A stretch of DNA of 54,773 nt, taken from positions 1-54,773 of IMG/VR virus record IMGVR_UViG_3300042453_001089, one strand, 5' to 3'. A model generated the notes under the pieces. It ran no database searches, was not told where the DNA came from, and worked only from the letters and a program-made list of their open reading frames with translations. This DNA comes from a virus (Duplodnaviria; Caudoviricetes). Made by a program: the position numbers and the translations under genes. Numbering within the stretch: the stretch's first letter is position 1; the number at the start of each line of letters is the position of its first letter. Below, one piece after another: positions 1 to 54,773 of the stretch.

Positions 1-823
1 GTGGCAACAGAGTCTTCATCCTTTTTTGCTCCTCGTAGGCACCTTTCACACCGCACTGATCAGGGCACTCTTCGCAAGTGCCGATGTATGTGGATTGGTT
101 TTCGATGCTGACCCAGGCGCCGCCGCCCAGGTTGCGATGTCGATCAACCAAGATGTCGCCGGCCACGACCCGCGCGTCAGACGCTGGGATTCGCAGCGGG
201 TTGTCGATCACCAACTCGCCGGCCGTCTCAAATAGGCTTGCCTGTATCGCAGCCATGCGGCGGCCTTCTTCGGTGTCGCCAAACTTGCAGGACACGATGC
301 GAAGCAGCGACCGCATCCCAAAATCAAGGGACCGCCGCCACTCGCGAAGACGCAAGCGAAGTTCCGCCGGCGTGTCCATCGCTGAAACGGACGTGTTGAG
401 AACCGTGTTCGCGGATGCCATCCGACGCAGGTGATCGTCGTTCGATGCGATCCAATGCTTGGTGACGACGACCGGCGTTTTGAGTTTGCCCAGCCACTCG
501 CAAACCTCTGTCGTCAGATCCCAATCGTGGCAGGGATCGCCCATGTTTCCGATGCGAAACCACGTTGCCGGGTGGGCCACCAGCTGCCGCTCAATCACGC
601 GCCGTTCGCTGTCTTCAACCCGGCGGCTCACGCTGGTGGGGAAGTCGAAGCCGTACAGTTCCGCAGTCGAATTGGCGTAGCAGTGTCCGTAGCATCCGCC
701 CTTCGGCCTGGCCTTCATGCCAAGCGTGCAGCCCTTTACGGTGTCCACGTCGAGCACGCCCTTTCGGTTGCTGGACACTGTCAGCTTTGGCTTGTACTTC
801 TCAACAAACAGTCGCCGTACCAT
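1..823 (-). CDS. 5' part (radical-SAM-like domain) of the three-domain modification enzyme, allele A; runs off the window edge and continues at 51430 on circularisation
   Basis: Colinear with 51431..52253; ATG at 823 with an AAAGGA SD. Confidence 0.85.
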   Translation of the reverse strand, partial: MVRRLFVEKYKPKLTVSSNRKGVLDVDTVKGCTLGMKARPKGGCYGHCYANSTAELYGFDFPTSVSRRVEDSERRVIERQLVAHPATWFRIGNMGDPCHDWDLTTEVCEWLGKLKTPVVVTKHWIASNDDHLRRMASANTVLNTSVSAMDTPAELRLRLREWRRSLDFGMRSLLRIVSCKFGDTEEGRRMAAIQASLFETAGELVIDNPLRIPASDARVVAGDILVDRHRNLGGGAWVSIENQSTYIGTCEECPDQCGVKGAYEEQKRMKTLLP

Positions 824-844
824 CACGCATCCTTTCGTGTGTAT

Positions 845-996
845 TTGCCCGGTTACGCCGGGCGGGCGGTCGAGTCTCTGCGATCAGGAGGAACCGGTTT
901 GCGCGTCTCTCGACTGCCGGCGTTGAACCCCACTGGGCCGGCTATAGGGGCGAATGCTGGTGATGAGCCAGCTACGGCAATCGCGTGCCGGTGGTG
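845..996 (-). ncRNA. Structured RNA leader (hairpins plus probable pseudoknot), allele A
   Basis: Three compensatory base-pair swaps relative to 52273..52422. Confidence 0.6.
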
Positions 997-998
997 AT

Positions 999-1226
999 CT
1001 AGCGGGGTATCCGTTCGTTTTGGTCGAGTTCAAAAATCCGCTGGTTCTCCGCTCGTATGGCCCGTTCGTCGCGCCGCGTGTTGTGCCACGGCCCAACGTC
1101 CACGATCCATGGCGACGGCAGTTCGTCATCAAGCACTTTGCCAAGGTCCGTTTCCACCGTGAGCGGTTCGCTGATCCGTTGCCGGTACTGCTCGTCCGTC
1201 TCGAAGTCGCGTTTGAAATCAGCCAT
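999..1226 (-). CDS. Hypothetical protein (75 aa)
   Basis: GGAGG SD; near-identical protein at 52425..52652; coupled to recT. Confidence 0.8.
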   Translation of the reverse strand: MADFKRDFETDEQYRQRISEPLTVETDLGKVLDDELPSPWIVDVGPWHNTRRDERAIRAENQRIFELDQNERIPR

Positions 1227-2127
1227 GTGTCGCCACCTCCTCTGAGCCGATCAGGATCTCAGCCTTGCCGTGCAGCAGCTTGACCAGCTCGTCACGGTCG
1301 GCGTCGGTAAACACGCCTTCGGTGTGCCGCGTGCTGATGAGATCCCGCAGCGTGTCGCAGTCCTCGAGCGTCTTGGCTCGGCTCACGGCCAACCTGGCCT
1401 TGGCAACCGGGTCCGTGATCTCAGGCGGCTGACGCTTCGTCTTCAGCGTGACGGTGCTGGGCTGGTCCGTGACGATGTCGGGCGTGTGCGGCTCGAACGA
1501 CTCGACGTGGTGGACTTCCACGCCGGACGCGACCACCTGCGATTTGACGCCACGTGGACGAACGACCACGGGTTCGCGGGCCGGCTCAGGCGTCGGGTAG
1601 TCCTGTGCTTCCTCTGCCGTCACGAGCCCTTTCAACACGTCAGGGAAGGCGTCACGAAGAGCGAAGCCACGGGCACGCAGCTGGAGCATCCGTTTCGGAT
1701 ATTGCGTCCACGGGCCAGACTTGCCCCACAGCCCGGCCTTCTTGGCGTCGGCCACGCTGAACTGAACCGTGGTTGGCTTCGGGTAGCCACGCCGCTTCGC
1801 CTGACACTGGGCAACCATGGCATCGCCGTCGCCGGTCACTTCCTCCCAAACGAACTCGCACACCAGACTGCTCTGCACCAAGGCGAGGGCCGCATCGCCC
1901 CAAATGCTCGGGCGACCGTTGATGACAGCGATGCACTGCAGGCTTTGCATCGGGCCGAGTCCCAACTCGGCACCGTGCTGGCCAGCCAGCAAACACGCCT
2001 CCGGCTTGCCCTTGAAGTCTTTGGGCGCGAAGTCGGTCTTCGCCACCATCTGCCAAAAACGCCAGGCATCATCGAACGTCTGCAGGGCCAGCCCGCCGGC
2101 CCGTTGTGTGGTCAATTCCGTGGTCAT
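1219..2127 (-). CDS. recT: RecT/Red-beta-like ssDNA annealing protein, allele A
   Basis: GAELGLGPMQSLQCIAVINGRPSIWGD, AKKAGLWGK..PW.QYPKRML..RARGFALRDAFPDVLKG motifs. Confidence 0.8.
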   Translation of the reverse strand: MTTELTTQRAGGLALQTFDDAWRFWQMVAKTDFAPKDFKGKPEACLLAGQHGAELGLGPMQSLQCIAVINGRPSIWGDAALALVQSSLVCEFVWEEVTGDGDAMVAQCQAKRRGYPKPTTVQFSVADAKKAGLWGKSGPWTQYPKRMLQLRARGFALRDAFPDVLKGLVTAEEAQDYPTPEPAREPVVVRPRGVKSQVVASGVEVHHVESFEPHTPDIVTDQPSTVTLKTKRQPPEITDPVAKARLAVSRAKTLEDCDTLRDLISTRHTEGVFTDADRDELVKLLHGKAEILIGSEEVATHG

Positions 2128-2266
2128 CGTCGCGTCCTTTCGTGTGAATCCCTTTTGAAATCCCGCTCGGCGTCATGCGTTGCGGGTGCTTGTTGCGTCC
2201 TTGCTGCCCCGGTTCCACCGGGCTCCTTCTCCGTTCCGGTTCCACCGGGCCGGAGTCCTTTCCCGT
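2128..2266 (-). ncRNA. GGA-rich element, candidate CsrA/RsmA-binding RNA, allele A
   Basis: 11 GGA in 139 nt on the minus strand vs 1 on plus; two CCGGT-GGA-ACCGG hairpins. Confidence 0.55.
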
Positions 2267-2488
2267 CTAGTGCGTGATGTCCTGCGGCGAAACCGACAGC
2301 CACGCGCCGTCGCACTCAATCGCCAGCCAGCCACGATCAACCGCCATGACGTGGCCGCTCCAACGCTTGCCGGCAGTGCAGCCTGAGACGAAGTCGCCCA
2401 CGGCGGGTTCGCCTCTCGACCGGCTGCGCGGAGTCTGGTCGTGTATGCCAGCGATCGCCGCGAGGTACTCGTTGCGCGCTGCGTCCAT
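2267..2488 (-). CDS. Hypothetical protein (73 aa, small beta-barrel-like C-terminus)
   Basis: AAAGGA SD; conserved at 54453..54674. Confidence 0.8.
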   Translation of the reverse strand: MDAARNEYLAAIAGIHDQTPRSRSRGEPAVGDFVSGCTAGKRWSGHVMAVDRGWLAIECDGAWLSVSPQDITH

Positions 2489-2538
2489 GCTGTGTTCCTT
2501 TGTTCAGATGCCCAAGCAGGGCAGGGAAGATAAAAATT

Positions 2539-2552
2539 GGGGGGGGGGGGGG
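2539..2552. repeat. G14 homopolymer (G13 in copy B at 54724..54736)
   Basis: Direct count. Confidence 0.9.
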
Positions 2553-2654
2553 TGCAATTACCGTGCCGTTTGGCACTTGTTTTTCAGTGTTTTTTGACGT
2601 TGCGGAAAACTTTTGTAGCGGGCTCCTCACTCGTTTGTGGCGGGTCGTGCGGGT

Positions 2655-2682
2655 AATGTACGAACGTCCATCTAGCTTGCAA
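2655..2682 (-). promoter_or_regulatory. Putative sigma70 promoter TTGCAA-N16-TACATT overlapped by a TGTAC-N4-GTCCA palindrome
   Basis: AT-rich intergenic region upstream of the early operon. Confidence 0.5.
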
Positions 2683-2751
2683 GCGATGCTGTACAAAAAA
2701 CCATTCGACGGGCGTTTCGCTCTGTGTTTTGCGTGACGTTTTGCACAGTTG

Positions 2752-2791
2752 GTAGCGTCAGTTGGGCTATGGTGTAGCGTCAGTTGGGCTA
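2752..2791. promoter_or_regulatory. Tandem operator-like direct repeat GTAGCGTCAGTTGGGCTA x2
   Basis: Exact 18-nt repeat at 2752 and 2774; related sites inside the promoters at ~3887 and ~4245. Confidence 0.65.
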
Positions 2792-2935
2792 ACGTGCAAG
2801 AGCGCTGGCGATCCCGCACAGCAGTTCCAGCAGATCGTGGACTGCGCGAGCCGCCTGGGAGTCCGTGCCAAGCTCTTGGCCAAGACGCACCAGCGTCAGA
2901 GCGGTAATCGCGGCGTTGTAGTGGCGTTTCATTTT
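2789..2935 (-). CDS. Small hypothetical protein
   Basis: Overlaps the stop of the upstream gene; start uncertain. Confidence 0.5.
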   Translation of the reverse strand, partial: KMKRHYNAAITALTLVRLGQELGTDSQAARAVHDLLELLCGIASALAR

Positions 2936-3168
2936 CCAACCCTTGCGACGTTTTCGGGAGCGTATTCGCCTTTGCTCCAAAGGCGATCTTCAATTTCCGA
3001 TAGCTGGCGGCAGATGTCCTTCATCTGCTCTGCGTGCCCCCAGGTGAATTGCCTTCGGCCGCTGGCAACGTCTTCGTAGTCGCCACGAATCTTAATGGTC
3101 ATCGACTCGAGCAGCCCGACCGCGTAGCTGCACTGGCGTCCGTAGTCGTTTGTGGCTTCAGTGTTCAT
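2929..3168 (-). CDS. Hypothetical protein (79 aa)
   Basis: GGGAG SD; in a small-gene operon. Confidence 0.65.
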   Translation of the reverse strand: MNTEATNDYGRQCSYAVGLLESMTIKIRGDYEDVASGRRQFTWGHAEQMKDICRQLSEIEDRLWSKGEYAPENVARVGK

Positions 3169-3194
3169 CGGAGGCTCCCTTTGGTGATGGTGTG

Positions 3195-3237
3195 AAAAAG
3201 TGCCACCCGTTTCGCAGCTGTCGGCAGGCCGGGTGGC
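3195..3237 (-). terminator. Intrinsic terminator
   Basis: GCCACCCG/CGGGTGGC stem followed by a T-tract on the minus strand. Confidence 0.55.
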
Positions 3238-3251
3238 CCCACCGTGTGCGG

Positions 3252-3512
3252 TCAGAGGTTCATTGCCATAGCCACGACATACTTTGCCTCAAGCCTGCTC
3301 ATGGCTTTTGTCGTGACTCGGTAGCAGTGCCAGCCGGCCCGAAGTCCGCCGGGGAAGTCGTTCGCCGTGAGCGTCTTCGTGTGCGTGATGCCCTGCCCTT
3401 TCAAGGCAAGCGGCGTCCGCAGGTAGTAGTGCTCGCCGTAGTGGCCGAGCGAAGCCTCGATCTGCGTGTCAGCGGGAGCCTTCTCGTTCATCTCTGGGTA
3501 GTAGCAGTGCAT
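3252..3512 (-). CDS. Hypothetical protein (86 aa)
   Basis: ORF flanked by hairpins; AAGGGA SD. Confidence 0.7.
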   Translation of the reverse strand: MHCYYPEMNEKAPADTQIEASLGHYGEHYYLRTPLALKGQGITHTKTLTANDFPGGLRAGWHCYRVTTKAMSRLEAKYVVAMAMNL

Positions 3513-3581
3513 CTCGTTCGTTCCCTTGTGCTCGCGGTCGTGTTGCCCGCCGGCCCTGTTGCCGGCGGGCGGGGTGGTTGG

Positions 3582-3827
3582 TCAGGAAGCGAATCCAACG
3601 GCTTTCATTTGGTATCCGGTCATCTTGGCTTTGAACCAGTTTTGAATCTCGTATGCGGTGCCGTACTTGTCAGACTTGAAAGCAGCCTTTGGGAACCAAG
3701 CGACGTGCCGGCCGGTCTGAAGCTGAACCGCCCTTTCGGTTTCCTTAACGATGTTGACCGTGTTGCAGGTAGGATCCATCGGGCTCCAAGCGACATTTGC
3801 CGACCCATTGCTCCAGTTCAGATTCAT
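3582..3827 (-). CDS. Hypothetical protein
   Basis: GGAG SD before MNLNW; downstream of a strong promoter. Confidence 0.7.
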   Translation of the reverse strand: MNLNWSNGSANVAWSPMDPTCNTVNIVKETERAVQLQTGRHVAWFPKAAFKSDKYGTAYEIQNWFKAKMTGYQMKAVGFAS

Positions 3828-3878
3828 CGTTTCGTCTCCGGTTCGTGTCCCGCGAGTCTCATTCGCTCGCATGGGTGT

Positions 3879-3907
3879 AGTGTAGGGTATCGTCAGTTGG
3901 GCGTCAA
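3879..3907 (-). promoter_or_regulatory. Sigma70 promoter TTGACG-N17-TACACT with operator CCCAACTGACGATAC in the spacer
   Basis: Near-consensus hexamers, 17-nt spacer. Confidence 0.75.
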
Positions 3908-3953
3908 GTACATGAACGGAATTTTTTTAGGGGCGTTTTCAGCCGGGAAAACG

Positions 3954-4226
3954 CTACTTCTTTCGGCCGGGCTTCCGCCGCTTGGCCAGCGGACGCTTGG
4001 CAAGGTGCTTCTTGCCGACCGATCGGGTGGTCAAGCCGTCTCGGGCCGCCTTAGCCGCCTGGGCTGGAATCAGCCACACACGCTGCCCAATGCGACGTGC
4101 GCCGGGCAGTTTGCCTTCACCAAGCAGATGGCGAATCCAGCCTTCTGTGCAGCCCATCACCTCGGTTGCCTCGGCAACCGTGAGATATTCGCCGCCGTCG
4201 ATTTTCTGCGGGCTCATGCAAACCAT
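3954..4226 (-). CDS. Excisionase/MerR-like HTH DNA-binding protein (repressor or Xis)
   Basis: YLTVAEATEVMGCTEGWIRHLLGEGKLPGARRIGQRVWLIP; divergent from the integrase. Confidence 0.85.
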   Translation of the reverse strand: MVCMSPQKIDGGEYLTVAEATEVMGCTEGWIRHLLGEGKLPGARRIGQRVWLIPAQAAKAARDGLTTRSVGKKHLAKRPLAKRRKPGRKK

Positions 4227-4232
4227 GCCTTC

Positions 4233-4260
4233 ATGCTACATGCCAGCGTTAGTTAGTCAA
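4233..4260 (-). promoter_or_regulatory. Promoter TTGACT-N16-TAGCAT, 6 nt upstream of the HTH ATG (leaderless mRNA)
   Basis: Hexamers plus operator variant AACTAACGCT in the spacer. Confidence 0.55.
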
Positions 4261-4401
4261 ACCACCGGCATCCGCACCACATTTGCCTGCCGGCCAGCGC
4301 CGGGCGTATGGTGGTGGTGTACAGAACGCAGAGCGGAGGGCATGGGCATTGGCGTTTTGTACACCTGTATAGTGGTGGCAAAACGTCACTGGAGGTGTGC
4401 C

Positions 4402-5319
4402 ATGAAACTGCGGGAATTGCTTGTGGATCGTTATGCCGTGCTGCGGAACCTGTCGCCACGGAGCGTCGTGCTGTTTTCGCAGTCGATCGACCGTCTGCGT
4501 GACTTCCTTGGACGGGAACCGGAACTGTCCGATTTTGATGATTTGACGATCTCACGGTTTCTGCGCTGGCGGTCAACCACTCCGCACGCCGGGAGGCTGG
4601 CGTCTGCGGCCACGGTCCAGAAAGACAAGGCGCACCTTTCCAGCCTCTGGAACTTCGCCGCCCGCAAGCGAATGGCTCCAGACATGCAGTTCCCTGACTT
4701 GCCGCGCATCAAGGTGCCTAGGAAGCCGCCCAGGGGCTACAGCGTGGCAGAGGTATCAGCGATGGTCCGCGTGGCTCGCACCCGTTTTGGGACCATTGGC
4801 GGGGTTCCTGCGGCGGCGTTCTGGCCGCAGCTGCTGGAGGCCGCTTGGTACACAGGAGAGCGGATCGGCGGGCTGCTCGGCATCCGCTGGGCAGAGGTTG
4901 ATTTGGACCGCTGCACGCTCACGTTTCTAGGGCAGACCCGCAAGGGTGGCACGGACACAATCACTAGGTCGATTTCGCCTACGCTAGCGGCGCGGCTTCG
5001 CGCACGTCAGGGAAAGCCAGACGAACACGTGTGGCCGTGGCTCGATTTCCGCGTGGAACGCAGCATCTACTGCCGCATGAAGGCGATTTGCGTTGCGGCT
5101 GGCGTCACACCTCGAGGATTCCACGCGATCCGCAAGGCCAGCGGCAGCTACGTCAAAGCCGGCGGCGGCGATGCCACAGACCACCTGGGGCACGCCAACC
5201 CAAAGACCACGAAAGACCATTACCTAGACCCGAACATCACAGGGCAGCAGTCGGCACTGGACTTCCTGCCGCCGCTGGACTTGGACGGGCCGCATGGCGG
5301 CGATAGGCCGGCGGCGTAG
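4402..5319 (+). CDS. int: Tyrosine recombinase/integrase
   Basis: YTGERIG (R), RK, FHAIRK (HxxR), LGH, catalytic Y in TKDHY; GGAGG SD at 4391. Confidence 0.92.
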   Translation: MKLRELLVDRYAVLRNLSPRSVVLFSQSIDRLRDFLGREPELSDFDDLTISRFLRWRSTTPHAGRLASAATVQKDKAHLSSLWNFAARKRMAPDMQFPDLPRIKVPRKPPRGYSVAEVSAMVRVARTRFGTIGGVPAAAFWPQLLEAAWYTGERIGGLLGIRWAEVDLDRCTLTFLGQTRKGGTDTITRSISPTLAARLRARQGKPDEHVWPWLDFRVERSIYCRMKAICVAAGVTPRGFHAIRKASGSYVKAGGGDATDHLGHANPKTTKDHYLDPNITGQQSALDFLPPLDLDGPHGGDRPAA

Positions 5320-5343
5320 ACTCACCGCGAAAGGAGACAGCAA

Positions 5344-5619
5344 ATGGAATTACAGCAGACTTTAGCCGAATGGCTGGCCGAAGACGACCGCCGTTACGTC
5401 GTGATGCGACAGAGCACGCAGGCAAACGAAGATGGCACCACTACCGTCAGGGAAGGGCAGGTGCGATTCGACGTGTACTCACACCTTCCAGACGGGCGGC
5501 GAGTGGCGACCGGCGTGAGCTTTGCCAGCGAGATGCTGGAAGAACCGAGCGTTGGAGACTTCGTGCTGATGCAGGCAAAGTTGGCGACTGCGAATCTTCT
5601 GCGCGGGCAGGTGCAATGA
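5344..5619 (+). CDS. Hypothetical protein (91 aa)
   Basis: AAGGAG SD; follows the integrase. Confidence 0.7.
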   Translation: MELQQTLAEWLAEDDRRYVVMRQSTQANEDGTTTVREGQVRFDVYSHLPDGRRVATGVSFASEMLEEPSVGDFVLMQAKLATANLLRGQVQ

Positions 5620-5900
5620 TGGGACACATGAAAGACTTTGACCGTCGCATCCGCCAGGGCGGCGCCGACGCGATTGCGGCGGTGGGCGAGTTGATGCCGC
5701 AGTGGATTCCGGTGGGCGAGCGGCTGCCGGAAGATCGACAGCGAGTCCTTGCCTACTTGTCGCAGTTTATGGCTGGCGATTCGACGGACGTTTGCCAAGC
5801 CACGTTCAACGCAGATGTCGGCTGGTTTGAAACGCAGTTCGGCTGCTACACGGCGTCTCACTGGATGCCACTGCCCGAGCCGCCGGAGGTAACGAAATGA
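5616..5900 (+). CDS. DUF551-like protein
   Basis: WIPVGERLPE...SHWMPLPEPP signature; ATGA overlap. Confidence 0.85.
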   Translation: MMGHMKDFDRRIRQGGADAIAAVGELMPQWIPVGERLPEDRQRVLAYLSQFMAGDSTDVCQATFNADVGWFETQFGCYTASHWMPLPEPPEVTK

Positions 5901-6157
5901 GCGAAGACGAAGAAGACGACGGCCTTGATAGCGACGAGTCCAAGACGTGCGAGCGGTGCAGGTTCTTTCGCGAGATCGTCGTCGGAAAAGACGGTGAGTG
6001 CAGGAAGTACGCGCCTCAGCCGACACGAATGCGATTCGGCCCGCGCCGAAGTCCTGACGACCACTACGCGCCGGAGTGGCCTATTGTCACCACCGCAGAT
6101 TGGTGCGGCGACTTTGAGGAGCACCCGCACAAGGCTGGCAACTCATGGGGCGGGTAG
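5897..6157 (+). CDS. Small Cys-rich metal-binding protein
   Basis: CERCRFF..GECRKYAP..WP..DWCGDF; GGAGG SD. Confidence 0.75.
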   Translation: MSEDEEDDGLDSDESKTCERCRFFREIVVGKDGECRKYAPQPTRMRFGPRRSPDDHYAPEWPIVTTADWCGDFEEHPHKAGNSWGG

Positions 6158-6204
6158 CCCATTTCCCGGTTATTGCCTCACGGGCAATCAGCGTGAAATA
6201 GCGT

Positions 6205-6263
6205 GCCGGGCACTGGGGGCGGCGCGAGGAAAGGAGACTCGCACCACACACCCCAGGCCCGGC
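6205..6263. terminator. Long imperfect hairpin between convergent operons
   Basis: GCCGGGC/GCCCGGC, CTGGGG/CCCCAG, GCGAG/CTCGC stems. Confidence 0.5.
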
Positions 6264-6464
6264 TCACGTTTCGTCAGGCTCGCCCTGCTCGTCAAACGCC
6301 ATGCTGCGCAGGTCCGCGATCTCAGCAAGCAGGCGGTGCCGCTCGGTCAGCAGTCTCAGCACGTCAGCTGCCAGCGTGCCAGCCGTGCCCGTGTAGGCAC
6401 CGCTGAACCGGCGGGCGCGGTGCTCCATGTGGGCCAGGTCGTCGCCCGTCAGCGGTTCGCTCAT
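6264..6464 (-). CDS. Hypothetical protein (66 aa)
   Basis: ATGA overlap with the upstream small gene. Confidence 0.7.
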   Translation of the reverse strand: MSEPLTGDDLAHMEHRARRFSGAYTGTAGTLAADVLRLLTERHRLLAEIADLRSMAFDEQGEPDET

Positions 6465-6604
6465 TTTGCCACCATTGCCAATCCGACGTTCGCCAGCGCG
6501 TAGCCAAACCACGCGATAGCCATACCCGGCGACCCCTGCCGGTATTGGTCAAGGGACACGATTAGGTAGACGCCACCAACGGCGAGGATGAGCGGGGCGC
6601 TCAC
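6461..6604 (-). CDS. Small two-helix membrane protein (47 aa; not in the ORF track)
   Basis: Hand translation MSAPLILAVGGVYLIVSLDQYRQGSPGMAIAWFGYALANVGLAMVAK; 4-nt overlaps at both ends. Confidence 0.75.
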   Translation of the reverse strand: MSAPLILAVGGVYLIVSLDQYRQGSPGMAIAWFGYALANVGLAMVAK

Positions 6605-7047
6605 TGATGCTCCTCCCGGTGCAATAAAAGTGCCAGCAAACTGTAACTGGCCAGATCGGCCAAATTGTCCTCGAGCGACTCGTTCTCAAGGCGGCCCGTT
6701 GCATTGAACGTCGCCAATCGAGTCACCTTATCCGATAGCCGAACCATCGCAGCTTTCCACGAAGGGATGCCAACGAACTTCGCACCGTTGCGAATGTTGG
6801 CGAGCGGGTCGGTGCCAGACGGGCAACCGTAGTCGCTGCTCTTGCGTCTGTGCATCGCCTTGAGCGAATCGCAGAGATCGAAGAACGCCTGCGACGTTGG
6901 ATGCACTGGCGGGAGTCGCTTGTCGACGATCGCTCCAAAGTCCGCGAGCGTGTATTGATTCGTCGCAGCCGGCTGCTCATTTCCGGCGAGCCGCGTTTCG
7001 ACAGCGTGCCTCAGTGCGGCGTTGGAATCCTCGAGCGTTGCGGTCAT
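6601..7047 (-). CDS. DUF1599 / nucleotide-modification-associated domain protein
   Basis: RKSSDYG, RLSDKVTRL, ESLEDNLADLASYSLL motifs. Confidence 0.75.
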   Translation of the reverse strand: MTATLEDSNAALRHAVETRLAGNEQPAATNQYTLADFGAIVDKRLPPVHPTSQAFFDLCDSLKAMHRRKSSDYGCPSGTDPLANIRNGAKFVGIPSWKAAMVRLSDKVTRLATFNATGRLENESLEDNLADLASYSLLALLLHREEHQ

Positions 7048-8099
7048 TTGGTGTCCTTTCTCAAGTCGCGGTCGCAAAACAATGGATAGGCCCGCGTCAC
7101 TTCGTTGCGGCCGTGGTCGATGATCGCCATCCCTTGGCACGGCCGCTCTGGTGACGCGACTCGTTCAGCGTAGGGCGAGTGTCCAATCACGCTTCCGTTG
7201 GCAACGTATCGCGCCCCGCGGAGCCAGCCCCAACTGTGGTAGTGGCCGAAGATCGTCAGGTTCGCTTTGCGGCCTGCGTCCCACCTGGCGATGGCTTTGC
7301 TGGCCGGCAGGGCCAGGCCGTAGACGCCACCGGCGAAACGAATTGAGTGGCCGTGCGTAGTACGCACTAGGAACCCGTCGAGATCCACATAGCCCAGGTG
7401 CCCTGCCGCAATCTGCCAGTGGACGTTTTTATTCCTCTCCTCACGCGCGAGCGTGAAATACATCATCTGCTCCCACGAGTGATCTAGTTCCGTGGCAATG
7501 CGGTTTTTCTCTGTGCTGCGGCCGTGGTTGCCGGCGTTGGTGCAGACGATCACCTCGTCAGCGTGCTGGGCGATTGAGTCGATCAGCCCACGCAGCCGCT
7601 CGGCAATCCAGCGGGTGGCGTTCATCGGCGACAACTGCGCCACCTCCATACAGTCGGGGTGGATGTGACCCGTAATGAAGTCGCCGCCCAACCATATGAG
7701 CACGCGGCGAACGTCTGCCTGGTGCCGCTCATGCTCGAGACAGTCCAGAAACCGCTCCTGCAGTTCCGCCAGCCTCAATTGACATACGTCAAGCGAATAG
7801 TCGTTTTCGCCGTTGACCGTCTCCGGCAGCACGCGCTCTTCAGCGTGCACGTCTGACAGCATCAGCACCGCCGTGGCGGCGTGCTTGGTGCGTTTCCGAC
7901 CCTTGACAGTTTTGGTCATGGGCTTGCTGGCGATGCCCTTGAGACTCACGAGTGCGTCGGCACGCTCACGTTCTCGGTCAATCGCCTTGAGTGCGGCGTC
8001 ATACCTTTTTCGGTATAGCGCCACCTCAGACCGCAGCCGCGACAGTTCCGCGTCGGATGCAAGCGTGTCGATCGAGTCGGCTATTTTTTCTTGAGCCAT
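7044..8099 (-). CDS. Calcineurin-like metallophosphoesterase
   Basis: SDVH, GGD, GNHG, HGH, GHYH motifs. Confidence 0.88.
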   Translation of the reverse strand: MAQEKIADSIDTLASDAELSRLRSEVALYRKRYDAALKAIDRERERADALVSLKGIASKPMTKTVKGRKRTKHAATAVLMLSDVHAEERVLPETVNGENDYSLDVCQLRLAELQERFLDCLEHERHQADVRRVLIWLGGDFITGHIHPDCMEVAQLSPMNATRWIAERLRGLIDSIAQHADEVIVCTNAGNHGRSTEKNRIATELDHSWEQMMYFTLAREERNKNVHWQIAAGHLGYVDLDGFLVRTTHGHSIRFAGGVYGLALPASKAIARWDAGRKANLTIFGHYHSWGWLRGARYVANGSVIGHSPYAERVASPERPCQGMAIIDHGRNEVTRAYPLFCDRDLRKDTK

Positions 8100-8332
8100 T
8101 TGGACACCGTGCTCTCAGTTGGGAGGTTCCATCCACGCTTCCCGGCAATACTGACCAGTGCGGTAGCAACCTGATGCCGGCGGGCTGCGTAGCCGCCAGA
8201 TTGGAATCGCGAGCGAACCGCCAGCAGTTCTTCCTGCGCTTCAAGCGGCAATCGGGCGAACCACGTCACAGCCGGATTCGCCTGCAACACCGACACGATT
8301 TCATCGCCTAGTGCCACGTGCTTGGCCGCCAT
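8081..8332 (-). CDS. Hypothetical protein (possible HTH)
   Basis: AAGGAG SD; operon position. Confidence 0.65.
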   Translation of the reverse strand: MAAKHVALGDEIVSVLQANPAVTWFARLPLEAQEELLAVRSRFQSGGYAARRHQVATALVSIAGKRGWNLPTESTVSKWLKKK

Positions 8333-8335
8333 GAC

Positions 8336-8617
8336 TCACTCCTTCGGCTTGATGTCGTAGAGGGACAGCAGCACCTTTGCCAGATCCTTCCCGGCCTGCT
8401 CGACCACGCCCTCATCAGCCTGCGGAAAGATCGCGTGCAGCAACTCGTGGAGAATGATTGTGAGGCGATGTCGGCCGCGAAGGCCGTCGTGGATAACGAT
8501 GCGAGGCCGCTTCGCCTTCTGCGTGTAGGTGATGCCGTACGCAGACCCGGTCAGCGGTGCGAACCGGATGAGCCACCGCTCGTCGCCGTTCAGCGTGAAT
8601 TGGTGGTCCTCTGACAC
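8336..8617 (-). CDS. Small zincin-like metallopeptidase
   Basis: ILHELLHA (HExxH) motif. Confidence 0.75.
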   Translation of the reverse strand: MSEDHQFTLNGDERWLIRFAPLTGSAYGITYTQKAKRPRIVIHDGLRGRHRLTIILHELLHAIFPQADEGVVEQAGKDLAKVLLSLYDIKPKE

Positions 8618-8636
8618 GCGAAGCCCTTTCGCCCGT

Positions 8637-8657
8637 CAGTCTGGCGGGTGTGTCAAG
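8637..8657 (-). promoter_or_regulatory. Conserved CTTGACA-N8-ANWCTG motif, copy 1
   Basis: Also at 21600..21620 and 41318..41338, all at operon junctions. Confidence 0.5.
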
Positions 8658-9018
8658 CAGACGTGCGTGCTCGAGCCTTGCGGCACGCCATGCGCACCAG
8701 AAGCTTCGCCGCCATGTCTGACCATGGCAGTATCGTCTTGCCATGCTGCCGACGTTTTGCGTGTTCGCCACGCATAGCGGCGAGGATTTCCGGCAGTCCC
8801 TGCCCCTCGCACCAGGCGGCGCCCATGGAATTCATCTTGCGGCTCATGGCGTTGCAGCTGCAGCCAAGGTTCGCTTCGATGCCGAGCAAGTTTTTGAGAA
8901 GGGCTTTCAACTCGGTTCCCGGCCCGCCCTCTGGCTGATCGGCTTGCGGCCTGCCCTTGCTGTGACAGTCCCGCTCGACCATTTTCCCGTCCACGAGTAT
9001 TCGCTCGATGCAGCCCAT
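8653..9018 (-). CDS. Cys-containing protein following the adhesin
   Basis: GPGTELKALL..CSCNAM..WC; directly coupled. Confidence 0.75.
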   Translation of the reverse strand: MGCIERILVDGKMVERDCHSKGRPQADQPEGGPGTELKALLKNLLGIEANLGCSCNAMSRKMNSMGAAWCEGQGLPEILAAMRGEHAKRRQHGKTILPWSDMAAKLLVRMACRKARARTSA

Positions 9019-9019
9019 G

Positions 9020-12000
9020 TCAGGTGATTGTGAGAGTTGCGGTTGCGGCGTTGTATGTTCCGGTCGCCGTCGTGCCCGTGAGCGTAGGCGTGTAGGTCTG
9101 CGTCGTCGGCCCAGCCAGCAGGACGTACTGGGCGCCAGAAGTAGGGTCGGCCGTAAAGGCCACCGTCAGGGCTGCGCTGGTGAACGTAGCAGTCGTGGCA
9201 AGCCCGCCGGGGTTGGTGGGGATCGTCTCTGTTACCACCGTGCCGGCCGATACGTCGAGCGTGCCGGAGAACGTATTCGTTGAGGCGATGCGCAGCGTGC
9301 CGGCGCCAGTTTTTGCCAATGTGCCGCTTCCAGACAGCGTGCCGCCGATTTCTATTTCGTCACCGCTGCCCACGCTGAACGTCGGAGAGTTGGAAACCGC
9401 CACCGCGTCGAGGGTCGCGTTTCCCGTCAGAGTGCCGCCCGAGACGTTGAGCGTGCCACCGAACGTGCTGCCGATGTCGAGCGTCCCGGCGGTTGCGTTA
9501 AGCGTGCCGGCAAACGTGCTGGTGCCCGTGATCACGAGCGTGCCTGTGCCGGTCTTCGCCACCGTGCCGCTGCCGGAAAACTCGGTGTCAATCACGATCC
9601 CTTCGCCGCTGCCAACGCTGATCGTGCCGCCCGTCGCTGCGACTGTGTTGATCGTCGCGTCTCCCGTGAGCGTCCCCTGCACCAGCGAGACGGGCGAGGC
9701 TAGGTCAACCGTGCCACGGTAGTCCAGCACTGCGCCGCTGCCGTCAATCGTCACGCCGGCGTCAGCGGCGATGCTGCCGGTTACTCGCAGCGTGCCGTAC
9801 TCGACACGAGCCTCGCCGGTGGTCGACAGATTGCCCGAGAGCAGGACATCCCCGGTGTTCCCGTCGCTGCCGAACGTATAGTCGATTTCGACAGGACCGG
9901 CGTCTCCAGGGTTGCCGCCAAGCCAGCCGTTCGCGAACTCCACTGTACCGCCGTTTGCGGCTTGTATCAGCACGTCCTGATTCACGAAGAATGTCATCAC
10001 CGACTGGAACCGCGTCGTGCCGTTGGTGTTCGCACCGCCGAGCGTGGCCGGCCCGCTGCCGCCACTAATGTCGATGATCCGCCCGACCTGCGCTCCGCTG
10101 TCCAGTAGGAGGGTTGTGCCGCCGGCCATCTCCACAACCGGAGAACTGCCGCCACCGAGGCCGCCGTTCAACGAGTAGCCGAAGGCTCCGTTGCCGTCGA
10201 GCGGCGCGTTCGCCGTGACGATCAGCGTGCCGGCTAGGATTTCAGTCTTGCCGGTGAACGTGCTGGCGGCCGTCAGTTTCCACCGTCCGCTGCCGGTTTT
10301 CTTGAGCGACTTATTGAATCCTGACGAAGGGTTCGCCATCGCTGCGACCGCGTTGTCTGCCGTGCTGGTGCCGGTGAGCGTCAGCGTGAGGTCGCAAGCA
10401 GCGGCGTAGTTGAATCCCGGCAGCACCAGTGCGCCGCCGTTTGCCTCGATCGTCGCGTCGCCGTGCATCTGGAACGTCGCTGTCGAAGTCACGCCGGGGC
10501 CGTCGTAGGTCAGCGTCGTCTCGCAGTCGCGGGAGCAGTCGCCCAGCCAGAGCGTGATGTCGTTGCAACCGGAGTAGTTCAAAGACTCCAGGTATGCCGG
10601 GGCCTCCTCGGCTGGCGTCCAGCAGACGGACACGTCGAGCCGCCGGAACTCGGAGTCGCACGGCATCGGCTCAACATTGAATTTATCCCAGCAGACCAAG
10701 AACGCGACGTTGACCGGGCATCGCTTTGTCGGCGTGGCGGTCTGCCCGACCGGTACGCCGTGAATCAATATTTCGGAGTCGGTCGTTCCGGTGACGGTCA
10801 CGAGCCACGGGCGGACAGTTGGCTCGCACCGCTTTCGCCGCGGCTGCGTGAACGTCAATCCCGAGGCTTCGCTGACGACCGATTCGCAGCAGTCCGTCGT
10901 GAATGGAGGCCGACACTCGTCCGTCGCGCGGCAGCTCTCTTGGCCGACGCCGGCCCAGCAGCCATCGGCCTCGTCGCACTCCTCTTGCGACAGTGTGCCG
11001 ACACTCTCGCCATCAACACAACAAGCGCCCTTGCACGCTGTTTCGCAGTCCGCCGCGCCGGCGTCAATGATGTCTGGCACTTCGCATTCGTTCTTCGGGC
11101 CAACATCACAGCTAACAACGCCGTCGTCGTCCTCGCGGCAGCACGCGACTTCGCACTGCGGCTCGTCTGGGCAGCACAATTCCTCCCACGTGCCTTCGCA
11201 GTCTGCCTCAAACGTGTAGGTGCATAGCCCGCCGTTGCCGCAGCACCGTCCAATCGGGCCGCGGTCAACCCCTTCGGGCGTAAATCGCGTATAGGGAAAG
11301 TCCTCCAAGTTGCAGCCGGGACACTCGACGAGTTCAAGATTGTCGAGCGTTGGGACCATCTCCTCCGCTTCAGGGTCGTAGACCTCATCTTCGAAGCAAC
11401 CGCAGCAGGTCGCCGACTTGTTCACAAACACTTGCCCGGCCGGGCAAGGCTCGACATCGGGATACCAGACACCGTTACAGCATGTGCCCTCGGTCGTGCG
11501 CCAATCGTTGCCGCAGCACTCGCCGGCCTCAGAACTCGGGAACCAGTGATCCTGCAGTTGCGTAGTCCACTGGTCGTAGCCGCTGCCGGGAGTGTCAATC
11601 GTGAGATCAGTGATTTGCCCGAACGTCTCGCTGTCGGGGTCTTCGTCAATCGTGACTGAGATAGCAGGCGACGTTCCACCTGATCCCCGAAGCGTTGTGA
11701 CCGTGACGGTCGCCACCTCAACCTCATCATCAACAACGCGAGCGTAGCCTGAGCCGCCTTTTCGCAGGACCACGTCCGCTACCGTCTTGCCATCGGTCAG
11801 GATTATTTTTCCGCTGGCGAGACTGTTGCACGTTTCCACGCCGCCAAACGTGGAACTGAAAGCAAGTTGGACCGTCGGCACTTTGCAGCACGTTCCGCTG
11901 CCCGTGGTGTACCACTTGTCGTCGCAGCACTCTCCGCCCTCTTCCTCCTCCGTGGTGCGGAAGTCGCCACCGCAACAACTGCCGGTCCCCGGCAATCGCC

Positions 12001-12187
12001 ACTCGCCCTCGCAGCAAAAGCCGGTCGGCCGCGCATACTCTTCGCCGCAGCAGTTGCAGCCCGTGCATTTCGCGCAGCAGCACGAACTGCAATTAGAGCC
12101 AATCATGATTCCAAGCGGGTACATCGCGGCCGCACAAAGCGCGACGAGCCAGAGCGGCAGCGCAATCGGGTCAAGTGATTCGATCAC
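9020..12187 (-). CDS. Tail tip/adhesin with Cys-rich repeats and autotransporter-associated beta-strand repeats
   Basis: CCxGxW repeats; three KTG(S/T/A)GxLxx..xxTFxGxxxxxAGT repeats; end of the tail module. Confidence 0.8.
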   Translation of the reverse strand: MIESLDPIALPLWLVALCAAAMYPLGIMIGSNCSSCCCAKCTGCNCCGEEYARPTGFCCEGEWRLPGTGSCCGGDFRTTEEEEGGECCDDKWYTTGSGTCCKVPTVQLAFSSTFGGVETCNSLASGKIILTDGKTVADVVLRKGGSGYARVVDDEVEVATVTVTTLRGSGGTSPAISVTIDEDPDSETFGQITDLTIDTPGSGYDQWTTQLQDHWFPSSEAGECCGNDWRTTEGTCCNGVWYPDVEPCPAGQVFVNKSATCCGCFEDEVYDPEAEEMVPTLDNLELVECPGCNLEDFPYTRFTPEGVDRGPIGRCCGNGGLCTYTFEADCEGTWEELCCPDEPQCEVACCREDDDGVVSCDVGPKNECEVPDIIDAGAADCETACKGACCVDGESVGTLSQEECDEADGCWAGVGQESCRATDECRPPFTTDCCESVVSEASGLTFTQPRRKRCEPTVRPWLVTVTGTTDSEILIHGVPVGQTATPTKRCPVNVAFLVCWDKFNVEPMPCDSEFRRLDVSVCWTPAEEAPAYLESLNYSGCNDITLWLGDCSRDCETTLTYDGPGVTSTATFQMHGDATIEANGGALVLPGFNYAAACDLTLTLTGTSTADNAVAAMANPSSGFNKSLKKTGSGRWKLTAASTFTGKTEILAGTLIVTANAPLDGNGAFGYSLNGGLGGGSSPVVEMAGGTTLLLDSGAQVGRIIDISGGSGPATLGGANTNGTTRFQSVMTFFVNQDVLIQAANGGTVEFANGWLGGNPGDAGPVEIDYTFGSDGNTGDVLLSGNLSTTGEARVEYGTLRVTGSIAADAGVTIDGSGAVLDYRGTVDLASPVSLVQGTLTGDATINTVAATGGTISVGSGEGIVIDTEFSGSGTVAKTGTGTLVITGTSTFAGTLNATAGTLDIGSTFGGTLNVSGGTLTGNATLDAVAVSNSPTFSVGSGDEIEIGGTLSGSGTLAKTGAGTLRIASTNTFSGTLDVSAGTVVTETIPTNPGGLATTATFTSAALTVAFTADPTSGAQYVLLAGPTTQTYTPTLTGTTATGTYNAATATLTIT

Positions 12188-12188
12188 G

Positions 12189-12530
12189 TCAGCACTCCGC
12201 GGCGATCAGATACCAGGCGGTGCCCTCGCGAGCGATGGCGCAGTGAGCCGTGCCTGTTGGAGCGGGAACGTTGGCGAACAGATTGATCGCCACGCTGGTT
12301 CGTGCCGTATCGTTTCGCAGCGTAACCGTTTTCGTGTTGCCCTTGTTCCACGCGCCAGAGAATGAGCCAATGCGAAACGGCTTGAACGCTGGCCCGTCAG
12401 GAGGCGAACCGAAATCAAAGCCGAGAGCGGCGGCAAACGTCAGAGGGCGGGCACGAGGGAACTGCCCCTCAACGGTGCGAACGACACGCCCAATGCGAGC
12501 AGCAGAATTGTCGTCAAACTGCGTGAGCAT
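12189..12530 (-). CDS. Minor tail protein
   Basis: Position between tail genes; start uncertain. Confidence 0.65.
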   Translation of the reverse strand: MLTQFDDNSAARIGRVVRTVEGQFPRARPLTFAAALGFDFGSPPDGPAFKPFRIGSFSGAWNKGNTKTVTLRNDTARTSVAINLFANVPAPTGTAHCAIAREGTAWYLIAAEC

Positions 12531-12531
12531 G

Positions 12532-13425
12532 TCAGGTCGTCGGTGTAGTCGGCGGGGCACCGAACAGCGTGGTGAAGTTGGTTTCTGGGTTCACTCGCCG
12601 CGTCAAGATCGTCGGCGCGCCACCCGTCTGCGCTCCGCTGCCGTTTAGACCGACAGGATTCGGGGACGGAATCCATTCCGAGTTTTGAAAATCAAACACC
12701 ATGCAGCGACGCTTTTGCCCGCTGTCAATGAAGTTGAACCCAATGTCGGGCAGTTGGTAGCTGTGCCCAGACTGCCGATATCGCAGTTCTGCGGTCGCCC
12801 TCCAAAACGCCGTGACGACGCCGCTGACATCCTCGCGGTCAGGCTCAACGGTGACCTTCTCGACTCGAACCGAGCCAGCAGGGCACCCGAGAAACGTGCC
12901 GTCGTTGACGAAGTTTTGAGCCGCAATCCAGCTAGTAGGCAGGCTGGCCCAGTTGGCCGTGATCAATATCGTGATGACCGACTCTTGCGTCACCAAGCCG
13001 GGAAAATAATCGTAGGCCGAATTTGTCAGGGGAAGTTTCGTGCCGTTTCCAGCGCCTGAGTAGTAGAAGAGCGCAGGAACCTCGCCAGGGGCCGAACTAA
13101 ACGTCCATTCGTACGTTCGAGCCGTCGGCGAAAGAAGTTCGCTGTCGAGAACAACACGGTAGTCGGCGACGATTTTCCCGTGGTATGGCGACCCCTCGTG
13201 GGCCTCGGAGTAGGTGAGTTTCGACAACTTGTACTTCTGTCCCGTGTACGTCGGGTGCTCCTGGCCAAGATCGAGGCCCGTTGCCACAAGCACCGCGGAC
13301 TCACTAACGGGAGAATCAATGGCGTTGTCCGTGCGAACGACGACAAACTCGCGCGTCAGTTGCCGAGTCTGGCCGATTTCATACACCGCCTTGCGGGGCA
13401 GTTCCTTCAGGCTGAGAAAACTCAT
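12532..13425 (-). CDS. Distal tail/baseplate hub-like protein
   Basis: Immediately follows the TMP, ATGA overlap. Confidence 0.7.
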   Translation of the reverse strand: MSFLSLKELPRKAVYEIGQTRQLTREFVVVRTDNAIDSPVSESAVLVATGLDLGQEHPTYTGQKYKLSKLTYSEAHEGSPYHGKIVADYRVVLDSELLSPTARTYEWTFSSAPGEVPALFYYSGAGNGTKLPLTNSAYDYFPGLVTQESVITILITANWASLPTSWIAAQNFVNDGTFLGCPAGSVRVEKVTVEPDREDVSGVVTAFWRATAELRYRQSGHSYQLPDIGFNFIDSGQKRRCMVFDFQNSEWIPSPNPVGLNGSGAQTGGAPTILTRRVNPETNFTTLFGAPPTTPTT

Positions 13426-16400
13426 AGCAGCGTTGCGGGGATTCCGATCCTGTTGAGGTTTGTGGCAAGACCCTCTGCGATCTCGCGCATGATTTTGTTT
13501 CCGAGCCGCTGCTCAATCAGTCGCGGATCTTGCGCCGTCGTTGCCAGGCCGAGCACGATGGCTGCACCCTCTGCGGTTCGAGCGTCGGCCGTTTCAACGG
13601 TGCGAGAGCCGAGCGTATTCAAGTCGTTGAACAGTTTTTGCTGCCGCTCGGCGGCCTTGGCAAATGCGTCATTCGTCAGGCCGATCGCATCGTTCGCGGC
13701 CCGCTGCAGTTGCCCGACTTGCTTCTGGGCCGCGTTCGCAAATTGCTGCTGCTGGGCGGCCTGAGCGTTGGCGCTTGCGAGGGCGCCAGCGTTGATTTGT
13801 TGGTTGGCTTGCACCTTGCCGTCAACGATGTTCTGCTCGGCCCTCTTGAGCTTCTCGAGTGCGCCCAACTCAGCCTGGCGGGCTTTGGCGGCCTTTAGGT
13901 CGCCAGCCTCGCGGGCGGCAGCAACAGATCGCTGTTGCGTTGCAATCTGGTCTTCAATCGCCTTGAGGTTCTGTGCTGCCTCGATCTTCCGTTTGTTCGT
14001 TTGCTCAAACGCCTCGGCCTCTAGGCGTGCGCGGTCAGTCACGAGAGTTTTGAGATATTCATTGACGCGGGTGTTTGCGTCCACCTGACGCTGGAACGCT
14101 TCCTGCTGCGCCTGCTGCTGGGCTTGACGCTCCCGCTCCAGTTGGGCAAGACGCTCGTCTGCCAGCTTTCGCTGATTTGCCACTTCAGCCTCATAGGCTG
14201 CCTGCGACAAGATGCCGTCGCGAACTTGCTGCTGGGCACGGGCAACGCCGTCTTGAAGTTGTTGAGCCGCCTTGGCACCTTCGTTGCCGAAGTCGGACGC
14301 CTTGCCGATAAGATCATCCAGCCCGCGAGTCGTCGCCTGAAAGGCTTTATCGAAGCCGTCAGCAAACCCCTGAGCAGTCTCGTCCGCACGGTCTGCGAAG
14401 TTGGCTTCGGCCTCAGATAGTTTCGCTTCGACTTGGTCCAACTGGGCCAGGCGAGCCGATGCGCGAGCAGCGGCCTCGGTGTCCGAGTTGGCGTTGGCCC
14501 TCGCCAGTTCCGCCTCGGTCTTCGCAATCTCGTCACGAACGCGAGTCAGGTCGGCAGCGTTTTTCGCCCTCGCCTCATCACCGCCAAACTGATTCTGAAT
14601 ACGGATCTGTTCCAGTTCCCGATCGACGATTGACTGAACGGCAGCGGCCTGAGCTTGCGCTGCGTCGGCGGCCTCTTTTCGTCCTCGAGCCTCTTCGTCA
14701 ATGGCGGAATTCACTCTCAGCTGGAGCGTCTCGATACGCTCAATCTCGTCAGCGGTCAATTCCCCGTCTTGCTGCGCAGCCGCTAATGCCTGCTCAAATT
14801 CCTGCATCAACTTGGTGACGGTACTGGACTGATCGACAAGTCCATCGAAAAGGTTGTCAAACCGCTCTCGCAGCGTCTCGACATTCGACTCAATGCGGAA
14901 CTCTGGCGCGCGTTCCTGCTGAATGCGAGTTTTGATGCCGCCGACAAGCCGCGACGCGGCTCCCTGCCCGGCCTGCTCTGCATTGTTGCCGACATCGTCA
15001 AAGATGCCCGAGAAAGCGTTGGCTGCGTTGGTTGCAGCTGCCTCCATTTCCCGTGCGTTCCGGTCGGCTGACTCTTGCGACGCCGCCGCAAGCCCTGCGC
15101 CGAACTGTTCCAGATCGTCGCTGACCCAACTGCCGATGCCTTCGAGCACCTTGCCAAGACCTATCAGCAATGCGTCAATGCCGATCTGAATCACGTTGAA
15201 AATTGTCCTGAATCCTTCGGCGCCGGTCAGCAGCAACTGCCCTCCAATCCGAAAGATTTCCGCTACGTCGTCGAGGCTTGAAGAAACTCCTTCGAGGTTG
15301 CGGGTAAAGAAGTCAAACACGCCAGCAAAATAGTCGGCTGCCTCCAGCAGTGAGTCAGTGATGGCATTGGCAATGCCAGTTCCGCCGCTTCCCTGAGCGC
15401 CGCTCCACTCCTCAACAAACTTTAAGAATTCATCAACAACCGCCGTCACCGCCGGGGCAAGATTTCCGACGACCTGCCCGATGATTCCGTTGATCGTTGC
15501 GCTAACGGTATCAAAAGCGTCGTTGAGATCGGCGACGTTGTTGACTTGCGTGTCACTGACAATAATTCCAAGCCTCTCGGCTCGCTGGCGAAGTTCATCA
15601 ATGCTGGACGCCCCCTCGCGAAACAGCGGGGCGAGCGCGGCGCCCTGCTTGCCAAAGATTTCGACGGCAGCAGCGGCACGGTCGGCAGCCGTTGGGAGTT
15701 GCGAAATGGCATCGCCGATGGCAGAAAATTGCTGCTCTGGCGCAAGCGCCCGCAGTTCAGCGACCGAAAGACCGATAGCCTTTAAATTCTTGTCAAAGGC
15801 GTCACCGGGATTTGCCTTGCCGATGCTGACTCCGAGCCGCTGCACCGCGGCGCCAAACTGCTCCGTATCAACGCCGGCCAATTTTGCGGCGAGCGAGTAG
15901 CCTTGAAGAGCCTCGACACCGATGCCCGTGCGGGCAGAGAAATCATTGAGCGTGTCGAGCGACGAGTTGACGTTGCTGACGAGCGACGTGATTTGCCCGG
16001 TGACTCGCTGAAAGACTCCGCTCAACGCTTGAAAGCCGTCAATCAAGACGCGGCCGATTTCGATCTTCGTGAGCAGGCTGACGTTGGAATTGAGCGACGC
16101 CAGTGTTTTGTCAGCCTTCGTCGCCGAATCGCCAACGCCGTTCAGCGACACCTTGGCCTTGTCCATCGCTCGAGAGTACGTCTCTTGGGAAATTCGGCCG
16201 GCGTCAAGCTGCTCCTTCAGTTCGGCCGCAGTCCGCTCATACCGCTGTAGCGGAGTGATGTTCGCTTCCGTGATCTGCGCCGCTCGCTGAAATGCCGCTG
16301 CCTCTTTGTTCGCCGCCTCGGCAAGCCGCTCAAACTGAATCGCAAACTCGGTAGCACCAATGGCGCCGTCCCGCAGGGAGTTCTGGAGGTCTTGCAGTTG

Positions 16401-16580
16401 GCTGCCGAATTGCTGCTGAGCACGGCCGGCGGCGTCAGACCCGCCGGCAAACTTCTCAAACTGGCCGGTCAGCTTGTCCGCTTCAGTTCCCAGAGCGACG
16501 AGCGCACGCTGTACCGGATCGAGCTTGAAGCCCGAAGCGTCGGCGCTGATCTTCATCGCGAGTGACAGGACGTTCGCCAT
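13422..16580 (-). CDS. Tape measure protein
   Basis: ~1050 aa, Ala/Gln-rich helical; follows the chaperone pair. Confidence 0.92.
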   Translation of the reverse strand: MANVLSLAMKISADASGFKLDPVQRALVALGTEADKLTGQFEKFAGGSDAAGRAQQQFGSQLQDLQNSLRDGAIGATEFAIQFERLAEAANKEAAAFQRAAQITEANITPLQRYERTAAELKEQLDAGRISQETYSRAMDKAKVSLNGVGDSATKADKTLASLNSNVSLLTKIEIGRVLIDGFQALSGVFQRVTGQITSLVSNVNSSLDTLNDFSARTGIGVEALQGYSLAAKLAGVDTEQFGAAVQRLGVSIGKANPGDAFDKNLKAIGLSVAELRALAPEQQFSAIGDAISQLPTAADRAAAAVEIFGKQGAALAPLFREGASSIDELRQRAERLGIIVSDTQVNNVADLNDAFDTVSATINGIIGQVVGNLAPAVTAVVDEFLKFVEEWSGAQGSGGTGIANAITDSLLEAADYFAGVFDFFTRNLEGVSSSLDDVAEIFRIGGQLLLTGAEGFRTIFNVIQIGIDALLIGLGKVLEGIGSWVSDDLEQFGAGLAAASQESADRNAREMEAAATNAANAFSGIFDDVGNNAEQAGQGAASRLVGGIKTRIQQERAPEFRIESNVETLRERFDNLFDGLVDQSSTVTKLMQEFEQALAAAQQDGELTADEIERIETLQLRVNSAIDEEARGRKEAADAAQAQAAAVQSIVDRELEQIRIQNQFGGDEARAKNAADLTRVRDEIAKTEAELARANANSDTEAAARASARLAQLDQVEAKLSEAEANFADRADETAQGFADGFDKAFQATTRGLDDLIGKASDFGNEGAKAAQQLQDGVARAQQQVRDGILSQAAYEAEVANQRKLADERLAQLERERQAQQQAQQEAFQRQVDANTRVNEYLKTLVTDRARLEAEAFEQTNKRKIEAAQNLKAIEDQIATQQRSVAAAREAGDLKAAKARQAELGALEKLKRAEQNIVDGKVQANQQINAGALASANAQAAQQQQFANAAQKQVGQLQRAANDAIGLTNDAFAKAAERQQKLFNDLNTLGSRTVETADARTAEGAAIVLGLATTAQDPRLIEQRLGNKIMREIAEGLATNLNRIGIPATLL

Positions 16581-16891
16581 CAACCACCTTCAAGGTTCGC
16601 CTTCAGTTGCTGCAAAACGTCAATGATCTGATTCGTATGTTGCGGCGGCTTCTCAATCGGCACGAAATCTGACGGGCTCGGTGCCTTCCCCTTGCCCGAA
16701 TACGGCGCGAGCATCGCCGACACGATCAATCCTGTCTGCTGCCAGTGGTTTGGGATTGCCTCAAAGTACCGCGTGTAAGCCATCCACTCCGCAAGTTCAC
16801 GGCAGGACATCCGCCGCTCTATTTCGCCTACCGTCATCTTCAAGTGGCCCGCCAGACGAAACAGAAACTGTCGCGTCGGGCGGAGGTTCAG
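16580..16891 (-). CDS. Tail assembly chaperone, -1 frameshift extension (gpT-like)
   Basis: The -1 frame after A AAA AAC reads LNLRPTRQFLFRLAGHLKMTVGEIERRMS..ELAEWMAY. Confidence 0.85.
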   Translation of the reverse strand: MNLRPTRQFLFRLAGHLKMTVGEIERRMSCRELAEWMAYTRYFEAIPNHWQQTGLIVSAMLAPYSGKGKAPSPSDFVPIEKPPQHTNQIIDVLQQLKANLEGG

Positions 16892-17232
16892 TTTTTTGCG
16901 AGTGCCTCGACATCCTCGTTCGTGACGGCGTTGTGCTTCATCGCCAGGTCGAACAACCGACTCATCACCTTCACCGACTTCGTGCCGAGTTTCTCGACCT
17001 GATCATGCGTGAAGAGCGCCTTGCCGTCCTTGTCGCAGATGCACCGGACAAGCAGCTTCGGGCGCCACAATTCCATCTTTTCCTTTTTCTCAGCGAACTC
17101 CCGCTGGTACGCCTCCATTTCGCCCACGCTCATCACGCGGACGTAGACAGTTCCGCCCCACTCGCGAACCTCTACAGGTATGAGGTTCTGATCATTCGCC
17201 GCGAAGATGCCATCGGCTGTCAGGTCTACCAT
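16888..17232 (-). CDS. Tail assembly chaperone (gpG-like)
   Basis: VEVREWGGTVYVRVMS; ends AKN-stop on the slippery heptamer at 16891..16897. Confidence 0.88.
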   Translation of the reverse strand: MVDLTADGIFAANDQNLIPVEVREWGGTVYVRVMSVGEMEAYQREFAEKKEKMELWRPKLLVRCICDKDGKALFTHDQVEKLGTKSVKVMSRLFDLAMKHNAVTNEDVEALAKN

Positions 17233-17237
17233 TGCAA

Positions 17238-17609
17238 TCACTCCAAGACGATTTTGTAGGTGCCTTTGTGGCGCCACACGTCATTCACTTTGGCGCTAAT
17301 GTCAAGCGTCTGGCAGATAGCCTTGCATGACAGATTGACCGTGATGACGGTTGCCGTTGCCGTGGCGACCTGTGCGGTTCCGCCAACGGCCAAGACAGCC
17401 TTACGGCCCCACTGATTGGTACTGTTCAGCGCGGTTCCAAACGCCGTGATCTCAATGGACCCAGCGTCCATCGACCAGTACGCCGTGCCGGCAGTGCCGC
17501 CACGGCCTTGCGGCAGACCGCCGCCCACGAGCCACTTGATCTCGGTGATGTCACCGAGAGCGGTTCCGCCCCAGCTGGCCGTGATTCCTGACGTGACAAT
17601 AGCGGCCAT
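17238..17609 (-). CDS. Tail tube-like protein 2
   Basis: Beta-rich, G/T-rich; directly before the chaperone. Confidence 0.6.
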   Translation of the reverse strand: MAAIVTSGITASWGGTALGDITEIKWLVGGGLPQGRGGTAGTAYWSMDAGSIEITAFGTALNSTNQWGRKAVLAVGGTAQVATATATVITVNLSCKAICQTLDISAKVNDVWRHKGTYKIVLE

Positions 17610-17627
17610 GACGGACTCCCGTCAGGC

Positions 17628-18053
17628 TCAACGCGCAATCGTGATGACAGCCTGCCCGCGGATGGCGTCGTTGGTCGCCAGCGTGAGAGACGAACTCGCC
17701 ACGGTGTAGTAGGACGCGGTGGTTCCACCCAGGAAGACCGTGTTGCCCGCAACGCTGATGCGATACGTGCCCGTCGATGCGTCGCTGATGACCACGGAGC
17801 CGATGTAGTCGAACGTGAACTGACGCCCGCTGCCACCGTCCTCTGCCGCTGCGACAAGCGGACGCTGCATCGTTGCGGCCTGCTCGCCGGTCGTCTGGCC
17901 GAGGTGGGCGATGTCGATGGTCGCGTCAGCGCCAGCGCCAGGGTTCGTGAACGCGATGGCGATGTTGGTGACGGTGTACTGGTTCGCGCCGAGGAACAGC
18001 TTCGTTCCCGAGCTGGCAACCGCAGTATCGTGGGGCGTGGCGAAATCAGGCAC
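17628..18053 (-). CDS. Tail tube-like protein 1
   Basis: TIDIAHLG..DGG..FTFDYIG; follows the terminator protein. Confidence 0.7.
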   Translation of the reverse strand: MPDFATPHDTAVASSGTKLFLGANQYTVTNIAIAFTNPGAGADATIDIAHLGQTTGEQAATMQRPLVAAAEDGGSGRQFTFDYIGSVVISDASTGTYRISVAGNTVFLGGTTASYYTVASSSLTLATNDAIRGQAVITIAR

Positions 18054-18065
18054 GGTGATCTCCTG

Positions 18066-18482
18066 TTATTCAGACTGCCAGAGGATGCTGTACGTTTGCG
18101 TGACCGAATACACGGGCGGTAGGTCGCCGCCAGCCAGCTGCACAAACCCGTCGGATTCGCTCTGCAGGCTCACGATCGACACGTGCATGTAATTTCCCAC
18201 GCCGCCCGCGAAACCGTTCAGAACCGCCCGCACGCGGTCGGCAATCTGTCTTACTGCCGCATAACTCTCGGCATAGATATCGACCGCCAGCGAAACCGAG
18301 GGCATTCCCAGCGGGCCTCCAAGCGTCATTTCGCGGGTCACGTTTGACCGCCGCCAGGTGGCAAACGGCAGGGCCGCAGAGGCTGGGGCGATGACCGGGT
18401 AGATCCGGCCTCCCAACAGGGCCGCCACGTCTGGGTCGTTTTCCAGTTGGTCCATCACCAGCTGCTCAGGGATTTTCGTCAT
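18066..18482 (-). CDS. Tail terminator/completion protein (DUF3168-like)
   Basis: VAALLGGRIYPVIAP..LPF; VDIYAESY. Confidence 0.85.
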   Translation of the reverse strand: MTKIPEQLVMDQLENDPDVAALLGGRIYPVIAPASAALPFATWRRSNVTREMTLGGPLGMPSVSLAVDIYAESYAAVRQIADRVRAVLNGFAGGVGNYMHVSIVSLQSESDGFVQLAGGDLPPVYSVTQTYSILWQSE

Positions 18483-19309
18483 GGCGTGATGGTCCCCTGT
18501 GACGAGCGGCTGATGGTGCTGATTGCCTGCTCAAGCGTCAGGCGTAGTTCGCGCTGGAGGATCTCCGCAATCGCCTGTTGGGACTCGCGGAACGCCGTCT
18601 CGACGGGAGGGCGACCACCGAGGCCACCGGGACGCATCGGCGGGATACGGATCGGATCTCTCGACTTCTTGAAAAACGCTTGTGGATAGGGCGGGTTGGT
18701 CTGCACCGTCTTTCCGTCTTGGCTAGAAATCTTGAAGGGTCCGAGTTTGCGAAAACTTGATGCGTAGTAGTACCCGGCAGCCTTGAAGTTCTGGACGGCG
18801 TGCCCGGCAACGGCGTGCCCGCCAATCTGATGTGCCCGCACGGCAAACGTCTTGCCCTTGCGGGTCATCTTGTATTCGCCACGCTGAAATGCACCGCGAG
18901 AAAACCCACTGCGGCTGTAGGCCCTCACGGCAGTCATCTTGTCAATGAGCCGCTCGTCAGTACCGTTTTCGAGCCACCACTGATGAAACGCCCGGTCTGG
19001 CCCGGCTCGAACACTTCCGCCGGCTGCACTAGCAGATGATTCACTTCCGGCGCGGTTGTATCCAATGAGCCCGACTGCTGCGCCGTCCTTGGGGTACTTC
19101 ACGACCTTTGAACGCGCCGCCCGCCGGAGGTTTCCGGTCGGTCCCTGTGGCGTTACATCACGGAGTTTCTCAAGCGCCGGCCTTACGGCCTTTTCGAGAG
19201 CCGCCTTTATCGCCGTCGCCTGTTTTGCCTTGTCTTGAAATAGGCTCCCGAGCGCCTGCTGCATGTTGCGCAGTTCCTGCTGGTCGATGGTGATTTGAAT
19301 GAACGACAT
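18479..19309 (-). CDS. HK97 gp10-like neck protein
   Basis: TP.GPTGNLRR, WLENGT motifs. Confidence 0.75.
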   Translation of the reverse strand: MSFIQITIDQQELRNMQQALGSLFQDKAKQATAIKAALEKAVRPALEKLRDVTPQGPTGNLRRAARSKVVKYPKDGAAVGLIGYNRAGSESSASAAGGSVRAGPDRAFHQWWLENGTDERLIDKMTAVRAYSRSGFSRGAFQRGEYKMTRKGKTFAVRAHQIGGHAVAGHAVQNFKAAGYYYASSFRKLGPFKISSQDGKTVQTNPPYPQAFFKKSRDPIRIPPMRPGGLGGRPPVETAFRESQQAIAEILQRELRLTLEQAISTISRSSQGTITP

Positions 19310-19632
19310 CAGTCCACCCTCTCGGTGCAGAGCAGTTCGTGTTCGCTGCGGTTGGCGTGCTCCAAGCAGGACGCGATCTCGAGGATGCGGCCCCGCCACG
19401 AAACCCGCATGGTTGAGTTGAGCCCGTCGAGATACCGCATTCGCACGCGGTGCGTGATCTCCGTCTGCTGCTGGCCGCTCGTCAGGAACTCGCGGGCCGA
19501 TATGCCGTCAACGCTGGCCCAGCGTTCAGCGAACGTGCCCCACGTCTGCGTAGTCTCGCCCAGAGCGTTCCGAGTCTCGGTCGCCTGCTGGACGATGATT
19601 CGCTCACGGAGTTTGCCGGGATCAATCGCCAT
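19309..19632 (-). CDS. Head-tail joining protein (SPP1 gp16-like)
   Basis: DPGKLRERIIVQ, WASVDGISARE, HRVRMRY. Confidence 0.92.
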   Translation of the reverse strand: MAIDPGKLRERIIVQQATETRNALGETTQTWGTFAERWASVDGISAREFLTSGQQQTEITHRVRMRYLDGLNSTMRVSWRGRILEIASCLEHANRSEHELLCTERVD

Positions 19633-20041
19633 ACATCACCAAGGTCCAGGCCGACGTGCCCGCCGTGGTGGAGATCGAGAACGACGCCGTCTCGAACGCT
19701 TCCGAAACGGCAACCTGACCGGCACGAGAATAGAGCGTCCAATCGCCGGTCCCGTCGCACTTAACGCGGCCCGCGGCGTCTGCAGAAAACGCCGCCCGGC
19801 TCACGCTTGAAAACGACACGGCAGACCCAGCGGAATCCTTGTACGTCGTCGGAGCCACGGCAACGCTGACCGCAGCTGTGCCGCACGTGCCTGTCACGAT
19901 GGCGATTTTTCCGAAGTCGTATTCGGCCGCGTGCTGCAGCGTGATCGTCTTCACTGCCCGCACGCCGGTCGCCGTGGTCGAGTCGGCAAACTGCACGTCG
20001 ATGGCGAACTTGCCGAGTACGCTCACAGGTATGACCCCCAC
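19622..20041 (-). CDS. Putative virion protein
   Basis: Beta-rich ORF within the neck operon; start uncertain. Confidence 0.65.
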   Translation of the reverse strand: MGVIPVSVLGKFAIDVQFADSTTATGVRAVKTITLQHAAEYDFGKIAIVTGTCGTAAVSVAVAPTTYKDSAGSAVSFSSVSRAAFSADAAGRVKCDGTGDWTLYSRAGQVAVSEAFETASFSISTTAGTSAWTLVMYGD

Positions 20042-20622
20042 TTCGCAGAGTCGAGAAGGCTTTTCACGCCGAACGGAATTTCCGTCATGGAAATACCATC
20101 GGCCGCCATTCGTCGCTCATACCAGTAGCCAACGAGCCAGAGGATAGCGTTGCGAATCCGCTGCTCAACGTCCGTGCCGTCCTCGCCCTTGCCGCCCCAC
20201 CACGTCACCGTGACGGCGTTGTAATCCATCAGGTGCGAGGGCCATGAGCCGTTGTAGAGCGTGCGGATGACGCCGGGCACGCTGTCGCGATCAACCCGGT
20301 ACTGATTCGCCGCCAGAGTCGCCGTGGTCTGGTTCTCGAGCGTGTACGTCACCGTCACCGCCGTGTAGGCCGTATGCGTTGCCATCGGCGGCCGGGGCAG
20401 TTCGACTTCGTTCGTGGGGAACGAGTCGAGGGTCATCATGTACCGCGTGTGTACGAACGTCTCATCACAGTAGGCCGCACACCACTCGCGGGCCGCAGTG
20501 ATGAGCGATGCGATGTAGGCGTTGTCGGCGTCGGTATCGACGCGGCAGTGTGCCTTTGCATCGGCCAGGCTGACGGGCTCAACCTTCGGATGCGTCAGGG
20601 TCTTGATGCTTCGATACCGCAC
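20023..20622 (-). CDS. Head-tail connector (gp6-like)
   Basis: EPVSLADAKAHCRVD..LITAARE; AIL.LVGYWYERR. Confidence 0.92.
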   Translation of the reverse strand: MRYRSIKTLTHPKVEPVSLADAKAHCRVDTDADNAYIASLITAAREWCAAYCDETFVHTRYMMTLDSFPTNEVELPRPPMATHTAYTAVTVTYTLENQTTATLAANQYRVDRDSVPGVIRTLYNGSWPSHLMDYNAVTVTWWGGKGEDGTDVEQRIRNAILWLVGYWYERRMAADGISMTEIPFGVKSLLDSAKWGSYL

Positions 20623-20815
20623 GTCGCGTAGTCCTTCGTGGTGTCACGTCGGCCCGTTCCGCGACGGGTTCGACCGCTGCCGTCTCAATCAGGTCCAGTT
20701 GTTGGTCACGCTCCGCGATGCCGTCACGAATCAGACGGACGGCGGTCGTGTCTTCACAATCAACCAGCGTGCCGACGCTATACGTCGAGTAGTTCTTCAA
20801 CAGTCTTATTTTCAC
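20579..20815 (-). CDS. Small head-associated protein
   Basis: MKIRLLK...G.LVD....A.RLIRDGIAE pattern typical of post-capsid genes. Confidence 0.75.
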   Translation of the reverse strand: MKIRLLKNYSTYSVGTLVDCEDTTAVRLIRDGIAERDQQLDLIETAAVEPVAERADVTPRRTTRRAVSKHQDPDASEG

Positions 20816-21546
20816 GATTCACCTACATTCCATGCAGTTGGTGGCTTTCCGTTCTCGGTGTAGTCGCCCACGTATTGGAAAACAGGGCTCCTGAGATCCT
20901 TGCCGGGCCACACGCTGACCCACTCGCCATGCCCGATCGTCACGCGAGGCGTCACGTAGACGCGGTTGCCGCCGCGGCGGAACTGCCGCCAGAACCAGAT
21001 GTCGGCGTCTACCCGGCCGTCACCGAACTTTCCCTCGGAGTTCGGATGATCTTGAAACCACGGTTTCGGCGTTCGCTTGAGGGCTTTCGTGCTGATGAGC
21101 GTGCAGCCGAAGTGAGCGGAATCCACCTCCTGCACGGGCTCCGCGAACCACGACATATCTAGTTCGGTCTTGCCGCCTGGAGGCGGATTGTCGAGCGTGC
21201 CGGGCAGCGTGAACATGGGACGACCGTCCTCACGTTTCACCTGAATCGGCGCGATCGCGTCGCACTGGAATGCCATTGCCAGCGACACGATCGCCTCAAC
21301 GTCTTTGCGACACCAAAACGAATCCATGTCGGTGCACAGGATGTATTCGGTCGAGTCCACGAACTGCTCGAGGCACCGCTGCAGGACCGGACCCCACAAC
21401 GCTCCCTGCCCCAGCGTGGGGCGAATGCCGAGCGGCATGAGGGCTTGTGCCCATCCGAACATATTGGCAATCGGGCCGAACCGCGGGCCAGACATCACGC
21501 ACTCGATCCGCACGTCTACGTCCGTACTGCCGACCTTGACGATCAT
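20812..21546 (-). CDS. GT-A fold glycosyltransferase in the head module
   Basis: YILCTDMD (DxD), HFGCTLIS, PWF, DIWFW, IGH. Confidence 0.8.
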   Translation of the reverse strand: MIVKVGSTDVDVRIECVMSGPRFGPIANMFGWAQALMPLGIRPTLGQGALWGPVLQRCLEQFVDSTEYILCTDMDSFWCRKDVEAIVSLAMAFQCDAIAPIQVKREDGRPMFTLPGTLDNPPPGGKTELDMSWFAEPVQEVDSAHFGCTLISTKALKRTPKPWFQDHPNSEGKFGDGRVDADIWFWRQFRRGGNRVYVTPRVTIGHGEWVSVWPGKDLRSPVFQYVGDYTENGKPPTAWNVGES

Positions 21547-21555
21547 GTTTTGCCT

Positions 21556-21600
21556 CAAAACGAGAATGGCGGGCGCGACGTTATGCCGCACCCGCCATTC
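21556..21600 (-). terminator. Hairpin after the capsid/decoration genes
   Basis: GAATGGCGGG/CCCGCCATTC stem followed by TCGTTTT. Confidence 0.5.
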
Positions 21601-21622
21601 AGTGTCTTCAGGCTGTCAAGTA

Positions 21623-22057
21623 TCAGCCGCTGTACTTCGCGAGGGCGCCCATCTCGGAGGCCGAATCGGGGCCAACCTCGGCCTTGCCGAGCCGCGCCAC
21701 GATGTTGGTCGCGAGCGAGCCGACCGCAGAGGCGTCAACCTTGACGTACCGCTGCTTGCCGCGGAGGTCGAGGTCCAGACGAACGACCGACGCCTGGCTC
21801 GTAACCGCAACGCTGGCGGCCGGAGCCGACACGGTGTAGACGGAAGCCGTGGCCGCCGTCGTGTCGCCCTGGTAGAGGGCCAGCGAGTTCAGGACCGACG
21901 CCGCGGTGTGCGACGCCGTGGACGACTTCGCCACGACCACGTCAACCGAGGCGTAGGCGAAACCGAGCGTGTCGATCGTGATGGTCGCCGTGCCGGCCGT
22001 GCCCGCCGCCGAGTCACCCACAACCGTCTTCGTGGCTTCGAGATGATTCACGTTCAC
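21623..22057 (-). CDS. Capsid decoration/cement protein
   Basis: IDTLGF..DLRGKQRYVKV; directly after the MCP. Confidence 0.7.
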   Translation of the reverse strand: MNVNHLEATKTVVGDSAAGTAGTATITIDTLGFAYASVDVVVAKSSTASHTAASVLNSLALYQGDTTAATASVYTVSAPAASVAVTSQASVVRLDLDLRGKQRYVKVDASAVGSLATNIVARLGKAEVGPDSASEMGALAKYSG

Positions 22058-22087
22058 TGTCTCCTAGAGGGTCAAAGGGTTTGTTGG

Positions 22088-23446
22088 TCAGGCGAACTTG
22101 AGACCGACGAGCGGACCGGCCTTGCTTGTGTCGCCCAGGTCGTGAGCGACCATCGCGACGCGAGCCGTGGCGAAGGTGAGCAGCTGGTCGTACTCGATGA
22201 ACCGGCTGGCATCCGTCTTGACGCTGATGTCACGACGCACGCCGTAGGTAGCGGCCTGCGACAGGTCACCGAACAGGCAGGCGATCTTGCCCGTGGTGCC
22301 CGTCAGGCCCGACTCAAGCGGGTGGCACAGCACGACCGGGAAGCCGAGGAACTGGAGGCCAGCCCCGCCGGCCACGTCGGCCGCGTTGTTGCCCGCGGTG
22401 CTCACCATGAGGCGAAGCATTGAGGAGCCGTAGCCGGCCGGCGAGATGTACCACTTGGCATTCCGCCGGGCGTACAGCGGCAGCTTGGCCACCGTGTTGG
22501 AGAAGTCCGCCAGGAGCAGCTCCTCAAACTGGTCGCGGCTGGAAGTCGCCTGATAGATGCTGGCCGAGTGGGTGCCGTCGTTGATGGCGACCGCGACACC
22601 CGTGGTGCCGTGGTAGTTGCCACCGTTGCCGGTCCCGATGAAGCCGCTGTTGTCGAAGGCTTCGGCAAACGCCTGAGCCACCTCGACCGCCATCGCGTCC
22701 GCAAGGTCGATGACCGAGTCCTCGACCAGCGACATCGGAACGCGGTTGTCCACGCCCCACAGCTTCGCGACCAGCTGCACGTTGTCGAAAGTGACGTTCG
22801 TCGAATCGGGGGCAGCGTTCTCGCCGATCGGCTTTGCCGACAGGCCACCGACGCGGCGGGCGATCAGCAGCGTGTCGCTGTTCATCGTGACCGTGCGAGC
22901 GTTGGCCGGGAACGCGCCGAACTCCTCAACGAGCCGGATGATCTCGCTGGACAGTTCGGGATTGGTCAGGACACCGCCGAGCGAGTTGATGCCGCCAGCC
23001 TGGGCACGGCTTTCGACGCCGTGATCAAGGCACCACCGACGGGCCTCCTCGTCACCCAGCAGCGAAGCCTTGATGCTCATGCCGGCACGATAGGCACGCT
23101 CTTCGTTCTTGAAGCCCTTGAGGGGGCGATGCGACGCGGGCACGGCGAAAATCTTGCGGCTTTCCACGGCGGGAGCCTCCTCGGGGGTGACAGTCTCGAT
23201 CTTCTTGGCCGGGGCACCGCGCTCCAGCACGGCACGCAGTTCGACTTCCTTGGCCTGCACGCGGGTCAGGAACTCGATCCGCTCGCGGAGCTTGTCGGCG
23301 CGAGTCTCAAGCGAACGCAGGGACGCCTCTTGCTCCTCAGACATCGGAGCGGCGGCCTCTTCGCCCTCGGGGGCGTCCTCAGTCATCGCGGACATTTCAG
23401 CGACAACAGCGGCCAGTTCGTCGAGCAGTGCCTTGATCTTGTCCAC
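22088..23446 (-). CDS. Major capsid protein, HK97 fold with N-terminal scaffold domain
   Basis: Coiled-coil N-terminus, GGVL..ELSSEII, IGE, FLGFPVV, LFGDLS. Confidence 0.95.
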   Translation of the reverse strand: MDKIKALLDELAAVVAEMSAMTEDAPEGEEAAAPMSEEQEASLRSLETRADKLRERIEFLTRVQAKEVELRAVLERGAPAKKIETVTPEEAPAVESRKIFAVPASHRPLKGFKNEERAYRAGMSIKASLLGDEEARRWCLDHGVESRAQAGGINSLGGVLTNPELSSEIIRLVEEFGAFPANARTVTMNSDTLLIARRVGGLSAKPIGENAAPDSTNVTFDNVQLVAKLWGVDNRVPMSLVEDSVIDLADAMAVEVAQAFAEAFDNSGFIGTGNGGNYHGTTGVAVAINDGTHSASIYQATSSRDQFEELLLADFSNTVAKLPLYARRNAKWYISPAGYGSSMLRLMVSTAGNNAADVAGGAGLQFLGFPVVLCHPLESGLTGTTGKIACLFGDLSQAATYGVRRDISVKTDASRFIEYDQLLTFATARVAMVAHDLGDTSKAGPLVGLKFA

Positions 23447-23526
23447 GGTGTGGGCTCCTGTGTTCGGGCTGCGGCGTCAGTCGCCGTCTATCCCGAAACT
23501 ACGGGGCGCACCTTGAAACCATGCAG

Positions 23527-23709
23527 TTACGCACGGTCGGCAGTAAACGACTTTCGTCTGATCACGGTGCCGTGGATGATCTGCTTGTCGGTGTTGCCAC
23601 ACCGGCAGCACCGCAGATAGCGGGTCTGGTATTCGCCAGACCGCTGCGACGACGCCACGGCCAACCGGCCGGCACGGCATCGCGGGCACGAATCGCCACT
23701 AGCGGCCAT
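23527..23709 (-). CDS. Ogr/Delta-like zinc-finger protein
   Basis: CPRC..TRYLRCCRCG. Confidence 0.7.
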   Translation of the reverse strand: MAASGDSCPRCRAGRLAVASSQRSGEYQTRYLRCCRCGNTDKQIIHGTVIRRKSFTADRA

Positions 23710-24712
23710 GCTGCCTCAGGAACTCTTTGATTTCGCTGATCCGCCCGATGGTCCCCGTGTGCTTCGCGACGATGAACGCCTGACGCTGGAGGTACTGATC
23801 GTAAGACCGCTGGGCGACCTTCACGTCAGCGTCCGGGTACGCAGGGAACGTCACCGGACCCACGTCAATCAGCGAGTCAATCTTCGTCACGGTGCGGATG
23901 CTTCGGCCGTCCTCGACGCTCCAGGCTTCACCACCGGGGGCCACCTGGAACGAGAACGACGAACCACGCACGATCCCCGCTTCGATGTTGGCGGCGAGAT
24001 CGCGACCGTAGGACGTGTCGGGCACGGGGAACTCATACCGCAGGCCAACCTCGTCCACGTGCATCCGCAGCGTGCCGGGGAACCGGGCGAGCGGATAGTT
24101 CGGGTCGTGGTTCCACAATGCCCGCGTCTCAAGCGGACGCTTGCGGCCACGACGCTCCGCGACGATGCCGAAGGCGCCGGGGTCGAGCCGCTCAACGAAT
24201 TGGCCTTCCAACTCCAGCGAGTTGACGCCGAACTTCGCCGCATAACCGACGATCCACTGGCGATCGGTGCCGTCTTCACTGCGGCTCTCAACCGCCAGGA
24301 GCGGCACCGCCGACTCCACTTCGTCAATCGCCAGTGCCCTGCGTTCGATGTTGCCCATGATGCTCCTGCCCTCCTCGTCTGCGGCGTTCATTTGTTCAAC
24401 CAGTTTGCGACTCCAAGCCCAGCCGGGATCTGAGCCCCATAGCGCCCAGGCTATACGCCCGTTACTCGGAAACCCGTCTTCGCCTGGGCTCCAGCCCTTG
24501 CCTTGCTTGTCGATCTCGTGCCTGTCGAAGTACGCCTTCATTCGGCGTGCCGTCTCTGGGCTGATCGTCACTCCGTTGCTCAGGTCGCGAGCGCGGGCCA
24601 CGCCGACTGCCGTGCCGCCTCGGCCGTACTCGCTTCGCCAATCAAGCCCCTTCTGTGCCTCGCTCCGCACGCCTGCCGGGGGCGTGAAGTCGATGTGGTC
24701 GAACTTAGCCAC
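23699..24712 (-). CDS. HK97-family prohead protease with an extra N-terminal domain
   Basis: GYAAKF, ALWNHD, GLRYE, GSSFSF, DVGPVTFPAYPD; ~115-aa N-domain with YFDRHE and IAWALWG. Confidence 0.92.
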   Translation of the reverse strand: MAKFDHIDFTPPAGVRSEAQKGLDWRSEYGRGGTAVGVARARDLSNGVTISPETARRMKAYFDRHEIDKQGKGWSPGEDGFPSNGRIAWALWGSDPGWAWSRKLVEQMNAADEEGRSIMGNIERRALAIDEVESAVPLLAVESRSEDGTDRQWIVGYAAKFGVNSLELEGQFVERLDPGAFGIVAERRGRKRPLETRALWNHDPNYPLARFPGTLRMHVDEVGLRYEFPVPDTSYGRDLAANIEAGIVRGSSFSFQVAPGGEAWSVEDGRSIRTVTKIDSLIDVGPVTFPAYPDADVKVAQRSYDQYLQRQAFIVAKHTGTIGRISEIKEFLRQHGR

Positions 24713-25469
24713 GCTTCCGCCCCTTCCGCTTCGATCGCGTGATCTTCGGGTCATCGGGGTCAAATGTGCCGCTGTTTCCGGTTGCTGACTTGACTGATGT
24801 AGGCGTCTGCGCAACAGCCCATAGGATTTTTTTTGTCCTGCGGTCAATCAAGATTGTTCCATCATGCCCCGGGGGTGCGTCGAATGTTTTCGTGTCTCCA
24901 GCAATCGCGTAGTGCGGATTCCGAATGGTCATGTAGAGCGGCACTACGCGAGCATTGTCCTTGCCTGCATACGGGGAGTACGGGCCGTAGTCGCCTTTGT
25001 CTGCCGACGCGTAGATTCCAGGGCCGAGCATTCCCTTTGCAGAGGGCTTGAACTCATCAAAGTCTGAGCCTGTTCCGTGGTACACAATCAAGGGTTCACC
25101 GCTTTCGCTCACGACCTTGGAGTCGCCAAACCACTTCGTGAATGCCTCGGCCTGCTCTTGGGTGTCAAACTTCTTCTCGGCCCAAGCCTTCACTTCCGGC
25201 GTCGCCTCACCGCCACCTCCTGAAGATCCGCTATCTGATCCGCCGCCATCGCCAGACGAGCCCCCGTCAGAATCTCCGCCGCCGCTTCCGCCCGGCGCAC
25301 ACTTATTGCCGGGCTTGAATCCGCCCGCGCCGGTGCCGCAGTCACGGCGGGCACTGCCGCCTTTGCGAGTGGAGTTCTTGCTTTGCGACAACTGGCTCAA
25401 CTGGTCAAGCGTGTCGGGAGTTCTTTTCGTCCAATCGGCGTTAGATAGGACAGCATCCAGTGCGATCAT
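24705..25469 (-). CDS. ADP-ribosyltransferase-like (ART-PolyVal type) head-module protein
   Basis: WFGDSKVV..GEPLIVYHGT..F..F..GPGIY..PLY..I.NP..GHDG..KSATGNSGTFD. Confidence 0.7.
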   Translation of the reverse strand: MIALDAVLSNADWTKRTPDTLDQLSQLSQSKNSTRKGGSARRDCGTGAGGFKPGNKCAPGGSGGGDSDGGSSGDGGGSDSGSSGGGGEATPEVKAWAEKKFDTQEQAEAFTKWFGDSKVVSESGEPLIVYHGTGSDFDEFKPSAKGMLGPGIYASADKGDYGPYSPYAGKDNARVVPLYMTIRNPHYAIAGDTKTFDAPPGHDGTILIDRRTKKILWAVAQTPTSVKSATGNSGTFDPDDPKITRSKRKGRKRG

Positions 25470-26506
25470 TTCCGTTTCCCCCCGGCGACGACCTTGCCTT
25501 TGATGACGCCGCCGAGGACGACAATCTCCTGCTCGGTGACACACCCCATGCCAGTGCTTGCCGTGCATAGCACGCGCGAAACGGGAACCTTCACGGTAAC
25601 CAGCCCGCCGATGTCGGAACTCATGTCGTCGGCGAACATCTCTGCAGTCTTTCGGTTCATCGAAAAACTTGAAGCGGGCTGTAGCGAAATATCTTCGCTA
25701 TCGGACGATTTGACAGCGCCTTGCTGACTTATAAATCCCCGGTGCAGCGTTAGTTCTTTGATACCCTGCTGCTCAAAGTAGTCCTGCGTTGCGTTGTATT
25801 TGGCGCGGATAACTTCCCTGACGGCGCTGCTGTTCGCGACGATTTCCTCAACGCCTTTCATTCGCGAGACTTCTGCGGGACCGAGCAAAGGGGACGCGTC
25901 GTACTTGCCTAGGTGCCCAACGTCAGCCTTGGCCAGTTCAGGGAATTCGTAGGCGAGTTCTTTTGCGATAGCCTTTTGAACCCCAACTGCAACTGGCTCG
26001 CTGTCTCCTGACGTGCTCGCCCAGGTGTCAACAATACCCCTGACTAGCGCGTGCCTTTTCTCGTACCCCGGGGAGGCGCCCTCCCTGTATCGCTCGTGAT
26101 TGAATCCAGTGGCCGCTAGTAGCGTGTCCGGCACGCTACTCTCTTCCATCCCGACCTTGTCGAGCTTTTGCAGAAGCAGTTTTGCGACTTCCTTCTTGAT
26201 CTCAGCTCTTTCGCGAACCTGTTCTGGATCGCTGCCTGTAGCCAAACTAAGAGCCTCCTTTGAGGCTCCACGGAATACCCGCTCAAGGTCTCTCTGCGAT
26301 GGCTCGCCGGAATCGCTGCCAGCAGAAGATTCACTGCCGCCACCGCCGCCCTTATTCGTCCCGCAGGAGTTGTCGATCCCGCCGCCTTCACCCGTCGGGC
26401 AAAAGCCGCGCCGCTCAATCGTCGCCTGCACGGCCCGCAGAATGCGGACGCACCGCAGCACGGCGTCGGCGTCTCCCTGTCGCGTTGGGCGAAAGACGGC
26501 GATCAC
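25466..26506 (-). CDS. R-S-E class ADP-ribosyltransferase-like head-module protein
   Basis: LHRG, SSFS..TA..FA, EQEIVV triad spacing. Confidence 0.6.
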   Translation of the reverse strand: MIAVFRPTRQGDADAVLRCVRILRAVQATIERRGFCPTGEGGGIDNSCGTNKGGGGGSESSAGSDSGEPSQRDLERVFRGASKEALSLATGSDPEQVRERAEIKKEVAKLLLQKLDKVGMEESSVPDTLLAATGFNHERYREGASPGYEKRHALVRGIVDTWASTSGDSEPVAVGVQKAIAKELAYEFPELAKADVGHLGKYDASPLLGPAEVSRMKGVEEIVANSSAVREVIRAKYNATQDYFEQQGIKELTLHRGFISQQGAVKSSDSEDISLQPASSFSMNRKTAEMFADDMSSDIGGLVTVKVPVSRVLCTASTGMGCVTEQEIVVLGGVIKGKVVAGGKRK

Positions 26507-28320
26507 TTACGGCGGCTCCGCGACTTCGGCTTGTCCTCGCACTCGTCGCACGGCTCCGCGGGCGTGATCGTCTGCGGGCTGTCATCCACCCACACGTCAA
26601 CGTCGATGCCAGCCGCCTGGGCCGCGTCGGCCTTGAGCGTGTCGCCACCCACGAGCAACACCTGAGAGAACGACTCCGCGTAGTCGCCCAGCGCGTCCGT
26701 CACGGTCTGGCGGTCCTCCTCGGGGCGACGCGAGATCATCACGACCGTGTTGCCTTCGGACACCGCCTTGCGGGCGAACTCGCCCCACATGGCGGGGTCG
26801 GCCGCAAAGGTGCGATCGAAGTCGATGGAAATCGTGAGGGCGCGGGACTCGGGGATGGAGCGGGCCGCGGTGGCCTCTGGCACCGGGGCGGCCGGCTGGG
26901 CGGCCGGTTGCTCCTGCGGCTGCGGCTCGGGTTCCTTCTTCACGACGCCAGCCAGGATCGTCTCGATCATCACTTGCGGGGTCTGCGGGAACGCGGCCAG
27001 CAGGAGCGCCTTCGCCGCGTCCTCGGTGATGGTGCCTTGACGGAACTGGTCAAGGACGCCGAGCACGGTCGGGGCGTCGGCCGGCACCTGCGGTTCGGCC
27101 GCGGGCTCGACGGCAGCGGGCGAGGGATCGACAGGTTCGGCCGCCGCCTTCGTCAGCGTGGTCATGTTCAGCTGCACGAACCGCTCGTCACCACCCTCGA
27201 CAGGGTTCATGTTTTCGGCGGATCGGATGTCGTTGACGCTCAGAACTCCGAGCGTTGCCATTTGCGAGTAGTACGCCGCTCGGCCGGCAGCATCGGCCCG
27301 CAACGCACCGCGCGTGTCAAACTCCGCGAACAGGTCGCCATCCGCAATGAGATCGCGACTGATGGCAGACTCGATGCGGCGCAACCACGGCATCAAGCCG
27401 TTCTGCAGGTAGTCCAGCGACTGCTGCTCAATGTTGCTGTAGGACGAACGCGACAGGTCGCCGACCAGGTGCGGCGGCACGCCGTAGAGTCGGCACACTT
27501 CCTCAACTTGAAACCGGCGGGCTTCGAGGAACTGGGCCTCTTGGTTGTTGCCGCCGAGTTCGTTGACCTTCAGGCCGCCTTGCAGGACCGCAGTCCGGTG
27601 CGCCCGGTCAGGGCCACGGTGGGCACGCTCCCACTGATTTCGCGTATTCTCGGCAGTCTCGGGAGAAAGCATCTGATCGGTGGACAGCACCACGCCAGGC
27701 CGGGCACCATTGCCGAAGAACGCCGCTCCGTGGATTTCGCACGCTCGCGAAAGCCCGATCGCATCCTTCGCCAACTCAACCGGCACCAGGCCGTTGACGC
27801 CGTCGTCAGACAACCATCGAAGCATCATGATCGCGTCTTGAGCGTAGACGGTGCTTTGCCCCGAAGCCTCGCGATACGTGTACCGCAGCCGGCCATTCTC
27901 GACGCGGTCTACCTTCATCCGCGATGGGTGCAGCACCACCAGCTGCGTCTGTTCCCCGGCCCCGCCAATTTCCACGAACGCCTGCCCGTGCGTCAGCAGG
28001 TGGAGCATCAACTGCTCACGCCATTCGTAGGAAGTCTGCCACGAGTTCGGCGTGTCATGCAGGACGCGATACAGCGGGTTCTCGCGGGCGAGTTCCTTGC
28101 CGCCATCCGGCAACCGCCGGTAGAGGTGCAGGGGCAGCCCGGCCACGCTTGACGACAGCACGCGAACACAGGCCAGCACGACCGTCGAACGCAACGCCGT
28201 TTCAGGATCGATTCGCACGCCGGCAGCGTTACCGCGCCCGCCAAACGAGCCAGACTCAAAATCCCAATGCCGCTCGTCAGCGCCGGGGAGCCACAGGATG
28301 CGTGAGTTCGGAGCGATCAT
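26503..28320 (-). CDS. HK97-family portal protein with a C-terminal HAD-like domain
   Basis: Portal motifs (FFGNGARPG, YGVPPHLVG, YSNIEQQ); tail IDFDRT..ISRR..K..WVDD. Confidence 0.93.
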   Translation of the reverse strand: MIAPNSRILWLPGADERHWDFESGSFGGRGNAAGVRIDPETALRSTVVLACVRVLSSSVAGLPLHLYRRLPDGGKELARENPLYRVLHDTPNSWQTSYEWREQLMLHLLTHGQAFVEIGGAGEQTQLVVLHPSRMKVDRVENGRLRYTYREASGQSTVYAQDAIMMLRWLSDDGVNGLVPVELAKDAIGLSRACEIHGAAFFGNGARPGVVLSTDQMLSPETAENTRNQWERAHRGPDRAHRTAVLQGGLKVNELGGNNQEAQFLEARRFQVEEVCRLYGVPPHLVGDLSRSSYSNIEQQSLDYLQNGLMPWLRRIESAISRDLIADGDLFAEFDTRGALRADAAGRAAYYSQMATLGVLSVNDIRSAENMNPVEGGDERFVQLNMTTLTKAAAEPVDPSPAAVEPAAEPQVPADAPTVLGVLDQFRQGTITEDAAKALLLAAFPQTPQVMIETILAGVVKKEPEPQPQEQPAAQPAAPVPEATAARSIPESRALTISIDFDRTFAADPAMWGEFARKAVSEGNTVVMISRRPEEDRQTVTDALGDYAESFSQVLLVGGDTLKADAAQAAGIDVDVWVDDSPQTITPAEPCDECEDKPKSRSRRK

Positions 28321-29879
28321 ATGAGCAGGATGGAGGGTTCTGTGGCTGGGCCTTTGATTTCCTGCGACACGTGGATGCCCATAGCCATGACCAGCGCCAC
28401 GATTCCGTCAATCCGTTCGGTGCTCTTGGCCTTGCTCGGCTTGATGTTTCCGTTGTGGTCCCGCTGAATCGCCACGTTGCCAGCCTGCCACGCCAGAACC
28501 GGATGCCCGCCGTGCAGCAATTTGCCCGAAACGACAGCCGACTCGAGTTGCTTCGCGGCCGGGCTGATGGTTCCATAGCCCTGTCCAAAACCTACCACTG
28601 AAAGCCCGTCCCCTTGCAGTTGGTTCGCCAGCTGCGTCGCGTTCCAGCGGTCAATGGCGACCTGCTTGATGACGTAACGCTTGGAGATTTCGTTGATGTC
28701 TGCCCGCACTTTGTCGAAGTCGGTGACGTTGCCCGGCGTCAGCGTCAGGTGCCCCTGCTTCGCCCACACGTCATACGGCACCTTGTCACGCCGCACCCGG
28801 TCGCGCATGTTCTCCTCGGGAATCCAGAAGTGTGGCTGCACCCAGTAGCGGCCCTCCTCAAGCGGAAACACGAGCACCAAGGCGGTCGTGTCATACGTGG
28901 TCGCCAGGTCGAGCCCGGCCCAGCACTCCCTGCCGGCGAGCGACACCGGGCAGGCCGAATTGCCCGATGCCCACTGGTCATTCCGCAGCCACCGAACGTC
29001 CTGCTCCGTCCACTGGTTGAGGTACAACTGCCGGAACGTGTTTTCGTAGGCGGGCAACTCAATCGCCCGCTGACACTCGGTCCGCAGAAAGTCGAGCTTC
29101 ACCGAAACGCCTAGGTTCGGGTTGGCCTTCGCCCATACCTTTTCGTCCTTCCAGTCGGCGTTGATCGCGGCGGCGTAGATTGCCGGCAGGAACGAAGGGT
29201 CTTTCACGGCTCCGCTGGCGACGGCCTCGGCGTACTTCCAGATTTCCCAGCAGACGCTGCGGCGGTCATAGCCCGCGGTGGTGATGTAGACCAACAGCGG
29301 CTGCCGCCTCGCGCCCATGCTGGTCGCCATCACGTCCACCAGTTCACGGTTCGGCTGGGCGTGCAGTTCGTCAAAGATCACGCCGTGAGCGTTGAGTCCG
29401 TGCTTTGTGAAAGCCTCGGCTGACAGCGCCTTGTACGTGGTGTGCGTGTCCTCCCGCACGATGCTGTTGCGGAAGACGCGGAGCCTGCCGCGAAGTTTTG
29501 GCGAGTTTTCGACGCAGACTTTTGCCATCTCAAACACGAGCCTCGCCTGGTCGCGATCGGCGGCACATGAGTATATTTCCGCACCGGGTTCGCCGTCGAA
29601 CATGAGCTTCAGCGCGATGCCGGCGCACAGGCTCGACTTCCCGTTCTTGCGCGGGATGGCAAGCAGGGAAGTGCGATACTTGCGGGTCTTGTCGGGCCGC
29701 AGCGTCCCGAAAAGTTTCCGCACGTATGCCTTTTGCCACTCCTCAAGCAGGAACGGCTTGCCGCCCAATTCGCCTTTCGCGTGCGTCAGGTTCTCCTCGA
29801 AGAACCGCACCGCGATTTCGCCTGGAGACTCAGGCGAACATTCTGGCGTCGTCGTCTGTTTTGTTCGGGGATTCTTCAA
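28317..29879 (-). CDS. terL: Terminase large subunit
   Basis: PRKNGKS Walker A, IFDELH Walker B, ITTAG, GLDLA, RIDGIVA. Confidence 0.97.
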   Translation of the reverse strand: MKNPRTKQTTTPECSPESPGEIAVRFFEENLTHAKGELGGKPFLLEEWQKAYVRKLFGTLRPDKTRKYRTSLLAIPRKNGKSSLCAGIALKLMFDGEPGAEIYSCAADRDQARLVFEMAKVCVENSPKLRGRLRVFRNSIVREDTHTTYKALSAEAFTKHGLNAHGVIFDELHAQPNRELVDVMATSMGARRQPLLVYITTAGYDRRSVCWEIWKYAEAVASGAVKDPSFLPAIYAAAINADWKDEKVWAKANPNLGVSVKLDFLRTECQRAIELPAYENTFRQLYLNQWTEQDVRWLRNDQWASGNSACPVSLAGRECWAGLDLATTYDTTALVLVFPLEEGRYWVQPHFWIPEENMRDRVRRDKVPYDVWAKQGHLTLTPGNVTDFDKVRADINEISKRYVIKQVAIDRWNATQLANQLQGDGLSVVGFGQGYGTISPAAKQLESAVVSGKLLHGGHPVLAWQAGNVAIQRDHNGNIKPSKAKSTERIDGIVALVMAMGIHVSQEIKGPATEPSILLI

Positions 29880-30288
29880 CTGCCGACACCCTCGCGAGGG
29901 CCGAAGCGGTCAGCCCAAACTCGGCCGCGAACTTGAGCATCTGATTCCGAGCGTCGCGCTTCCGCAACCATGCAGGGTGATTACTCACCCTACCCTTGTC
30001 GTCCATCAACGTCGTGCCATTGGCCCGCAGTTCGGCGTCGGCCTGGACCATATCAGCGAACGAGTCGCAGTAGCCGGCAAGCGTCTGCTGATGTCGCGGG
30101 CTCATCACCCTGCTGGCTTCGAGCATCGGGACGATCCGGTCCCACTCGGCACGCGCGATGTCGCACATCCAATCCGGTGCCGGCGGAATTCCAGGGGCGA
30201 CATCGACGCCGCGTTTGTGCGGACCGCGGACGCGGGAGCCCCGCATTGCGAGTATCGCCTTCGGCGTCGGTTTGCGGCCTTTTCCCAC
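29830..30288 (-). CDS. terS: Terminase small subunit, P27 family
   Basis: GRKPTP, PPAPDW, LAGYC, HPA, EFGLT. Confidence 0.92.
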   Translation of the reverse strand: MGKGRKPTPKAILAMRGSRVRGPHKRGVDVAPGIPPAPDWMCDIARAEWDRIVPMLEASRVMSPRHQQTLAGYCDSFADMVQADAELRANGTTLMDDKGRVSNHPAWLRKRDARNQMLKFAAEFGLTASALARVSAVEESPNKTDDDARMFA

Positions 30289-30395
30289 GGGAAAGTTCAA
30301 ACTCCCAATTTCAGCCAAGCGTATGCACGTTGGAACGAACGATTTTCCACAGACGTGCAGGGCGCTCTGACCCCCGCCCTGCCTAGGGGGGGTCG

Positions 30396-31499
30396 CTACA
30401 TGAGGGCCAGCCGAGTCTGACCGCCACCTTTGCCACTCTTCCTACTGTTACATATGAAGCAAGCGGTCTGGCAGTTCTCCGGCTCATGGTTGCCGCCCTT
30501 GCACATTGGCACGATGTGGTCGATGGTCGGCGACCGCTGATGAATCTTCCCATCTCGCTTTCGATATGCCGCCTTGCTCAACACCTGCTTGCCGCACAAC
30601 TGGCACTTATATCCATCGCGTTCGTAGATGGATCGCACCGGGAACGCAACATACTTCACGCCGTGATGCCGAGCACGCTGCCTGTGGTTGCGTCCACACC
30701 TTTGCTTCGCCAGCCTGGCGACTCTTTCTTTGCATGAGACGCAGACCGCAGACTTCCTGCCAGCCTTTGCGATCGCCAGGCCGCCGCACCTACGGCACGG
30801 CATCTGCACTTCGTGCTGCTGCATGCACTTGACCGAGCAGTAGCCTTTCCTGCCCATCTGTATCTTCACGCCGCACACCTTGCACTCATCATCGCCAATG
30901 TACACGACCGGGTAGAGTGCGCGATACATGAATGACCTCGCCTCGCGGATCAACCGAAACGAGTTCATGTCACGCACAAACTTCTGGAAGTTGTGCTCCA
31001 TCTCGCCAACAATCTTCTTTGATGGGGCATTGGCCCAGCGTCCTCCACGATGCCACACCGATTCCAGCTGCCCGCGGCGGTCCCACTGCTGTTGGCCTGC
31101 CTTGCGTGCATCGACGAAACACTTGTTGCTGCAATACTTGTGCTGGTTGGGTGGCTTCAGCTTCTTGCCGCACATCTCGCAGGTGCGCTCGGGCCGCCTT
31201 GATGGCGTGCCTTTCTTTTCCGGCGTTCGCACGCCCGTCTTGATCTCATCCTTGTAGTTGGCGACCCACTCCTTGCGAGCCTCCGCTTTGCACTGGTCGC
31301 AGTGCTTGCCGTGCCGAATAGCGTTCCCGCCAACGGCCTCAAACGACGCGCCGCAACGCTGGCAAGAACGGTGCTCTGAGGCCGGCAGCCGTCCTTGCCG
31401 TAGCGCCTTTGCTCGCTGCTGCTTGCAGCACTCAGGGCAGGAAACCTTATCCTTGCCCTTCTTCGTGACCCAGCCTGACCCGCACCTCTGACACGCCAT
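30396..31499 (-). CDS. Large HNH endonuclease with multiple Zn-ribbon/YCS..C motifs
   Basis: RDGYKCQLCG..TIDHIVP..GG.H..ENCQTAC..CN..K; GGAGG SD. Confidence 0.9.
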   Translation of the reverse strand: MACQRCGSGWVTKKGKDKVSCPECCKQQRAKALRQGRLPASEHRSCQRCGASFEAVGGNAIRHGKHCDQCKAEARKEWVANYKDEIKTGVRTPEKKGTPSRRPERTCEMCGKKLKPPNQHKYCSNKCFVDARKAGQQQWDRRGQLESVWHRGGRWANAPSKKIVGEMEHNFQKFVRDMNSFRLIREARSFMYRALYPVVYIGDDECKVCGVKIQMGRKGYCSVKCMQQHEVQMPCRRCGGLAIAKAGRKSAVCVSCKERVARLAKQRCGRNHRQRARHHGVKYVAFPVRSIYERDGYKCQLCGKQVLSKAAYRKRDGKIHQRSPTIDHIVPMCKGGNHEPENCQTACFICNSRKSGKGGGQTRLALM

Positions 31500-31548
31500 C
31501 AGCCACCTCCTGTGGGTGGCGCTAGTGTACACTGTACAGTTGGTTTTC

Positions 31549-31875
31549 CTAGCGGTTCTCCGCTCGCGTCTTCTGCGAATGGCAACTATGGCACAGGCAC
31601 TGACCTGCCGTCACGTCGTATCTGCTACGTCCGTCTCGGCAGTGTTCCGTGCCATGCACCACAGGCGAGACATGGTCGGCGTGGGCCTCGGCCTTGCTTG
31701 AGCAGATGCGGCCACAAGCCCGGCACTGCCAACTGTCTCTAGTCAGGACAGCGAGTCGCCAAGCCCTATGTCGTTTGTCCGTATACCCCATCCGGTACGC
31801 ATTGGGCCGGAACGCATCTGCGACTGACGCGCTCCTGAGTTGTGGCGGCTTGTGCGTAGGTATCCTAGTCGGCAT
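31549..31875 (-). CDS. Packaging-associated HNH endonuclease (HK97 gp74-like)
   Basis: RD.WQC..CG..ADH..LCHSCHSQKT; upstream of terS. Confidence 0.88.
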   Translation of the reverse strand: MPTRIPTHKPPQLRSASVADAFRPNAYRMGYTDKRHRAWRLAVLTRDSWQCRACGRICSSKAEAHADHVSPVVHGTEHCRDGRSRYDVTAGQCLCHSCHSQKTRAENR

Positions 31876-32138
31876 CACACCTGCTCCTGCGGCGGGACGA
31901 ACTCGCCATCGGGTCCGCGGCTCGCGTCGAACGTGTAGCCGATCCCGGCGTAGGTGCCGCGGTATGGTTTGCCGCCGTAGAGGTGCACGCCGTTCCGTGT
32001 GTTGTACGAAGTTCGCTTACAGGGCAGGCCCCTGACGGCTGCGTAGTACGTTTCCCAGTCGGTGCCCTCGCCTTCGTCGTTGCCGACGATGACCTCAACA
32101 ACGACGTTCTGCTCGTCAAGAAATGCGTAGTGTGCCAT
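31875..32138 (-). CDS. Fibre-associated small protein
   Basis: MAHYAFLD..V..VIVG..TSYN..YAGIGYTFD. Confidence 0.8.
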   Translation of the reverse strand: MAHYAFLDEQNVVVEVIVGNDEGEGTDWETYYAAVRGLPCKRTSYNTRNGVHLYGGKPYRGTYAGIGYTFDASRGPDGEFVPPQEQV

Positions 32139-32147
32139 TCGGCTACC

Positions 32148-32993
32148 TCACGAGAACGTGACTGTGCCAGTGCCTGCCGTGATCGTTACGATCGTGTCGC
32201 CGCCGCTGCTCTCCCGTGTGGCGGTCAGGCCCGAGCTAATCTGAATCTGCAGGAGCGAATTGAATCGCAGGATTACAACGCCAGACCCGCCAGCCGCCGA
32301 CAAAATCGCCGCGCTCGTGGCTCCTCCGCCGCCGCCCGAACCGGTATTTGGGCTGCCAGCAACGGCGTTCACGGTGCCAGTGGAGGACGATCCAGCACCG
32401 CCACCACCTGCGCCACCGCTTCCGCCTGTCGCTCCTCCGCCGCCACCGCCGCCAGCGTAAGTCGTTGTAGTCGCCGGTGTGGTCGAAGCCCTGCCGTCGC
32501 CGCCATTCCCGCCGGTCGTTCCGCTGCCGCCGGCGCCTGCCGCGCCAGCACCGCCGCCGCCGCCGGATCGGCCGCCGGCGACACCCGCGCCGAAGCCTCC
32601 TGTGTTGCCCTGATCGCCTGCCATCACGGCGCGCAGCGATGATGCAGCGGGCGAGCCGCCCGAGGAAGCACCCGACAACGGCGCAGCACCGTCAGTCCCC
32701 GGCCCGCCACCGATCGCGTAGACGGGGCCGAACCGGCTGATGCTGCCGACGCTATTTATCGCCCCACCCGCGCCGACGCTGACACTGAGAGCAGAGCCCA
32801 GGGAAACGACCAGCGTCGTGTCCACCAGACCGCCAGCCCCGCCTCCCCCGGCTGGCCGGACGCCGCTGCCGCCACCGCCTCCGCCGCCAGCAACAACGAG
32901 AACGCGCACCGTCGCCGGTGCCGGAACGCCGTTCAGCCCGAACGGTCCTCCTGCCGCGGTCGCCGCGCCGAGTCCGTAGATGCCTTGGTTCAC
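32148..32993 (-). CDS. Glycine-rich domain virion protein
   Basis: VLVVAGGGGGG..YAGGGGGG..NTGSGGGG..GGSGVVILR. Confidence 0.85.
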   Translation of the reverse strand: MNQGIYGLGAATAAGGPFGLNGVPAPATVRVLVVAGGGGGGGSGVRPAGGGGAGGLVDTTLVVSLGSALSVSVGAGGAINSVGSISRFGPVYAIGGGPGTDGAAPLSGASSGGSPAASSLRAVMAGDQGNTGGFGAGVAGGRSGGGGGAGAAGAGGSGTTGGNGGDGRASTTPATTTTYAGGGGGGGATGGSGGAGGGGAGSSSTGTVNAVAGSPNTGSGGGGGATSAAILSAAGGSGVVILRFNSLLQIQISSGLTATRESSGGDTIVTITAGTGTVTFS

Positions 32994-33373
32994 AAGTCGG
33001 CCCCGAATGCCGTGACGTGGATCGGTTGCGCTATTGTCGTGGTCACGCGAATGGAATGCGCCGTGTTAGGCAGAATCCAGTTGTTGTAGGTCGTGCTGAC
33101 TCGGGTGCTGGCGACAGTGTTACCAGACGCAGCTGCAGATATCGTCACCTCGTCCACGAGGATGTTCGTCACCGAGTCGTAGTTGTACAGCCTGATGATC
33201 CCGACTGCTGACGTGCCAGCCGCCTTGCAGACAACCTCCGCGACTCGAGTGCCGGTCGATGCGCCGGAAATCAATGTCTGAAAGTTGGTGATCGTCTGGT
33301 AGTTCGTCTCAGCAGTCGAAACGATTGCCGTTGCGATGCGAGGGGTTGCGGCAAAGTTTGGGTTCGTTGCCAT
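32990..33373 (-). CDS. Putative virion protein
   Basis: Coupled within the fibre cluster. Confidence 0.75.
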   Translation of the reverse strand: MATNPNFAATPRIATAIVSTAETNYQTITNFQTLISGASTGTRVAEVVCKAAGTSAVGIIRLYNYDSVTNILVDEVTISAAASGNTVASTRVSTTYNNWILPNTAHSIRVTTTIAQPIHVTAFGADL

Positions 33374-34632
33374 TAGCGGAAGTTGCTCCAGAGGTAGAGA
33401 TTGTCGGCGGCGCGTGCTTTGTCGGAGAGTCGGGTATCGGCAAGCGTGCCGCTCGTGAGGTCGGAGGCCGACGACGAACCGCTACTGACGGTTGCTGGCA
33501 CCCACGCCGAGCCGTTCCACTGCGGCACTTGGTTGGTGGTTGCTCCGCTTTGCGACAGTTCGGAAAGCGGATGCGTGTGGGCAGATGGCACGAACGTCGA
33601 AGGGACGCCAGACAGTGCCGAGTAGGCCACTGCCGGCGAACTGCCAGCCGTGACGCGACCCTTCGCGTCAACTGTGACGCTGGTGTATGTCCCTGCCGAT
33701 ACGCCCGTGCTTGCCAGCGTAGCGGCGAACGACCCCGTGCCGCTGCCTGTCACGTCGCCCGTGAGCGTGATCGTCTGGTCGCCGGTATTCGTGCCGCTCG
33801 ACGTTCCCGAGAACGTCCCGCTCTGCGTCGCCAGAGTGCCAAGACCAGTGATCTGTGAGGTTGATATCGACGCTGCCGTTGTCAACGCGCCAGCCGTCGT
33901 CGTCACGACAATCAGCCCGCTGGTCGAGCCGATTGCCCCGGCGTTCGTGATGCTGCCGTGGGCATGAGATGCCGCCGCGAAATCAGTCGATGCGGCTGCG
34001 GCTGCGCTGCCGAGAGTCGGTCGGCCCGTGAGGTCGCTGTATGATCCTGAGAACGGAGCCGCGACACTGATCGTCCCGTCTACTCCGATCGTGACATTTG
34101 AGCCTTGCTTAACTCCGCCTAGGACGCTGCTCGTGGCGACCGGCGGCGCAAACGTAGACGGCACGCCGCTCGTGATGTCCGACCACGAATGAGCGTGGAC
34201 CGCAGCGGCATATGAGCCGCTTGCCTGCTTGCCGTCCAGCGCGGACTGCAACCCGGTAACGTCCGCGATAGCGTGGCCGTGGCTTGTGGCCGCCTTGCCG
34301 TCAAGGGCCGTTTGAAGGCCCGTAACGTCGCTGATGCCGTGAGAGTGAACCGCGGCGGCGTAGCTGCCGGCCACCTGCTTGCCATCCAACGCCGCCTGCA
34401 ATCCAGTGACATCGCCAACAACGTGCTGATGCGTGGCCGGCGGGAACGTCGCCGGCTTGCCTGCGATGTCGTCCCAGGTCGTCGCACCTGGCGCGCCGGC
34501 CGGGCCTGTCGCGCCGAATCCGGCCGTCACGGTGGCAGACACTGCCGAGGCAGGCGACACCGTAGCCGTCACCTGTTCATCGGTGACAGCCGCCGTGATC
34601 GTTTCGTTTGTGGTGGTGACAGATATCGCCAT
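33373..34632 (-). CDS. Fibre protein with HxH-DVTGLQxALDGK repeats
   Basis: Three repeats; LGGVK; GTYTSVTVDAKGRVTAG. Confidence 0.85.
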   Translation of the reverse strand: MAISVTTTNETITAAVTDEQVTATVSPASAVSATVTAGFGATGPAGAPGATTWDDIAGKPATFPPATHQHVVGDVTGLQAALDGKQVAGSYAAAVHSHGISDVTGLQTALDGKAATSHGHAIADVTGLQSALDGKQASGSYAAAVHAHSWSDITSGVPSTFAPPVATSSVLGGVKQGSNVTIGVDGTISVAAPFSGSYSDLTGRPTLGSAAAAASTDFAAASHAHGSITNAGAIGSTSGLIVVTTTAGALTTAASISTSQITGLGTLATQSGTFSGTSSGTNTGDQTITLTGDVTGSGTGSFAATLASTGVSAGTYTSVTVDAKGRVTAGSSPAVAYSALSGVPSTFVPSAHTHPLSELSQSGATTNQVPQWNGSAWVPATVSSGSSSASDLTSGTLADTRLSDKARAADNLYLWSNFR

Positions 34633-34952
34633 CAGCCGCTCACCTCCACCATGCCTACCAAATACGTGCGTCGGGCGACGCCGTCATCGGCCGTCATTTC
34701 CCAGCGATATGTGCCGAGAGGCAGCGTTGCCGTCTGCTCGTCAGTGAGGCCAATGTTCACGCGACCGGCTGCGGCGTCCACCATCGTCGTTGTGATCGAC
34801 GCCACCGTTCCGCTGCCAATCAATGACGAGATCGTCGCTGCCATCGTGTACGCCGTCAGGCTGATGGGCGAGAAGTCGATTTCGGTGCTGACTTCGTCAG
34901 CTCTCCGAAATGCCAAATTCAAAACGCCGGGCAGCTGCTCATAGTTCGCCAT
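34632..34952 (-). CDS. BppU-like fibre anchor protein
   Basis: DAAAGRVNIGLTDEQT..LP.GTYRWEM. Confidence 0.7.
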   Translation of the reverse strand: MANYEQLPGVLNLAFRRADEVSTEIDFSPISLTAYTMAATISSLIGSGTVASITTTMVDAAAGRVNIGLTDEQTATLPLGTYRWEMTADDGVARRTYLVGMVEVSG

Positions 34953-35208
34953 TTGGTTTCGCCTTCGTGGGTTCCGCCGTTGAGTGCCGCGGCTGCAGTG
35001 CATAGAGCAGCCGCGTCTGCTCAGTCAGTGCCTGCGAAATGTCCCGCTGTGTCTCGCCCAACTGCTTGACGAATGCCCGGTGCTCTTCGACCAGAGGCAG
35101 AAGCACGTCGTTCCTGAGTATCCAGCCTGCCGCAACTGCCACGAGGACCGGGAAGCCCCACCGCTCAATGATTGCGTGCAGCGTCGTGGTCGCATCCTCT
35201 CGCGTCAT
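34939..35208 (-). CDS. Holin-like single-TM protein with coiled-coil tail
   Basis: IERWGFPVLVAVAAGWIL followed by a helical tail. Confidence 0.55.
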   Translation of the reverse strand: MTREDATTTLHAIIERWGFPVLVAVAAGWILRNDVLLPLVEEHRAFVKQLGETQRDISQALTEQTRLLYALQPRHSTAEPTKAKPNGEL

Positions 35209-35567
35209 GCCGCCATCTCCCGTTTCCATGCCTCCATCAGCACCCGGTTGGCGCGGTTCTTCAGCCACCACTCGACCAGCCACTGGATCAACGCCGTCGC
35301 CACGGCCTGCAGGAGAAACACCCATATGAATCCGTACTCTTGGGCTTCGTATCCGCTGATTGGTTGGTGCGCACGCTTCACCGACTGGAGGATTCCGCTG
35401 ACGTAGACCTGCCGCTGCTGGTTGTCGGCACACGCCGCGAGGTAATCGCCTTCCCAGTTGTGGATGGCACACGTCAGGATGTCATCGACGGTGGCTCGCC
35501 CGACAAGCCGCTTTCGGATTGGCGGCAGCGACGACCATGCGACGGTTTTCAGGTCGTCAAGCGTCAT
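35205..35567 (-). CDS. Putative membrane protein
   Basis: YGFIWVFLLQAVATALIQWLVEWW. Confidence 0.7.
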   Translation of the reverse strand: MTLDDLKTVAWSSLPPIRKRLVGRATVDDILTCAIHNWEGDYLAACADNQQRQVYVSGILQSVKRAHQPISGYEAQEYGFIWVFLLQAVATALIQWLVEWWLKNRANRVLMEAWKREMAA

Positions 35568-35800
35568 GGCTTCCCTGTCCCTTTGCATACGGGGCACGTC
35601 ATCACGATGCGGCCGTCACCAACCTTGCCGGTGCCGTCGCAGTTCTGGCAAACGTTCTTTGGCGTCGGTCGAATGGTCTGCCTGACGCGGACAATCTCAC
35701 GGGCCGCCTCGCAGGCGAGATCCGCCGTGATGCCATCGTCTCGAGGAAGGGACGCAACGCATCCCGCAAGCGTCAGGGAAAACACGACGATCCACCTCAC
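35564..35800 (-). CDS. Lipoprotein with DnaJ-type CxxCxGxG zinc finger
   Basis: LAGC lipobox; CQNCDGTG and CPVCKGTG. Confidence 0.75.
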   Translation of the reverse strand: MRWIVVFSLTLAGCVASLPRDDGITADLACEAAREIVRVRQTIRPTPKNVCQNCDGTGKVGDGRIVMTCPVCKGTGKP

Positions 35801-36714
35801 AGGGCACCTCCGGTCCAGTTCGGCAAGGTGCGAGGCGGGAAGCCCGCGTAGCCCGACAGGGCAAATGAGTCTTCGCCAGGCCCGATCATTCGGGTGAAGT
35901 CTTTCGCCTTCACCCAACCCGCCGACCGCTGAAACTGCGGTGGGAGTTTTGTGTCGAACGTCCCCGAATAGCAGTCGCCCCAACTGTTCACGACCAAGAT
36001 CGCAGGTTCTGGCTCCCACTTCACCGCAGCCGCCATTTGGCAGTGAGCCCAAGAGCCCATCGGTGTCATGTAGCCATCACGAAGCGTCATAGAAAATCCC
36101 ATGCCGCTGCACAGAGCCACGGGATAGCCATTCTGAATCGCCCGTGCCGTGTCCTCGAACGTCGTCACTAGCGCCACCGTGCTGACCTTGTGCTTCGCAG
36201 CAAACGGTTCCAGCCGATCAGGCACGCCGTCGCGCCCCCATTCTTTCTCACGCGAGCCGCTGTTGTCGTCGAAGCGGTCGCCGTTGCCGTAGTCGATGCC
36301 GTAGTGCAGCGTGCCGTACTTCGTGACAGCCTTAGCCGCAGCGCCACCGTAGGAGCCGTCGCCACCCAAGTTTCGCGAGCCGCGAACCTCGACGCGGGAG
36401 AACGCATAGATGCTGGCTTCGAGCACCCGCCCGCCGTACGTTTCAGACTCACCACGCAGGGCGATGTCGCACGCGGCGAGGATGTCGCATGACAATGCGA
36501 ACCCCCAGCCCACGCAGCTGCCGATTTTTTGCGAGCCACGCTTCCAGCCTGGGGCAACGTCCAGTAGGTACTGGCCTAGAAAAACGTCCTTGCTTTCATC
36601 CAGCACAAGATCCGGCCCAGCCTGGGCAAGAGTCGGCCGCGGCAGCGTAGCCAGAAACTCCGCAGTAGCCCGCGGGTTCGGCGTGTAGCCCATCAACGGA
36701 AGAAAGTCGGCCAT
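35797..36714 (-). CDS. Papain-like (C1) cysteine peptidase
   Basis: QKIGSCVGW, WAHC, VNSWG catalytic motifs. Confidence 0.88.
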   Translation of the reverse strand: MADFLPLMGYTPNPRATAEFLATLPRPTLAQAGPDLVLDESKDVFLGQYLLDVAPGWKRGSQKIGSCVGWGFALSCDILAACDIALRGESETYGGRVLEASIYAFSRVEVRGSRNLGGDGSYGGAAAKAVTKYGTLHYGIDYGNGDRFDDNSGSREKEWGRDGVPDRLEPFAAKHKVSTVALVTTFEDTARAIQNGYPVALCSGMGFSMTLRDGYMTPMGSWAHCQMAAAVKWEPEPAILVVNSWGDCYSGTFDTKLPPQFQRSAGWVKAKDFTRMIGPGEDSFALSGYAGFPPRTLPNWTGGAL

Positions 36715-36717
36715 GCG

Positions 36718-37317
36718 TCAGCCTCCGTTGACGCCGGCCCACGCAATCGCCTTGCACAGTTCGGCGTACCGGCTGCGAACGTCCTTGGTGACCGGAACTT
36801 CGTTCAGCCCCAGCACCTCGGCAAATGCCTTTTCTGTCGCCTCTCGCAGACCGGCGTACTTTCCCGGCTGGTTGTTGCCGATCCGCCGCCATGCCAACTC
36901 GAGGGCCAGCGTCGTGAACGCCCGCAAAGACTTGGTGTCGGTGAACACCACCTCGGTACTGACGGCATCGCCGGCGACGACCACCGCAGCTTTGCTCCAC
37001 AACTGAGCCCACAGGGCACGGTCAACAGGGTTCGCCGCCTTCATCACAGCGGCAATCGGTGCAACCGTGGCCTGCATGGCATCGCTCGGAGTCTCGACGG
37101 TGACGGTGACTGACGGCTGCGACATCGCCGGCAGCGGGATCTTGCCCCACGCGGCCGCAATCAGGAGGCCGGCGGCGGCGACCCGTGCGATGGTCCAAGC
37201 GTTTTCCACTCCGGCTTCCAACGCACGACGCGCTGCGGCTTGGATTTGTGCCCAGTAGGGAGCAGCGAGTAGAGCCGCCGCAACAGCGACGGCAACGATG
37301 CGTATGCTGTCATTCAC
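36718..37317 (-). CDS. Membrane-anchored hypothetical protein
   Basis: Two N-terminal hydrophobic segments; GTGA overlap. Confidence 0.7.
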   Translation of the reverse strand: MNDSIRIVAVAVAAALLAAPYWAQIQAAARRALEAGVENAWTIARVAAAGLLIAAAWGKIPLPAMSQPSVTVTVETPSDAMQATVAPIAAVMKAANPVDRALWAQLWSKAAVVVAGDAVSTEVVFTDTKSLRAFTTLALELAWRRIGNNQPGKYAGLREATEKAFAEVLGLNEVPVTKDVRSRYAELCKAIAWAGVNGG

Positions 37318-37625
37318 CGCGCGGCCTCCACCTGCAGAAGACACCAACGGACAAGGGCCTCGCCCTCCTTGGTCTTGAGCACGTCCGCCAGGTGCCGCAC
37401 CAGCTGGTCATCCGCTTTGGCCTGCGTCTGCGACGCGACCCACTCACAGGCATCGGACACGATCAGCGCCTTTTTGTACGGGTCCAGTGCCGTGACAAGA
37501 TCGCGAGCGTAGCCCACGAGCGGCGCGTACCGCTGCAAGAGTTTGAGCGCCTCCCAGATGGAGAGGTTGGCACCGTACTGCTGGATTTCGTCGGGCGTCG
37601 CGCCGAACTGCTCTGCCGTTGCCAT
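37314..37625 (-). CDS. Hypothetical protein (103 aa)
   Basis: GGAG SD; first gene of the module. Confidence 0.7.
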   Translation of the reverse strand: MATAEQFGATPDEIQQYGANLSIWEALKLLQRYAPLVGYARDLVTALDPYKKALIVSDACEWVASQTQAKADDQLVRHLADVLKTKEGEALVRWCLLQVEAAR

Positions 37626-37666
37626 GGTCGGTACTCCGGGGGTATCTCCGGTCTACCATGCAAGTT

Positions 37667-37888
37667 TCAATTCCCCGCAGTTGGGAAGTTGATGCTCTCA
37701 TTCAGCAGGTCATAGATCGCGGCGAACAATTCCTTGGCTTCCTCTGCCGATTCCTTCCGCTCCAGGCGGTAGGGCTGCTTGAAAGACTCGTCCTCAACAA
37801 CCTTCCCGTTCTGGTCGGCTAGGTAGATGTAGACGTACTGGAGGCCAAACTCCACAACCACACGGCGGTAGACATCGTCAGTCGGCAT
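37667..37888 (-). CDS. Hypothetical protein
   Basis: GGAGG SD. Confidence 0.65.
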   Translation of the reverse strand: MPTDDVYRRVVVEFGLQYVYIYLADQNGKVVEDESFKQPYRLERKESAEEAKELFAAIYDLLNESINFPTAGN

Positions 37889-38294
37889 AGAGTCCTCCAG
37901 AGTCGCCCGCTTCAAGTGCTCGCATCGTGTCGCTGTCGATTGCAACTCGGCCGAGGCTGAACCCGGTCTGCTTTGTCGCCAGCCTGTCGCGTCGCGTTTC
38001 GTCGCTCCAAGTCGCCTGAACCGTGGTCGCCCGCTGTGCCACGAGCGGCGCCAGAGCGAGGCTGTTTTCGCTCGCTGCCAACTCGGCCGGAGGCGGGTCG
38101 AGAATCCGGTCGTCGCGAGAGGGCTTGTGCCGCAGCTTGCGATCGTTGCGCGGCGGCAGCCCCCACACCTCCCGCAGGCGAATCAGCTGGTGAACCGTGA
38201 CGGTCCAGTGCTGGCAGATCGCCCCCATCGGCAGGTAGGCGTGCCATTGTCGCTCAAGCGTGCGGCGGTCAATCGTCGCAGTGTTGCCGGCCAT
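37878..38294 (-). CDS. HTH protein (GcrA-like N-terminus), paralog of 43373..43684
   Basis: Shared W..VT..L..L..LPPR..RDD..SL.L.P.V..R pattern. Confidence 0.6.
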   Translation of the reverse strand: MAGNTATIDRRTLERQWHAYLPMGAICQHWTVTVHQLIRLREVWGLPPRNDRKLRHKPSRDDRILDPPPAELAASENSLALAPLVAQRATTVQATWSDETRRDRLATKQTGFSLGRVAIDSDTMRALEAGDSGGLYAD

Positions 38295-38946
38295 GTGCCA
38301 CCGCCTCCAGCATTGCGAACTTTCGCTCGACGCCCACTGTGAAGTTCGCGTGCCACGCCATGCACGACTCTGGCACCTCGATCGGCTCGCCGTCCCACGG
38401 TGCCGGCACTGTCGGAGCGTTGACCGTGGCCCAGTTGCAGACCACGTTCGGGTCGAGAATGTGCGGCTGCACCGGCAGGAACCCGCGTCGCTGTTCGGCT
38501 TGGCTCCGCAGCGAATGAATTACGTCTTGGTCAGGGATGTTCCAGGCGTTCGCCAGGTGCCAGACGACGTTCCAAAACTCGCGAACCTCTGGCGTCGAGC
38601 GGAACAGCATGACGCCGCAGCACCACTGAATCGCATCGTCGCTGAACGCAACGTCCTGCGTGCCCAGCGAGTCGCCGATCAGCGAGGCCCAGCGGTGCAT
38701 ACCGGGGAGCAGCACGACATCGGCGTCAACGTAGAGTGTCGGCATCCCGTCCATCGGCAGCGACATCAGCGCCCGCAGCTTGTCCAACATGCAGGCGTTC
38801 CAACCGGGCTGCTTGAATGACCCGCTCGGGCACGTCTGCTCACACCGCAGAATGCGAGTCTCCGAAAACGCCGATGCCCCCGGCAGGACGAACCGCCGGA
38901 ACATATCGGCATGGGACGGCGTGTAGTAGCTGGCGAGTCTCAGCAT
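38269..38946 (-). CDS. Nucleotide-diphospho-sugar transferase-like glycosyltransferase
   Basis: LYVDADV, CCGVMLFR, DQ, HAN. Confidence 0.82.
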   Translation of the reverse strand: MLRLASYYTPSHADMFRRFVLPGASAFSETRILRCEQTCPSGSFKQPGWNACMLDKLRALMSLPMDGMPTLYVDADVVLLPGMHRWASLIGDSLGTQDVAFSDDAIQWCCGVMLFRSTPEVREFWNVVWHLANAWNIPDQDVIHSLRSQAEQRRGFLPVQPHILDPNVVCNWATVNAPTVPAPWDGEPIEVPESCMAWHANFTVGVERKFAMLEAVAHGRQHCDD

Positions 38947-39692
38947 GGGTGGTGCGACCTCAATGCTGTTGTCACCGTGGCGTCAACCTCCTGCCACGCT
39001 GCGATATCTGGGCCGACCGTCGTCTCGATCCAGTTTGGGTTGGCGTGGTGCGCCGAGTGCCAGATCGGAGAAGGCACGTGCGTGCCAAGTTCGCCGCCGA
39101 TGTTCTGGATGCGAGCGACCAGCGGGCGCACTTCGCAGCGGTCCCGCCGGGTAGCTTTGTCGATCACCGTATCCCACGAAATCTGCCGGTCATCGTGCGG
39201 CCACGCTTCGCAGATGCTTTCCCAGCGATCGCGCCACGTGGCCCAGCCCCACGGCGTGAACCACGCCTCGCGGACCACGGCTTCCCGGTAATGCAACTCT
39301 GATGGCGGCGTCCGCTGGTAGCCGCAGACGGAAAACACCGTGGCGTCATCCATGTAGGTATCGAGCCCCCACTGAGCGAATCGCAGAAAGTCGCGAGCGG
39401 GAACGGTGTCATCCTCCAGTGCGATGACGCGGTCGGCTTCAGCAAACCCCGCCTGCAGTGCGAGGAACGTGTTGACGTTGCACCCAACCTTTTGGTCATG
39501 CCGCATCACCGTGGCCTTGATGCCCGGCCGGCGGCCGAATGCGACGGCCAGGTCAACGACTTCTTCGCTCACCGGCTCACACATGAGGATGACGGGCAGC
39601 TGCTCGACGCCGTCGCAGGCGGCCAGCGCGTCGAGCACACGCCGGGTGTAGAGCGGACGATGGCACAGAGTCATCACGATTGCCGTGGGCAT
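38940..39692 (-). CDS. GT-A glycosyltransferase
   Basis: IALEDD, PWGWATWRDRW, WD, RIQNIG. Confidence 0.85.
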   Translation of the reverse strand: MPTAIVMTLCHRPLYTRRVLDALAACDGVEQLPVILMCEPVSEEVVDLAVAFGRRPGIKATVMRHDQKVGCNVNTFLALQAGFAEADRVIALEDDTVPARDFLRFAQWGLDTYMDDATVFSVCGYQRTPPSELHYREAVVREAWFTPWGWATWRDRWESICEAWPHDDRQISWDTVIDKATRRDRCEVRPLVARIQNIGGELGTHVPSPIWHSAHHANPNWIETTVGPDIAAWQEVDATVTTALRSHHPC

Positions 39693-40327
39693 TGGCCGTC
39701 CCCCCAGTGGTCGCTCCATATCGGCTCATCTACCGTGCCGTCCCCTCGCAGGCTGGCGTGAATCGCTTGGCTGCGGCTGACGCGGACGCCAGCCATGGCC
39801 CAGCCGAGAAACGATTCAGCGTGGAAGATCCCGCCCGCGTCGATGTATTCATCCAGCCGGTCGAGGCGGTTGAAGTATTTCCGCATGATGGCCGGAGATC
39901 CCCACGCGAAGCGGTCGTTGAGCCCCCAGAAATTGCTGTGAGTCGGAACGTGCAGAAACTCGTCTGGCTCTGGCGGCTCAGGCGGCCGGTAGAACAGGAG
40001 GTCAGGCCGGCACCTGACGATCACGTCGGCCTCGAGGCCCGACATCTCGAACGCCTTCCACGCCCGCTGGTTGCCCCACAACTGCCGCAGGTTGCGTTGT
40101 ACTCCGTTGCACCCGCGACCCACCTGCAGCGTGTACTGGTGCCGCTCCGGCAACTCTGGCTGCGGCTCAATCAGCGTGACCGAGGGGCAAAACAGGAACG
40201 CCTTTTCAGCGTTCTCGTCCAGCGGTGCGTGTACCACAAATGATGCATCGGGATAGATCGCTCTGATGCCTGGAGCGCAATGCTCCGCGGTTCGCATCTG
40301 CCCGGCGATGATCACGACGACTTTCAT
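39674..40327 (-). CDS. Glycan-biosynthesis-associated protein (probable glycosyltransferase)
   Basis: IAGQMRT, DVIVRCRPDL, LNDRFAWG, HAESFL. Confidence 0.7.
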   Translation of the reverse strand: MKVVVIIAGQMRTAEHCAPGIRAIYPDASFVVHAPLDENAEKAFLFCPSVTLIEPQPELPERHQYTLQVGRGCNGVQRNLRQLWGNQRAWKAFEMSGLEADVIVRCRPDLLFYRPPEPPEPDEFLHVPTHSNFWGLNDRFAWGSPAIMRKYFNRLDRLDEYIDAGGIFHAESFLGWAMAGVRVSRSQAIHASLRGDGTVDEPIWSDHWGDGQCPRQS

Positions 40328-40911
40328 TTGCGGACGAAGAGCGCGTCGCCCCAACCCTTTGCGATGCCGTCAACGAAATCCATGCCGATGAACTGCCACT
40401 CACGAGACAGGTGAGCATGAATCGCGTGGAACAACGCACCACCTTGATAGAGGTCGATGATCGCCACCTCGCAGTAGATGATCTTCATGTGCCGCAGCGT
40501 CTGCTCTGCGCCTTTGAGCACTTGGAGCTCGTAGCCCTGCGCGTCGATGACGAGCATGTCGAACCCGGTGAGCGCGAATGAATCCAGCGTCCGCACCTCA
40601 ACGTCGATGTCACCGGAAAACGGAAACTCTGGATACTGCTCAAGATGCCCGCTCGGCTCTAGCAGTGAGCAGCACTGAAGGCTCTTGCTGAGGTGCAGTC
40701 GCGCGGTGCCAGCTGCCGAACCGATGGCGAACTGACGGGCGTCGAGTCCCTTGGCCTGCATCTCCCTGCACTTGGCTGGCAACGGCTCAAACCACACGCT
40801 CTTCGCGTTCCACTGCCGATACCACTGCTCCTCATTGCCGTCGAACCCTCCGACGTGAATCACGCCCGTTGGCATACCGACCGATGGAAAGGCGTAGGTG
40901 ACGAGGTTCAT
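40324..40911 (-). CDS. FkbM-family methyltransferase
   Basis: IHVGG, WFEPLP, IDAQGYELQVLKGA, WGDALF. Confidence 0.9.
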   Translation of the reverse strand: MNLVTYAFPSVGMPTGVIHVGGFDGNEEQWYRQWNAKSVWFEPLPAKCREMQAKGLDARQFAIGSAAGTARLHLSKSLQCCSLLEPSGHLEQYPEFPFSGDIDVEVRTLDSFALTGFDMLVIDAQGYELQVLKGAEQTLRHMKIIYCEVAIIDLYQGGALFHAIHAHLSREWQFIGMDFVDGIAKGWGDALFVRK

Positions 40912-41312
40912 GAGATCCGCACGGTAGTCCGTGCCTCCGGGCCGTAGCTTTTTTCGACGCAGACTTTTCCGAGTTGCGAATCGTCAACCCACGCGACACC
41001 GTTCAGTGCGTCTTCGATGCCCTTCAAACAGTTGGAGCAGTCGGCACGCGGCAGCACGGGTGCGTCGTCTCGCAACCCGCTCTTGCGGAAGTGCGACTTC
41101 GGGCGAGCGAACACCAGATCCACCACGAGTGTGAGCGGCGACGCATCCGTTGGCGTTGCACCAGCCGCTCGAGCAGCCGCGGCGATCGACGCCCGGTATC
41201 CGTGAATGGCGTGGCTTGCCGGAACGTAGGCGTGCCCGTGGCCGCCGCGCGTCGTGATGCGTGGACGTGGCTGCGGCACTGGATCGCCGGGCACTGTGAA
41301 CGTGATCGCCAT
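40908..41312 (-). CDS. rusA: RusA-like Holliday junction resolvase
   Basis: PVPQPRPR, RPKSH, D..N..K.IEDALNGVAWVDDSQ. Confidence 0.9.
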   Translation of the reverse strand: MAITFTVPGDPVPQPRPRITTRGGHGHAYVPASHAIHGYRASIAAAARAAGATPTDASPLTLVVDLVFARPKSHFRKSGLRDDAPVLPRADCSNCLKGIEDALNGVAWVDDSQLGKVCVEKSYGPEARTTVRIS

Positions 41313-41348
41313 GCCTCCAGAATCAAGACGCTGTCAAGCGCAAGAGCA

Positions 41349-41374
41349 GGGGCGGCCCCTTTCGGAGCCGCCCC
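41349..41374. terminator. GC hairpin downstream of the secreted-protein genes
   Basis: GGGGCGGC/GCCGCCCC stem; weak U-tract. Confidence 0.45.
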
Positions 41375-41406
41375 GCACTCAAGCGCCGCAGCGACTTGAG
41401 ATTTGG

Positions 41407-41727
41407 TCACTCGTAGCGGATGCAGGCGAACCATCCGCGACGAACCGGCGACCATGCGACGCCTTTCTCGACGATGCGATAGCGGCCACGCATGGCTTCT
41501 TTCCAGAAGCATGCGCTGGCGCATGCCTCGTCAGGCCCGGCAGTGCTGAAACCGATCCCTTCTCGCCGGCCACCGTTGCGGCCGCAGTGCCGCAAGACGC
41601 CCGTGCGGGCCATCTCGTCAGCGTCGGCCTGAGCCGAGCCGATGAAGACCCGGCGGGCCTGGACGTTGTAGGTGTCGGCAGACGCGACACCGCACAGCAG
41701 AACAAACAGGAGCAGAGCAAAACGCAT
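41407..41727 (-). CDS. Small secreted protein, minimal CAP/SCP-like
   Basis: Signal peptide; AQ..A..MA..G.L.H..EGIG..GVA..WFAC. Confidence 0.6.
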   Translation of the reverse strand: MRFALLLFVLLCGVASADTYNVQARRVFIGSAQADADEMARTGVLRHCGRNGGRREGIGFSTAGPDEACASACFWKEAMRGRYRIVEKGVAWSPVRRGWFACIRYE

Positions 41728-41791
41728 GGCAAACCCTCCGTGACGCGAGCCGCGTTGTGCGGCAGGCATGGGTTTCACGGTATGCCAAGCG

Positions 41792-42571
41792 TCAAGGCTC
41801 GCAGCCGGCAACCATGCAGGGCTCGCCAGGATGGCCGACGACCTCGCGAATCCAGCCAAGGAACAGGCTCACCCGCGTGTGGCACGACTCCTCACCAGCG
41901 GCGTAGCGTGGTCGCTCCGTGCCACGGCGGCTGACGCAGCTGTGGATTCCCACGAGCCGAGTGGTGCCATCGGCGCCGGCGGCCCACAGACCGCCACCAG
42001 AATCGCCCGGAGCGATACAGAAGGGCAGAGGCGTGCCGGTACGGCGTATGTCGCACACCAGTAGCGTTCGCTCCGTAGCGGTCAAAATCTGCGTCCCTGC
42101 ACGAAGCCCGGCGTCGTCGCCGGAAATGCCGGTGGAAAGCGTGCCGGTCATGCCGTAGCCGGCGGCAGCGGCAACCGTGCCGAGCCGCTCCGTCCCGTCT
42201 GACAGCGGCGGGAACTTCTCGAGTGGGAACTCCTGCGACGTGTGGACTAGGGCTATGTCGTTCCACCCGTACTCGCCGGCGTAGGCAGGGTGAGGGATGA
42301 CCCTGCTCACGGCGTGATCGCCCGCGAAGGTTGTCACCGCACACTGGGCCATACCCTTGGTGACGTGAGCCGCGGTCACCGCCCAGTGCGGTGCGATCAG
42401 GACGCACGTGCCGTGAGCCCGCTTGCCGTCCGATGTCGTGCCGCGAATCTGGCACGTGTAGTTCGCGAACGCTTGACCGTACTCGCGATAGTGGGCGTCG
42501 GGGATAGTGTCCTCGATGGTGCCCGCTAAGGCCACCGAGGACCACGCGAGAAAAAAGAGGACGCCTCGCAT
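41792..42571 (-). CDS. Secreted trypsin-like serine protease
   Basis: Signal peptide; TAAHV, NDIALV, GDSGG. Confidence 0.92.
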   Translation of the reverse strand: MRGVLFFLAWSSVALAGTIEDTIPDAHYREYGQAFANYTCQIRGTTSDGKRAHGTCVLIAPHWAVTAAHVTKGMAQCAVTTFAGDHAVSRVIPHPAYAGEYGWNDIALVHTSQEFPLEKFPPLSDGTERLGTVAAAAGYGMTGTLSTGISGDDAGLRAGTQILTATERTLLVCDIRRTGTPLPFCIAPGDSGGGLWAAGADGTTRLVGIHSCVSRRGTERPRYAAGEESCHTRVSLFLGWIREVVGHPGEPCMVAGCEP

Positions 42572-42616
42572 GGATTCATCGTGGCACGGACTCCGATGAA
42601 TCTTGCAGTTGTGCCG

Positions 42617-42826
42617 CTATGTAGTTGGCGGCGACAGACGCTCAAGCAGGCCGCGCAGCGAGTCCACGTTTTCCCGAGACACGCCAATCGCGGGCCATGA
42701 TCGGATTGCGGCCTCAATCGCCTCGCGCTCCGCGTCGGTGAGACGCAGCCGTTTGATTTCTTCCTGTAGCCATGTGTTCGCTGCCGACAGCCTCGCCGTA
42801 GCCATGTGCGTGTTGTCATCGCTCAT
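42617..42826 (-). CDS. Hypothetical protein with LTDAEREAIE module
   Basis: ATGA overlap; C-terminus shared with its neighbour. Confidence 0.7.
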   Translation of the reverse strand: MSDDNTHMATARLSAANTWLQEEIKRLRLTDAEREAIEAAIRSWPAIGVSRENVDSLRGLLERLSPPTT

Positions 42827-43257
42827 TTCAGCCGCTCCAGCAGGCCGCGCAGCGTAGACACCATGTTGGCGCAGCCCTCGTCATCGTCGCACTGCTCGTA
42901 GTCCCAGATGCAAGACTCAATCGCCTCCCGCTCCGCGTCGGTGAGCGTGGGTTGCGGCTGGCGGTAGAGCGGCACTGGAGTCGCGCCACGTTTGCACGAC
43001 CAGTTTTCGGCGCGTTCGAGCGTGGAGAACAGAAAGTCGGTGTCGGGATTGTCCTCATCATCAAACTGAACCGCCCACGCCACAGGCTCCTGTTCCGAAA
43101 CCGCTGTCGGCATAGGTTTCGCAGCAGGCTCTCGCTCGCGGAGCATGGCATCGGCGTTTTCGTAAGCCTGCCTCGCCATGACTTTGAGGTCATAGATGTA
43201 GTTGCCATGCAGCAACCCCGTTAGGGCCGCAGCGGCGAATTGGTCACGGTCGTTCAT
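42823..43257 (-). CDS. Mosaic hypothetical protein
   Basis: RDQFAAAALTGL..AY..ADAML, EPVAW, PLYR, LTDAEREAI modules. Confidence 0.8.
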   Translation of the reverse strand: MNDRDQFAAAALTGLLHGNYIYDLKVMARQAYENADAMLREREPAAKPMPTAVSEQEPVAWAVQFDDEDNPDTDFLFSTLERAENWSCKRGATPVPLYRQPQPTLTDAEREAIESCIWDYEQCDDDEGCANMVSTLRGLLERLK

Positions 43258-43372
43258 GTGACAGAACCTCGGTCCTTAATATTTTCGACCTATGTTTTAT
43301 CACACTGTCCGTTTTGCCGTACCTTACGCCGATACACCCACGGTATATCTGACGCTACCGTTTCGCAGCCCG

Positions 43373-43684
43373 TTACTGCACCGTCTCGCGAACCCTGTCG
43401 TGCAGACGCAGTGCGGCAATCCTCGCCTGCACCCACGGGCACAGGTCCAGAGAATCGCCGCCTTCGGGCTCGCCCCACAGGTCAGGCGGGCCGCCCTTGT
43501 CGTCGCGCAATCGCCAATCGACCACCGGCCTCGGCGGGAGTTGGTGCTCCCGCGCGAGGCTCCGCAACGTTCTGTCGGTCACGCCGATCGCCCGTGCCAC
43601 TTCGCACACGGTTAGGTCAGCGTCAGACCACGCCGTGAACAGCTGCTGCTGCGTCACGTTGCCTCCTCTTTTTCTCTGTGGCAT
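43373..43684 (-). CDS. HTH protein (GcrA-like N-terminus)
   Basis: LTVCEVARAIGVT..LPPR. Confidence 0.7.
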   Translation of the reverse strand: MPQRKRGGNVTQQQLFTAWSDADLTVCEVARAIGVTDRTLRSLAREHQLPPRPVVDWRLRDDKGGPPDLWGEPEGGDSLDLCPWVQARIAALRLHDRVRETVQ

Positions 43685-43686
43685 GG

Positions 43687-44796
43687 TCAGTCCACCGCCA
43701 GCGGCATTATCACACCCGTGAAATCGTCGCACCGGAGAACAACCGCCGACTGTGCGTCAGTCGCCTGCACGCTCACCGTGGGTTCGCCGTCAGCGGGCAG
43801 TCCCGTCAGCCACTCACGCACGAACACAGGGTCAAGCTTGACGCTGCAGGCGTGGCCGAACTCCACGACATCGCACGTGACCGACGATTCGCCAGCCTCG
43901 GCAGACTGACCGTGCAGGTGCAGCCCGTCCTTCGTGATCGTGTACAGCACTCCCTTGCTGTTCTCGCTGGTGACGATCGCCGCCGCTCGAGTCGCAGACA
44001 GCAGATCCGCCGCAGTGATCGTGGACGGCTCCGCGCCCTCAGCCGGGATCACGTCACGCCACTTCGGGAAACGCCCATCAGTCAGGCGAGCCGTCACCGT
44101 CGTCGTGCCGATCGTCGCCACCAGTGCATCCTTGTTGGCCTCCAGCTGCACGCTGCCGTCAGTCTCGCTGCCGGCCAAACGGCACAGGATCGCCATCACA
44201 CGGCTCGGCACGAGCGTCTGCGAGTCATCAACCGCCAGGTCGTGCTCACACTCGCAGGCAGCCAACCTGCGGCCGTCAGTTGCCACAAGCGTCACGATCT
44301 CGCCTTTCACGTCCACGAGCACCGCACCCAGAGCGTAGCGGCTGGACTCCATGTCGGCGGCGTAGGCCACGCCACGAACCGCACGGGCGAACTGGTCCGC
44401 CGGCAGGCGGGTGACCGGCTTTTCGCTTTCCACCTCCCACGACGGATACTCAGCGGCGTCCTCGACAGGCAGCGTCCACGTGCCGTGTCCTGCGGAGACA
44501 ACGCAGGACGTGCCGTCCGGCGCGAGCGTCACCGTGTCGCCACCAGCGGTGTTCAAAATCGCCAGCAGCCTCTGATGCGGCAACAGGATCGTGGCCCCGT
44601 GGTAGTCGATCGCCACGTCGATCCGCACCTCAAGGTCCGTACCCGTCAGCAGGCCGTCGCCCAGGCGAACGTTCTGCAGGATGGGCTTCGGTCCGCGAGC
44701 GATCGCCGGTGCCACAGCCTGCAGGGCCGCCCGCAACTCACTTGCCACCAGCGCGATGCCAGTAGTCTTTGCCTTTCGTTCCTTCGTTGCCGTCAT
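43687..44796 (-). CDS. dnaN: DNA polymerase III beta sliding clamp homolog
   Basis: PILQNV, TDLE, SRYALGAV, VATDGRRLA, GRFPKW..VIP, VIMP. Confidence 0.92.
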   Translation of the reverse strand: MTATKERKAKTTGIALVASELRAALQAVAPAIARGPKPILQNVRLGDGLLTGTDLEVRIDVAIDYHGATILLPHQRLLAILNTAGGDTVTLAPDGTSCVVSAGHGTWTLPVEDAAEYPSWEVESEKPVTRLPADQFARAVRGVAYAADMESSRYALGAVLVDVKGEIVTLVATDGRRLAACECEHDLAVDDSQTLVPSRVMAILCRLAGSETDGSVQLEANKDALVATIGTTTVTARLTDGRFPKWRDVIPAEGAEPSTITAADLLSATRAAAIVTSENSKGVLYTITKDGLHLHGQSAEAGESSVTCDVVEFGHACSVKLDPVFVREWLTGLPADGEPTVSVQATDAQSAVVLRCDDFTGVIMPLAVD

Positions 44797-44908
44797 GTGT
44801 CGAGTCCTTTCGAGAAGCTAGGGAAACACCAACCACGATGCCAAGACAAAACGTCAGGGCATTGAGCGAAAATCCGGCGCAGATCAGAGTGAGTTGGGAA
44901 ATGGTCAC
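44738..44908 (-). CDS. Small membrane protein
   Basis: GGAGG SD, GTGA overlap, one hydrophobic helix. Confidence 0.55.
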   Translation of the reverse strand: MTISQLTLICAGFSLNALTFCLGIVVGVSLASRKDSTHDGNEGTKGKDYWHRAGGK

Positions 44909-45096
44909 GACCGCGCCTCCTTGCGTTCGAGTTGTTGTGCGAGCCGCACACACCGAGCCATCAGCAGGCGTATCGTGTCCGCTGACATCTCGAGGAGCAG
45001 CCTGCTGTCGTCGTCGATGTGATCGCGCCACGCCTGGACGGCACACATGTCTGCCACCACGCTCGGTGCCGGAAGTTCGTAGGGCTTGTCGCTCAT
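44905..45096 (-). CDS. Hypothetical protein (63 aa)
   Basis: Coupled overlaps at both ends. Confidence 0.7.
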   Translation of the reverse strand: MSDKPYELPAPSVVADMCAVQAWRDHIDDDSRLLLEMSADTIRLLMARCVRLAQQLERKEARS

Positions 45097-45329
45097 GCGT
45101 CACCGCCTTCCACCACTCGCATGGTGCGCCCACGGCCCGGTTCCATGGCTATCACGCCGGCTCGCACCAGCCGGGAAATGAGCCCCTGGATGTTGTTGAC
45201 GTTGCAGCGGAAGTGCGCCGCCATCTGGCGATACGTCGGCGGGTAACCGTGCGCCGCCACGAATCGAGTGATGTACGCCAGCAGCGAACGCTGCCGGGGG
45301 GTGAGGGTTTTTGTTGCTGTGGTGGTCAT
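45093..45329 (-). CDS. Stand-alone LexA-type DNA-binding domain
   Basis: LTPRQ..LL.YI......GYPPT.R.MA..F; no peptidase domain. Confidence 0.85.
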   Translation of the reverse strand: MTTTATKTLTPRQRSLLAYITRFVAAHGYPPTYRQMAAHFRCNVNNIQGLISRLVRAGVIAMEPGRGRTMRVVEGGDA

Positions 45330-46177
45330 GGCTCGTCCTTGAGTTTGATGGCGTCTGCAAGTCCTGCGGCTTCCCGTGGTCGCCTGTACGGCGCCGGTCG
45401 GTATTCGTCCCGCCACGCCTTCGGTGGCGGCTTCTCGTCTGGACGCACGCCCGGCTGGCGGTTCGTGCCGCCCTTGTCTTGGCAACGGGACAGCCAACGC
45501 ACGAGGAACGAACGCCAGTTACGTCGGCCTGCCCGTGTCGGGTTCGCCCGGAGCCAGGCGGTGGCCTTGGCGAGCTCCTGGTCGATCACGGCACCGGGGT
45601 AGGCGGCGGCCCACTCCTGCCGGTCGGCGTCGGTGATGCCCTGCCACCCTGCGTCAGCAGTCCACGAGACGGCAGGTTTCGCCCGCGAGCGGGACGGCTT
45701 TGCCGGATCGCTCGTGGAAACCGGCGCAGCCGGTATGTCTTTCTTCTCTTCTTCTCTCTTCTCTTCTCCTGTCCTCTCCTCTAGTCCGGTTTTTTCTGGA
45801 CAAATTTCGGACGCACCGCCGGACAAACGCCGGACAGCCCTGTCCGCAGCTTTCCGGCGGGCGTCTTCCATGCGAGCCTTGGCAGCACGGGAAAACCGCT
45901 TTTCCCAGCCCTCAATAGTCGCGTGCGGCCCGTCAAAACGGAGCCAGCCCACGCGAGCCACAGCCAGCCAAAACGCCTCGTCACCACCGCAGGCCGTCGC
46001 AATCCGTGACGCTGTAGCGCGGATCGTGCCGTCTGCGGTGTTCATGGATGCCCACGACCACAACTGGATGAGACGCCAGCAGACCACCTCAACAGGCAGC
46101 CCGGTTTCGTCCACCAGCTCAAGCACCTCGGGCTTCGTGCCCAGGTTGCAGTCAAGGGGAATCCATTCACCGGCCAT
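45326..46177 (-). CDS. Phage replication initiator
   Basis: MAGEWI..PEV..LWSWA N-terminus; EEKREEEKK linker; C-terminal AWL.ANP..F..WL.R. Confidence 0.75.
   Translation of the reverse strand: MAGEWIPLDCNLGTKPEVLELVDETGLPVEVVCWRLIQLWSWASMNTADGTIRATASRIATACGGDEAFWLAVARVGWLRFDGPHATIEGWEKRFSRAAKARMEDARRKAADRAVRRLSGGASEICPEKTGLEERTGEEKREEEKKDIPAAPVSTSDPAKPSRSRAKPAVSWTADAGWQGITDADRQEWAAAYPGAVIDQELAKATAWLRANPTRAGRRNWRSFLVRWLSRCQDKGGTNRQPGVRPDEKPPPKAWRDEYRPAPYRRPREAAGLADAIKLKDEP
45738..45846. other. Putative replication origin within the initiator gene
   Basis: GGAC-core repeats at 45798, 45809, 45821, 45832 plus inverted copies, next to a polypyrimidine tract. Confidence 0.5.
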
Positions 46178-47079
46178 TAAGGCTGCCCGTCCTTTCCGAT
46201 CCAGCCCATGCCGACGTAGTCGCCGTCAACATCTTGCGGCGACGGTGAAATCAGCAGTTCTTTGTTCTTTGGTCGCTTCTTGTCAGTTACAGCGTTCGTG
46301 TATCGAATCTCCAATTCCCGGAATTCTGCCCACGAATAGAGTTCTCGAACCTCTTGGCAGTCATCGTAGGACAGACGCCAATCCGCCTTTGTCTCGCGGA
46401 GCAACGTCGCCAACTCGACGTGCTCTTCGTGGCTCATGTTGTGGGCATACAGCTGCCCGCCTTTCACGTAGTACGGCGGGTCGAGATACACGAGCGAAGA
46501 CGAAGTTGCGTCTGCTATCAAATCGCGGAAGTGCAGGTTTGTGATCCGTACTTCTTGAAATCGCCTGAGCGTTTCTTTTGCGTTGTAAATCGCCTGCTCA
46601 ATTGAAGCAGGCGTCCACCTGCACCCAACCGTGTACGCGCCATCCTGCCTCTTGCCACCAATCGGACCGCCAGCCATTGCGCCAAAGCCGCTCACGCTCA
46701 TTCGGTGCAGGGCAATCTTTCGGAAGGCGTCGCGCGCAATGCAGCCGGTTGACGTACCATCAGCCGACTTCAGTTCATAAAACGCTTCCTTGGTCGGCTG
46801 AAACTCTCGCACGTATTCGACAAGTTTTCGCGTCTCGTGCATGACCGCATGCCATACGGCATACATCGCGTAGTCGATGTCGTTGATCCAGACTGAGATT
46901 GACCGCCGCACGTGCTCGAGCAGTTGAAGGCCGGCGGCACCGGAGCCGAAAAAGGGCTCGACAAACCATGCGTTTTTCGGCGGCTCAAAAACGCTGCCGA
47001 TCATCCAGCCGGGCATGTGTTCGCGGATCATTGGTGTAATCTTCGCCTTTGATCCGGGGTAGCGAATAATTGACGGCAT
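46177..47079 (-). CDS. Dam/D12-class DNA adenine methyltransferase
   Basis: RYPGSK, EPFFGSG, INDI, YLDPPYY, LSYDD. Confidence 0.92.
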   Translation of the reverse strand: MPSIIRYPGSKAKITPMIREHMPGWMIGSVFEPPKNAWFVEPFFGSGAAGLQLLEHVRRSISVWINDIDYAMYAVWHAVMHETRKLVEYVREFQPTKEAFYELKSADGTSTGCIARDAFRKIALHRMSVSGFGAMAGGPIGGKRQDGAYTVGCRWTPASIEQAIYNAKETLRRFQEVRITNLHFRDLIADATSSSLVYLDPPYYVKGGQLYAHNMSHEEHVELATLLRETKADWRLSYDDCQEVRELYSWAEFRELEIRYTNAVTDKKRPKNKELLISPSPQDVDGDYVGMGWIGKDGQP

Positions 47080-47660
47080 CACAGCACCTCGTCGATTGGC
47101 CGAATCTTGAGCAGTTGACGAATAGGAAGCAGGCTCAAATTGCTTATCTCTTTGTTCATCCACTCACCTCGCGGCGAACAAACGGACTTGACTCGCAACA
47201 ACGCAGCACGGCTCACGTAGCCATCGACGCTCACGGTGGGCGTCAATCCGTTCCACGTCGCAAATACAAACCAATCGCACGCTTCAATCGGATCGCGAAC
47301 CAGACGAGTCTGAAACTTCTTGCGCGATGTCTTCACCTGCACGTGCCCTGACGGAAGAGGTAAATCTTTTCCGCCGTCTCCGCGATCACGCATTGCAAGG
47401 TCAACGCCAACGCGAGACAACTTGCACATAGCAATTTCGCCAACCTTCCCAATGACAATTCCAACGTGCGCCTGATCGGCGTCTATGCCGCCGTAAAGCC
47501 GCATTCCCGAAATCAGACCGCCCTTCCATCCTGGCTGTCCGGCGTATGCACGAAGTCGAGAACATCGCTGCGCGAACTCAAAGCACATCGCCACTTCCGA
47601 AGGCGTAATCTCAACGACTACTGGCAGCGGTGGTCTTTTTCCTTGACCTTCCACTTCCAT
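47079..47660 (-). CDS. PD-(D/E)XK-like nuclease
   Basis: GKVGEIA..DGGKD..VQVKT. Confidence 0.6.
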   Translation of the reverse strand: MEVEGQGKRPPLPVVVEITPSEVAMCFEFAQRCSRLRAYAGQPGWKGGLISGMRLYGGIDADQAHVGIVIGKVGEIAMCKLSRVGVDLAMRDRGDGGKDLPLPSGHVQVKTSRKKFQTRLVRDPIEACDWFVFATWNGLTPTVSVDGYVSRAALLRVKSVCSPRGEWMNKEISNLSLLPIRQLLKIRPIDEVL

Positions 47661-48207
47661 GCTCGGCCTCCATTTCCGATAGGAACTCAAGCATCCGCTC
47701 TATGCGGCTGCGGACGTAGATGAACTGCTCTGGCGTAGTAAGCCTGCCGACGAACTTCGTGACGGCGTTTTTCACCGCCGCCGCCATCTCTTCGTGAGGT
47801 GGCTTCTCAAGCTTCTCCACTGGGTCGGCGTGCAAGGCTGCCGCCTGCGCCCTGGTCGTCTCGGGCGTGATCTCGCCAGCCTTGATGCCGGCGATCAGCG
47901 TCTCGTCATCGAGCTTGGCGAGTTCGTAGAGGGTCCCCCACGACTGCGGTAAATCGGAAACAAATTTCCGATCTGAAAGCACTGGATGCACCGCAAGTTC
48001 CATGAGCATCCTGGCACTCCGGTCGCCGAACGGCACCGGCTCACTAACCGCGTTCTCGTGCCCCTTGAACATCCGCAGGAACTCGCCATGCTCGCACGAC
48101 TCTTTCGCGGCGATCAACTGCCGGCCCACGCCTAGGATGCCCTCAATGCTCTTACGCCACTCGGCGTGAATCTTTGGTGCCCAATACTCAGCCTTCGTCT
48201 TTTTCAA
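47611..48207 (-). CDS. DUF3102-like protein
   Basis: VGRQLIAAK...HGEF..F..RSA..LM..LP.SW..LYELA. Confidence 0.7.
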   Translation of the reverse strand: MKKTKAEYWAPKIHAEWRKSIEGILGVGRQLIAAKESCEHGEFLRMFKGHENAVSEPVPFGDRSARMLMELAVHPVLSDRKFVSDLPQSWGTLYELAKLDDETLIAGIKAGEITPETTRAQAAALHADPVEKLEKPPHEEMAAAVKNAVTKFVGRLTTPEQFIYVRSRIERMLEFLSEMEAEHGSGRSRKKTTAASSR

Positions 48208-48872
48208 GTCGCCGCCCTCCACACTGTCGCCCGCTTGTTCGCGCTGGTCATCCGCTTGCCAGCCACCACAATCATGCCAGCGTCGGCAAGTTCTCCGCGT
48301 CGCGGCCGTTGCGACGATGGGTTCATCGCGATCGCACGCTGGCACTCCTCGTCCGTTGCCCCGTGCTCGCCCTGGTCGCGGATGTAGTCAAAGACCTTCC
48401 GCTGCTGGGCGTTCATCGTCTCGACGGTCAGCGATGCACGCGCCTCGGCAGACATTTGCCGTGGCGTATCCATGCCGCAGTTAGCGAAGGCAGACACGAA
48501 GTGCTTCGCGTGATCGTCGTAGGAAAGGTCATCGCCCATGCCGGCCTTCACGTACTGCTTCAGCCGCGTCAGTTGCCGATTGCCACCGACGATGCGAAAC
48601 CACTCGACGGCATCCGGCGACACGGCACCGCCAGCCATGTAGGCATCAACCTCCGCAGCGAACCGGCACGACGTGCCACGCTTTCGGTTCTTGAGTTTCT
48701 GTGCCCCGATCCTGACGAGCACCTGTGGCGGGTACAGGCTCATCGTCATGCCCCTCGCCTCGGACTCGGTGCAAAGCCCTCGAACACTGATAGCCTTGCG
48801 AATCGACTCCAGGCACATGGCAGTGCCGGCTTGCGTGCCGCCAGTGTCGTGCGTGATTGTGCGACTAGGCAT
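48204..48872 (-). CDS. Protein with C-terminal winged HTH
   Basis: GATDEE..MNPSSQRPRRGEL..G.R.T....A.VW. Confidence 0.75.
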   Translation of the reverse strand: MPSRTITHDTGGTQAGTAMCLESIRKAISVRGLCTESEARGMTMSLYPPQVLVRIGAQKLKNRKRGTSCRFAAEVDAYMAGGAVSPDAVEWFRIVGGNRQLTRLKQYVKAGMGDDLSYDDHAKHFVSAFANCGMDTPRQMSAEARASLTVETMNAQQRKVFDYIRDQGEHGATDEECQRAIAMNPSSQRPRRGELADAGMIVVAGKRMTSANKRATVWRAAT

Positions 48873-49902
48873 GAACGAGCCCTCCCAACTTCGCCCGAAG
48901 CTTCGAAACAGTCTCCTCAGATGCCGTCCACAGCGATTCGATCTGCTGCTGCACTTCGTCCAGCTTGGCGAAGTCCAGCCCCATGTCTGACTCCAGCTTG
49001 GACAGTTGCTTGCGGATGTCGTCGCAGCGAAAGCGAATCACAGCAGCCGGGTCCATCGCCTCGCGGCGACCGTTGCGGTAGCCACGCGATGCACTGACAA
49101 GCTCGGCCAGGGTGGCAGCAGCAGACAGCCGCTTCCGCTTCGACTCGTGCAGCACCTTCCGCACGTCAGCGTCGTCGAAGAATCGGCAGAACTGCTTCGC
49201 CAGATCGTCGAACCCAGGGTCGTGATTCCACGCCCACAACTCCCCGAACGATTCGACAAGTTTGGCCGGCGTCTGAAGCCCGATGGCGTTGCAGTGCTGC
49301 TTTGCCAGCAGCGACTTGATGTGCAGGACCAGTCGCTCCCTCCGAACGCCGTGCCCATCCCAGCGACGGAACATCGACGCGATGAACTTCTTGTCTGGCA
49401 TGCCGGCGGTAACGCCGCCATGCTTGGTAATCACCTCACTAGCACAGTACGCATACGCCTCGTCATCCGAGATCGACTTGCCGTTCGTGGCGTTGTCGAA
49501 CAGTGACAGATCCCGAAGGGCATCCACATCGCCCTGGTTCTTCGGCAACGCCCGGAGGCATCGAAGCGTCTTTGCGCCGGCACGCCTCGCAGCCTCAAGC
49601 CGGTGACGCCCTGCGCACGGGCTGGCCTTCGTGTCCCGCTGGTTGCGTGCGGCAAAAGCAGCCACGATCAGCGGCATCGGGAGCAGGTCGCCGTTGAGGT
49701 AGGCATCCTTGTACCGCAGCACGAACTCCTCGTCCGTGCTGCCAGCGTCGAACCGCGTCTGATAGCGGTTGTCGGAAAGGTCGATGTCGCAGACCCGAAC
49801 GTCCTGCTCGTCCCACTCGATACCAAGATCGGTGAGCCGGCGGATCATGTTGTCGTTCTGGGAGAACGAGAGATAACCGTCGTCGTCAATTGCGCTAGCC
49901 AT
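48865..49902 (-). CDS. ParB/Srx-like N-terminal domain protein
   Basis: YQTR, Y...Y..G..LP.P, GRHRLEAARRAG, N..NG. Confidence 0.75.
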   Translation of the reverse strand: MASAIDDDGYLSFSQNDNMIRRLTDLGIEWDEQDVRVCDIDLSDNRYQTRFDAGSTDEEFVLRYKDAYLNGDLLPMPLIVAAFAARNQRDTKASPCAGRHRLEAARRAGAKTLRCLRALPKNQGDVDALRDLSLFDNATNGKSISDDEAYAYCASEVITKHGGVTAGMPDKKFIASMFRRWDGHGVRRERLVLHIKSLLAKQHCNAIGLQTPAKLVESFGELWAWNHDPGFDDLAKQFCRFFDDADVRKVLHESKRKRLSAAATLAELVSASRGYRNGRREAMDPAAVIRFRCDDIRKQLSKLESDMGLDFAKLDEVQQQIESLWTASEETVSKLRAKLGGLVHA

Positions 49903-49947
49903 TGCAGATCCTTTTGTAAAGAGAAATCGAACCTTTCGTGTGTCAGA

Positions 49948-50064
49948 TCACGTCACGCCACCCAGCGAGTCCGCAGCTGCGGCGCTGGTGGCAGAGCCAC
50001 GCACGCTGGGGGCGGGTGTTGAGAACAGCGGGCCGGGCGGTGTGTCGGGCCAGTAGTCGGACAT
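49948..50064 (-). CDS. 38-aa ORF, probable N-terminal remnant of an interrupted wHTH gene (not in the ORF track)
   Basis: GGGAGG SD and TGATG overlap; MSDYWPDTPPGPLFSTPAPSVRGSATSAAAADSLGGVT. Confidence 0.55.
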   Translation of the reverse strand: MSDYWPDTPPGPLFSTPAPSVRGSATSAAAADSLGGVT

Positions 50065-52253
50065 CACAGCCTCCCTATTGGCGGGTACAGCAACTTGATC
50101 TTCTTGGGATCACCCTTGAAGAAAACGAGGATCTTCTGCTCCCGCTTCGGAAACTTCCGGTAGTTCAGCGTTACCTTCGCGTGAGCGAGTCGCGTGAACT
50201 CGCATTCGAGGTAGACGATTTTGTTGTAGATGTGCAGGCCACGGTCGCGGAAAAACAACTCGTGCTCCGCTTCACACCCGTAGTACCCGCCGTGCTTATC
50301 GCGGGAGTCGCCCGTCATCACGACGAAGAATCGGTTGTCGTCCAGCGCGTCGATCGCACGCTGATAACCGGCGAAGAGCATGTCACGAAACTCGCCATAC
50401 GTCGGCAGACTGTTCAATTCGCCGACCGGCGACTTGCCGTCGTAGTCGAGGTACTCCTCAACCTGATAGTAAGGCGGGCATGTAAAGCACAGGTCGAACT
50501 TGCCCTCCGGGGTGTACTGGCTGCTGTCAGACTGAACCCACGTTGCAGATGACAGCTGCGAGCAGATCGCATTGTTGGCGTCGCACTGGTTCTTTCTGAT
50601 CTCGCTGGCGACGTACTCCAGCCCGTAGGAAGCCGTGACAAAGCCGAACTGAACGCCGCCGCCGAACGGGTTGTAGACGCGACTGCCACCACTCGGCATG
50701 AAAAACCGCAGGATCGTCTCGCAGGCCACAGGGTCCAAAACCGATGCGTTGCCGTTGAACGACTTGCCGCGGACTTCCTTGACGGCGTCGCCCTCAATCA
50801 CCCTCTCGGTGAGAACGACATTGGACATCCCGTTGCTGCCCTGCCAGCAGCCGTCACGTGTGGCGTAGGTCGCGTTGGCAACGCCGGCAGCCTGACCGGC
50901 TTCGTTGATCTTCGCGTTCCACTCGCGCTTCATCTTGAGCCAATCCGACCTGGTGGTCGTCCAGGCGTTGGTCATGGTGGCGTGAGCCAGCCGCTTGAGC
51001 CTCGCCTGCGATTCGGTGCCATGCACCATGTAGCAGTAGCCGCTGAGTTCCAGGTACGTCCAGAATCCGCAGCCCTCGAAGACGCTCGGTCGTTCCAGCT
51101 TGTGCTTGGTGCTGCACGTCAGGAACATCGGGTAGCCAAACGTGTTGCGCTGGACGATGGCATCAACCATCATTTGGTACTGGAATTTGTTCTCCATGCC
51201 AGCGACCATCGCGGACTGAAGCAGGCAGAACTCACCGGCCTCGTGATTCACCTGAAATGTGAAGAAACCCGTGAACGCGCCGTCGATCAGCAAGACCATC
51301 GCAGAATGAATCTGCATGTTCTTTCTGGCGGCCCGGTAGGCGACCTTGTCTTCAATCGCAAGTTTCGCAATCGCGTCTTGATACTCCGAACCGAGTACCG
51401 TTTCGACATACACGCACTCCACCGTCTCGCGTGGCAACAGAGTCTTCATCCTTTTTTGCTCCTCGTAGGCACCTTTCACACCGCACTGATCAGGGCACTC
51501 TTCGCAAGTGCCGATGTATGTGGATTGGTTTTCGATGCTGACCCAGGCGCCGCCGCCTAAGTTGCGATGTCGATCGACCAAGATGTCGCCAGCCACGACC
51601 CGCTCGTCAGACGCTGGAATTCGCAGCGGGTTGTCGATGACCAACTCGCCGGCAGTCTCGAACAGGCTTGCCTGTATCGCTGCCATGCGGCGTCCTTCTT
51701 CCGTGTCGCCAAACTTGCAAGACACGATGCGAAGTAGCGACCGCATCCCGAAATCAAGGGACCGCCGCCACTCGCGAAGACGCACGCGAAGTTCCGCCGG
51801 CGTGTCCATCGCGGAAACGGACGTGTTGAGAACCGTGTTCGCGGATGCCATCCGACGCAGGTGATCGTCGGCCGATGCGATCCAATGCTTGGTGACGACG
51901 ACAGGCGTTTTGAGTGTGCCCAGCCACTCGCACACCTCTGTCGTGAGATCCCAATCGTGGCAGGGATCGCCCATGTTTCCGATGCGAAACCACGTTGCCG
52001 GGTGGGCCATCAGCTGCCGCTCAATCACGCGGCGTTCGCTGTCTTCAACCCGCCGACTCACGCTGGTGGGGAAGTCGAAGCCGTACAGTTCCGCAGTCGC
52101 ATTGGCGTAGCAGTGTCCGTAGCATCCGCCATTCGGCCTGGCCTTCATGCCAAGTGTGCAGCCCTTTACGGTGTCCACGTCTAGCACGCCCTTTCGGTTG
52201 CTGGACACTGTCAACTTTGGCTTGTACTTCTCAACAAACAGTCGCCGTACCAT
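50064..52253 (-). CDS. Three-domain protein: radical-SAM-like + GNAT-like + amino-DNA methyltransferase
   Basis: GC..GGCYGHCYA, FRIGNMGDP, CEECPDQC; GFFTF..FCLLQS..FEGCGF; SVLDP..E, NPFGGG, TCPPYY. Confidence 0.8.
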   Translation of the reverse strand: MVRRLFVEKYKPKLTVSSNRKGVLDVDTVKGCTLGMKARPNGGCYGHCYANATAELYGFDFPTSVSRRVEDSERRVIERQLMAHPATWFRIGNMGDPCHDWDLTTEVCEWLGTLKTPVVVTKHWIASADDHLRRMASANTVLNTSVSAMDTPAELRVRLREWRRSLDFGMRSLLRIVSCKFGDTEEGRRMAAIQASLFETAGELVIDNPLRIPASDERVVAGDILVDRHRNLGGGAWVSIENQSTYIGTCEECPDQCGVKGAYEEQKRMKTLLPRETVECVYVETVLGSEYQDAIAKLAIEDKVAYRAARKNMQIHSAMVLLIDGAFTGFFTFQVNHEAGEFCLLQSAMVAGMENKFQYQMMVDAIVQRNTFGYPMFLTCSTKHKLERPSVFEGCGFWTYLELSGYCYMVHGTESQARLKRLAHATMTNAWTTTRSDWLKMKREWNAKINEAGQAAGVANATYATRDGCWQGSNGMSNVVLTERVIEGDAVKEVRGKSFNGNASVLDPVACETILRFFMPSGGSRVYNPFGGGVQFGFVTASYGLEYVASEIRKNQCDANNAICSQLSSATWVQSDSSQYTPEGKFDLCFTCPPYYQVEEYLDYDGKSPVGELNSLPTYGEFRDMLFAGYQRAIDALDDNRFFVVMTGDSRDKHGGYYGCEAEHELFFRDRGLHIYNKIVYLECEFTRLAHAKVTLNYRKFPKREQKILVFFKGDPKKIKLLYPPIGRL

Positions 52254-52272
52254 CACGCATCCTTTCGTGTAT

Positions 52273-52422
52273 TTGCCCCGTGACGTGGGGCATCCGGTCG
52301 AGTCTCAGCGTCAGGAGGACCGGTTTGCGCGTCTCTCGACTGCCGGCGTTGGTCCGCACTGGGCCGGCGATACGGGCGAATGCTGCTGATGAGGCAGCTA
52401 CGGCAATCGCGTGCCGGTGGTG
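52273..52422 (-). ncRNA. Structured RNA leader, allele B
   Basis: Covaries with 845..996. Confidence 0.6.
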
Positions 52423-52424
52423 AT

Positions 52425-52652
52425 CTAGCGGGGTATCCGTTCGTTTTGGTCGAGTTCAAAAATCCGCTGGTTCTCGGCGCGGATCGCCCGTTCGTCTCGC
52501 CGCGTGTTGTGCCACGGCCCAACGTCCACGATCCAAGGCGACGGCAGTTCGTCATCAAGCACTTTGCCGATGTCCGTTTCCACCGTCAGCGGTTCGCTGA
52601 TCCGTTGCCGGTACTGCTCTTCCGTCTCGAAATCGCGTTTGAAATCAGCCAT
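52425..52652 (-). CDS. Hypothetical protein (75 aa), allele B
   Basis: Near-identical to 999..1226. Confidence 0.8.
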   Translation of the reverse strand: MADFKRDFETEEQYRQRISEPLTVETDIGKVLDDELPSPWIVDVGPWHNTRRDERAIRAENQRIFELDQNERIPR

Positions 52653-53538
52653 GGGTAGCCACCTCCTCTGAGCCAATCAGGATTTCCGCCTTGCCGTGCA
52701 GCAGCTTGACCAACTCGTCACGGTCCGCGTCCGTGAACACGCCTTCGGTGTGCCGTGTCGCTATGAGATCCCGCAGCGTGTCGCAGTCCTCGAGCGTCTT
52801 TGCCCGGCTCACGGCCAACCTGGCCTTGGCAACCGGGTCTGTGATCTCAGGCGCCGCCCGCTTGCTCTTGAGCGTCACAACGCTGGCCGGCTCGGTCGTG
52901 ATGTCAGGCGTGTGCGGCTCAAACGACTCGACGTGGTGAACTTCCACGCCGGGTGCCACCTTCTGCGATTTGGTGCCATGTGGACGCACCACAACGGGCT
53001 CGCGGGCCGGTTCAGGCTCGCTGACCTCGTCAGGGTCATAGATCCCGACCGCACCTTCCCAGCCGATGCTCTTGAGCCCGGCCGTGATGGCACGGCTGCG
53101 AAGCATCGCCTTCGGGTGCTTGTTGTAGTTGTCGTTCGACGCCAGCCCGGCCCGCTTCGCGTCCTCAATCGTGAACGTCTCGGTGTGCTGGTCGCCGTTC
53201 GGATGCCGCAGCGTCAGCACGGCCCGCGTCTCAGAGAGTTCCTTGAACTCGGCTCGGCCACCGGCACTCTTGAATCGGGCCAACTGGGAGTCGGCCCGCT
53301 CCGTGACCGTTCCCTTAATGACCTGCAGCTTGCGGCAGGCGGCCATCGTGCCCATGCCCAACTCGCGGCCCATCAGCACAATCGCAGCGAAATCTACGCC
53401 GTTCTTGATGTGAGCCGGCAGGAAGCCTGTGCGGCGAAGTTGGTCGCCCATCGAAACGAGTCCCGCAAACTCCGCAGCGCCCTGGTTGTGTTCTGCCAGT
53501 GCTGTCGGCCTGGTCATAGTGGTGAGTTCAGTGGTCAT
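52645..53538 (-). CDS. recT: RecT-like ssDNA annealing protein, allele B (divergent core)
   Basis: GRELGMG..VIKG, FTIEDAKRAGL..YNKHPKAMLRSRA; C-terminal tail shared with allele A. Confidence 0.75.
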   Translation of the reverse strand: MTTELTTMTRPTALAEHNQGAAEFAGLVSMGDQLRRTGFLPAHIKNGVDFAAIVLMGRELGMGTMAACRKLQVIKGTVTERADSQLARFKSAGGRAEFKELSETRAVLTLRHPNGDQHTETFTIEDAKRAGLASNDNYNKHPKAMLRSRAITAGLKSIGWEGAVGIYDPDEVSEPEPAREPVVVRPHGTKSQKVAPGVEVHHVESFEPHTPDITTEPASVVTLKSKRAAPEITDPVAKARLAVSRAKTLEDCDTLRDLIATRHTEGVFTDADRDELVKLLHGKAEILIGSEEVATHG

Positions 53539-53678
53539 ATTTCCGCGTCCTTTCGAGTGAATCCCTTTTAAAAATCCCGCTCGGCGTCCTGCGTTGCGGG
53601 TCGTTCGTGCGTCCTTGCTGCCCCGGTTCCACCGGGCTCCTTCCGCCAACTAGCTCCGCTGGCCGGCGGTCCTTTGGC
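53539..53678 (-). ncRNA. GGA-rich element, allele B
   Basis: 11 GGA in 140 nt on the minus strand, 0 on plus. Confidence 0.55.
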
Positions 53679-54419
53679 TTACGCCGTATGTGTTCTGAAA
53701 AGCGGCAACTCTGGTTCTTCACGCTTGGCTGTGATCGGAAACGACACCGGCGCGAAATCCGCAGCCTTTGGATATGGCATCGCTCGCGGCGCTAGCCGGC
53801 GACGCGCCCACGGCGTAAGCGGGAACGCATAGCGAAACTGGCGAAATTCATGCTTAGTCGCACGGTCGCGGCCGGCGGCAAGCCTCGCTGCTTTCGGCCC
53901 GCTCCCCCAGCCGCGATTGTCTTTGGCAGCTCTGCCGAGCAGAGACTTGTGAAACCATTCGCCGTCAAGGAAATAAAACGCAGTGACGTGGCTTCCGAGG
54001 TAGATGAAGTTCGCCGCCTGATACACGGCACCAAGCTTTCCGCACCGCTGGTCGGCAAAGCTCTGTATCACCTGCACCATCGGACGATCAGACTTGATGT
54101 GCCGCATCGCCTGAGCAATCGCCCACGAAACCACGTTGCGTTCGTGTCCGTCGATAAAAGCCATCCGATTCAGTTCAACGAGCCCGCAGGGTTCCAGCCC
54201 CTCAATCACCTTCGCTGTAGCCCGCGGATTCATGGATGGCCCAAACTGCAAAACACCCCAAACAAACGAGAGAGAATCGACTAAGGCCAAGTGCGTATGG
54301 GATGCCCAGACGGCACTGCCGCTGTAGTGCCGCTCGGAAATCCAGCGGTCGGCAAAACGCTTCGTCACTGGTGACAAGGCGTAAAGCCGGGTGCCGATCT
54401 TGGTGTATTTGGTTCGCAT
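53679..54419 (-). CDS. mom: Mu Mom-like adenine modification enzyme (GNAT fold)
   Basis: HYS, GVLQFG..MNP, ELNRM, QSFADQRCG..G.VYQA.NF.Y.GSH..FY.LDGEWFH, H.F.QFRY, PYPK. Confidence 0.9.
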   Translation of the reverse strand: MRTKYTKIGTRLYALSPVTKRFADRWISERHYSGSAVWASHTHLALVDSLSFVWGVLQFGPSMNPRATAKVIEGLEPCGLVELNRMAFIDGHERNVVSWAIAQAMRHIKSDRPMVQVIQSFADQRCGKLGAVYQAANFIYLGSHVTAFYFLDGEWFHKSLLGRAAKDNRGWGSGPKAARLAAGRDRATKHEFRQFRYAFPLTPWARRRLAPRAMPYPKAADFAPVSFPITAKREEPELPLFRTHTA

Positions 54420-54452
54420 TGGTTCGCTCAGTCCGTGCGTTTGCAAACTTGC

Positions 54453-54674
54453 TCAGTGCGTGATGTCCTGCGGGTCCACCGGCTTCCATTCGCCGTCGCA
54501 TTCGATCGCCAGCCAACCCCTGTCGCAGGCCATGACGTGGCCGCTCCAACGCTTGCCGGCAGTGCAGCCTGAGATGAAATCGCCCACTGCGGGTTCGCCT
54601 CTCGACCGGCTGCGCGGCGTCTGGTCGTGGATGCCGGCGATCGCTGCGAGGTACTCGTTGTGCGCTGCGTCCAT
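54453..54674 (-). CDS. Hypothetical protein (73 aa), allele B
   Basis: Homolog of 2267..2488. Confidence 0.8.
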   Translation of the reverse strand: MDAAHNEYLAAIAGIHDQTPRSRSRGEPAVGDFISGCTAGKRWSGHVMACDRGWLAIECDGEWKPVDPQDITH

Positions 54675-54773
54675 GCTGTGTTCCTTTGTTCAGATCGTGA
54701 AGAAGGCCGGGAGGATAAAAATTGGGGGGGGGGGGGTGCAATTCCTTTGCCGTTTGGCACTTGTTTTTCAGTT

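What the first reader, a model, noticed from the sequence alone, without database searches (positions are those of the whole stretch)
845..996. Unannotated structured RNA with three compensatory base-pair swaps in the leader of the SAM-dependent modification gene
Seen (plus-strand coordinates, allele A vs B): G851-C859 becomes C52279-G52287 in the SD-proximal hairpin; G960-C968 becomes C52386-G52394 in the hairpin with loop TGATGAG; C930-G947 becomes G52356-C52373, pairing the loop of the GCCGGC/GCCGGC stem with flanking sequence (pseudoknot; CCCUA/UGGGG vs CCGUA/UGCGG on the mRNA strand). The GTCGAG/CTCGAC and CGGCA/TGCCG stems are invariant, and one loop carries CUCCU. Inference: a selected RNA fold (riboswitch-like, ribozyme or processing element). 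I do not recognise it as a known family.
Basis: partly seen in the sequence, partly recalled or inferred. Interest (0 to 1): 0.75.

Follow-up and report, generated by a model that had tools for sequence, protein, structure and literature searches.

The report
Double-pseudoknot RNA of lake phages
A stretch of about 155 bases between two early genes of a lake-water phage folds into a conserved RNA with five helices and two pseudoknots that recurs once per genome in about two hundred related phage contigs whatever genes flank it, so it is a real but uncharacterised phage RNA element and not a switch for the neighbouring methylase gene.

Summary

The element is window 837..990 on the minus strand, with a second variant at 52267..52416. 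It belongs to a large family. Two covariance models hit 195 of 200 loci fetched from viral contigs, one hit per locus, and exactly once in 5 of 5 complete virus records.

No reading frame runs through it in the window's class. Rfam and ARAGORN find nothing.

The link to the SAM-dependent gene fails. Upstream genes fall into at least 10 clusters and downstream genes into 22.

It is an autonomous intercistronic module of the early operon that carries the next gene's ribosome-binding site at its 3' end. Function is unproven. My best guess, at about 0.35, is a put/nut-like RNA acting on the transcribing polymerase. A translation or processing module, a trans-acting RNA and a riboswitch remain open.

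The parts
999..1226 (-). Upstream 75-aa gene of unknown family. Its stop codon is at 999..1001, 8 nt before P1.
   Evidence: ORF list; no Pfam or PHROG family; relatives in 6 viral loci.
975..990 (-). P1 hairpin: 986..990 pairs with 975..979, with a 6-nt loop at 980..985.
   Evidence: Coordinates. Helix 1 is 94.2% paired, with 4 of 5 pairs changed on both sides in A4.
950..984 (-). Second pseudoknot (PK2). Loop bases of P1 (about 981..984) pair with the linker just 3' of P2 (about 950..953), so P2 is enclosed.
   Evidence: 204 of 204 cells paired in the MAFFT alignment A5, against at most 60.8% when the partner is slid. At least 7 loop/linker versions are all complementary. Window coordinates were read by me.
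956..972 (-). P2 hairpin: 968..972 pairs with 956..960, with loop CUCAUCA at 961..967.
   Evidence: Helix 2 is 98.8% paired, with 5 of 5 pairs changed on both sides.
916..949 (-). H-type pseudoknot. S1 is 945..949 with 928..932 (carries the swap 930/947). S2 is 937..942 with 916..921. The L3 loop is 922..927.
   Evidence: S2 is 93.1% paired. The same topology was found in 56 of 79 distinct family members, against 5.9 +/- 2.3 in shuffles, with 23 different S1 cores.
869..914 (-). P4 long hairpin. The outer stem is 909..914 with 869..874. A short inner stem is 902..904 with 880..882. The apical loop 883..901 holds CUCCU.
   Evidence: Outer stem 96.8% paired, with 5 of 6 pairs changed on both sides. 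In A5, 9 of 11 P4 pairs changed on both sides.
847..863 (-). P5 GC-rich hairpin: 858..863 pairs with 847..852, with loop 853..857. It carries the swap 851/859.
   Evidence: In the sample not selected on P5, 3 of 5 pairs changed on both sides and 100% of cells are paired.
821..846 (-). A/C-rich tail (837..846), Shine-Dalgarno region (830..836) and the start of the downstream gene (GTG 824..826 or ATG 821..823).
   Evidence: The motif ACACGAAAGGA occurs exactly at 830, 2135 and 52260. A start with an SD lies 7-24 nt after the tail in 95 of 105 distinct contexts.
52267..52416 (-). Second, variant copy of the whole element (P1 to tail) in the imperfectly overlapping other end of the record.
50064..52256 (-). 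Downstream 730-aa gene. The N-terminal domain has no family. Residues 471..724 are DNA-methyltransferase-like. Copy A of this gene is cut by the window start (2..826).
   Evidence: ORFs. PHROG 498 and 12517. The Pfam hit is below threshold only.

Best explanation
Shown: the stretch encodes a selected, sense-strand RNA fold of about 150 nt. In order it comprises:
- hairpin P1, whose loop pairs with the linker after hairpin P2 (pseudoknot PK2);
- hairpin P2;
- an H-type pseudoknot (S1/S2);
- one unpaired A;
- a long hairpin, P4, whose apical loop usually holds CUCC;
- a GC hairpin, P5;
- an A/C-rich tail and the ribosome-binding site of the next gene.

Most members, though not the window's own subtype, also have an invariant G.U next to a 2-nt RA bulge in P4.

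The element is an autonomous intercistronic module. It sits once per phage genome in the early operon. It starts a few bases after the stop codon of whatever gene lies upstream and ends at the start of whatever gene lies downstream.

Inferred: it acts in cis on the long early transcript rather than on one gene.

My preferred mechanism, at about one chance in three, is that the folded nascent RNA binds the transcribing RNA polymerase, alone or with a phage or host factor bound at P5. This would make the polymerase read through pause and termination signals in the replication and late genes. In this record those genes follow on the same strand for more than 40 kb. The known analogues are HK022 put RNA and lambda nut sites. 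No step of this mechanism was tested here.
For: Structure:
- In A4, 92.7% of cells are paired, against 74.7 +/- 0.5 in shuffles and 27-46% when partners are slid. 21 of 28 pairs changed on both sides.
- In the alignment that was not structure-fitted, A5, 97.0% are paired against 84.7 +/- 0.5. 9 of 11 P4 pairs covary.
- The pseudoknot S1/S2 is found in 56 of 79 members against 5.9 +/- 2.3 in shuffles.
- PK2 is paired in 204 of 204 cells, with at least 7 covarying versions.

RNA on this strand:
- The G.U pair is invariant in 51 of 51 sequences.
- G.U cells number 44 against 19 A.C cells in P1-P4.
- An SD and start follow on the same strand in 95 of 105 contexts.

Autonomy:
- Upstream ORFs end -1..+20 nt before P1 in 65 of 70 contexts and fall into 10 clusters.
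- Downstream ORFs fall into 22 clusters. They include winged-helix, helicase, HNH, deoxyribosyltransferase, integrase-like and methylase genes.

Single copy:
- 5 of 5 complete records have one match.
- 195 of 200 loci have one match each.

Fit to a put/nut-type role:
- It is independent of flanking genes.
- There is one site in a long co-directional gene array.
- There is no local expression platform. The SD is outside every conserved helix. P5 has no U-run. The P4 loop does not covary with the SD.
- put RNA likewise works alone, in cis, over 10 kb or more (PMC9378689, passages read).
Against: - No transcript data exist for it.
- The put-like role rests only on analogy.
- The element shares neither size nor architecture with put RNA, which is about 70 nt with two stem-loops.
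- It lies about 1.6 kb and three genes downstream of the likely operon start, not next to a promoter.
- The consensus scan found no convincing intrinsic terminators on the minus strand downstream: 24 weak sites against 16.5 +/- 3.8 in shuffles.
- Its constant contact with the next RBS fits a translational role equally well.
- Sequences from metagenomes are related to one another, so the shuffle controls are not probabilities.
- A4 was fitted to the model's structure.
- Each of the two large samples was selected on one part of the element: P5 and the pseudoknot junction.
Confidence: 0.35

Rival explanations
1. Translation and processing module. The fold is a portable 5' untranslated cassette. 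It is recognised by a nuclease, a ribosomal protein or a phage protein. It leaves P5 as a protective 5' hairpin and presents an unstructured A/C-rich tail plus SD. Whatever gene recombines in behind it is then translated at a set level, insulated from the upstream message.
For: - The element always ends 7-24 nt before a start codon with an SD: 95 of 105 contexts, most often 13-14 nt.
- The identical tail, SD and start context precedes unrelated genes in the window, L019, L090, L144, L035 and L032.
- The SD lies outside all helices.
- Ribosomes ending the upstream gene stop 6-9 nt before P1 in most contexts.
Against: - A single hairpin would be enough for insulation, so two pseudoknots and an invariant G.U/bulge motif are unexplained.
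- The same SD motif serves RecT at 2135 without this element.
- Three AT-richer members lack P5 altogether (L201, L210, L218).
- There is one site per genome, unlike the many RNase III sites recalled for T7.
Confidence: 0.25
2. Trans-acting or decoy non-coding RNA. The fold is cut out of the early transcript and acts elsewhere, for example on a host or defence protein.
For: It is a compact, autonomous fold independent of its neighbours, with a complex tertiary structure.
Against: - It has no promoter or terminator of its own: no conserved motif upstream and no U-run after P5.
- It has no tRNA or tmRNA features.
- In the short class, reading frames run into it.
Confidence: 0.12
3. Riboswitch. 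The double pseudoknot is an aptamer for a small molecule that reports host state, and it gates the downstream early genes.
For: - Pseudoknotted folds with invariant junction bases are typical of aptamers (general knowledge).
- The bases that stay constant here are the G.U pair and the single A between S2 and P4, plus the AAC at the end of L3 in the P5-selected sample.
Against: - No expression platform: no terminator, no SD sequestration and no conserved alternative pairing was seen.
- The downstream genes share no pathway.
- No Rfam riboswitch matches.
- The SAM idea specifically loses its only basis, the neighbouring gene.
Confidence: 0.1
4. Self-cleaving ribozyme of a new class.
For: Small pseudoknotted ribozymes are common in phage and metagenome DNA (general knowledge). 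The element is intercistronic.
Against: No match to any ribozyme family on the sense strand. The only hit is Hammerhead_II on the antisense strand of one member, at 21.3 bits against a gathering score of 37 and E = 2.2. The topology of two consecutive pseudoknots resembles no known class that I recall.
Confidence: 0.05
5. DNA-level element only. It would be a recombination linker at a module boundary or a protein-binding set of palindromes, with no RNA function.
For: It sits exactly where gene cassettes are exchanged. Several stems are CCGG-type palindromes.
Against: - Helices keep pairing while their sequences change completely.
- The invariant G.U would be a C.A mismatch on the other strand.
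- Pseudoknots have no meaning in duplex DNA.
Confidence: 0.04

Closest known systems
HK022 put RNA (putL, putR), a factor-independent antiterminator RNA
   Same: A cis-acting structured RNA encoded inside phage early operons and independent of the flanking genes. It acts through its tertiary fold and has no local expression platform (PMC9378689, passages read).
   Different: put is about 70 nt, with two stem-loops and a triplex and no pseudoknots reported. It lies next to, or 270 nt from, the early promoters and occurs twice per genome. This element is about 150 nt with five helices and two pseudoknots. It occurs once per genome, after three genes. There is no sequence or model similarity. Function was not tested here.
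Lambdoid nut sites (boxA plus boxB hairpin bound by N)
   Same: P5 is a short GC stem with a 5-7-nt loop in an early operon, conserved in shape. One site per operon would be enough. This resemblance is recalled, not tested.
   Different: nut is a small linear-plus-hairpin site. Here four further helices and two pseudoknots are conserved. No boxA was sought with a model and no N-like protein was identified.
T4 gene 32 leader pseudoknot (translational operator)
   Same: A pseudoknot upstream of an unstructured stretch and an RBS in a phage message (as cited in PMC10690425, passage read).
   Different: That operator is tied to one gene, whose product binds it. This element precedes 22 different gene clusters.
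Candidate structured RNAs of IMG/VR (Fremin, Bhatt and Kyrpides 2023, PMC10690425)
   Same: Same data source and the same kind of evidence. That work lists 879 candidates lying within 25 bases upstream of genes (abstract and passages read).

Membership tests
SAM-binding riboswitches (Rfam SAM-I to SAM-VI, SAM-SAH) | Match to the family covariance model | tested here: not met
   No match at the gathering score in the window. There was none among hits with E up to 10 in 780..1060, and none among hits with E up to 5 in five other members.
SAM-binding riboswitches (Rfam SAM-I to SAM-VI, SAM-SAH) | Consistent position upstream of SAM or methionine metabolism genes | tested here: not met
   Downstream genes fall into 22 clusters, and methylases are a minority. 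Homologs of the 730-aa gene lack the element directly upstream.
HK022 put RNA | About 70 nt, two stem-loops | tested here: not met
   About 150 nt, five helices and two pseudoknots, against the description read.
HK022 put RNA | Suppresses termination and pausing in cis without protein factors | not testable with these tools
   Needs transcription assays.
Lambdoid nut site | boxB-type hairpin with a protein-binding pentaloop, a boxA upstream, and an N-type arginine-rich protein | tested here: inconclusive
   P5 has a 5-6-bp GC stem and a 5-7-nt loop with covarying stem pairs. boxA was not searched, because I only recall the consensus. A small basic ORF overlaps the element in the short class only.
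Known self-cleaving ribozymes (hammerhead, twister, pistol, hatchet, HDV-like; Rfam) | Match to the family covariance model on the sense strand | tested here: not met
   The only hit is an antisense Hammerhead_II hit at E = 2.2, below the gathering score.
tRNA / tmRNA | Detected by ARAGORN | tested here: not met
   0 genes in the window.
Intrinsic terminator | GC hairpin followed by a run of U | tested here: not met
   No minus-strand terminator-like site at 847..863. The tail after P5 is A/C-rich.
H-type pseudoknot (structural class) | Two helices in which a hairpin loop pairs with a downstream strand, supported by covariation | tested here: met
   S1/S2. PK2.

The most novel reading that the evidence does not exclude
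The double pseudoknot is a protein-free sensor or effector. One version is an aptamer for a host-state or defence-signal nucleotide. The other is an RNA that by itself reprograms RNA polymerase. Either would gate the whole delayed-early and late programme of a large group of freshwater phages. It would then be the first whole-programme riboswitch in a phage, or the first put-type antiterminator RNA outside HK022-like coliphages.
Probability: 0.15. Interest if true: 0.9.

Novelty: new variant of a known kind. Interest (0 to 1): 0.7.

Why it matters
Few cis-acting RNAs that control whole phage operons are known, and HK022 put is the only protein-free case that I recall. Here is a well-defined fold with rich covariation: two pseudoknots, an invariant G.U next to a bulge, and about 195 instances. 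It sits at a fixed regulatory position in uncultivated lake phages and matches nothing in Rfam.

It is small enough for in-vitro probing, for reporter assays with compensatory mutants and for structure determination, so its function can be tested directly.

It also shows that in these mosaic genomes the unit kept through gene shuffling is the RNA element together with the ribosome-binding site. That matters for reading phage modularity and for annotating such contigs.

Tried and rejected
- **Conserved peptide.** Rejected for the window's class. A and B differ by frame-shifting indels. L021 and L025 differ by a 1-nt indel in the P2 loop. The frame ending at the P4 bulge is 11 codons or fewer in the typical long class.
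- **P4 loop CUCC pairing with the downstream SD.** No covariation. The mean longest duplex is 3.27, against 3.37 +/- 0.06 with permuted partners. CUCC is present in 61 of 107 loops and UCC in 70 of 107.
- **Thermodynamic signal.** None.
- **RNAalifold on a plain MAFFT alignment of 7 sequences.** It gave a partly wrong fold. I replaced it with model-based and anchored analyses.
- **Deposited phage genomes.** No match.
- **An exact 22-nt word from P4 in viral contigs.** No match.
- **Metagenome contigs.** One stretch only, the contig already known as L022.
- **Genome contigs.** One stretch, L147. It proved to be a chance match inside a coding region: 13.3 bits with R2, P4 not formed, and the whole-genome search empty. 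No host can be named from it.
- **A loose pseudoknot search.** It did not separate real from shuffled sequences: only 8 of 79 exceeded all 20 shuffles. The strict-topology search did. Of the 79, 23 failed the strict search, mostly because of a longer L3 or one mismatch.
- **Strict P4 parser.** It failed on 24 of 166 sequences. These were left out.
- **Sequencing runs.** No RNA holder was listed. All 24 rows are DNA runs, 22 labelled lake-water metagenome and 2 labelled metagenome only. Read laying was not used, because contigs cannot show RNA ends.
- **Earlier findings of this scan.** Nothing was returned.
- **Literature.** Two full-text searches turned up no description of this element. The supplements of PMC10690425, which may list it, are closed.

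Full report
**What the window is.** The window is a whole IMG/VR virus record of 54,773 bases. Its two ends overlap imperfectly: 1..1595 matches 51431..53020 at 92.9% identity, and further pieces match at about 88%.

The genes here run on the minus strand, in this order:
- a 73-aa gene (2488..2267);
- a 139-nt spacer;
- a RecT-like gene (2127..1219; Pfam RecT and PHROG 561);
- a 75-aa gene (1226..999);
- the spacer in question (998..827);
- a 730-aa gene, complete only in copy B (52256..50064).

The C-terminal third of the 730-aa product is DNA-methyltransferase-like by PHROG. It does not reach the Pfam threshold. Nearly all later genes follow on the same strand. They include a second methylase, a replication initiator and a clamp-like protein.

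**Check of the observation.** An alignment of the two copies and a coordinate table confirm each of the three swaps at the stated bases, and confirm that the two named stems are identical in both copies. The element is more diverged (153/172, 89.0%) than the coding DNA on either side (95.9% and 95.2%). Even so, no internal base pair is lost. By my reading, six of the seven helix substitutions are the three compensated pairs, and the seventh opens the loop-closing pair of P5. Folding energy is ordinary for this G+C content (z = 0.35 and -0.42). Only comparison could reveal the fold.

**Relatives show that the element is not tied to the methylase gene.**
- Homologs of the N-terminal domain of the 730-aa protein occur in 14 viral loci. 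None has the element directly upstream.
- Relatives of the 75-aa protein occur in 6 loci. Four of them (L017 = L018, L019, L020) carry the element right after that gene but before three different genes. These encode a winged-helix protein, a ParB-like methylase and an HNH protein.
- L021/L022 and L025 carry a diverged version before an HNH-like gene. In L025 it also follows a different upstream gene.
- In that diverged version P1 is conserved in sequence, while P2, P4 and P5 have other sequences that still pair.

**Size of the family.**
- A covariance model built from the five close sequences (R1) found the diverged versions at E about 1e-15. It found the 3' half in L003 and L004.
- A second model (R2) was built from a plain MAFFT alignment of 51 sequences taken from the junction-selected sample. 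It hit 100 of 100 and 95 of 100 of these loci, one match each.
- The five loci without a match hold chance matches of the junction pattern.
- R2 matches the window's two copies at 68.7 and 74.7 bits.
- R2 matches five virus records rated 100% complete exactly once each.
- Rfam gives nothing at the gathering score in the window. It gives nothing meaningful at permissive thresholds in the window region or in five other members. ARAGORN finds no tRNA or tmRNA.

**The fold.**
- On the 98-match alignment A4 (90 distinct rows), 92.7% of cells pair. The figure is 74.7 +/- 0.5 after shuffling partners and 27-46% when partners are slid. 21 of 28 pairs show changes on both sides. A4 is fitted to the model, and its P5 was selected by the search pattern.
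- On A5, which is not structure-fitted and not selected on P5, 97.0% of cells pair, against 84.7 +/- 0.5.
- In A5, 9 of 11 pairs of P4 and 3 of 5 pairs of P5 change on both sides.
- In A5, the first pair of the inner P4 stem is G.U in 51 of 51 sequences, next to a 2-nt bulge. The last three bases before the outer 3' strand read UGA or UAA in 112 of 142 parsed members.
- The window's own subtype has a shorter inner stem flanked by purine-rich internal loops instead of this motif.

In the window, 945..949 pairs with 928..932 inside the loop of the GCCGGC stem. Other subtypes show the same arrangement with entirely different S1 sequences:
- 5-bp S1;
- a short L1;
- S2;
- a short L2;
- S1';
- an L3 that usually ends in AAC;
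- S2';
- one A;
- P4.

A search under a fixed topology finds this arrangement in 56 of 79 distinct members. In 200 shuffles the mean is 5.9 +/- 2.3 and the maximum 13. There are 23 different S1 cores. In the window's subtype a rival register for S1 works only in B-like sequences.

**A second pseudoknot.** Four bases of the P1 loop pair with the linker just after P2. All 204 cells pair in A5, against at most 60.8% when slid. In the P5-selected sample at least seven loop/linker versions are complementary. In a fixed register 89 of 104 cells pair, and by my reading the remainder fit after a shift of one base.

**Strand and molecule.** Four observations place the function in the minus-strand RNA:
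- the invariant G.U pair;
- 44 G.U cells against 19 A.C cells in P1-P4 (the model-fitted alignment leans towards G.U);
- the presence of pseudoknots;
- an SD and start codon 7-24 nt after the tail on the same strand in 95 of 105 contexts.

**Context.**
- Upstream, an ORF of at least 40 codons ends -1 to +20 nt before P1 in 65 of 70 distinct long-class contexts, most often 6-9 nt before it. These ORFs form 10 clusters.
- No shared promoter-like motif precedes P1.
- Downstream ORFs form 22 clusters. Representatives include winged-helix proteins, an SNF2 helicase, HNH nucleases, a nucleoside deoxyribosyltransferase, a small HTH protein and an integrase-like protein.
- The identical tail, SD and start context is joined to unrelated genes. 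The recombination joints therefore lie at the start codon and just after the upstream stop.
- After the 730-aa gene the window keeps a 39-codon remnant that matches the N-terminus of the winged-helix gene following the element in L017. This suggests that the methylase gene was inserted behind the element.

**A subclass with overlapping frames.** In members such as L003, L004, L056, L076 and L117, a small basic ORF of 49-79 codons with its own SD overlaps P2 to P4 and stops at the P4 bulge. In others, such as L054, L071 and L099, the upstream gene runs into the element. R2 still aligns these members over its whole length, and their helices covary. I read most of the apparent peptide conservation as a shadow of the RNA constraints. 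The N-terminal part of the small ORF lies upstream of the helices and may be a real gene.

**Function.** Nothing here measures function. Against a SAM or other metabolite switch:
- there is no shared downstream pathway;
- there is no terminator;
- the SD is not sequestered;
- the P4 loop does not covary with the SD.

Against an operator for one gene: the downstream gene varies. Against an RNA gene of its own: it has no promoter or terminator.

What remains is a cis-acting element of the early transcript. Four features are those of the phage antitermination RNAs:
- gene independence;
- single copy;
- position ahead of a long co-directional array;
- absence of a local expression platform.

HK022 put RNA works alone, in cis, and over 10 kb or more (PMC9378689; passages read). 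I therefore put a put/nut-like action on RNA polymerase first, at about 0.35. The weak points are stated plainly:
- the architecture differs from put;
- the element is 1.6 kb from the likely operon start;
- no clear terminators were found downstream.

A translation or processing cassette comes next (0.25). It is favoured by the constant contact with the RBS. A processed trans-acting RNA (0.12), a riboswitch (0.10), a ribozyme (0.05) and a DNA-only element (0.04) follow.

**Novelty.** I found no description in two full-text searches. The IMG/VR survey of Fremin and colleagues lists 8,495 unnamed candidates of at most 151 nt (PMC10690425; abstract and passages read). It may contain this element or part of it, but its supplements could not be opened.

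**Host.** The host is unknown. The one hit in 185,579 species genomes was a chance match. The DNA occurs in lake-water metagenome runs, and no RNA run was listed.

Noticed in passing
window 1..2588 and 51431..54772: The record's two ends are diverged copies of one region: 92.9% identity over 1.6 kb and about 88% further on. The RecT-like genes differ in length (302 against 334 aa) and in their best PHROG family. Copy B has about 0.8 kb between 53643 and 54455 where copy A has about 40 bases. This looks like two strains joined at assembly, or a diverged terminal redundancy.
   Followed up: partly
window 2128..2266 (-): The spacer before the RecT-like gene holds two hairpins with the same 15-base core. 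It ends in the same ACACGAAAGGA ribosome-binding motif as the element. It may be a second, simpler leader module. R1 and R2 do not match it.
   Followed up: partly
window 2540..2553 and 54725..54737: A homopolymer run of about 13 G/C lies in the divergent region upstream of the early operon in both copies.
   Followed up: no
window 49948..50064 (-): A 39-codon ORF overlaps the stop of the 730-aa gene. It matches the N-terminus of the winged-helix gene that follows the element in L017. It is probably a remnant left when the methylase gene was inserted.
   Followed up: partly
window 50064..52256 (-), residues 1..285: The N-terminal domain of the 730-aa protein has no Pfam or PHROG family. It has relatives at 41-83% identity in 14 viral contigs. 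It carries several clustered cysteines.
   Followed up: no
L004 about 1933..2092; also L003, L056, L076, L117: A small, very basic ORF of 49-79 codons with its own SD overlaps P2-P4 of the element and ends at the P4 bulge. Its start region, upstream of the helices, is conserved among these loci.
   Followed up: partly
L246 2245..2326 (-): A sub-threshold match to the c-di-GMP-II-GCG riboswitch model: 28.9 bits against a gathering score of 47.9, E = 0.15. It lies about 600 bases upstream of the element in that phage.
   Followed up: no
L201, L210, L218 and L169: AT-richer relatives keep the pseudoknot and P4. In L210 and L218 P4 holds a long insertion. L201, L210 and L218 lack P5. L169 keeps P5 with the same loop type.
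   Followed up: no

Follow-up and report, generated by a model that had tools for sequence, protein, structure and literature searches.

Virus record and gene layout

The window analysed was the whole of one IMG/VR virus record (54,773 bases, 62% G+C). The genes of its early region lie on the minus strand. In the direction of transcription, copy A of this region consists of a 440-nt noncoding gap, ORF73 (2488..2267), a 139-nt stretch, a gene of the RecT family (2127..1219) and further genes. The two ends of the record match each other over three segments (1–1595 with 51431–53020, 93%; 2108–2229 with 53519–53643, 88%; 2269–2588 with 54455–54772, 88%). The ends are thus diverged copies of the same early region, and the two 'alleles' of the stretch are natural variants of one locus. 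A circular genome assembled across two strains most likely explains copies A and B. The genes that flank the stretch are as follows.

1219..2127, minus strand: RecT-family gene of copy A, the downstream cistron (Pfam and PHROG)
2267..2488, minus strand: ORF73 of copy A, the upstream cistron, encoding an N-terminal helix and an SH3-like barrel; co-conserved with the RNA
53679..54446, minus strand: Mom-family gene between ORF73 and the RNA, found within the window in copy B only (Pfam Mom, 2.6e-52)
54453..54674, minus strand: ORF73 of copy B

The product of the copy A recT gene was matched by Pfam RecT (1.5e-7) and by the PHROG RecT-like family (1.2e-49); the copy B product gave 0.0063 with Pfam RecT, under the cut-off. 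A mom gene is also present between ORF73 and the RNA in one relative (L080). Pfam and PHROG scans of the approximately 45 proteins of the window returned no RNA-binding families. No tRNA gene was found that could serve as an attachment-site marker.

Structure of the conserved RNA

The stretch upstream of recT contains a structured RNA core of 112 nt with three covarying hairpins, P1, P2 and P3. Its parts are given below for both copies.

2155..2266, minus strand: copy A, RNA core (model R1, 108 bits; covariation)
2255..2262, minus strand: copy A, site 1, single-stranded GAAAGGAC immediately after the ORF73 stop codon; Shine–Dalgarno-like (SD-like) without a start codon
2230..2254, minus strand: copy A, hairpin P1, UCCG..CCGGU-GGA-ACCGG..CGGA, with an apical GGA triloop
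2223..2229, minus strand: copy A, linker 1, GAAGGAG, a single-stranded and perfectly SD-like GGA
2208..2222, minus strand: copy A, hairpin P2, CCCGGU-GGA-ACCGGG, with a GGA triloop; the stem that covaries most strongly
2196..2203, minus strand: copy A, site 5, CAAGGACG in linker 2, which fits CANGGANG
2162..2186, minus strand: copy A, hairpin P3, CCCGC..GC-AUGAC-GC..GCGGG, with the apex AUGAC and not the usual AGGAC
2155..2161, minus strand: copy A, U-rich tail AUUUCAA, 3' of P3
2131..2142, minus strand: copy A, Shine–Dalgarno region of recT, CGAAAGGACGCG, the last GGA site
53569..53680, minus strand: copy B, RNA core (model R1, 121 bits)
53643..53669, minus strand: copy B, hairpin P1, CCGCCGGCCAGC-GGA-GCUAGUUGGCGG
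53622..53636, minus strand: copy B, hairpin P2, CCCGGU-GGA-ACCGGG
53576..53600, minus strand: copy B, hairpin P3, apex GC-AGGAC-GC, which includes CAGGACG
53544..53555, minus strand: copy B, Shine–Dalgarno region of recT

Covariation was assessed in a MAFFT alignment of 52 distinct sequences, in which RNAalifold alone gave P2 and P3 and P1 was added by hand. In this alignment 87.1% of the cells are paired, compared with 32–41% when the partners are slid; both sides change at 20 of the 24 pairs, and none of 500 shuffles matched the observed values. A model-fitted alignment of 78 hits (66 distinct), which leans towards the model, gave 91.9% paired cells and changes on both sides at 22 of the 24 pairs. 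G–U pairs are frequent in the model-fitted alignment (13 at one P1 pair, for example), which is compatible with the transcribed strand only. Single-sequence folding was no stabler than that of shuffled sequences (z = −0.32 and −0.44), and the evidence for the fold is therefore comparative.

The MFE apex of P1, a long hairpin, is a GGA triloop in 42 of the 66 distinct elements and AGGAC in 15. The linker between P1 and P2 reads GGAAGGAG. All six pairs of P2 covary, and GGA forms its MFE apex in 60 elements. After the second linker, which reads GCAGCA-N-GGACGCA, P3 comprises five pairs, an internal loop and an invariant GC/GC step, with a mean ΔG of −10.2 kcal/mol; 3–6 U follow in 61 elements (3–5 U in 58). 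The MFE apex of P3 is AGGAC in 49 of the 66. In 15 elements, copy A among them, it is AUGAC, ACGAC or similar, so GGA is dispensable there. Longer variants of the element repeat a small hairpin together with GUUUUCAC.

No Rfam family matched at its gathering score across the whole window, and no Csr/Rsm family matched at E ≤ 10 in the interval 1900–2900. The comparisons support well the view that the element is a widely conserved phage RNA motif that appears to be new with respect to Rfam; it may already be among the 8,495 unnamed models of PMC10690425. The entries of that catalogue resemble the present element as candidate structured RNAs from IMG/VR that are intergenic, covarying and phage-borne, whereas GGA and CsrA do not occur in its main text.

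GGA content and conserved sites

The initial annotation reported 11 GGA per stretch on the transcribed strand, and this count is exact: positions 2128..2266 hold 11 on the minus (transcribed) strand and one on the plus strand, and positions 53539..53678 hold 11 and none, respectively. Nowhere else in the 54,773-base window does a 140-nt frame contain as many as 11 GGA; averaged over the window, such a frame has 1.45 on the plus strand and 2.35 on the minus strand. When the same stretches were shuffled with their dinucleotides preserved, the probability of at least 11 GGA was 0.008 (copy A) and 0.0008 (copy B). Owing to the purine-rich composition, 5.7–6.5 GGA would be expected in any case, which makes the enrichment roughly two-fold. 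The hairpins that had been described are likewise present, CCGGU-GGA-ACCGG occurring twice in copy A (the apex of P1, and P2) and AGC-GGA-GCU forming the apex of P1 in copy B. The 5' part that had been noted to differ between the copies while remaining rich in GGA is hairpin P1, whose stem has changed and whose GGA loop has been kept.

A comparison of homologous intergenic regions had been proposed as a check, with loss of the GGAs as the adverse outcome; the homologues retain them. The 66 distinct elements carry on average 7.6 GGA per 112 nt, compared with 3.8 in shuffles. TCC is missing from 57 of the 66, and the U content of the RNA is just 8.8%. Six GGA positions are conserved; sites 1 to 6 are occupied in 53+8, 53+6, 60, 61, 61 and 51 of the 66 distinct elements, respectively. 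Three of the conserved GGAs are displayed at hairpin apices; the others are unpaired A-N-GGA sites ahead of P1 and in the two linkers. Site 5 takes the form CA-A/G/C-GGACG, in which the nucleotide between the fixed A and the fixed GGA is free. Copies of the motif AGGACGC, all oriented alike, are present at site 5, at the apex of P3, in one type of P1 apex and at the Shine–Dalgarno sequence. No pairing partner (a complementary UCC or GCGUCC) was found in the RNA, so the repeats of AGGACGC are better described as repeated recognition sites than as arms of an alternative pairing. A switch of the riboswitch type that relies on such pairing was rejected on the same ground. The Shine–Dalgarno sequence of the next gene, GAAAGGAC, lies 6–10 nt before the ATG in nearly all loci and 18–51 nt past the core.

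Some other candidate functions of the stretch were considered and set aside. A small peptide encoded in the gap is contradicted by 1-nt indels and by the different frames in which the core is read in the two copies and their relatives. A mimic of a CRISPR repeat was discarded, since fixed sequence is confined to the loops and the stems are free to covary.

Distribution and gene context

Related loci were collected from IMG/VR with the RecT protein as the query (596 related stretches, 80 kept) and from a search of one genome per species (65 loci). In the window itself, model R1 finds exactly two copies, one at each end. It matches all but five of the RecT-anchored viral loci (75 of 80); the misses comprise four loci with less than 500 nt upstream and one divergent variant (L077). 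The model also matches three MAG contigs (L081, L082 and L091), and nothing convincing was obtained with it in the other 62 genome loci. The exact core pattern occurs in at least 118 IMG/VR stretches with one match per contig, and the element is single-copy in each genome. All 24 of the listed runs that hold the locus are lake-water metagenomes, and none of them is an RNA data set. Four weak hits of the RNA model (25–27 bits) and one further hit (L119, 18 bits) look unrelated and lack an adjacent ORF73 gene. The closest isolated phages are distant, with less than 60% identity on the portal protein and RecT.

An independent view of the context was given by a search with a 22-member alignment of ORF73, which returned 182 relatives. 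In 79 of the 80 that were retained, the RNA comes just after the ORF73-family gene, and only 54 nt remain in the lone exception. In most loci the element starts between −3 and +2 nt from the upstream stop codon and ends 18–51 nt before the next start. The gene that follows varies. Among the 78 hits of the RecT-anchored set, a RecT-type start comes next in 68 and a gene of about 150 amino acids precedes recT in approximately eight. Among 78 pattern-anchored loci, the next gene encodes RecT in 56 (plus two artefacts of start-codon picking), the ∼150-amino-acid protein in about nine and an AAA_24 (Sak4-like) ATPase in about seven; four of these loci end with the contig. The element is tied to a fixed place between the ORF73 family and the recombination module, not to recT. 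Autoregulation by RecT in the manner of gp32 is unlikely because the downstream gene changes.

The ORF73 protein

In the ORF73 product, a conserved helix at the N terminus (NEYLAAVAGLHEQT-like) precedes an SH3-like barrel. The AlphaFold model has a mean pLDDT of 77, rising to about 90 over the barrel. The best fold matches in the PDB (Foldseek) are Tudor, Hfq and KOW domains with E values of 0.02 or worse, a generic match. Profile matches are weak (BirA SH3, E = 0.018; RimP SH3 in five of the 22 members, with a best E of 0.0073), and the Atlas leads are SH3, PSHCP and DUF3104 at 0.86–0.87. By residue count the protein is near-neutral in charge. Its linkage to the RNA may be plain synteny inside one clade.

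Host and CsrA searches

As the initial annotation stated, no csrA gene is recognizable in the window, whether by a six-frame search with Pfam CsrA or with a custom CsrA HMM (best E value 1.5). No csrA was found in five related phage records, three of them at least 90% complete, and no CsrA in the five genomes that hold related contigs. Among the candidate hosts CsrA is rare, being found in four of 151 genomes of the Burkholderiaceae-type family and four of 101 of the Limnocylindrus-type class; the four CsrA-positive Burkholderiaceae-type genomes have neither the RNA nor ORF73. Related RecT proteins were also found in 45 prophages of named hosts, CsrA-positive hosts included, and none of these has a GGA-dense leader.

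The host hints point to Beta- or other Proteobacteria. RecT relatives occur chiefly in Burkholderiales and other Proteobacteria, and relatives of the integrase, approximately 59% identical, carry the NCBI names Betaproteobacteria, Proteobacteria and Caulobacteraceae MAGs. The MAG assignments of the three element-bearing contigs conflict (Burkholderiaceae, Chitinophagales and Limnocylindrus). A search with the RNA model of 151 genomes from the family of G001 and 151 from the class of G002 returned just the two already-known MAGs. The terminase was at most 49% identical to sequences in 301 Burkholderiaceae-type genomes. The phage clamp is 27–30% identical to the cellular clamps of all candidates and so does not discriminate between hosts. 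An ORF73 profile gave four weak hits in 401 Actinomycetota genomes, all within larger frames, and none in ten further genomes. PMC7366521 reports CsrA in just two species of beta-proteobacteria. The host of the present phage is likely to lack CsrA.

Interpretation

We tentatively favour the reading that the intercistronic RNA of about 112 nt, carried on the early-left mRNA of a temperate lake-phage clade, is a cis-encoded multivalent platform for a predicted GGA-reading factor and controls the next cistron. A GGA-reading protein would occupy several sites together and bridge to the Shine–Dalgarno site. Bridging would set the translation of the recombination module (RecT, the ∼150-amino-acid gene X or the AAA_24 ATPase) relative to that of the upstream gene, and the bound RNA would also sequester the protein. 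We infer both the binding of a protein to the RNA and the effect of that binding. The arrangement resembles CsrA-repressed leaders of the glgC/pgaA type, in which upstream GGA sites are combined with one that overlaps the Shine–Dalgarno sequence at distances a dimer can bridge; it differs from them in that the phage element is kept as one unit in front of changing regulated genes, and in that a CsrA partner is not in evidence. Within the platform reading, the reader is probably a factor other than CsrA, and the co-conserved phage ORF73 protein is the first candidate; a host CsrA-family protein is the less probable reader, and only if the host has one. A parallel is offered by Aca1 and Aca2, small phage regulators that bind 5'-UTR hairpins and block translation (PMC13551039). 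There, as in the present locus, the gene for a small phage protein adjoins a conserved, covarying hairpin motif whose end is some 20 nt short of the next start. In contrast to that system, ORF73 is not a helix–turn–helix protein and is only a candidate binder, and the RNA lies downstream of the protein gene and not at the 5' end. The stems of P1 and P2 (6–12 bp) and their 3-nt loops count against the platform; in PMC7652899, high-affinity CsrA sites are mostly hairpins of at most four pairs with 6-nt loops.

The initial annotation proposed that the stretch is a CsrB/RsmZ-like RNA that titrates host CsrA in trans, or that it places recT under the control of host CsrA. The design does resemble that of the Csr/Rsm RNAs. 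As in RsmZ, RsmY and CsrB, several GGAs per ∼110 nt are placed in apical loops and linkers, the density and placement being similar to those of RsmZ and RsmY, and the last hairpin is followed by a U-run, with which P3 could terminate a discrete RNA. CANGGANG is present once in 62 of the 66 elements, and 58 have one or more CAGGA(U/C/A)G, compared with 0.03–0.10 expected; the two sites concerned, site 5 and the apex of P3, fit the CsrA consensus well. The RsmE consensus has the form A/UCANGGANGU/A. According to PMC7652899, the CsrB repeat is CAGGA(U/A/C)G, a SELEX consensus is available and one CsrA dimer bridges sites 10–63 nt apart; the main sites of copy B are spaced at 10–39 nt, within this range. 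PMC7366521 reports csrA in 30 of 2,517 phages, including some phages of Burkholderia that lack CsrA, from which it follows that the Csr pathway is used by phages. The family assignment and the titration of CsrA fare less well. The phage RNA has no homology to any Rfam Csr/Rsm family, and two of its three hairpins have long stems with 3-nt loops. It is intercistronic and lacks a separate promoter: the upstream stop codon and the next start lie so close to it that an sRNA promoter would not fit, and a scan of 1900–3300 gave no promoter-like sites. P3 with its U-run is at most terminator-like. It is not bound to recT, and CsrA is neither found in the phage nor common in the candidate hosts. We regard both forms of the proposal as improbable. 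A host-CsrA sponge is also the less likely form of the platform reading, unless the host carries csrA.

Control at the level of transcription is unlikely; the element would be either an antitermination site of the nutR/putR type or a leaky-terminator attenuator formed by P3 and its U-run, and would regulate whether transcripts of the first early gene continue into the recombination genes. In lambda and HK022 the promoter is followed by a small first gene, then by nutR or putR and then by a terminator. The position of the element, directly after the first small gene of the early operon past the 440-nt regulatory gap, resembles this layout, as do nascent-RNA hairpins with a U-rich hairpin end. 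The promoter-proximal place in the early operon fits such a site, with the promoter and terminator only inferred. The element also stays where it is whatever gene comes next, P3 precedes a U-run in an otherwise U-poor RNA, and the longer variants repeat hairpins. Against this, the terminator scan does not call P3, the loop region of which is too large, and the U-run is continuous with the U-rich/CACA stretch that usually precedes the ribosome-binding sites of this phage. An alternative antiterminator pairing is not available, as the RNA offers no UCC as a partner for GGA. Its loops consist of GGA triloops or AGGAC, and GGA triloops differ from the GNRA-like pentaloops of boxB type; no N-like arginine-rich protein was seen adjoining the element.

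A role as a ribosome decoy, standby site or mRNA stabilizer similar to STAB-SD appears rather less probable still. SD-like sites would bind the 30S subunit through the 16S tail without initiation and would either shield the mRNA or supply the next cistron with ribosomes. GAAAGGA is the ordinary ribosome-binding site of this phage (recT, dnaN and the 730-amino-acid gene). The 16S tail CCUCCUUUCU was read from a Comamonadaceae-type genome; predicted pairing with it is −10.1 kcal/mol (site 1) and −8.9 to −11.6 kcal/mol (AAGGAG), compared with −9.5 kcal/mol for real sites. The two single-stranded sites thus pair like real ribosome-binding sites, and for them this explanation fits as well as the platform does. 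No conserved start codon follows the SD-like sites, GUG being present in P2 in just 30 of the 66 elements. The strong SD-like sequence without a start codon is as in STAB-SD, but the location is not at a 5' end, as the element follows ORF73 or mom. Against this role, the only invariant letters of P1 and P2 are the GGA of tight triloops, which are unable to pair with the 16S tail; site 5 allows G, C or U before GGA, which weakens Shine–Dalgarno pairing and fits A-N-GGA; site 5 and the loops pair more weakly than −6 kcal/mol; and the conserved CGC after GGA mismatches the tail. The covarying hairpins are also left unexplained. It is very improbable that the RNA has no function of its own and that the stretch acts passively or at the level of DNA, as a recombination module boundary, as single-stranded DNA hairpins or as intercistronic punctuation or a processing site. 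Gene content does shift on both sides, with mom inserted upstream and RecT halves, the ∼150-amino-acid gene X or AAA_24 swapped downstream, and C-GGA-G and U-GGA-A are GNA-type triloops, a kind known to be stable in both DNA and RNA. However, compensatory changes preserve the pairs, the G–U pairs suit only the transcribed strand, the middle letter of the loop is always G and the six GGA positions are retained despite diverged stems.

Returning to the platform and its reader, the RNA and the ORF73-family protein could form an undescribed phage regulatory pair, in which a multi-GGA platform is read by a non-CsrA protein in hosts without Csr and either times the recombination module or ties up a host factor that reads GGA or Shine–Dalgarno sequences. 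We consider this specific proposal unlikely as it stands. Should a different reader have taken over the GGA-loop platform, phages would time their early genes in more ways than are now known; the other resolution of the CsrA puzzle is that these phages tap the Csr system of an unrecognized host. The motif marks a fixed regulatory joint before interchangeable recombination modules (RecT or AAA_24) and is a handy anchor for finding them.

Record ends and assembly

The two ends of the record (window 1-2588 and 51431-54772) are 88-93% identical and carry the same early region in duplicate, with mosaic differences between the two versions, copies A and B. No DNA similarity was found between copies A and B in the N-terminal half of the RecT gene (1596-2107 versus 53021-53518), and a Mom-family gene (53679-54446) is present in copy B only, being absent from copy A. 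The record probably represents a circular genome whose assembly spans two strain variants, in which case it would in reality be about 51 kb long.

Non-coding sequence of the early region

Repeats and homopolymers were recorded upstream of ORF73, the small SH3-like gene that precedes the RNA element, and a hairpin upstream of a 79-aa gene (2929-3168).

Window 2539-2552, plus strand: run of 14 G, copy A
Window 54724-54736, plus strand: run of 13 G, copy B
Window 2752-2791, minus strand: 18-nt direct repeat
Window 3202-3218, minus strand: hairpin

The homopolymer, which reads as poly-C on the transcribed strand, is flanked by TTGCAC and AATTTTTATC; approximately 60 nt separate it from the downstream ORF73, and relatives have it too. 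Possible explanations are a variable-length promoter spacer and a sequencing-prone tract. The direct repeat, two copies of TAGCCCAACTGACGCTAC separated by 4 nt, falls in the non-coding gap of 440 nt that precedes ORF73 and may represent an operator, iteron or arm-type site. The hairpin at 3202-3218 is followed by ACUUUUUCACAC, AAAGGGAG and the start codon; the order of hairpin, U-run, CACA and ribosome site is common to this region and the 3' end of the element.

Phage cargo genes

The cargo genes encode a 730-aa protein with a C-terminal third that matches DNA methyltransferase PHROGs, a D12 adenine methyltransferase, a sliding-clamp (DnaN) homologue, RusA, three sugar- or methyltransferases and a trypsin-like protease.

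Window 50064-52256, 46177-47163, 43687-44796, 40908-41312, 38269-40911 and 41792-42571: cargo-gene stretches

A clamp gene with 57% identity to that of the phage (G002:C45:2754-3953) was identified in G002, the Limnocylindrus-type MAG, on a different contig from the element-bearing L091; two or more contigs of the phage group are therefore present in this MAG.

Genes following the RNA in relatives

In about one tenth of the loci a gene of ~142-175 aa, for which no Pfam or PHROG matches were found, lies between the RNA and recT. In some relatives RecT is replaced as the next gene after the RNA by an AAA_24 (Sak4-like) ATPase.

L017:3513-3971, L019:3508-3972, L081:3502-3972 and further loci: gene of ~142-175 aa between the RNA and recT
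L161:9671-10552, L187:1265-2158 and L213:2738-3643: AAA_24 ATPase after the RNA

The presence of the ATPase in the place of RecT indicates that alternative recombination modules are exchanged at the same joint.

What the first reader, a model, noticed from the sequence alone, without database searches (positions are those of the whole stretch)
48865..52253. Radical-SAM-like/GNAT/DNA-methyltransferase fusion beside ParB: candidate new DNA hypermodification pathway
Seen: one ~730-aa frame. The N-domain has a non-canonical Cys motif (C-x11-C-x3-C-YA), RIGxxGDP and a terminal CxxCxxxC; the middle domain is GNAT-like; the C-domain has motif I NPFGGG and motif IV CPPY. An internal GAGGAG..ATG (51449) at the first junction suggests a fusion point or second start. 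Known: ParB-associated amino-methyltransferases, radical SAM enzymes and GNATs each occur in phage base-modification loci. Inference: sequential methylation, radical activation and acylation giving an undescribed base. I know of no characterised enzyme with this architecture. The same region also holds Dam-like and, in one allele, Mom genes.
Basis: partly seen in the sequence, partly recalled or inferred. Interest (0 to 1): 0.8.

Follow-up and report, generated by a model that had tools for sequence, protein, structure and literature searches.

The report
Phage radical-SAM/GNAT/methyltransferase DNA-modification enzyme
An uncultured phage encodes one 730-residue protein that welds an iron-sulfur radical enzyme, an acyltransferase-fold domain and a DNA-methyltransferase-type domain, a widespread but unstudied combination that probably puts a larger-than-methyl chemical mark on phage DNA.

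Summary
Structure prediction shows three domains:
- a radical-SAM barrel closest to spore photoproduct lyase (VIA Z 12.4);
- a GNAT fold (Z 14-16);
- a class-I amino-methyltransferase fold (Z 16-17, Trm11/TrmN-like) with a family-specific F[ST]CPPY motif.

Pfam recognises none of the three.

The fusion is not an assembly chimera. The 120 best database homologues are near full length, and 45 of 80 IMG/VR loci carry it as one ORF. In 33 more loci the radical-SAM part is a separate adjacent gene: 3 upstream, 20 downstream, and 10 replaced by a canonical CxxxCxxC radical SAM protein. No other neighbour recurs in more than 10 of 80 loci, so the module is self-contained.

The "ParB" neighbour is not confirmed by any profile method, and its homologue appears in 0 of 80 loci.

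Best reading (about 0.5): an Elp3-like radical, acyl-dependent hypermodification of a flipped DNA base, used against restriction. The product is unknown.

No paper on this architecture turned up in seven searches. This scan noted the same module earlier on other DNA (e1-3282060, e1-6214508).

The parts
50064..52256 (-). Whole 730-aa ORF (GTG 52256, or ATG one codon later; AAAGGA ribosome-binding site upstream): radical SAM + GNAT + methyltransferase-type fusion
   Evidence: ORF list. Start region read. The 120 best homologues are 637-768 aa and cover 87-100% of the query.
51471..52256 (-). N-domain, residues 1-262: radical-SAM partial TIM barrel of the spore-photoproduct-lyase type
   Evidence: AF2 model of this domain alone: pLDDT 93.3, pTM 0.91. 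Foldseek best hits 4fhf/4fhc, E 2e-5. VIA 4fhc Z 12.4, 231 residues aligned, with radical SAM enzymes filling the next 34 rows. hhalign to the canonical radical SAM partner family: 93.6%, E 2e-7.
52104..52160 (-). Variant cluster motif C33-x11-C45-x3-C49-Y-A, directly after strand beta-1
   Evidence: Letters checked. Invariant in A1 and A2. hhalign puts C45/C49 on the first and third Cys of CxxxCxxC-YA in the partner family.
51963..51986 (-). RIGNMGDP, residues 91-98. It occupies the place of the glycine-rich SAM-binding motif of radical SAM enzymes (the motif's role is recalled, not tested).
   Evidence: R91 and G93 invariant, G96 and P98 at least 90% conserved in A2. Aligned to IRIGGMTD of the PF04055-positive partner.
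51483..51506 (-). C251-x2-C254-x3-C258: candidate second metal or Fe-S site at the end of the N-domain
   Evidence: Invariant in 36 of 36 N-domain sequences. Absent from the canonical partner family, which ends in CC.
51447..51464 (-). Linker with GAGGAG, 9 nt, then ATG (M270): fusion scar and possible internal start giving a GNAT-methyltransferase protein
   Evidence: Letters checked. Split GNAT-methyltransferase ORFs in 22 loci start at the equivalent position. Linker pLDDT is below 50 at residues 264-276.
51006..51425 (-). Middle domain, residues 278-417: GNAT fold, with the most conserved motif AYRAARKNMQ (309-315 at 51312..51332)
   Evidence: VIA on the full model: 7l1k Naa30 Z 16.0 (131 aligned, rmsd 2.5), Ard1 15.0, RimI 14.9 and others, all over residues 274-417. 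Sequence profiles do not detect it.
50067..50969 (-). C-domain, residues about 430-730: class-I SAM methyltransferase fold of the amino-methyltransferase type, with motif I before motif IV
   Evidence: VIA: aTrm11 5e72 Z 17.2, TrmN 3tma 16.7, Trm14 16.1, PrmC 14.4. Foldseek: 5e71 E 2e-7. phrog_498 'DNA methyltransferase' E 1.3e-35 and phrog_12517 E 2.9e-37. PF01555 is only 13.7 bits, below its 26.7 cut-off.
50655..50672 (-). Motif I, NPFGGG (529-534)
   Evidence: Invariant in A1.
50466..50480 (-). Motif IV, CPPYY (593-597), within F-[ST]-C-P-P-Y...E.Y
   Evidence: P594, P595, Y596 and Y597 invariant and C593 at least 90% conserved. The same motif occurs in ParB-methyltransferase fusions of cultured phages.
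50133..50159 (-). Invariant basic loop RKFPKREQK (700-708), low-confidence in the model: candidate nucleic-acid contact loop (inference)
   Evidence: Invariant in A1. pLDDT below 50 at 683-705.
2..826 (-). Second copy of the N-domain from the overlapping strain variant at the record's start. By circularity it joins the same GNAT-methyltransferase part.
   Evidence: 268/275 aa identical. 33 nt differences, in 24 synonymous and 7 non-synonymous codons, none at a conserved Cys.
48865..49902 (-). It is a conserved hypothetical with a CAGRHR motif and is not shown to belong to the module.
   Evidence: 39 homologues, none with a Pfam domain. No ParB profile match. Homologue in 0 of 80 related loci.

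Best explanation
The ORF encodes a self-contained, three-domain nucleic-acid base-modifying enzyme of tailed phages. It sits in the early replication/recombination operon.

Shown by computation:
- Domain 1 has the radical-SAM fold, closest to the DNA enzyme spore photoproduct lyase. It carries a rewired three-Cys site plus a second three-Cys site.
- Domain 2 has the GNAT acyltransferase fold.
- Domain 3 has the fold and motifs (FxGxG, then [C/S]PPY) of SAM-dependent amino-methyltransferases. It belongs to a phage family otherwise fused to ParB_N domains.
- The three parts are always fused or adjacent, and nothing else is.

Inferred mechanism:
1. The methyltransferase-type domain recognises phage DNA and flips out the target base into its CPPY pocket.
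2. The radical-SAM domain reductively cleaves SAM to the 5'-deoxyadenosyl radical.
3. As in Elp3, that radical abstracts hydrogen from an acyl (most simply acetyl-CoA) donor held by the GNAT domain, or from a group on the base.
4. The resulting carbon radical is joined to the base, giving a carboxymethyl-type or larger adduct.
5. The SAM site of domain 3 may add a methyl group before or after this step.

The biological role would be post-replicative protection of phage DNA from host restriction. The product, the target base and the acyl donor are unknown.
For: Folds:
- The N-domain model has pLDDT 93.3.
- SPL is the top hit by Foldseek (E 2e-5) and by VIA (Z 12.4, 231 aligned).
- Radical SAM enzymes fill the first 35 VIA rows.
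- GNAT Z 14-16 and Trm11/TrmN/Trm14 Z 16-17 on the full model.

Homology to a true radical SAM:
- In 10 loci the N-domain is replaced by an adjacent 279-298-aa protein with CxxxCxxC-YA.
- Two of these proteins were scanned against Pfam and score above the PF04055 cut-off (34 and 44.4 bits against 29.5).
- Profile-profile match of the two families: 93.6%, E 2e-7.

Linkage among 80 IMG/VR loci:
- 45 fused;
- 3 with the N gene directly upstream;
- 20 with it directly downstream;
- 10 with the canonical radical SAM directly downstream;
- 2 undetermined.
No other gene family occurs in more than 10 of the 80 loci.

Conservation:
- All six Cys, GDP, FGGG, PPYY, E552 and D577 are invariant.
- 24 synonymous against 7 non-synonymous codon changes between the two strain copies.

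DNA context:
- Neighbours are RecT, a replication initiator, Dam and Mom in the window.
- Neighbours in related loci are primase-helicase, VRR-NUC, YqaJ, RecT, DnaB and TerL.
- The nearest sequence relatives of domain 3 are ParB_N fusions annotated as DNA methyltransferases.
- The phage has no tRNA gene.

Precedent (passages read):
- SPL-like radical SAM M6 gp53 and GNAT PaMx11 gp48 act on DNA bases (PMC8989533).
- Elp3 joins a radical SAM and a GNAT domain to make an acetyl-CoA radical. That idea was raised for Mom, but no trans-acting radical SAM was found (PMC7261163).
Against: - Nothing here is experimental.
- Pfam and NCBIfam see none of the three domains above threshold.
- The cluster motif is non-canonical, so SAM cleavage is not assured.
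- I see no conserved glycine-rich CoA-pyrophosphate loop between strand 4 and helix 3 of the GNAT domain in the consensus. The motif itself is recalled from memory. The acyl donor may therefore not be an acyl-CoA.
- Elp3 is not among the 50 VIA rows for the N-domain.
- The GNAT domain shows no profile similarity to Mom (0.1%, against a thin 3-sequence Mom profile).
- The best structural neighbours of domain 3 are tRNA m2G methyltransferases, which leaves an RNA target open.
- The full-length model has pTM 0.56, so the mutual arrangement of the domains is not established.
- Model coordinates could not be inspected, so which Cys bind which cluster is unknown.
Confidence: 0.5

Rival explanations
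1. First reader's order of events. Domain 3 first makes an N-methyl base (m6A or m4C). The radical-SAM domain then abstracts hydrogen from that methyl group (or from the base). The GNAT domain finally transfers an acyl group to the activated position, or to an amine produced there.
For: The SAM-binding residues of domain 3 look intact: FGGG, E552 and D577 are invariant. GNATs that acylate an amine unmasked on a DNA base are known (PaMx11 gp48; PMC8989533). The domain set is the same as for the best explanation.
Against: No data order the steps. No oxidant or amine donor is encoded in the module, and no further conserved neighbour exists. The precedent for a radical SAM next to a GNAT (Elp3) activates the acyl donor, not the substrate (PMC7261163).
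Confidence: 0.15
2. An ordinary N6-adenine or N4-cytosine DNA methyltransferase. The two N-terminal domains would then serve regulation, DNA binding or redox sensing rather than chemistry on the base.
For: phrog_498 'DNA methyltransferase' E 1.3e-35. Two homologues, P0078 and P0099, carry PF01555 in the precomputed table. Relatives fused to ParB_N are annotated as methyltransferases. The cluster motif is non-canonical.
Against: Six invariant Cys and the SAM-motif region are conserved down to 24% identity. The N-domain is interchangeable with a canonical PF04055 enzyme in 10 loci. Strict three-way linkage across fused, split and permuted forms is hard to explain for a mere accessory domain. The phage already has a Dam.
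Confidence: 0.15
3. An RNA (tRNA or rRNA) modification enzyme. This would be an Elp3-like radical carboxymethylase joined to a Trm11/TrmN-like methyltransferase, used by the phage to retune host translation.
For: The best structural neighbours of domain 3 are tRNA m2G methyltransferases (Z 16-17). Radical SAM followed by GNAT is the Elp3 layout (PMC7261163).
Against: The N-domain is closest to the DNA enzyme SPL, and Elp3 is not in its 50 rows. Sequence relatives of domain 3 are fused to ParB_N, a DNA-binding fold. Neighbours are replication and recombination genes. The phage has no tRNA genes.
Confidence: 0.12
4. A DNA repair enzyme: an SPL-like lyase for thymine photoproducts or other lesions, fused to unrelated domains.
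For: SPL is the top structural match.
Against: Identity to SPL is 13-17%. The cluster motif differs. Obligatory linkage to GNAT and methyltransferase domains has no role in lyase repair. The SPL-like M6 gp53 is already known to act in modification, not repair (PMC8989533).
Confidence: 0.04

Closest known systems
Elp3 (Elongator catalytic subunit; radical SAM + GNAT/KAT, makes cm5U on tRNA)
   Same: A radical-SAM domain is followed by a GNAT-fold domain in one polypeptide. It offers a plausible shared logic: a radical is generated on an acyl-CoA and added to a nucleobase (mechanism as described in PMC7261163).
   Different: No sequence-family match to Elp3. Elp3 is not among the 50 listed structural matches. 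The cluster motif differs. A third, methyltransferase-type domain is present. The context points to DNA rather than tRNA. There is no visible CoA loop.
Spore photoproduct lyase SplB (PDB 4fhc/4fhf)
   Same: Best structural match over the whole N-domain: Z 12.4 with 231 aligned, and Foldseek E 2e-5. It is a radical SAM enzyme that works on DNA.
   Different: 13-17% identity. C-x11-C-x3-C in place of CxxxCxxC. An extra CxxCxxxC site. Fused or coupled to GNAT and methyltransferase domains.
Phage thymidine-hypermodification enzymes M6 gp53 (SPL-like radical SAM) and PaMx11 gp48 (GNAT) (Lee et al. 2021, PMC8989533; passages read)
   Same: These are SPL-like radical SAM and GNAT enzymes that act post-replicatively on bases in phage DNA.
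   Different: Those pathways start from 5-hmdU and need a kinase and an amino-acid:DNA transferase. This phage has no thymidylate-synthase-family gene, and the module has no further conserved partner. Here the two enzyme types occur together and with a methyltransferase-type domain.
ParB_N-methyltransferase fusions of phages (phrog_498; e.g. Listeria phage B054 gp77, Pseudomonas phage ZRG1, Mycobacterium phage Vincenzo gp1)
   Same: The C-domain is 26-35% identical over residues about 434-727. The same F[ST]CPPY..E.Y motif IV is present. The partial PF01555 match is the same.
   Different: Those proteins carry ParB_N in place of radical SAM + GNAT. 0 of 27 matching cultured-phage records cover the N-terminal 430 residues. 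I found no member with a determined activity.
Phage Mu Mom (PF25680), GNAT-fold enzyme making N6-carbamoylmethyladenine
   Same: A GNAT fold used for an acetyl-derived, non-acetyl DNA adduct. A Mom gene lies 1.4 kb upstream in this record.
   Different: No profile similarity between the middle domain and Mom (0.1%). Mom has no radical SAM or methyltransferase domain. Mom occurs in only 2 of 80 related loci.

Membership tests
Radical SAM superfamily (PF04055) | Partial (beta/alpha)6 TIM-barrel fold shared with solved radical SAM enzymes | tested here: met
   VIA: SPL Z 12.4, then viperin 11.1, BlsE 11.0, SkfB 10.7, PFL-AE 10.2 and others. Foldseek agrees.
Radical SAM superfamily (PF04055) | CxxxCxxC cluster-binding motif after strand 1 | tested here: not met
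   The motif is C-x11-C-x3-C and is invariant. hhalign shows one Cys of the canonical triad missing. Non-canonical spacings are known in some radical SAM enzymes (recalled, not checked).
Radical SAM superfamily (PF04055) | Score above the Pfam gathering threshold | tested here: not met
   No hit for the window protein. 1 of 36 family members reaches E 0.07.
Radical SAM superfamily (PF04055) | Demonstrable homology to a protein that passes PF04055 | tested here: met
   The partner family A8 passes PF04055 in the two members scanned (34 and 44.4 bits). A2 against A8 by hhalign: 93.6%, E 2e-7, 135 columns.
Radical SAM superfamily (PF04055) | [4Fe-4S]-dependent reductive cleavage of SAM | not testable with these tools
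   Needs purified, reconstituted protein.
GNAT superfamily | GNAT fold (strand-helix-helix-three strands-helix-strand-helix-strands) | tested here: met
   VIA Z 14-16 to Naa30, Ard1, RimI, Naa50 and others over residues 274-417. The order of secondary-structure elements fits.
GNAT superfamily | Match to a GNAT sequence family | tested here: not met
   0 families for the window domain. 2 of 25 members give weak hits at E 0.027 and 0.054. Atlas scores are below 0.8.
GNAT superfamily | Acyl-CoA pyrophosphate-binding loop (Q/R-x-x-G-x-G/A; motif recalled) | tested here: inconclusive
   No conserved glycine pair between strand 342-350 and helix 357-370 in the consensus. Judged by eye only.
Elp3 | Radical SAM domain N-terminal to a GNAT/KAT domain in one chain | tested here: met
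   Domain order.
Elp3 | Sequence or structural membership in the Elp3 family | tested here: inconclusive
   No Elp3 model at E up to 1 in NCBIfam, or up to 10 in Pfam. Elp3 is not among the 50 VIA rows shown, which does not exclude it.
Amino-methyltransferases with (D/N/S)PPY (PF01555 and relatives) | Class-I Rossmann methyltransferase fold with motif I FxGxG | tested here: met
   Z 16-17 to Trm11/TrmN/Trm14. NPFGGG is invariant.
Amino-methyltransferases with (D/N/S)PPY (PF01555 and relatives) | Motif IV (D/N/S)PPY | tested here: inconclusive
   PPYY is invariant, but the first residue is Cys in 21 of 22 sequences and Ser in 1. The same CPPY occurs in ParB_N fusions. Whether Cys supports methyl transfer is unknown.
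Amino-methyltransferases with (D/N/S)PPY (PF01555 and relatives) | Score above the PF01555 gathering threshold | tested here: not met
   13.7 bits against 26.7. PHROG 498 and 12517 match strongly.
ParB/Srx (neighbour ORF 48865..49902) | Match to ParB_N (PF02195) or a solved ParB | tested here: not met
   0 of 17 members match. No ParB in the PDB profile search. hhalign 0.3%.
Mom (PF25680), for the middle domain | Profile similarity to Mom | tested here: not met
   hhalign probability 0.1% against a 3-sequence Mom alignment.

The most novel reading that the evidence does not exclude
This is the first DNA-directed counterpart of Elp3. A single phage enzyme would use a 5'-deoxyadenosyl radical to activate an acyl donor and form a new carbon bond to a base flipped out of double-stranded DNA by a methyltransferase-derived domain. 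The result would be a previously unseen carboxymethyl-type (possibly methylated) DNA base. It would also supply the radical-SAM/GNAT chemistry that was sought for Mom and not found.
Probability: 0.25. Interest if true: 0.9.

Novelty: new variant of a known kind. Interest (0 to 1): 0.72.

Why it matters
Phage DNA hypermodifications are a main route of escape from restriction and CRISPR, and a source of new enzymology and DNA-labelling tools. Only one radical SAM enzyme, M6 gp53, has so far been tied to installing a DNA modification (statement in PMC8989533).

This module stands out for four reasons:
- It is compact: one or two genes with no other conserved partner.
- It is widespread in uncultured phages: 274 of 326 candidate stretches in IMG/VR encode a relative, and 24 loci were found in the species-representative genomes, 22 of them on MAG contigs.
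- It is invisible to Pfam.
- It is absent from the 50,697 cultured-phage records as a full-length protein.

It can be tested directly by expressing a single ORF. A positive result would define a new DNA base and extend Elp3-type radical chemistry from tRNA to DNA.

Tried and rejected
**Searches that found little or nothing**
- Sequence-family searches of the whole protein gave nothing for residues 1-470: Pfam at E up to 10, NCBIfam at E up to 1, and PHROGs.
- phmmer and profile searches of PDB sequences gave only chance hits to scorpion toxins on the Cys-rich stretch (E 0.19) and weak methylase hits at E 0.1.
- Atlas look-alikes gave leads only. For the N-domain these were GP88, Radical_SAM and DUF5131. 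For the middle domain all scores were below 0.8.
- BFVD has no close structural relative. The best hit is E 1.3e-4, to an unnamed viral radical SAM.
- Middle domain against Mom: no similarity.
- No proteins longer than 1278 aa are related (the tool itself calls this weak evidence).
- The plasmid collection gave one hit, a Borrelia hypothetical protein. M.EcoGIX-type plasmid methyltransferases therefore do not appear to belong to this family. I read passages of PMC7736820 and found nothing bearing on it.

**Other negative or uninformative checks**
- Assembly-chimera idea: rejected.
- A 5-hmdU-based pathway: no thymidylate-synthase-family gene in the record.
- Promoter and terminator scan of 45000-54773: nothing informative.
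- Complex prediction on the split pair (L054 GNAT-methyltransferase with its canonical radical SAM neighbour): verdict 'no answer', score 0.01. This is not evidence either way.

**Literature**
- Seven searches listed no paper on a radical SAM/GNAT/methyltransferase phage protein.
- Iyer et al. 2013 (NAR 41:7635) is not held, so I could not check whether it mentions this architecture.
The tables of PMC8989533 and PMC12704722 might list related clusters or fusions.

Full report
**What is there**

The window is a complete IMG/VR virus record of 54,773 bases. Its two ends overlap as diverged strain copies: 1..127 equals 51431..51557, and identity is about 93% over the next 1.5 kb.

On the minus strand, a tight run of early genes reads as follows:

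| Coordinates | Gene |
|---|---|
| 53679..54446 | Mom |
| 52645..53649 | RecT-like |
| 52425..52676 | small ORF |
| 50064..52256 | the 730-aa target ORF |
| 48865..49902 | 345-aa ORF |
| (between) | three small ORFs |
| 46177..47163 | Dam |
| 45326..46177 | replication initiator |

All are conserved in 22 full-length homologues. The N-domain motifs are also conserved in 36 N-domain homologues down to 24% identity.

**What the domains are**

Pfam, NCBIfam and PDB sequence searches fail on residues 1-470. PHROGs recognise only residues 471-724, as phrog_498 'DNA methyltransferase' (E 1.3e-35) and phrog_12517.

*N-domain.* AlphaFold2 on the N-domain with a diverse alignment gave pLDDT 93.3 and pTM 0.91. 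The best matches are:
- spore photoproduct lyase: Foldseek E 2e-5, TM 0.52-0.54, and VIA Z 12.4, 231 residues aligned, rmsd 4.7;
- then radical SAM enzymes in the next 34 rows, at Z 7.8-11.1.

*Other domains.* The full-length model (pLDDT 78.5, pTM 0.56) gave:
- GNAT-fold matches over residues 274-417, at Z 14-16;
- amino-methyltransferase matches (aTrm11, TrmN, Trm14, PrmC) over about 427-717, at Z 14-17 (Foldseek).

For the first two domains it rests on predicted structure, not on family models.

**Independent support that domain 1 is a radical SAM enzyme**

Ten related IMG/VR loci encode the GNAT-methyltransferase part alone. It is followed directly by a 279-298-aa protein with a canonical CxxxCxxC-YA motif. 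Two of these proteins were scanned against Pfam and pass PF04055.

Profile-profile comparison of that family with the variant N-domain family gives 93.6% probability, E 2e-7, over 135 columns. The alignment places C45 and C49 on the outer Cys of the canonical triad, and the middle Cys is missing. C33 sits right after strand 1 in the model. It is the likely third ligand, with an 11-residue insert; this is inference. The extra CxxCxxxC is specific to the variant family.

**Is the fusion real?**

Yes.
- The 120 best of 1672 database hits are 637-768 aa, 57-88% identical, and cover 87-100% of the query.
- In IMG/VR, 274 of 326 candidate stretches encode a relative.

Among the 80 loci kept, the arrangements are:

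| Arrangement | Loci |
|---|---|
| Single ORF (L046 and L055 cut by the contig start) | 45 |
| N-domain as a separate gene directly upstream (L006, L044, L052) | 3 |
| N-domain directly downstream of the GNAT-methyltransferase gene | 20 |
| Canonical radical SAM directly downstream (L066 cut by the contig end) | 10 |
| Undetermined (L048 starts at the contig edge; L049 shows none within its 5.9 kb) | 2 |

The separately encoded GNAT-methyltransferase proteins start about 10 residues before the conserved IEF.YV.SVIGSGYE block. That is exactly where the window protein has M270, preceded by GAGGAG. This is a fusion scar and a possible internal start.

The two strain copies of the N-domain differ at 33 nucleotides, in 24 synonymous and 7 non-synonymous codons.

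**What is not part of it**

A census of ORFs within 5 kb in the 80 loci found no other family in more than 10 loci. The recurrent neighbours are primase-helicase, VRR-NUC, YqaJ, RecT, DnaB, terminase and a C5 methyltransferase.

The 345-aa 'ParB' has 39 homologues with no Pfam domain. It matches no ParB model or structure and has no homologue in any of the 80 loci. Mom occurs in 2 of the 80, and in only one end copy of this record.

**Relatives of domain 3**

In 50,697 cultured-phage records, only 27 match. All matches fall within residues 434-727, at 26-35% identity. The four annotated records I fetched include ParB_N-methyltransferase fusions with the same F[ST]CPPY..E.Y motif. These lie near the terminase and beside an AdoMet decarboxylase (phage ZRG1) or a PLP enzyme (phage Vincenzo). 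The CPPY domain therefore looks like a reusable DNA-base-targeting module paired with varied chemistry. This is inference.

**Mechanism**

I commit to an Elp3-like scheme on DNA, at confidence about 0.5 for 'radical, acyl-dependent, larger-than-methyl DNA base modification' and about 0.25 for the specific Elp3-type carbon-carbon coupling.

The folds, the linkage and the context are shown. Cluster binding, SAM cleavage, the acyl donor, the target base and the role of the methyl-transfer site are inferred.

Against this reading:
- the cluster motif is non-canonical;
- no CoA loop is visible;
- Elp3 is not among the listed structural matches;
- the best neighbours of domain 3 are tRNA enzymes.

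The rivals are a plain methyltransferase, an RNA modifier, the methyl-first order and a repair lyase. Each is set out with its refuting experiment.

**Novelty**

Seven literature searches found nothing on this architecture. The closest discussions, of which I read passages only, are:
- the Mom paper's unsuccessful search for a trans-acting radical SAM (PMC7261163);
- the M6/PaMx11 thymidine pathways (PMC8989533);
- a survey that lists phage ParB-methyltransferase fusions without radical SAM or GNAT (PMC12704722).

Iyer et al. 2013 could not be read. My results agree with those notes and add the canonical-partner homology, the four gene arrangements and the fusion-scar start.

Noticed in passing
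window 1..3300 and 51431..54773: The record's ends are two strain variants of one locus, so the true circle is about 51.4 kb. The RecT-like genes of the two copies are only 53% identical in protein, while the flanking genes are 95-97% identical. This suggests a recombinase gene swap. Mom is inserted in the end copy only.
   Followed up: partly
L084 (Pseudomonas phage ZRG1) 982-2827; L085 (Mycobacterium phage Vincenzo) 1-2275: ParB_N-CPPY methyltransferase fusions of cultured phages sit directly beside an AdoMet decarboxylase (PF02675, E 1.6e-23) or a PLP enzyme (PF00291, E 2.5e-10), next to the terminase. They may form other untested DNA-modification modules built on the same CPPY domain.
   Followed up: partly
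window 48865..49902 (-): A conserved 345-aa hypothetical protein (39 homologues, 56-98% identical) with an invariant C-x-G-R-H-R motif and a coiled-coil-like C-terminus. No family or fold is assigned.
   Followed up: partly
window 52146..52148 (residue M37 of the target ORF): The ESM Atlas holds this protein only from residue 37, read as M. That gene call cuts off C33 of the cluster motif, so automated annotations of this family may be N-terminally truncated.
   Followed up: no
L051 4945-6021 and three other loci: A C5 cytosine DNA methyltransferase (PF00145, E 4e-55) lies upstream of the module in 4 of 80 loci.
   Followed up: no
alignment A4 (GNAT domains): 4 of 25 GNAT-domain sequences give weak hits (best E 0.02) to the JBP1 DNA-binding domain PF18526. 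This is probably noise.
   Followed up: no
L087-L110 (genome contigs): Of 24 genome loci, 22 are on MAG contigs from many phyla, among them Desulfobacterales, Cloacimonadota, Dehalococcoidales, Fonsibacter, Bdellovibrio and Phycisphaerae. The two without a MAG label are Smithella sp. SCADC (full length) and Riemerella columbipharyngis DSM 24015 (C-domain only).
   Followed up: no
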